26,791 nucleotides of DNA from an uncultured Gemmatimonadaceae bacterium (GTDB taxonomy: Bacteria > Gemmatimonadota > Gemmatimonadetes > Longimicrobiales > Gaopeijiaceae). The translations under genes were made by a program, and so were the position numbers. Each line of letters starts with the position of its first letter. Positions within the stretch are counted from its first letter, which is position 1. A model generated the notes under the pieces. The model was not told the origin of the DNA and did no database searches. It worked only from the letters and a program-made list of their open reading frames with translations. The stretch lies in assembly GCA_964567985.1 (NCBI GenBank), contig CAZMPV010000001.1:1-26791 (forward strand), given 5' to 3'. Below, piece after piece: positions 1-26,791 of this stretch.

Positions 1-6794: not shown

Positions 6795-8252
6795 CTAGCT
6801 CCCTTGCCTGAACATGAAGACGAAATCGTTGCCGTCGTGGCGCGTGCCGGATGCGCCGCCCACGGCCCCCGCCAGGGGAACCATGTCGGTGTCGAGCACC
6901 GGGTTCTCGCCGGTGCCGCGGACGAGGAGCCGGATGAGGCGGGGCTCGGGCGTGTCCCGGAGCCGGACCGTGACCCGGTCCCGTCCGCGGTCGTACTCCA
7001 CCTCCCGGATCGGCATCTCCTCCCAGCCGTCGATCCGGTCGAAGCCCAGGACCGAGACGGCCCGGGGATCCTCGATGCTGTTCTTGGAGAGGGAGCCCCG
7101 CACCTCGAAGGTCAGCTCCTCGCCGGTCAGCTCCACCGACGCCGGCTCGACCCGGGGACCGCCAGCGTCGACGCCGGGACCGGCCCCGGTCCCGGGACCC
7201 CCGTCCCCGTTTCCGTTGCCATTTCCGTTGCCGTTCCCATTCCCGTCGCCGTTCCCGTCGCCGGGAGGCGCCCCGGCGCCGCCGGGGACGCCACAGCAGA
7301 AGAGCTCCTGGATCGTGGAGGTGGCCACGTGCACGGGCCGGACCCCGTTGTCCACCTCGGCCCCGGCCAGGCGCCAGGGATCCTCGTCGGAGTCCCGAAC
7401 CAGCCGCACCTCACCCAATCCCGCCAGGAGCACCGGGGGTCGGCCCTCCGCCGGGTAGAGAGGCGAGGGGCCGTCCCCGTCGCCCTCGGGGGCCAGCTCC
7501 ATCTCGTCCAGGGCGGCCAGGCGGCGGAAAGCCTCCAGCAGCGCCCGCGGCCGGTCGGCCGCCGGCGTCGCCGCCACCGCGGCCCGGGTGTCCAGGACCT
7601 CCTGATCGGCGGGCACCACCGAGCCGTCCTCCTCGCGGGGCTCCACCAGGCCGAAGAGGAGCCGCAGGCGGCGATAGGGGGGATCCTCCTCGTCGGAGGG
7701 CGCCCCGGGAACCAGGTGGAGCTCCACGGTCTCCAGGGTCCGGGAGTACGCGGTCTCGGCCTCGGCGCCCTCGCACGGCTCCGACATGGCCGGAACCGGC
7801 CGGCTCAGGCAGGCGCGGAAGCGCGCAACCACCCGGGCGTCGAAACGGATCTCCGTGCTCCCGTCCCCGGTGTCTTCCTCCTCAAAGTCGAAGTCCGGGT
7901 CGCCCCGGTGCTCCTGGAACCACCGGCCCAGGTCCACGCACATGGGTCGATCCAGGTGCAGCTCGTTGCCGGCCCGGTCCAGCGCCAGCCCCCGGGCCAC
8001 CTCCACCTCGCCCCGCAACGAGCCGTCCTCGAGCTCCGGAAGGGAGACCTGGAAGCCCCAGACCACGCCCTCGCCGTGGAACCAGGCGTTGTGAAGCCGG
8101 TTCTTCCCCCGGTGGTACCCCTGTTCGTCCTGGAAGTCCTGGACGCCCAGGAGCTGCCCGAAGTGGAAGCGGAGCCCCCGGAAAGGGTTGGAGGGCAGCA
8201 GCCGCACCTCCCGGTTCCCGTTGCCGGAGATCGTCGTCGCAGAATCAGACAT
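6795..8252 (-). CDS. eCIS accessory protein (fibre-base/crown-like), 485 aa, paralogous at the N-terminus to the 1450-aa protein; Gly-Asn linker; C-terminal beta-rich (Ig-like) domain
   Basis: ATG at 8250-8252 with GAGGGAGG RBS. Motif LRFHFGQLL...DF.DEQ.Y...GVVWG...GLALDRAGNELHL. GN repeat at 7200-7262. The C-terminal ~120 aa show alternating beta-strand patterns. Confidence 0.8.
   Translation of the reverse strand: MSDSATTISGNGNREVRLLPSNPFRGLRFHFGQLLGVQDFQDEQGYHRGKNRLHNAWFHGEGVVWGFQVSLPELEDGSLRGEVEVARGLALDRAGNELHLDRPMCVDLGRWFQEHRGDPDFDFEEEDTGDGSTEIRFDARVVARFRACLSRPVPAMSEPCEGAEAETAYSRTLETVELHLVPGAPSDEEDPPYRRLRLLFGLVEPREEDGSVVPADQEVLDTRAAVAATPAADRPRALLEAFRRLAALDEMELAPEGDGDGPSPLYPAEGRPPVLLAGLGEVRLVRDSDEDPWRLAGAEVDNGVRPVHVATSTIQELFCCGVPGGAGAPPGDGNGDGNGNGNGNGNGNGDGGPGTGAGPGVDAGGPRVEPASVELTGEELTFEVRGSLSKNSIEDPRAVSVLGFDRIDGWEEMPIREVEYDRGRDRVTVRLRDTPEPRLIRLLVRGTGENPVLDTDMVPLAGAVGGASGTRHDGNDFVFMFRQGS
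7200..7262 (-). repeat. Imperfect 6-bp tandem repeat encoding (G-N/D)10-G linker
   Basis: Minus strand reads GGC GAC GGG AAC GGC GAC GGG AAT GGG AAC GGC AAC GGA AAT GGC AAC GGA AAC GGG GAC GGG = GDGNGDGNGNGNGNGNGNGDG. Confidence 0.9.
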
Positions 8253-8303
8253 CGGTGGCCTCCCTCGTTTTCTGGACCGCGGGCCGCGCCCGACGCACCG
8301 TTC

Positions 8304-9629
8304 TCATCCGTCCCCCCGGACCGCGCTGAAGACCCGGGGATCGAACGCCTCTTCCAGGCCCTCCATCTGCCGGGCCAGGGCACGCCGGCGGACCTCCAGC
8401 TCCTCTCGTCGGTGCCGGGCGTCGGCGGCCTCCTGGCGGGCCCCGGCCAGGGCCTCTTCGGCGTCGTCCAGCTCGCTTTCCAGGGTGGAGGGGTCGAGGC
8501 CGGCCAGCTCGGTCAGGTCGTCCACCACGTCGTGGAAGCGGAGAAAGAAGCGCCAGACCTCGTCGGGCAGGGCCAGCTCCCAGCGCTCCAGCGCCTCGGG
8601 GTGTCCGGCGGTGTCGAAGTTGTCGAGTGCGACGGCCAGGGGTCCGTCATCGGCTTCCGCTTCCGCCAGGTCGTCCTCCTTCTGGGCCACGTCGAAGTCC
8701 TGGTCGGGATCGGCCAGGGAGTTCAGCCGGGCCTCGATCAGCGCGAAGCGCAGGTTCTCGACGTCGATGCGGGCCTCGGTGATCGCGATCTCCAGCTCCG
8801 CGGCGGTCTCCCCGTCCCCGGCGAGAGAGGAGAGCTCGTCGGCCTCGCCCGTGCCGATCTCCGGCATTCCAGCCTCCAGGAGGTCCCGGGCTCGGGCCAG
8901 GCGGTCGCCGGCGCCGCTCACGTAGGCCCGGAGCTCCGACCGCTTCCGCTGGTAGGCGGTCTCCTCTCCGGCGGCGGGATCGTCGCCCAGGGTATCGAGG
9001 GCGTCCCGGGCCGCATCGGCAAGCTTCCTGGCGTTGGACCTCCGAACCACCTCCAGCTCCCGGCGCTTCAGCGCCGCCTGGCGCAGCTTTTCCGGGATCC
9101 CGTCCTCCACCTCGGTGGTGAGATCGGAGAGGGCGCTCCCCGTGAGGAGGTCGGCGGCGTCGGCCTCGAGCGTGTCCAGCGGCGGCTGGCTCAGGAGGAG
9201 GCTCCAGCGGTCGTGGAGATCCGACTCCTCCTCGGCCCACTCCTCCAACTCCTCGGCCTCCTCCAGGCCGCGCTCGGCGGTGGAGAGGCGCGCCGACGCC
9301 GCCTCCATGGCCGAGGCCGCGTCCCGCTCCTCCGCCCGGCTTTCGTGGACCCCGGCCATGGCTTCCCGGGCCCGCATGAGGGCGTCGACCAGGTCGTCCA
9401 CCAGGTCCTCGGCGTCGCCGGGCGTGTCAGCCGCGGCCAGCCGCTCCCGGAGCGACTCGGTGTCGCTCCGGGCCTCGGAGAGCTCCTCGGCGTGGGTCCG
9501 CAGCGTCTCCCGGGCGGCGGTCCGCTCGTCGCGGGCCGAAGCCAGCGCCTGCTCCGCCTGGTCCGCCAGGTTCTGGTAGTGGCTCCGCTCGCCGGTGGCG
9601 AATTCCAGGAGCGTGGTCGGCAGAGGCAT
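8304..9629 (-). CDS. Acidic, all-helical coiled-coil protein of unknown function, 441 aa
   Basis: ATG at 9627-9629 with strong AGGGAGGAG RBS; co-oriented and in operon spacing. Ala/Glu/Leu/Arg/Asp-rich with heptad-like patterns (e.g. [44 protein letters not shown]). Confidence 0.8.
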
Positions 9630-9656
9630 GGCTCCTCCCTGATCTCTCGCTGCGTG

Positions 9657-11674
<2,018 letters not shown>

Positions 11675-11682
<8 letters not shown>

Positions 11683-13285
11683 AGGCGAACCTCATCACCA
11701 CGCCGAGCCACGGGAGGTAGCCCGGATCCAGATCCAGGCCGGCCCGCCGGATCCCCGGCGAGACCTGCCGCAGGGGGAGGCGGACCTCGATCCAGCCCGG
11801 GTCGGCGACGACGACGGCCTCCCGTCGCACCACTTCCCGAGTCACCTCCCCCGGGCTCCGGTCCTCCAGCTCCAGCCGCTCACGCAGGCGCTCCCGCAGC
11901 CGCCGCGCTCCTTCGTCCAGGGCTTCCTCCTCTTCGCGAGCGGGAAGGGACGCCCGGGGGCAGGGGGGCCCGGCGTCGGGGCCGACTCCGCAGAAGGCCA
12001 GGACCGCCGGATCCTCCCCGGGGGCCGGGGCCAGGGTCGTGGCCAGGCGGTGTAGCACCCAGCGGAGCGGACGCTCCCCGAGGGCCGGCGCCTCCACGAT
12101 CCCGCTCCGGAGCTCGTCGTCGTCCAGGAGGTTCAGCAGGAAGAGGAGCCCGGCGAACTCCGTGCGGGCCGGGACCCGATCCCGCGCCTCCGCCCCGGTA
12201 TCCAGGTCCCCTCCCGGGCCCTCCTCGAGTCCGGGACCCGGCCCCGGGTCCCGACCGGGCCGCTCGGTCTCCTCGACCTCGCCGGCCGAGACCCCGGAGC
12301 GCCCCTCCCCGTCCCGGACGGGCCCGGGCTCGACGGGGGGGCGCTCCCGCCCGTTCTCGGCCCCGACCCCCGGATCGGCGGCGCGCCGGGACGGATCCCT
12401 GCTTCCGCCCGGCGGAGGACGGTCCAGGATGTGCCGGGCCACTGCCTGCACCGCGGCGGGGACGTCCCGGCCCCGGGCGATTGCTCCCGGGGCGCCGGCC
12501 AGGAGAGCCAGGATCGCCACCGCCCGGGCCGTGGCCGGCTCCACCCGCTCCCTCCGGCCGGCCTCCGCCAGCGCCGAGCGGGCTGCCACAGTGGCCGCCC
12601 TCGGGCCGGGTCGGGGCCGGGACGCCACATCCCGACGCTCCTCCTCCCCACCGGCGAGGACGACCCCGGCCGCGTCTTCGGCGCGCACGAGCCCTGGATC
12701 CGCCTTTGCCGCGCGCAGGGCGGCCACGGCGATCTTCGTCCAAGACGACCGGTCCAGCCGTCGGAAGAGGAGCCGGCGAGCCGGCCCGTCCTCCGCCAAC
12801 GCCTCCAACACCGACGGCGCCAGCTCGGGGCGGGCACGGAGCGTCCGGGCCGCCTCCCGGGCCGCGGCGGCGGGCGAGGGATCTTCCCCCCCGTCCCAGA
12901 GCCCCAGGGAGCGCCAGGCCCAGACCCTTCCGAAGTCGTCCCGGGGCGCCCTCCGGAGGACGTCCAGGAGCGCAGCCGAGGGAGACCGGTAGCGCACCAC
13001 ATCGGCCGCTCCCCGGTCCACGCCCCGACGGAGCTCCCGGGCGAAGGCCTCGGCCCACGCGCCGGCCAACCCCACCTCGGCCCTGGAGAGATCCGCCTGG
13101 AACGGCACCTCGATCCGGCGCACGCAGACGAGCTCCGCCCCCCCGAAGCCGGCAAGCTCCAGGCCGGCCTCCAGGGCCGAGTCGAAGGCCCGCTCCAGCA
13201 TCCCGTCCAGCCGGCGGCCCACTCTCTCTCCTCCCGAGGGGACGCGGTACCGGGCCCGGACACGGTCGATCGTCACTGCGATCAT
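11675..13285 (-). CDS. Contractile injection system tape-measure-like protein (Afp14-like), 536 aa
   Basis: Lies between the baseplate wedge gene and the ATPase, the Afp14 slot. Helical N-terminus, low-complexity middle, and C-terminal motifs FAGLLFLLNLL and RRAGLDLDPGYLPWLG..RFAY that I recognise from the CIS tape-measure family. Stop overlaps the ATPase start by 8 nt. Confidence 0.72.
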
Positions 13286-13286
13286 C

Positions 13287-15539
13287 TCAGCCCACCTCGC
13301 TGTCCCGACCGAGGCGTGCGTCTCCCACCCGGGTCGCGGGGCCGGGGCGGCCCAGGACGTCGCCGCCCCCGACCACCGACGAGTCGAGGCGCAGGGTGCC
13401 GAAGCCGCCCGTGGGTCCGACGAAGGTGCTCAGGCCCACGTGGAGCCCCCGGCCCACCCGCATCCCCTGGTCGGCGGTGCAGACATCCCAGACGGTGTGG
13501 GCCGGACGGTGGACCTCGACGATCCGGTCCACCACCTGCCGCTCCACGTCGCCCAGGGAGCGGCCCAGGAGGACCGTGAAGCGGTGGGCGTGGGTCCGGA
13601 AGGCGTCGGCGGTGGTCCCGGAGAGGGGCTCGGGGGTCTCGCTCCCCACCTCGCCCCCCACCCGGAAGCCGGCGCCCAGCACCGAGCGGGTGAAGGCCGG
13701 CGAAGACTCTCCCACGAGCTCGCCGCCCAGGCTCCGCAGCCGGAAGTGCTCCACCACGACCACCGGCTCGCCGGCGTAGATCTCCACGAAGCGGCGCACG
13801 CCGGGTACCGTTCCCCGGTGACGGAAGAGCCACGGCGCCTCGTCGATGGCCGTCCTGCGCACCTCCTCGGGCCACCGCTCGTCCAGAACCAGGCCCAGGA
13901 ACGACGCCAGCCACGGAAGGGCCTCCTCCGGCGCGCCTCGGGGATGCAGGAGCGCGTGACGCTCTCTCGCCGCGCCCTCCAGCTCCGTGAGGGTGCCGTC
14001 GACCATGGAGAGGTAGCGTCGGAGGAAGGAGGCGGCCTGCCGGTCGCGGGAGAAGACACGGGGCAGCCGCTCCAGGAGCCCGTGGCCGGGATGATGGGCC
14101 CGGACCGTGCGCACCAGAGGGGTGTGCCGGGTGTTCCCCGTCAGCTCCACGAAGACCCAGAGGAACCGCCCCGCCTCGTCGCTCACCGGGGCCTCGAGGA
14201 TGCGGAAGCGATCGTCGTCCGGGCGCGGCGACCAGGGAAGCTCGGTTCCGGCGCTCCGGCGATGGAGCGGTCCGAAGCCCTCCGGGTCGGCCGGAAGGAG
14301 GGAGGCCGGCGGCATGGGTGGCGACTCCCCCGAGAGCTCCGGGGGCGCGGACGGCCCCGCCGGGGCGGTCCGGGGGATCCGCGGCCCCTCCCCCTCCTCG
14401 TCGGCCGTGACCGTGGCGATCCGGATCGTGCAACCGTCGGGGACGCACGCCTCCATGTAGAGGCGACCCCAACGGGTCCCGTACGTCCCGCTGTCCAACC
14501 GGAAGCTCGTGACCCGGCCCCGGCGCGCGTACCGGACCCGGGCTGCCACCCCGTGGGCCGGCCCGGCGGGGGTCCAGAAGAGAATGCGGCCGTCCGGCAC
14601 GCGCACGATACCCCGGCCGTCGTAGGCCCGGGCTCGAAGGGGCCGCTCCGCCACCGGCACCGTACCGTCGAAGGCGAAGCGGAGGAAGTCCTGGTCGGCC
14701 CGCCGTGCCACCACCAGACGTCCCTGGCCGTCGAACGCCACGTCCGAGGCGCCCGGGACGTCGATCCCCCGCGCCACCCGGAGCCGCCGGCCCCCGCCGG
14801 GCTCCACGTCGGGATCGGGCTCGAGGAGGAGGACCCGGGCGTCATCGGTCGAGCCCCGATCCAGGAGGGCCAGTCGCCCCCGGGGCCCCACCGCCAGCCG
14901 GGTCGGGGCCTCTGGGGCGGGAGCGTCCGGACCTTCGCCGCGCACGGGGACCTCGCGCACGAGCTCCCAGGCGGTGAGCTCCACGAGCGCGCCGGCGTCG
15001 GACGTGACGGCCAGGACCCGGTCGCCCTCCGACGCCAGGTCCAGGGGACGGGCGCCGGCCAGGGAAACCTCGCGGAGGAGGCGGCGGTCCCGGAGGTCGT
15101 AGACCAGGACCCGCCCGCCCCCCCGCTCGGCCACGAAGAGCCGCCCCCCGGCGTCCACGGCCAGCCCCCGGGGGTCCCGGAGCGGCCCCCGGTCGGGGTC
15201 CGCCGGCCGGAAGCCGCCGGCCCCGCCGTCGTCGGGCCCTCGGAAAATGGGCAGCGTCTCCGGCTCGTCGACCCCCACCGGGCCCACGCCCCGCTCGGGC
15301 GACCAGGGCGCCGTCCGGACCACCTCCCCCCTCCCGGGCAGCGACCGGTAGACCCGGCACGCGGCGTCCAGGGCGAGCCCGGCCACCGGGCCCGCCGCCG
15401 CGGACCCGGCTCCGTCCCCGGGCTCCGGGTCGGTCCACGAGAGGCCCACGACGCCCCGGGCGTCCAGGTGCGTCCCGTCGTGGGCGCAGCGGAGCCACTG
15501 GTCCCGGGATCCCAGCAGGGCGAAGGAGCGGACGGCCAT
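13287..15539 (-). CDS. Baseplate wedge protein with C-terminal phage tail protein I (P2 gpI / Afp12-like) domain and N-terminal NHL-type beta-propeller, 750 aa
   Basis: C-terminal LLERLPRVF...FLRRYL...P...PEEALPWLASFLG...W....RR.AI..A..LFRHRGT..G is the tail-I signature. The N-terminus has NHL-like repeats such as LRDPRGLAVDAGGRLFVAERGGGRVLVYD. Follows baseplate J. Confidence 0.8.
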   Translation of the reverse strand: MAVRSFALLGSRDQWLRCAHDGTHLDARGVVGLSWTDPEPGDGAGSAAAGPVAGLALDAACRVYRSLPGRGEVVRTAPWSPERGVGPVGVDEPETLPIFRGPDDGGAGGFRPADPDRGPLRDPRGLAVDAGGRLFVAERGGGRVLVYDLRDRRLLREVSLAGARPLDLASEGDRVLAVTSDAGALVELTAWELVREVPVRGEGPDAPAPEAPTRLAVGPRGRLALLDRGSTDDARVLLLEPDPDVEPGGGRRLRVARGIDVPGASDVAFDGQGRLVVARRADQDFLRFAFDGTVPVAERPLRARAYDGRGIVRVPDGRILFWTPAGPAHGVAARVRYARRGRVTSFRLDSGTYGTRWGRLYMEACVPDGCTIRIATVTADEEGEGPRIPRTAPAGPSAPPELSGESPPMPPASLLPADPEGFGPLHRRSAGTELPWSPRPDDDRFRILEAPVSDEAGRFLWVFVELTGNTRHTPLVRTVRAHHPGHGLLERLPRVFSRDRQAASFLRRYLSMVDGTLTELEGAARERHALLHPRGAPEEALPWLASFLGLVLDERWPEEVRRTAIDEAPWLFRHRGTVPGVRRFVEIYAGEPVVVVEHFRLRSLGGELVGESSPAFTRSVLGAGFRVGGEVGSETPEPLSGTTADAFRTHAHRFTVLLGRSLGDVERQVVDRIVEVHRPAHTVWDVCTADQGMRVGRGLHVGLSTFVGPTGGFGTLRLDSSVVGGGDVLGRPGPATRVGDARLGRDSEVG

Positions 15540-15542
15540 GGC

Positions 15543-17741
15543 TCAGCACTCCGGTCGGAAGACCGGGAGGGGAACAGGGACGGGACGCCCGTCCTCGTCC
15601 GGGTCTGGATGCCGAGGCGGAGCCGGCTCCACGCCCTCTCCGGGCGGGAGCGGGTCCCCCTCCACAACCGAGACGTCCACGACGTGCGGGACCTCCCACG
15701 CTTCCATCTCCACGGTGGAGGTCTCGCTCCAGCCCCCGCCCTCCTCTCCGTCGTCGTCCCAGCGGGCCAGCCTCACGTCCCCCTCCAGGTACGCCACGCC
15801 CTCGACCTGGAGCGCCGCGGCCTCCAGCTCGGCGGCCCGGACGGTCCGCCCCAGGGGCCAGCCGTCCCCCTCGGGGCCGTACGGCGGCACCGGGGCCAGG
15901 TACTGGCGAAGCACCTTCTCCACCCAGCGCCGCACGGCCTCCAGCCCGTGGTCGGGCTTGGCCCGCACCCCCACCGAGACGGCGATCTCCCGGTACGAGG
16001 GCGGGATGACCCAGACCTCGGTGGTCAGCAGGCGCCGCGTGTCCAACCACTCGCAGACGCTCCGGATCACGCCCCGGGTGGGCCGGGGGGCATCCGGGCT
16101 GCAGGGATCCTTCCGGGGCCAGACCACGACGCTCACCACGCCCGCGGCCTCCTCCTCCCTGGTGGGCGGATGGAAGAGGGGGAGGCTCTCGGCGCGGACC
16201 AGGTCGGCGCCGGGGGTCTCCAGTGCCAGCTCCCGGAAGTCGCCCGGGGTCACGGCCCGGTCCCGGCGGCGGAGCTCGCCGGGAATCCGCTCCAGCGCGT
16301 CTTCCAGGGGCTCGTCGTCGGCGCCCCCGGTGGTGGGCAGCGGGTTGGTCACGTCCAGGTCCGGGTGGCCCGGCATCCGGTCCAGCCCCTCGGCCGGCAC
16401 GTTGCCCTCGACGCCGCCCCCGTACCGGTAGCTCCGGGCCCGGATCCGCTCGCCGATCTGGGGCGGCCGACCCCGCGCGCCGTCGCCGAAGCGAACCCGG
16501 CCCGCCTCTCGGTCCAGGAGGTAGTGGCGGTCGTCGCGCCGGCTTCCGTGGAGGCTCTCGACCGCGGTCCACTCCACCCAGCGATCGCCCTCCTCCACCT
16601 CCACCGTGAGGGAGCCCGCCAGCACAGGCGCGTTCACCAGCGAATAGGTTTGTCCGGGTTGTCCGGTCCCCGTGCCCAGGAACTCGGGCCGGGCCGTCCG
16701 GGCCTGCTCCACCTCCGAGGCGTTGACCCCCACCCAGCGCACGCGTCCCAGGGAACGGTCGTCCCGGCGGCCCGCCCGCAGCCAGAAGAGAACGCGCTCC
16801 TCCTCGTCCGGGTCTTCCAGGACCGGCGGGAAGTCGTCGGTGCCGGCGAGCTCCGGGTCGTCCTGGTCCACGGGCGCCAGGACGGTGAAGTCCTCCGGAA
16901 GCTGGAGGCGCACCACGCCCTCCCGGGTGAGCCCCCGGGTCGTGTCGCCGACGACCTGGAGGCTCCGGTATCGGGGCTGGCCGTCGTCGTCCAGCCCCGC
17001 CGTGCCCTGCCAGACCACCGTGGGCCCCGGATCTCCTTCCCCGGGACCGGGACAGGCCAGGACCCGGGAGAGCTCCGGGACCTCGGCCGCCGGCGAGAAG
17101 CCCACGTTCAGGACCTTCCCGCCCAGTGCGTCGGGGTCGGTGTGGCGCGTCCGCTGAATCGCCAGCCAGAGTCGACCGTCCACGGCCCGCCCGAAGTTCA
17201 CGGGCTCGGCGTCGGGTGCCGCGGGCTCCGCGGGCACCCGGACGTTTCGGTAGAAGGCGGGGACCTCGTCGTCGGCGTAGCCCCCCCGGGCGATGCGCAC
17301 CGCGTCGGCGTAGTCCTCCTCCTCGGGGCTCTCCGGATCCCGGCTCATGCTCCGGGCCAGGCAGATCGACGCCACCGGGAGGGCGTGCACCTCGACCCGG
17401 GTCTCGAAGGAGACGTCGCCGGCCCGGGCTTCGCTCCCCTTCTCCACCAGCGACCCGTCGGCCCGACGGGTCTCCAGCCGGACCATCCCCCGGGCCGGAG
17501 AGCCCGGCCGCAGGGGCACGTCCAGGAGCTGGAGGAAGGCGATCCGCGTGGCCTCGGGAATCTGGTTGAAGCGGAAGAGGAGGTTCTCGCCCAGGAAGGC
17601 GAAGAGCTCCAGGAGGGCGACCCCCGGGTCGCTGGCGTTGTGGTCCGTCCACTCGGGCGTATAGACCGGGATCCGGCGCAGGAGCTCCTCCCGGATCTCC
17701 TCGAAGGACCGGTCGTCCAGGATCGGCGTCGGCAGGGGCAT
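15543..17741 (-). CDS. Baseplate J-like assembly protein (Afp11-like), 732 aa
   Basis: MPLPTPILDDRSFEEIREELLRRIPVYTPEWTDHNASDPGVALLELFAFLGE...FRFNQIPE start; FGDG.RG..P; Y..GGG..GNV; TGGADDE; RAVT..DF; VRRWVE..L..YL.P. All are canonical motifs of this family. Confidence 0.93.
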   Translation of the reverse strand: MPLPTPILDDRSFEEIREELLRRIPVYTPEWTDHNASDPGVALLELFAFLGENLLFRFNQIPEATRIAFLQLLDVPLRPGSPARGMVRLETRRADGSLVEKGSEARAGDVSFETRVEVHALPVASICLARSMSRDPESPEEEDYADAVRIARGGYADDEVPAFYRNVRVPAEPAAPDAEPVNFGRAVDGRLWLAIQRTRHTDPDALGGKVLNVGFSPAAEVPELSRVLACPGPGEGDPGPTVVWQGTAGLDDDGQPRYRSLQVVGDTTRGLTREGVVRLQLPEDFTVLAPVDQDDPELAGTDDFPPVLEDPDEEERVLFWLRAGRRDDRSLGRVRWVGVNASEVEQARTARPEFLGTGTGQPGQTYSLVNAPVLAGSLTVEVEEGDRWVEWTAVESLHGSRRDDRHYLLDREAGRVRFGDGARGRPPQIGERIRARSYRYGGGVEGNVPAEGLDRMPGHPDLDVTNPLPTTGGADDEPLEDALERIPGELRRRDRAVTPGDFRELALETPGADLVRAESLPLFHPPTREEEAAGVVSVVVWPRKDPCSPDAPRPTRGVIRSVCEWLDTRRLLTTEVWVIPPSYREIAVSVGVRAKPDHGLEAVRRWVEKVLRQYLAPVPPYGPEGDGWPLGRTVRAAELEAAALQVEGVAYLEGDVRLARWDDDGEEGGGWSETSTVEMEAWEVPHVVDVSVVEGDPLPPGEGVEPAPPRHPDPDEDGRPVPVPLPVFRPEC

Positions 17742-17748
17742 CTCCGGG

Positions 17749-18135
17749 CTACTCCAGGTAGAAGGGGTAGACCAGGTTCTCGGAGCTCCGCGTCCGGAGC
17801 ACCACGTACTCGATGCGGATGAGGACCAGCGCCGGATCGTCGCCGGCCTCGGCGCTCACCGCCTTCACCTCGATGCGGGGCTCCCACCGCTCCAGGGCCC
17901 GCTCTACGTCGCGACGGATCAGTGCCCGGGTGGCCACCGTGTTGGGCTTCATCAGGTATCGTCGGAGGCCGCACCCGAACCGGGGGCGCATGACCCGCTC
18001 CCCGGGCTCGGTCTCCAGGATCAGGTGGATCGACCGCGCCACGGCGTCGACGCCCTCGGCCACGGGTAGGCGTCCCCGGGGGCCCGGCTTCAGCGGGAAG
18101 CCCCAGCCCCGGCCCAGATACTCGGCGGTGCTCAC
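17749..18135 (-). CDS. gp25/GPW-like baseplate wedge protein (Afp9-like), 128 aa
   Basis: This is the C-terminal part of the 17749..18885 ORF. True start is GTG at 18133-18135, overlapping the upstream TGA (GTGA). Motifs YLGRGWGFP, SIHLILETEPGERVMRPRFGC, ALERWEPRIEV and NLVYPFYLE are canonical gp25. Confidence 0.92.
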   Translation of the reverse strand: MSTAEYLGRGWGFPLKPGPRGRLPVAEGVDAVARSIHLILETEPGERVMRPRFGCGLRRYLMKPNTVATRALIRRDVERALERWEPRIEVKAVSAEAGDDPALVLIRIEYVVLRTRSSENLVYPFYLE

Positions 18136-19814
18136 AGGACCGTCCCCACGATCTCGGGCGCGTCGACCTGCGGTCGCTCGTCCACCCGTTCCTCCAGGAC
18201 GAGATTGTCGACCACCGGGCTCCGAGCCGGCGCCCCGCCGTCCGGGCCGTCGACCCCGTCGCCACCGTCCTCGGCGTCCTCCGGGAGCTCGGCGAGCTTC
18301 CTCAGGACTTCCCACATCTCCTCGTTGCTGTGTTCCGCGACCATCCGGGTCCCGAGCCCGTCTCCGTTCCGGTCCTTCCGCGTGGCCTTGTTCAGCTCGG
18401 TCACAAGGGTGGTTTGAACGCCGAAGTCCCCGTTCAGCGTCCCGTCGGCCAGCTTCGTCCGCACCTCGCCCACGAAGGAAGCGTCCAGGGAGATCGACGG
18501 CGGGATGCAGATCCGCATCACCAGGAGGAAGAAGAGCTGGAAGACGAAGACCACCACCGGTAGGAAGAGGCTGAAGACGAAGCGGGCCACGATGGTGATC
18601 AGCGGGATCGGGAAGGTGCAGATCTGGAACCCTTCCCGGCTCCCGTCCGCCGGCTCCGTCCCCTTGGCCTCGAAGCCGAGATTCGAGCCGTCGGGGCTCA
18701 CCATCCGGAGCCCCCCGGCCGGCCCGCTGTGGGCAGCGAGCTGGTCCAGGTCCGGCATCTCCACCGTGACGAGGACGTTCTTCTGCCCGTCCAGGTCGCC
18801 GTGGGACGCGATGCGGTACGGCTCGCTGGCCCGGCTCCACTCCAAGGGTCCCGGACAGTCGTTCCGCTCCCGGCGCCGGGGGCACCGCGCGTCGTGGCGG
18901 CGCACGAAGACCCGGATCCGGTAGAGGTGACGGGCGTCGAAGCGGGGAGATCCGTCGGAGCCGATGTCCGGAGTCTCGGTGGGAACCAGGCCGAAGAGGA
19001 GCCGTGCGCCCCGGGCCGGATCCTCCGACCGGTCCGGCCCGGGCACCAGCGGGTGCAGGGGATGAATCTGCTCACGGAGCTCCCCGGGCTCGTGCAACAC
19101 CGGCACCCAGCGGCCGTGTCCCTCGTGATCCGGGTCGGGGATCCATCCCTGCAGACGGCCGGTATCCGTCGTCGCGTCGAGCCCGGCGGCGGGCGTTCCG
19201 GCGTGCCCGACCGCCGCGCCTTTCCCGGAGACCGCAGCCTGGACGGGCTCGCCCGACGCCCCTCCCGGGCACGGGTAGGCGCTGCCGCCCGCGGCCGGCG
19301 TGGGCCTCCCCCCGACTTCCCCGGCGCCCACCCCCGCCGGCCTCGCTTCCTCCACGGCCACGGCCCCGTCCACAACCCCTGTGGCCGCCGGCGCGCCCTC
19401 ACCCGGCGGCGCCCACCGCCGGATCACGAAGCCCATCTCGCAGGCGTGGTCCAGGCCGGCGTCGGGGAGGCCGGGGGCGTCGCAGTGCAGGGAGCAGACG
19501 ATCAGGTAGTGACGCTTGTGGGTGGGGCGGAAGAGCTTCCTCACCGCGACCCCTGCCCACCCCGAGGAGGGCCCTCCCCACGCGATCCTGGCCCCGTCGT
19601 CGTACACGGACCGCTCGGTGGCCGCCACGAAGTCCTCGCCGGCCTGGAAGCGGTACGACGCCTGAGGATCTTCCAGGAACCGGTTCACCAGGCCCGGGTC
19701 CGCGTACTTCTGGAAGACCGGACGGCCCTGGCGGGGCAGGACGCCGTCTTCCTCGGCCTGGCGTTGCCAGCGGTACCACGGCGCCACGAGTCGGAGCTTC
19801 GGAGTCGCGGTCAT
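18132..19814 (-). CDS. Uncharacterised eCIS protein, 560 aa, with a ~40-aa hydrophobic segment (candidate membrane anchor or translocator)
   Basis: ATG 4 nt after the spike stop; its stop overlaps the gp25 start. Hydrophobic run ICTFPIPLITIVARFVFSLFLPVVVFVFQLFFLLVMRICIPP at 18498-18626. Function not recognised. Confidence 0.78.
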   Translation of the reverse strand: MTATPKLRLVAPWYRWQRQAEEDGVLPRQGRPVFQKYADPGLVNRFLEDPQASYRFQAGEDFVAATERSVYDDGARIAWGGPSSGWAGVAVRKLFRPTHKRHYLIVCSLHCDAPGLPDAGLDHACEMGFVIRRWAPPGEGAPAATGVVDGAVAVEEARPAGVGAGEVGGRPTPAAGGSAYPCPGGASGEPVQAAVSGKGAAVGHAGTPAAGLDATTDTGRLQGWIPDPDHEGHGRWVPVLHEPGELREQIHPLHPLVPGPDRSEDPARGARLLFGLVPTETPDIGSDGSPRFDARHLYRIRVFVRRHDARCPRRRERNDCPGPLEWSRASEPYRIASHGDLDGQKNVLVTVEMPDLDQLAAHSGPAGGLRMVSPDGSNLGFEAKGTEPADGSREGFQICTFPIPLITIVARFVFSLFLPVVVFVFQLFFLLVMRICIPPSISLDASFVGEVRTKLADGTLNGDFGVQTTLVTELNKATRKDRNGDGLGTRMVAEHSNEEMWEVLRKLAELPEDAEDGGDGVDGPDGGAPARSPVVDNLVLEERVDERPQVDAPEIVGTVL

Positions 19815-19818
19815 CGGC

Positions 19819-20481
19819 TCACCAGATGTTGCCGGCGCCCGGCGTGTACGACGGCGAGACGACCCCGGCGCTGGCGATCAGCGTCGTGCACTGGATCATC
19901 CCGTCGAAGATCGCGGTGGGGGCGTGGACGTTGAGGGCCGACGCCGTGACCTCCACGGTGGAGGTAGCCTGGACGTCGATCCGCCCTCCGGCGTCCATGG
20001 TGATGGAGGGACCCATGGAGTGCCGGAGGCGGATCTCCGCCGACCCCTCGTCCAGGACCAGCTCGTGTCCGGCCGGGGTGGTCAGGGTGATCTTCGTCGC
20101 CCCCTCCGTGTCGTCGAACTCCAGCAGGCTCCCGGAGCGGGTCTTCAGCACCCGCTTGTCGTTCGCCTCGTCGGGGGGCTCGGGCATCGCCTCCCGGCCG
20201 TTCCACGCGGCCCCCACGATGTAGGGGCGCCGCAGGTCCCCGGCCTCGAAGCCCACCACCACCTGGGTATCCACAGAGGGAAGGGCCTCGAAGCCCTGGT
20301 CGTCCTCGGCGTAGGGGCTCAGGAGCGTGGCCCACGCCCGCACGCTCTCGCCCTCCTCGCCGAGCCAGGGAAAGCGGACCTCCACCCGCCCCAGCTCCTC
20401 CGGGTCGGTGAGCCGGGTCACGATGGCGGGGTAGAGTCCGTACAGCCCCGGTCGAGAGCGTCCCTCGCATCCGCATCCCAT
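19819..20481 (-). CDS. Phage baseplate assembly protein V / gp5-like spike (VgrG C-terminal half), 220 aa
   Basis: OB-fold motifs GLYPAIVT...DPEELGRVEVRFPWL, WATL..P.A....G...LP.V...VVVGFEAGDLRRPYIVGA.WNG, followed by beta-helix KRVLKTRSGSLLEFDD. TGATG coupling with the upstream gene at 20479-20483. Confidence 0.92.
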   Translation of the reverse strand: MGCGCEGRSRPGLYGLYPAIVTRLTDPEELGRVEVRFPWLGEEGESVRAWATLLSPYAEDDQGFEALPSVDTQVVVGFEAGDLRRPYIVGAAWNGREAMPEPPDEANDKRVLKTRSGSLLEFDDTEGATKITLTTPAGHELVLDEGSAEIRLRHSMGPSITMDAGGRIDVQATSTVEVTASALNVHAPTAIFDGMIQCTTLIASAGVVSPSYTPGAGNIW

Positions 20482-21566
20482 CAGATCCGTCCTCCCAGGT
20501 CCGGCCGCTCGGCCTCGAACCGGGTGCGATGCCCCGACTCCAGGTCGTAGGTGTGCATGACATCGGTGACGTAGTAGGCCCCACCCCCGAAGGGCGTACC
20601 CACTCCCTCCAGACGGAGGCGGCTCCCCACGTCCATCTCCGGGGTGCCCCGGGTCGTCCCCGACGCGGTGACGAAGCGCCGTCCGCGCCGGAGCATCTCG
20701 GCCCGGGCCCAGTCGGCCGCCTCGGCGCCCCGGAGGGGGACCTCCCGGACCCGCTGGCTCGGCCGGTCGCCGAAGGCTCGGCTCAGGACCTCGGGCCCGG
20801 TGCTCCCTCCCGGGACCTCGGCCCGGAGGGCGTCGACCCCGGCGACCTCCCGGATCGACTCCCTCCCGGCGGCGTCATAGCCACACACGGCGAGCTCGGA
20901 GCGCTGGTGTGCCAGATCGGCCCGGAGGGTCACGCTCAGGAGGTCGGCGCCCTCCGCCAGCGTGATCTCCTCGCCTCTCCGCTCGTCCCGGCTCTCGAAG
21001 TGCAGCGTTCCCTCCTCCACCCAGAGGTCGGCCTGGAGGAGGGCGGCCCGTTCCCGGAGGAAGGCGAGGTCGCTGGTGTCGAGCTGCTGGACCAGGTCAT
21101 AGGTGGGACCCGGCGCGGTCACCTGGGCGCCCAGCCCGTGCTCGCCGGCGATCTCCGCCGCGATGTCGCCGTCGGTCATCTCCTGATAGCTCCGCATCCG
21201 CCGGGTCATGCGGAGCTGCATGAGCTCGTCCTCTGCGAAGACCACCACCTCCGGGGGCAGCGCCTCGGAGAAGTGCCCCTCGATGCCCGAGACCCTGCCC
21301 AGAAAGACGGTCCGGTCAGAGCCCGACGGGCCCAGAGAGACCCGGAGCTCGCTCCCGAAGCGGAGGATCTCGCCGTCCAGGTAGAGGAGGCTGTCCCGGT
21401 CCTCGCCCTCCCGGGGCCCCAGGGCCACCAGGCTCAGCTTCAGGGTCCGGAGCCCCCGGGTCGTGTGCCGCACCTCCAGGCGCAGCAGGTCCCGGATCAG
21501 CTCTCCCGTCCGTTCGCCGTCCACGGTGAAGACCGGCGCCGCGGAGTACAGCAGCGGATCAGCCAT
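20481..21566 (-). CDS. Phage late control D / gp27-like baseplate hub (VgrG N-terminal half, Afp8-like), 361 aa
   Basis: Motifs VFLGRVSGIEG.F, MTRRMRSY..MTD.DIA..IA.EHGL, Q...SDLAFLRERA, G.T.GTP...VG..LRL.GVG..F.G.YYV..V.H.YD...G.RT.F.A.RP. Confidence 0.9.
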   Translation of the reverse strand: MADPLLYSAAPVFTVDGERTGELIRDLLRLEVRHTTRGLRTLKLSLVALGPREGEDRDSLLYLDGEILRFGSELRVSLGPSGSDRTVFLGRVSGIEGHFSEALPPEVVVFAEDELMQLRMTRRMRSYQEMTDGDIAAEIAGEHGLGAQVTAPGPTYDLVQQLDTSDLAFLRERAALLQADLWVEEGTLHFESRDERRGEEITLAEGADLLSVTLRADLAHQRSELAVCGYDAAGRESIREVAGVDALRAEVPGGSTGPEVLSRAFGDRPSQRVREVPLRGAEAADWARAEMLRRGRRFVTASGTTRGTPEMDVGSRLRLEGVGTPFGGGAYYVTDVMHTYDLESGHRTRFEAERPDLGGRI

Positions 21567-21744
21567 GGAAGCCCTCCGCCCGGGTCCGGGCCTCCTCGGA
21601 TTCCAGGCGGGCCCGTGCGCTTCGGAGGCGATCCACCGCCTTCCAGCGGCTTCCGTCGCCCGGGGCGGGCGGCGCCGGGCCCTCTCCCCCGTCCTCGGGC
21701 CGGGCCGTAATCTCGGTGGAGACCTCGTTCACGTGGACCGGCAT
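21559..21744 (-). CDS. Small eCIS protein, 61 aa (Afp6/DUF5908-like, plug candidate)
   Basis: The real start is probably ATG at 21742-21744 (TGATG overlap with the upstream stop, GGAGGAGG upstream), not 21762. MPVHVNEVSTEI resembles the MP(I/V)x(I/V)xE N-terminus of Afp6-like proteins. Its stop overlaps the hub start by 8 nt. Confidence 0.65.
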   Translation of the reverse strand: MPVHVNEVSTEITARPEDGGEGPAPPAPGDGSRWKAVDRLRSARARLESEEARTRAEGFHG

Positions 21745-22982
21745 CAGCCCTCCTCCTCCCACGAAGGACGGATGGGGTCGCTCGGGCCGTCCGCACCCCC
21801 GTCGTTCGGAGATCCGCCGCCGGGGTGGAGGACCGGGGCCGGGCCCGGCGCTCCACCGCCCCGGAGCGGCCGCAGGGGAACGCCGCGCCCGAAGGTCAGC
21901 GTCCGCCGGTCACCGCTTCCTCCGGCCGACGCGACGCCGCCGGCCGACCCGCCGCCGGCCGCGGAGGCCACGGCGGAGTCTCCCACCCCGGTCGATGCGC
22001 CGGCCTCGGCGGTCCCGTCGGCGGCGGAGCCGAAGGCGGAGCGCTCGGCTCCGGACTCGGCTCGGGCGCTCGCCCGGGCGGCTGCGGTCAGCGCCGCCGA
22101 GAGCCCCCCGGCGCCGGAGAGGGCCTTCCCCCGGGCCAGGACGCCGCCCGCCGCCTCCAGCCCCAGGCCCGCCTCGGCCGACGCCCCGCTCCCGCCGGTG
22201 GCCCCGGCCCGCGCCCCCACCCCGAGCTCGCTGCCCAGGGTGGAGTCGAAGGGCAGGTCCATCCCCGCCGGCAGCGAGAGGGGGTTCTCCACCTGGTCGG
22301 CCAGGGCGCGCCACCGGGACGGGTCCAGGCCCTGACGGACGGCGAAATCGGCCAGGCTCTCCCCCTCCCGGGTGGAGTCGCTCCGGTCGGGATCGCCCCG
22401 GGACTCGCTCCCGGGCTCCCCGGGCCGGCCCTCCCCCTGGCCGCCGGAGCCGTCCCTGCTGGAAGGCGACTCCTCGGAGGCGCCCGCCCCCGCCTCCAGG
22501 TACTGGTAGCGGGGGTCCTGCTCCCGGATGCTCACGCTCGTCTTGGCCCGGAGGGGGGTGCCGTCCGGCGAGAAGAGCTCGAAGTCGACGGAGAGGTTCG
22601 TGATGACCCCGATCAGGATCAGGTCGCCCCAGTGGAAGCGGACCATGGGCGGAGACGGCTTCTCCTCGCCGTCCTCCTTCTTCGGCACCAGGAAGCGCTC
22701 GACCATCGCGGTCCGCTCCCGCACGTCCCGGGCGGTTCCGTCGTCCCGGATCTCGTCGGCGGTGTCGAAGACCAGGTCGAAGCTCAGCTCGGTGGAGCTC
22801 CGGCCCACGTGCTGCCGCACCTGACGCGCCCGGCTCTCGCCGCCCTCCACCTGGTTCCGAAGCGTCAGCCGCAGGGACTCGGGGTTGAACTGGACTTCGA
22901 CCTCCGTCCCCTCCACGGCCTCCACGTCGCCGTTGGCGTTCCGCATCTCCTGGAGCGTGGCCTTCCTCAACCCGGTGCTCAT
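21744..22982 (-). CDS. CIS tube initiator (Afp7-like) with LysM-like domain and long Ala/Gly/Ser-rich tail, 412 aa
   Basis: KATL...EVQFNPESLRLT, LSFDLVFDT, PP.VRFHWG.....GVITNLSVDFELFSPDGTPLRAK.SVS..E are Afp7-type motifs. LysM-like REGESLADFA..GLDPSRWRALA..ENPLSL..G at ~22253-22373. Confidence 0.85.
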   Translation of the reverse strand: MSTGLRKATLQEMRNANGDVEAVEGTEVEVQFNPESLRLTLRNQVEGGESRARQVRQHVGRSSTELSFDLVFDTADEIRDDGTARDVRERTAMVERFLVPKKEDGEEKPSPPMVRFHWGDLILIGVITNLSVDFELFSPDGTPLRAKTSVSIREQDPRYQYLEAGAGASEESPSSRDGSGGQGEGRPGEPGSESRGDPDRSDSTREGESLADFAVRQGLDPSRWRALADQVENPLSLPAGMDLPFDSTLGSELGVGARAGATGGSGASAEAGLGLEAAGGVLARGKALSGAGGLSAALTAAARASARAESGAERSAFGSAADGTAEAGASTGVGDSAVASAAGGGSAGGVASAGGSGDRRTLTFGRGVPLRPLRGGGAPGPAPVLHPGGGSPNDGGADGPSDPIRPSWEEEG

Positions 22983-22986
22983 GCCG

Positions 22987-23541
22987 TCACGCCTCCATCC
23001 TCAGGCCCTCGTGGGCAATGTGGATCTCCTCGATGGCGACCTCGCCTGTGCGGGCGTTCAATGCCGGGCCCGCGACCTTCACCGGGAGTCCCCGGCTGAA
23101 CGTCCAGGTGGCCACGACGTTGCCGGCCCGCTCGCCCCGGCGGTCCATGAGCTCGACGACCCCGTCGTAGCGCCGGACCGGGTGCCGCCCGCTCAGGATC
23201 TGCTGGAGCCAGCTCCAGAGCTCCGGGTTCACGCCCTCGTCCTCGCCGAAGAACATCCCCCGCTTGAGAATCAGGTTCTGGTACGTGCCGCGGCCCACGA
23301 GCCGGACCGTGCCGTCGTTTCTGCCACCCTCCCTGTGCTCCTGGACGTCCATCTCGATCTCCAGCCCCGAGCACTCCTGGAAGCCGCCGTCGGCCAGCAG
23401 CTCGCCACCGGCCTCGCCGGAGCCCCCGCTCGCGGAGGAGACGTCGCCGTCGGACCCCCGGGGTCCGCTCTTCCGGAGCGTGACCCGGAAGTTGAACGTG
23501 CCCGCCGGACGTGCGGACCGGTTCTCCTTCGGCTCCGGCAT
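22987..23541 (-). CDS. Phage tail tube protein 2 (T4 gp19 family, Afp1/Afp5-like), 184 aa
   Basis: FNFRV, GGFQECSGLEIE, EGGRN, NLILKRG, LWSW, W.F.RGLPVK..GP.LNA..GEVAIEE..IAHEGL. Gly/Ser loop insertion near the N-terminus. Confidence 0.93.
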   Translation of the reverse strand: MPEPKENRSARPAGTFNFRVTLRKSGPRGSDGDVSSASGGSGEAGGELLADGGFQECSGLEIEMDVQEHREGGRNDGTVRLVGRGTYQNLILKRGMFFGEDEGVNPELWSWLQQILSGRHPVRRYDGVVELMDRRGERAGNVVATWTFSRGLPVKVAGPALNARTGEVAIEEIHIAHEGLRMEA

Positions 23542-23545
23542 CGCT

Positions 23546-26110
23546 CTATGTCTCCGCCCGGACCGATCCGTCCGGGTCCCGGGCGAGGCGCAGGACCAGG
23601 AACTCGGCTGGCTCGGCCGGAGCCACGCCCACCTCGGCCAGGAGCCGGCCCGCGTCCACGACGCGGGGCGGGTTCAGCGTCTCGTCGCAGCGCACGAAGA
23701 AGGCGTCCTCCTCGGTGGCGGGAGCGAAGGCGTTGGCCCGGTGGAGCCCCCGGAGAAACTCGGTCAGGAGGCGAGTCAGCTGCCCCCGGAGCGCCCGGCC
23801 GTTGGGCTCGAACGCGGTCCACGCCATCTGCCGCTCCAGAACCCGGGCGATCATGGTCATGAGCCGACGCACGCTGAGCTGCCGGTAGGACGGGTCCCGG
23901 GAGAGGGTCCGGGCCCCGGTGAGCCGGACGCCGTCGGGATCGCGCCGAAAGACGTTGATCCCCAGCGGGTGAAGCGCGTCATGGTGCCGGCCCGCCACCG
24001 TCTCCGAGAGGCGGACCACGTCCCGGGCCAGCGCGTTGGCGGGTCCGTGGGGCACCCCGTGCTCGTTCTCGACCCGGGCCACGATTCCCGCGGCCACCGC
24101 GGCGGGGTTCACCCGGATCGGCGTCGGCCGGCCGTCCTCGGAGACCGAGACCTCGGTCCAGGGGTGATAGGCCGCGGCGAAGGCCGTGCCGAAGCGGCCG
24201 CGCCAGCGGACGATCTCCTCCGGATCCAGCCCCGGGGGCACGTCGAGCAGGGCCACCAGCGAGCGCAGATCCGCGGCGAAGCCGGCGACGTCGCCCTGGA
24301 GCTCGACGATCCGCTCCAGGTCGGCGCCGTCGTCCGGATCGAGGCGGAGCCCGGCCAGCTCCGGCACGGGGTCCGCCTGCTCCACCGGCTCGCCGGGATG
24401 AACGCACGGGGCGAAGGCCGGCCCCGCCAGGGAGACGGGGTCGCTCACGTCCTCCACCGGCTGGAGGGGGCCCGGAGAGTAGAGGTCCGGCACCACCAGG
24501 AGCGCAGCCTCCGCCACGCTTCCCACGGCCTGGATCCCGTCGCCCGGCTCCTCGTCCCGCTGGCTCCACCCGGGGTCGAAGAAGTCCTCGGGGACGATGT
24601 CGGCGTAGCGGTCGGCGCCTCCCCGGAAGGGGCCCGACTCCAGCCGCTCCCGGTCCAGGAGCCCAGGGGTCACCTCCAGCGTCGCGCCGGCCCACTCGGG
24701 GTGGGCGCGCGCCAGCTCCGACTCCCGGCCCACCACGCCGTGGATCCAGCGGGGGTGGGCGGGGGTGAGCCCCAGCCCCTGAAAAACCTCGCTCCGCCCC
24801 TCCTGCACCGCCGCCTCCGCCCGGACCTCGTGGAGGCGGAGCTCCGCCTCCACCCGCTCCGTACGGACCGGGTCGCCGGCCGGGGCCGCGTCCAGGACCA
24901 GGCGCCGCACCCGATCCGGCCGGTCCGGGTGCCAGCCGTCCACCACGTCGATCACCGTCCGCACCTCCCGGGTGCCGTCGGAGAGGCGAAGCAGCAGGGT
25001 GGCGCCCAGGGGCACCGGGGCGCCGCCCGGGCGGACCAGGAGGTCGCCGCCGCGGAGCTCGGGGACCGCCACGGGCTCGGTCCGGAAGGAGAGCGACGCC
25101 CGCAGGCGGTCGCCCCACCGACCCTCGCTCCGGGCCTCCAGCCAGACCCCGTCGTCAAGCGGCCGGACACCGGGGGCCGCGCCCCGGGCCGGCCTCCCCG
25201 TGCCGCCGCCGCGGAAGGGATCCCCCTGGGGCGGATCGACCAGGGAGGGAGAGGCGGGGCGGAGCTCCCGCTGCGCCCAGCGGGGGTCCGCCCTCAGCAG
25301 GACCGACTCCGCCTCCAGGACGGCGGCCACCCAGCGGGGATGGGCGGGGGTCAGCCCCAGGTCGGCGTGCCTCTCCGACGACCCGCCTCCGTCGACGTCG
25401 AGGGTCATCCCGACCCGCTGGACGGCGGTGGGGTCGCCCTCCACCTCCGCGGCCGGCACCGCCACCCGCACCGGCGCGCCCGCCAGCTCGTCGTCCCGGG
25501 CGCTATCCACCCGATGGAAGCGGCTTCCGTTACCTGCCAGCTCGACCCGGAGGAGGTCGCCGATCCCCACCGTCGCCCCGTCGTCCAGGGCGAAGCCGCC
25601 CTCCAGCAGACCCCGGAAGCCCAGGTCCGCAGCGGTCCACGAGGTCCGGACCCGGATCCCGTTCCCGGCGTCCCCCGGCGAAGCGGCCCGAAGAGGGAGA
25701 CCCGTCCCGCCCCGGTGGAGCAGGCCCGAGAGGGGGGCCGACGCCCGTCCCTCCTCGTCCCGGACGTCGCCGTAGCCATGGACGATCCGCACCACGTGGG
25801 CCCGACGACCGCCCTGACGGAAGAAGGCGTGCACGGCGTAGGGCAGGAGGCCCGGACCCGAGAAGCCCCCGTAGAGTCGCACGTACTCGGTCCAGCTCTC
25901 CACGGACACCGCCAGAGAGCGGCGGACGCCCCGCTCCGAATAGGGCGACGCCGCCGGCCAGGGCGATTCCCGCACCGGCTCCCGCACCGGCCCCCGGGGC
26001 GCCACGCCCACGAAGGCGCACACGTCCATGCGCACGCCGGTCAGCCGGCGCAGCGGCCCGTCGGTCTCCCAGTAGACGCCCGGGGCGCCCAGGACGCGGG
26101 AGCCGATCAT
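23546..26110 (-). CDS. Phage tail sheath protein 2 (extended, internal duplication), 854 aa
   Basis: N-terminal APGVY, DVCAFVG...RGP, SW.EY...YG, PYAV.AFF..GGRRA.VVR. C-terminal ALLDVPP, AAAYHPW, A.AG..AR, PAN, L...GIN, GARTLS, VRRL, FEPN, AFFVRCDET.NP, GVAP..PAEF.V.R. Confidence 0.93.
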   Translation of the reverse strand: MIGSRVLGAPGVYWETDGPLRRLTGVRMDVCAFVGVAPRGPVREPVRESPWPAASPYSERGVRRSLAVSVESWTEYVRLYGGFSGPGLLPYAVHAFFRQGGRRAHVVRIVHGYGDVRDEEGRASAPLSGLLHRGGTGLPLRAASPGDAGNGIRVRTSWTAADLGFRGLLEGGFALDDGATVGIGDLLRVELAGNGSRFHRVDSARDDELAGAPVRVAVPAAEVEGDPTAVQRVGMTLDVDGGGSSERHADLGLTPAHPRWVAAVLEAESVLLRADPRWAQRELRPASPSLVDPPQGDPFRGGGTGRPARGAAPGVRPLDDGVWLEARSEGRWGDRLRASLSFRTEPVAVPELRGGDLLVRPGGAPVPLGATLLLRLSDGTREVRTVIDVVDGWHPDRPDRVRRLVLDAAPAGDPVRTERVEAELRLHEVRAEAAVQEGRSEVFQGLGLTPAHPRWIHGVVGRESELARAHPEWAGATLEVTPGLLDRERLESGPFRGGADRYADIVPEDFFDPGWSQRDEEPGDGIQAVGSVAEAALLVVPDLYSPGPLQPVEDVSDPVSLAGPAFAPCVHPGEPVEQADPVPELAGLRLDPDDGADLERIVELQGDVAGFAADLRSLVALLDVPPGLDPEEIVRWRGRFGTAFAAAYHPWTEVSVSEDGRPTPIRVNPAAVAAGIVARVENEHGVPHGPANALARDVVRLSETVAGRHHDALHPLGINVFRRDPDGVRLTGARTLSRDPSYRQLSVRRLMTMIARVLERQMAWTAFEPNGRALRGQLTRLLTEFLRGLHRANAFAPATEEDAFFVRCDETLNPPRVVDAGRLLAEVGVAPAEPAEFLVLRLARDPDGSVRAET

Positions 26111-26135
26111 CGGAGGACGGCCGGAGAGGCGGCGG

Positions 26136-26597
26136 TCACTGGTACTCGATCCCCTCGCAGGTGAAGATCAGCTCCTCCATCGCCACCTCGCCCCCGCCCT
26201 CGGCCGCCAGCGTGGGGCCGGTGTACTTCTTGGGCTGGGCGTCCCGAAGCTTGTAGGTGACGACGGGGTTGCGGGCCTCGTCCATCACGGTGATCAGGAC
26301 CTGCCTGGGATCGGCCGTCCCCTCCCGCACCCTCTTGAGCCATTCGAAGAGATCGGGGGAGCCCACCAGGCCCCGCTTGAGCGTCACGTCGTCCACCGAG
26401 TAGGTGTTGGGCACCTTGCGCACAGTGTTGAAGCGCTCGTTCCCGTTCCGGTACTCGGCGTAGCTCACCTCGGTGCCCAGGCCGCTCACGTCGGAGAAGC
26501 CCCCGACCACGGTCCCCTCGGCGCCGTCGCCCTGGTCGCCTCCCAGCGACACGAGAAAGTTGAACGCTCCATACGGGTTCTCTCTGAAGGTCGCCAT
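26136..26597 (-). CDS. Phage tail tube protein 1 (T4 gp19 family, Afp1/Afp5-like), 153 aa
   Basis: R.NPYGAFNFLV, GGFSDVSGL, EYRNG, K.P......VTLKRG, A.P.KYTGP.L.A.G.GEVAMEEL....EGI. ATG preceded by GGGAG. Confidence 0.95.
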   Translation of the reverse strand: MATFRENPYGAFNFLVSLGGDQGDGAEGTVVGGFSDVSGLGTEVSYAEYRNGNERFNTVRKVPNTYSVDDVTLKRGLVGSPDLFEWLKRVREGTADPRQVLITVMDEARNPVVTYKLRDAQPKKYTGPTLAAEGGGEVAMEELIFTCEGIEYQ

Positions 26598-26609
26598 CGT
26601 CGTCTCCCG

Positions 26610-26791
26610 TCAGCTCCGGTCGGCGTCGGCGGTCCACTGTCCGATCCGGAAGATCACGAACTCCGCCGGCTTCGTCGGGGCGATCCCGACGAGGCAGATC
26701 ATCCGGCCGTTGTCCAGGTCGTTCTGGGTCATGGTGGTCCGGTCGCACCGCACGAAGAACGCCTCGTCGGGGGTCTCACCCATGAGGGCCC
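26610..26791 (-). CDS. Phage tail sheath protein 1, C-terminal 59 aa (partial; runs off the window)
   Basis: Not in the ORF track. The minus strand reads ...ALMGETPDEAFFVRCDRTTMTQNDLDNGRMICLVGIAPTKPAEFVIFRIGQWTADADRS*, with TGA at 26610-26612. This is a canonical sheath C-terminus. Confidence 0.93.
   Translation of the reverse strand, partial: ALMGETPDEAFFVRCDRTTMTQNDLDNGRMICLVGIAPTKPAEFVIFRIGQWTADADRS

What the first reader, a model, noticed from the sequence alone, without database searches (positions are those of the whole stretch)
18132..19814. Unknown 560-aa protein with a 40-residue hydrophobic segment sits in the PAAR slot between spike and gp25
Seen in sequence: the gene is coupled to the spike (4-nt gap) and gp25 (GTGA overlap). 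It contains QICTFPIPLITIVARFVFSLFLPVVVFVFQLFFLLVMRICIPP (aa 397-439, 18498-18626), long enough for a helical hairpin and bracketed by an Ile-Cys at each end. Other Cys/His clusters are HKRHYLIVCSLHCD and RCPRR...CP. There is no N-terminal signal peptide. Established: some CIS are membrane-tethered (thylakoid-anchored cyanobacterial CIS; membrane adaptor in Streptomyces CIS). Inference: this is either a membrane anchor making the system cell-associated, or a spike-loaded pore-forming/translocation protein.
Basis: partly seen in the sequence, partly recalled or inferred. Interest (0 to 1): 0.68.

Follow-up and report, generated by a model that had tools for sequence, protein, structure and literature searches.

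The report
Conserved membrane-helix protein beside injection-system spike
A phage-tail-like injection machine of a subtype that lacks the usual spike-sharpening PAAR protein always encodes, right after its spike gene, this 560-residue protein of unknown fold. Its best-conserved part is a membrane-grade greasy helix, so this whole class of machines probably engages a membrane through it; nobody has tested this.

Summary
Window 18132-19814 (-) is a real 560-aa gene (GC3 0.89). A 4-nt gap separates it from the gpV spike gene, and a GTGA overlap joins it to gp25. It carries one TM-grade hydrophobic stretch, aa 398-439, bracketed by near-invariant Cys399 and Cys436.

The locus is an eCIS of subtype IIb (Chen 2019), the only subtype without PAAR. 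The protein ("X") matches no Pfam, NCBIfam or PHROG family, no PDB sequence or fold, and no phage. It nevertheless defines a large family:
- 1330 representatives at 50% identity.
- In 83 loci from at least 10 phyla it sits next to gpV (82) and gp25 (80) wherever the contig reaches.
- The hydrophobic stretch is its most conserved part.
- It is the only greasy protein in the cluster.
- 22 of 30 carrier genomes have no PAAR_motif match; the eight with matches carry them elsewhere, and other PAAR-like families are rare.

Best reading (0.45): a spike-proximal core protein that ties the firing end of the machine to the producer's cytoplasmic membrane. Main rival (0.30): a particle-borne tip or cage protein that inserts into the target membrane. 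The tools here cannot separate them.

This scan has met the same family at least seven times on other DNA, with similar readings. I found no paper that characterises it.

The parts
18132..19814 (-). Gene X: 560-aa uncharacterised core protein of eCIS subtype IIb (P0001)
   Evidence: ORF and translation; coding frame by GC3; 348+ homologues at 90% clustering and 1330 representatives at 50%; no Pfam, NCBIfam or PHROG match
18780..19814 (-). N-terminal domain, aa 1-345: beta-sandwich core modelled with high confidence, interrupted by a variable insertion
   Evidence: AlphaFold2 pLDDT 90-98 for aa 1-60, 90-140 and 220-345; only generic Ig/FN3-like matches, Z up to 6.5; no Foldseek match in PDB or BFVD
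19158..19394 (-). Variable insertion, aa 141-219: Gly/Ala/Pro-rich and disordered here; an unrelated variable segment in the aligned relatives
   Evidence: pLDDT 37-50; alignment columns 190-300; mean conservation 0.30; in frame, not a frameshift
19440..19520 (-). Conserved His/Cys motif 1, aa 99-125 (H99, R101, Y103, H110, C111, D112, C125)
   Evidence: Invariant or at least 90% conserved columns in 26- and 86-sequence alignments
18849..18902 (-). Conserved His/Cys motif 2, aa 305-322 (R305, H307, C311, C320, G322)
   Evidence: Invariant columns
18498..18623 (-). Hydrophobic element, aa 398-439: Cys399, Pro404, helix, Pro419, break at Gly/Gln426, short Trp/Phe/Lys-rich helix, Cys436, Pro438-Pro439
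   Evidence: KD19 maximum 2.68; mean column conservation 0.81 against 0.58-0.71 for the N-domain; column statistics over 240 sequences; AF2 helices 403-424 and 428-434, pLDDT 89-92 for aa 405-424 when the C-terminal module is modelled alone
18288..18482 (-). Four short amphipathic helices, aa 445-509, after the hydrophobic element; part of a strongly acidic tail
   Evidence: AF2 pLDDT 81-94; only generic helical-bundle matches, Z below 5; tails after the segment have median length 111 aa and mean net charge -11.4
18135..18209 (-). C-terminal peptide, aa 536-560, with a conserved Leu-x-x-Glu-x-Arg-Val-type motif; possible docking peptide
   Evidence: Conserved at the end of the alignments, L538 at least 90%
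19819..20481 (-). Spike gene (gpV/gp5-like OB fold plus beta-helix, 220 aa) with a conserved 35-residue C-terminal extension; 4-nt gap to X
   Evidence: PF04717 E 2e-23; aligns to VgrG, Afp8, Pvc8 and Cis8 C-terminal halves up to query residue about 181-185; C-terminal 40 aa highly conserved, ending at the same Trp in 53 of 54; junction
20481..21566 (-). Hub gene (gp27/GPD-like, 361 aa): the other half of a split VgrG
   Evidence: PF05954 E 3.4e-10
17749..18135 (-). gp25-like sheath initiator (128 aa); its start overlaps the X stop codon (GTGA)
   Evidence: PF04965 E 3.6e-26; junction; the X stop to gp25 start distance is -4 or -1 in 35 of 79 loci measured and small in most others
13287..17741 (-). 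Baseplate wedge genes: Baseplate_J-like (732 aa) and Tail_P2_I-like with NHL repeat (750 aa)
   Evidence: PF04865 and PF09684; the same order in all loci that reach that far

Best explanation
X is a lineage-defining core component of eCIS subtype IIb. Its conserved N-terminal beta-sandwich domain most likely docks at the centre of the baseplate, beside the spike and gp25. Its near-invariant hydrophobic element inserts into a lipid bilayer.

The most likely arrangement is an anchor in the producer's own cytoplasmic membrane. The element would be either a tight helical hairpin with both ends cytoplasmic, or a single span with the acidic C-terminal tail outside. Several copies around the spike axis would hold the firing end of the machine against the membrane. 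Subtype IIb would then work in a cell-attached mode, like T6SS or the thylakoid-anchored CIS, rather than as a free particle.

Shown here: the gene is real; it is a fixed member of the spike/gp25 block; it is the only greasy protein of the cluster; its greasy part is its best-conserved part; and the lineage has no PAAR.

Inferred: docking at the baseplate centre, membrane insertion, oligomerisation, and which membrane is involved.
For: Subtype IIb assignment:
- Split gp27 and gp5 genes, a single Baseplate_J gene and no PAAR.
- This matches Chen et al. 2019 (PMC6899500). They report afp10 'solely absent from subtype IIb' and two or three subtype-specific genes without known domains.

Fixed position:
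- Across 83 loci from at least 10 phyla, gpV lies directly upstream in 82 and gp25 directly downstream in 80, i.e. wherever the contig reaches.
- Tight or overlapping junctions.

Membrane-grade segment:
- KD19 of 2.68, far above every other protein of the cluster, whose maximum is 1.72.
- No signal peptide.
- AF2 gives a 22-residue helix (aa 403-424) followed by a short Trp/Phe/Lys-rich helix, the look of a transmembrane helix plus interfacial helix.
- In the full-length monomer model its pLDDT (46-74) is lower than that of both flanking domains. It is therefore not confidently packed into a soluble core.

Cell-biology argument (own knowledge): a nascent internal segment this hydrophobic is expected to be targeted to the membrane unless shielded. 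T6SS effectors with transmembrane domains need Eag chaperones, and no DUF1795 or other known chaperone domain is in the cluster.

Precedent: conserved transmembrane proteins in CIS clusters have repeatedly turned out to be membrane tethers.
- Cis13 in Anabaena (PMC8894136).
- CisA in Streptomyces (PMC12237407).
- SalCis19.
- Hbor_38620 in haloarchaea (PMC11566945).

The tail after the segment is variable and strongly acidic, mean net charge -11.4. This fits an envelope-facing or easily translocated part.
Against: - No experiment and no multimer model: the position in the machine, the stoichiometry and the topology are all inferred.
- Plain membrane anchors are usually poorly conserved. Here 27 of 42 positions are at least 90% identical across phyla. 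This points to protein-protein packing or a two-state element rather than mere anchoring.
- Known CIS tethers are encoded at the edge of their clusters, not between spike and gp25.
- The cluster otherwise looks like a released eCIS: a Pvc16-type cap in relatives, an AAA+ ATPase, a DUF4157 effector and large distal proteins.
- Charged residues do not give a clear positive-inside signal. Lys/Arg sit at 432 and 434 on the C-terminal side, and a polar or charged residue sits at 415 inside the predicted helix.
- A distance-matrix co-evolution test gave no special link to spike or gp25: partial r of 0.01 and -0.17, against 0.39 for the ATPase. This is a weak method.
Confidence: 0.45

Rival explanations
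1. X is carried on the particle at the spike, either as a trimer on the blunt end of the gpV beta-helix or as a cage around it. It would take over the tip role that PAAR has elsewhere. Its greasy helices are shielded in an oligomeric bundle until firing. They then insert into the target membrane, easing penetration or forming a pore or translocation port.
For: - IIb is the only eCIS subtype without PAAR. 22 of 30 carrier genomes have no PAAR_motif match anywhere, and PAAR-like families are found in only 1 and 3 of 31.
- The spike is homologous to the PAAR-capped ends of VgrG, Afp8, Pvc8 and Cis8.
- X follows the spike gene with a 4-nt gap.
- Near-invariance of the hydrophobic element on all faces, with paired invariant Cys399 and Cys436 and fixed prolines. 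This fits a two-state insertion element, as in Cys-flanked internal fusion loops of viral glycoproteins (own knowledge), better than a passive anchor.
- Conserved His/Cys positions recall the metal sites of spike tips (own knowledge).
- Precedent for membrane-active parts riding on CIS: transmembrane-domain PAAR effectors such as Tse6 (own knowledge); tape-measure proteins with predicted transmembrane helices in diffocin and S. davawensis.
- The cluster has released-eCIS features.
Against: - No PAAR motif or cone fold: the N-domain is an Ig-like sandwich.
- About 160 residues per chain beyond the helix would blunt rather than sharpen a tip.
- No chaperone gene is recognised that could keep such a segment out of the producer's membrane.
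- The spike's own conserved 35-residue C-terminal extension may already be the tip.
- No pore-forming-domain fold was found.
- No co-evolution signal with the spike (weak method).
Confidence: 0.3
2. The hydrophobic element never meets a membrane. It is the buried oligomerisation core of a purely structural baseplate or spike-cage protein, for example a three- or six-fold helical bundle on the machine's axis.
For: - Extreme conservation on all helical faces is what a tightly packed protein interface gives.
- The module modelled alone gets pLDDT 89-92 for the long helix.
- Spike cages exist in AlgoCIS and SalCIS.
Against: - A KD19 of 2.68 over more than 30 residues, rich in Phe, Ile, Leu and Val with fixed prolines, is unusual for a soluble core.
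- Fold-search matches to the C-terminal module cover the four amphipathic helices and leave the hydrophobic helix out.
- pLDDT is lower than both flanks in the full-length model.
Confidence: 0.15
3. X is the missing tape-measure-like or lumen protein of lineage II systems. It would be ejected on firing and form a channel, as proposed for diffocin and siphophage tape-measure proteins.
For: [quoted passage not shown]
- Tape-measure proteins often carry hydrophobic segments.
Against: - X has a roughly 270-residue globular beta-sandwich rather than a long helical rod.
- Its length is narrowly fixed at about 500-620 aa.
- A fast-evolving 441-aa protein further down the operon, with weak coiled-coil-type NCBIfam matches, is a better tape-measure candidate.
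Confidence: 0.05

Closest known systems
'Subtype-specific conserved genes' of eCIS subtype IIb (Chen et al. 2019, Cell Rep 29:511, PMC6899500)
   Same: The locus has the IIb hallmarks: afp8 split into gp27- and gp5-type ORFs, a single afp11, no afp10/PAAR, and extra conserved genes without known domains. X is almost certainly one of those unnamed genes.
   Different: That paper gives no sequence features, position-specific analysis or function for these genes. The hydrophobic element and its conservation are not described there. My searches of the held library found no experimental study of subtype IIb.
PAAR-repeat spike tips (Afp10, Pvc10, Cis10, T4 gp5.4, T6SS PAAR)
   Same: Encoded in the spike/gp25 block. 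X-carrying loci hold no PAAR gene, and most carrier genomes have none anywhere. Conserved His/Cys positions.
   Different: No PAAR_motif, DUF4280 or Tox-PAAR-like match. X is 560 aa rather than about 100. The model is an Ig-like sandwich plus helices, not a beta cone. X carries a transmembrane-grade segment.
CIS membrane tethers: Cis13 of Anabaena tCIS, CisA of Streptomyces, SalCis19, Hbor_38620 (PMC8894136, PMC12237407, 10.1101/2025.06.01.657177, PMC11566945)
   Same: A conserved protein with a transmembrane segment encoded in a CIS cluster, which in those systems correlates with, or causes, membrane attachment.
   Different: Unrelated architectures:
- CisA has a disordered N-terminus, one transmembrane segment and a periplasmic binding-protein-like domain.
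- Cis13 is a fibre-like trimer.
- SalCis19 has a Sec signal, three transmembrane helices and a hydrolase domain.
- Hbor_38620 has six transmembrane helices.
Those whose position the papers state lie off the spike block: Hbor_38620 upstream of the core cluster, Cis13 as the tail-fibre gene. X sits between spike and gp25, and its membrane segment is far more conserved than an anchor needs.
T6SS membrane-complex protein TssL, and PAAR effectors with transmembrane domains such as Tse6 (own knowledge)
   Same: TssL has a cytoplasmic domain plus a C-terminal membrane helix linking a contractile machine to the inner membrane. Tse6-type effectors have transmembrane helices riding on the spike tip and inserting into the target membrane.
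   Different: No DotU/TssL, PAAR or DUF1795 (Eag chaperone) match in X or in the cluster. The resemblance is functional only.

Membership tests
eCIS subtype IIb (locus level; Chen et al. 2019) | afp8 split into separate gp27-type and gp5-type ORFs | tested here: met
   PF05954 on window 20484-21566 and PF04717 on 19822-20481; criterion quoted
eCIS subtype IIb (locus level; Chen et al. 2019) | No afp10/PAAR gene | tested here: met
   No PAAR-type Pfam hit in any of 16 cluster proteins. No PF05488, PF14107 or PF13665 match in the whole MAG, which is 78.8% complete.
eCIS subtype IIb (locus level; Chen et al. 2019) | Single afp11 (Baseplate_J) gene, plus tube, sheath, gp25 and AAA+ core genes | tested here: met
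   The ATPase gene is frame-shifted in this assembly.
PAAR-repeat proteins | Match to PAAR_motif (PF05488) or the PAAR-like families DUF4280 and Tox-PAAR-like | tested here: not met
   hmmscan of X against Pfam-A: no family at E <= 0.01
PAAR-repeat proteins | Small conical beta fold with pseudo-threefold symmetry | tested here: not met
   The AF2 model is an Ig-like sandwich plus helices. No PAAR chain appears among Foldseek or VIA-align matches.
PAAR-repeat proteins | Binds the blunt end of the spike beta-helix | not testable with these tools
   Needs a multimer prediction or a structure; only single chains could be modelled
Integral membrane protein (generic) | At least one stretch of about 19 or more residues with transmembrane-grade hydrophobicity, predicted helical | tested here: met
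   KD19 2.68, window centres 405-436 above 1.6; helices 403-424 and 428-434
Integral membrane protein (generic) | Demonstrated membrane insertion and topology | not testable with these tools
   Needs fractionation or PhoA-LacZ reporters. Charge flanks are ambiguous.
CisA-type membrane adaptor (Streptomyces) | Disordered cytoplasmic N-terminus, one transmembrane segment, periplasmic substrate-binding-like C-terminal domain | tested here: not met
   X has an ordered beta-sandwich N-domain and a small acidic helical tail, compared with the description in PMC12237407. No sequence comparison was made.
Colicin/Bcl-2-type pore-forming domain | Hydrophobic helical hairpin enclosed by 6-8 amphipathic helices, recognisable by fold | tested here: not met
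   The C-terminal module (aa 385-560) modelled alone has no match with Z >= 5 or Foldseek E < 1. Matches cover only the four amphipathic helices. Helical folds are easily missed, so this is weak.
TMD-bearing PAAR effector (Tse6-like) | PAAR domain with flanking transmembrane helices and a cognate Eag (DUF1795) chaperone gene | tested here: not met
   No PAAR or DUF1795 hit in X or in the 15 other cluster proteins

The most novel reading that the evidence does not exclude
X oligomerises around the spike axis into a single-protein membrane port. That port would replace both the PAAR tip and a T6SS-style membrane complex. Subtype IIb, found in at least 10 phyla of both monoderm and diderm bacteria, would then be a distinct, so far unrecognised mode of contractile injection, in which the spike is pre-inserted in or fires through a dedicated greasy ring.
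Probability: 0.25. Interest if true: 0.85.

Novelty: new variant of a known kind. Interest (0 to 1): 0.6.

Why it matters
How a contractile injection system meets a membrane decides its biology: a free particle, a cell-anchored gun or an intracellular suicide device. Subtype IIb is widespread. Carriers include Acidobacteriota, Gemmatimonadota, Verrucomicrobiota, Planctomycetota, Chloroflexota, Actinomycetota, Myxococcota, Pseudomonadota and others. It is the only eCIS subtype without PAAR, and I found no experimental study of it.

A single, easily recognised core protein with an almost invariant membrane-grade helix gives a direct handle for experiments: tag it, delete it, determine its topology, image a cultivable carrier. 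It would also give a marker for annotating this subtype. If it is particle-borne, it is a possible new membrane-penetration part.

Tried and rejected
- Frameshift artefact in the low-complexity middle of X: rejected. Relatives align in one frame only.
- Known domain: none in Pfam, NCBIfam or PHROGs.
- Solved relative: none by profile search of PDB sequences.
- Fold match: none by Foldseek against PDB or BFVD. Only generic beta-sandwich or helical-bundle hits by VIA-align. Atlas hits are all 'hypothetical protein'.
- Phage homologue: none.
- Domain fusions that could reveal a partner: none among the 150 best representatives, lengths 292-662 aa.
- PAAR hidden elsewhere in the locus: not found.
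- Mirror-tree co-evolution with 11 other cluster proteins over 53 loci: no specific partner. Results are confounded by rate classes.
- Helical periodicity of polarity in the segment: only marginal. p = 0.02 for aa 404-418 and 0.08 overall, so the 'polar stripe / pore-lining' idea was not pursued.
- Apex-domain homology of the spike's C-terminal 80 residues: no PDB sequence match.
- Model coordinates are not exposed. I could not check Cys/His proximity or whether the helix is buried in the model.
Full report
**1. The observation**

The window is 74% G+C, so long open frames are common and the frame had to be checked.
- For the minus-strand ORF 18132-19814, third-position GC is 0.83-0.97 throughout and second-position GC is low. 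This is the signature of the true frame.
- It translates to 560 residues.
- tblastn with five close relatives aligns one frame over the full length. The Gly/Ala/Pro-rich middle (aa 141-219) is therefore genuine and not a pair of frameshifts.

- The upstream gene ends TGG TGA, followed by gccg and then ATG.
- The X stop TGA overlaps the GTG start of the next gene.

The hydrophobic stretch is at the stated coordinates.
- Its Kyte-Doolittle 19-residue mean peaks at 2.68.
- It is the only stretch above 1.6 in this protein and the only strongly hydrophobic stretch in any of the 16 proteins of the cluster.
- Over these codons second-position GC drops to 0.33-0.38 while third-position GC stays at 0.92-0.95. 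The AT-rich codons are kept by selection on the amino acids.
- There is no N-terminal hydrophobic region.

**2. The surroundings**

All genes are on the minus strand. In order they are:
- gp19-type tube
- sheath
- tube
- CIS_tube (Afp7-like)
- a 67-aa ORF
- Phage_GPD hub
- Phage_base_V spike
- X
- gp25
- Baseplate_J
- Tail_P2_I with an NHL repeat
- a 536-aa unknown
- the AAA+ ATPase region
- a 441-aa protein with weak coiled-coil-type NCBIfam matches
- a 485-aa protein
- a 1450-aa protein
- a DUF4157 (eCIS_core) plus transglutaminase-like protein

The spike aligns to the C-terminal halves of VgrG, Afp8, Pvc8 and Anabaena Cis8, so VgrG is split here into hub and spike genes.

A split afp8, a single afp11 and no afp10 are the features Chen et al. 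give for eCIS subtype IIb. [quoted passage not shown] My searches of the held library found no experimental work on IIb.

**3. The family**

X matches nothing in Pfam, NCBIfam or PHROGs, no PDB sequence even by profile search, and no phage genome. It is nevertheless far from an orphan.
- More than 348 clusters at 90% identity.
- 1330 representatives at 50% identity with E <= 1e-3, of which 261 have E <= 1e-30.
- Full-length members run about 450-660 aa, and no fusion partner appears among the 150 best representatives.

In one genome per species, 167 stretches encode a relative. The 80 kept come from Acidobacteriota, Gemmatimonadota, Verrucomicrobiota, Planctomycetota, Chloroflexota, Actinomycetota, Myxococcota, Gamma- and Betaproteobacteria, Desulfobulbus and a Heliomicrobium MAG.

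Within the window's own phylum it is patchy: 3 of 301 genomes. This fits a mobile accessory island.

**4. Synteny and PAAR**

- In 83 loci, gpV lies directly upstream in 82 and gp25 directly downstream in 80. These are all cases where the contig reaches that far. The rest of the module is in the same order.
- The distance from the X stop to the gp25 start is -4 or -1 in 35 of 79 loci measured and small in most others.
- No locus contains a PAAR gene.
- 22 of 30 carrier genomes have no PAAR_motif match anywhere.
- DUF4280 and Tox-PAAR-like occur in 1 and 3 of 31 genomes.
- The window's own MAG (78.8% complete) has none of the three families.

One caveat. The IIb spike has about 35 residues beyond the point where Afp8 ends. 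This extension is among the best-conserved parts of the spike and ends at the same Trp in 53 of 54 sequences. It has no PDB sequence match. It could be a built-in tip, which would make PAAR unnecessary without any help from X. It could equally be the docking site for X.

**5. Anatomy of X**

AlphaFold2 with an 86-sequence alignment gives mean pLDDT 76.7 and pTM 0.70.
- aa 1-345: a confidently modelled beta-sandwich-based domain, interrupted by the variable insertion 141-219. Structural matches are only generic Ig/FN3/macroglobulin-type sandwiches, Z up to 6.5. Foldseek finds nothing in PDB or BFVD. The ESM Atlas returns only 'hypothetical protein' clusters.
- A linker follows.
- The hydrophobic element comes next.
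- Then four short amphipathic helices (aa 445-509), an acidic disordered stretch, and a conserved C-terminal peptide.

Modelled alone, the C-terminal module gives a 22-residue helix (aa 403-424; pLDDT 89-92 over aa 405-424), a break at Gly/Gln426, and a short helix at 428-434.

It has no significant fold match. The hits cover only the four amphipathic helices, so a colicin- or Bcl-2-like pore domain is not supported.

**6. Conservation**

Mean column conservation over 53 loci:

| Region | Mean column conservation |
|---|---|
| aa 398-439 | 0.81 |
| N-domain pieces | 0.58-0.71 |
| Insertion and tail | 0.30-0.44 |

Column counts over 240 sequences:

| Position | Count |
|---|---|
| Cys399 | 232 of 237 |
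| Cys436 | 230 of 240 |
| Pro404 | 220 |
| Pro419 | 226 |
| Pro438 | 207 |
| Pro439 | 222 |
| Ala410 | 238 |
| Phe412 | 236 |
| Leu427 | 232 |
| Leu431 | 234 |

- The variable or polar positions are 411, 415 (Lys/Asn/Arg/Ser), 426 (Gly/Gln/Asn), 432 and 434 (Lys/Arg).
- The layout is roughly symmetric about 415-419, with a Cys at each end, which suits a tight hairpin. AlphaFold instead draws one helix through Pro419. I cannot decide between them.
- Helical periodicity of polarity is marginal.
- Elsewhere H99, H110, C111, C125, H307, C311 and C320 are invariant or nearly so. This suggests a metal site or, outside the cell, disulfides.
- The tail after the segment has median length 111 aa and mean net charge -11.4.

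**7. Mechanism**

Three points are solid.
- X is a fixed core gene of a PAAR-less CIS subtype.
- It is the only greasy protein of the machine.
- Its greasy part is under the strongest constraint.

A membrane role is the natural reading.

For an anchor in the producer membrane:
- There is no signal peptide.
- The segment is hydrophobic enough to be membrane-targeted during synthesis.
- No recognisable chaperone is in the cluster.
- Conserved transmembrane proteins in CIS clusters have repeatedly turned out to be tethers.

For a particle-borne tip, cage or translocation element:
- PAAR is lost, and X is adjacent to the spike gene.
- Conservation is far beyond what an anchor needs, with paired Cys residues.
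- The cluster is otherwise eCIS-like, with a DUF4157 effector and, in relatives, a Pvc16-type cap.
- Membrane-active proteins are known to ride in or on contractile tails.

The mirror-tree test showed no preferential co-evolution with spike or gp25, but this method is weak.

My estimates:

| Reading | Probability |
|---|---|
| Anchor in the producer membrane | 0.45 |
| Particle-borne insertion device | 0.30 |
| Buried oligomerisation core | 0.15 |
| Tape-measure-like lumen protein | 0.05 |

**8. Comparison with known systems, and novelty**

- X is not a PAAR protein: motif and fold were tested and not met.
- It does not share architecture with CisA, Cis13, SalCis19 or Hbor_38620.
- It has no TssL or Eag-related domain.
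- The closest published description is the unnamed 'subtype-specific conserved genes' of IIb.
- The kind of thing, a CIS-associated membrane protein, is known. This family, its core position and its conserved element are undescribed in the literature I could search.
- I therefore class it as a new variant of a known kind.

**9. Earlier findings of this scan**

After my own analysis I looked up earlier notes. The same family has been flagged and followed up at least seven times on other genomes, with the same IIb assignment and a membrane-hairpin or anchor reading. These are AI notes and not independent evidence, but the finding is not new to this scan.

Notes on this same window include a frameshift in the ATPase gene. 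I confirmed it: homology to a relative's ATPase switches from frame -2 to -3 between about 10600 and 10451. Either the assembly has an error there or this copy of the machine is impaired. X itself is intact.

Noticed in passing
window 9430-11682 (-), break between about 10451 and 10600: The AAA+ ATPase gene is split between two frames. A relative's 667-aa ATPase aligns at aa 103-352 in frame -2 (11334-10600) and at aa 403-666 in frame -3 (10451-9660). The 751-aa ORF as read matches only a winged-helix domain in Pfam. This is either a frameshift or an assembly error in this MAG.
   Followed up: partly
window 19822-19935 (-), spike residues about 183-220: The IIb spike has a roughly 35-residue C-terminal extension beyond the end of Afp8/VgrG homology. 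It is highly conserved (one His, one Cys, an SPSYTPGAGN-like end), terminates at the same Trp in 53 of 54 loci, and has no PDB sequence match. It may be a built-in spike tip or the docking site for X.
   Followed up: partly
window 106-2328 (-): The last gene of the cluster encodes an eCIS_core (DUF4157) domain plus a weak transglutaminase-like (TGL) match. It is a likely cargo or effector.
   Followed up: no
window 2443-6792 (-) and 6798-8252 (-): A 1450-aa protein with a CarboxypepD_reg-like domain and a 485-aa protein follow the ATPase and the 441-aa gene. tblastn from this window finds them in only 2 and 27 of 83 related loci, so this distal part of the cluster varies or diverges fast.
   Followed up: no
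window 8307-9629 (-): A 441-aa protein with weak SMC/ZapB-type coiled-coil NCBIfam matches. A gene of 417-446 aa sits at the same position in the three loci whose gene calls I saw (L001-L003), yet tblastn finds sequence similarity in only 2 of 83 loci. It is a candidate tape-measure protein of this subtype.
   Followed up: no
window 23549-26167 (-): The second sheath gene is unusually long: 873 aa here and 856 aa in the Gemmatimonadales relative, against about 660 aa in other phyla. Pfam sheath domains match only the last roughly 240 residues.
   Followed up: no
window 13290-15539 (-): The Tail_P2_I-type wedge protein carries an N-terminal NHL repeat (possibly a beta-propeller). A faint NHL signal is also seen in relative L002.
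   Followed up: no
whole window / own genome: The X-type cluster is found in only 3 of 301 sampled genomes of the same phylum and in none of 47 from the same family. This fits horizontal spread of the whole island.
   Followed up: partly
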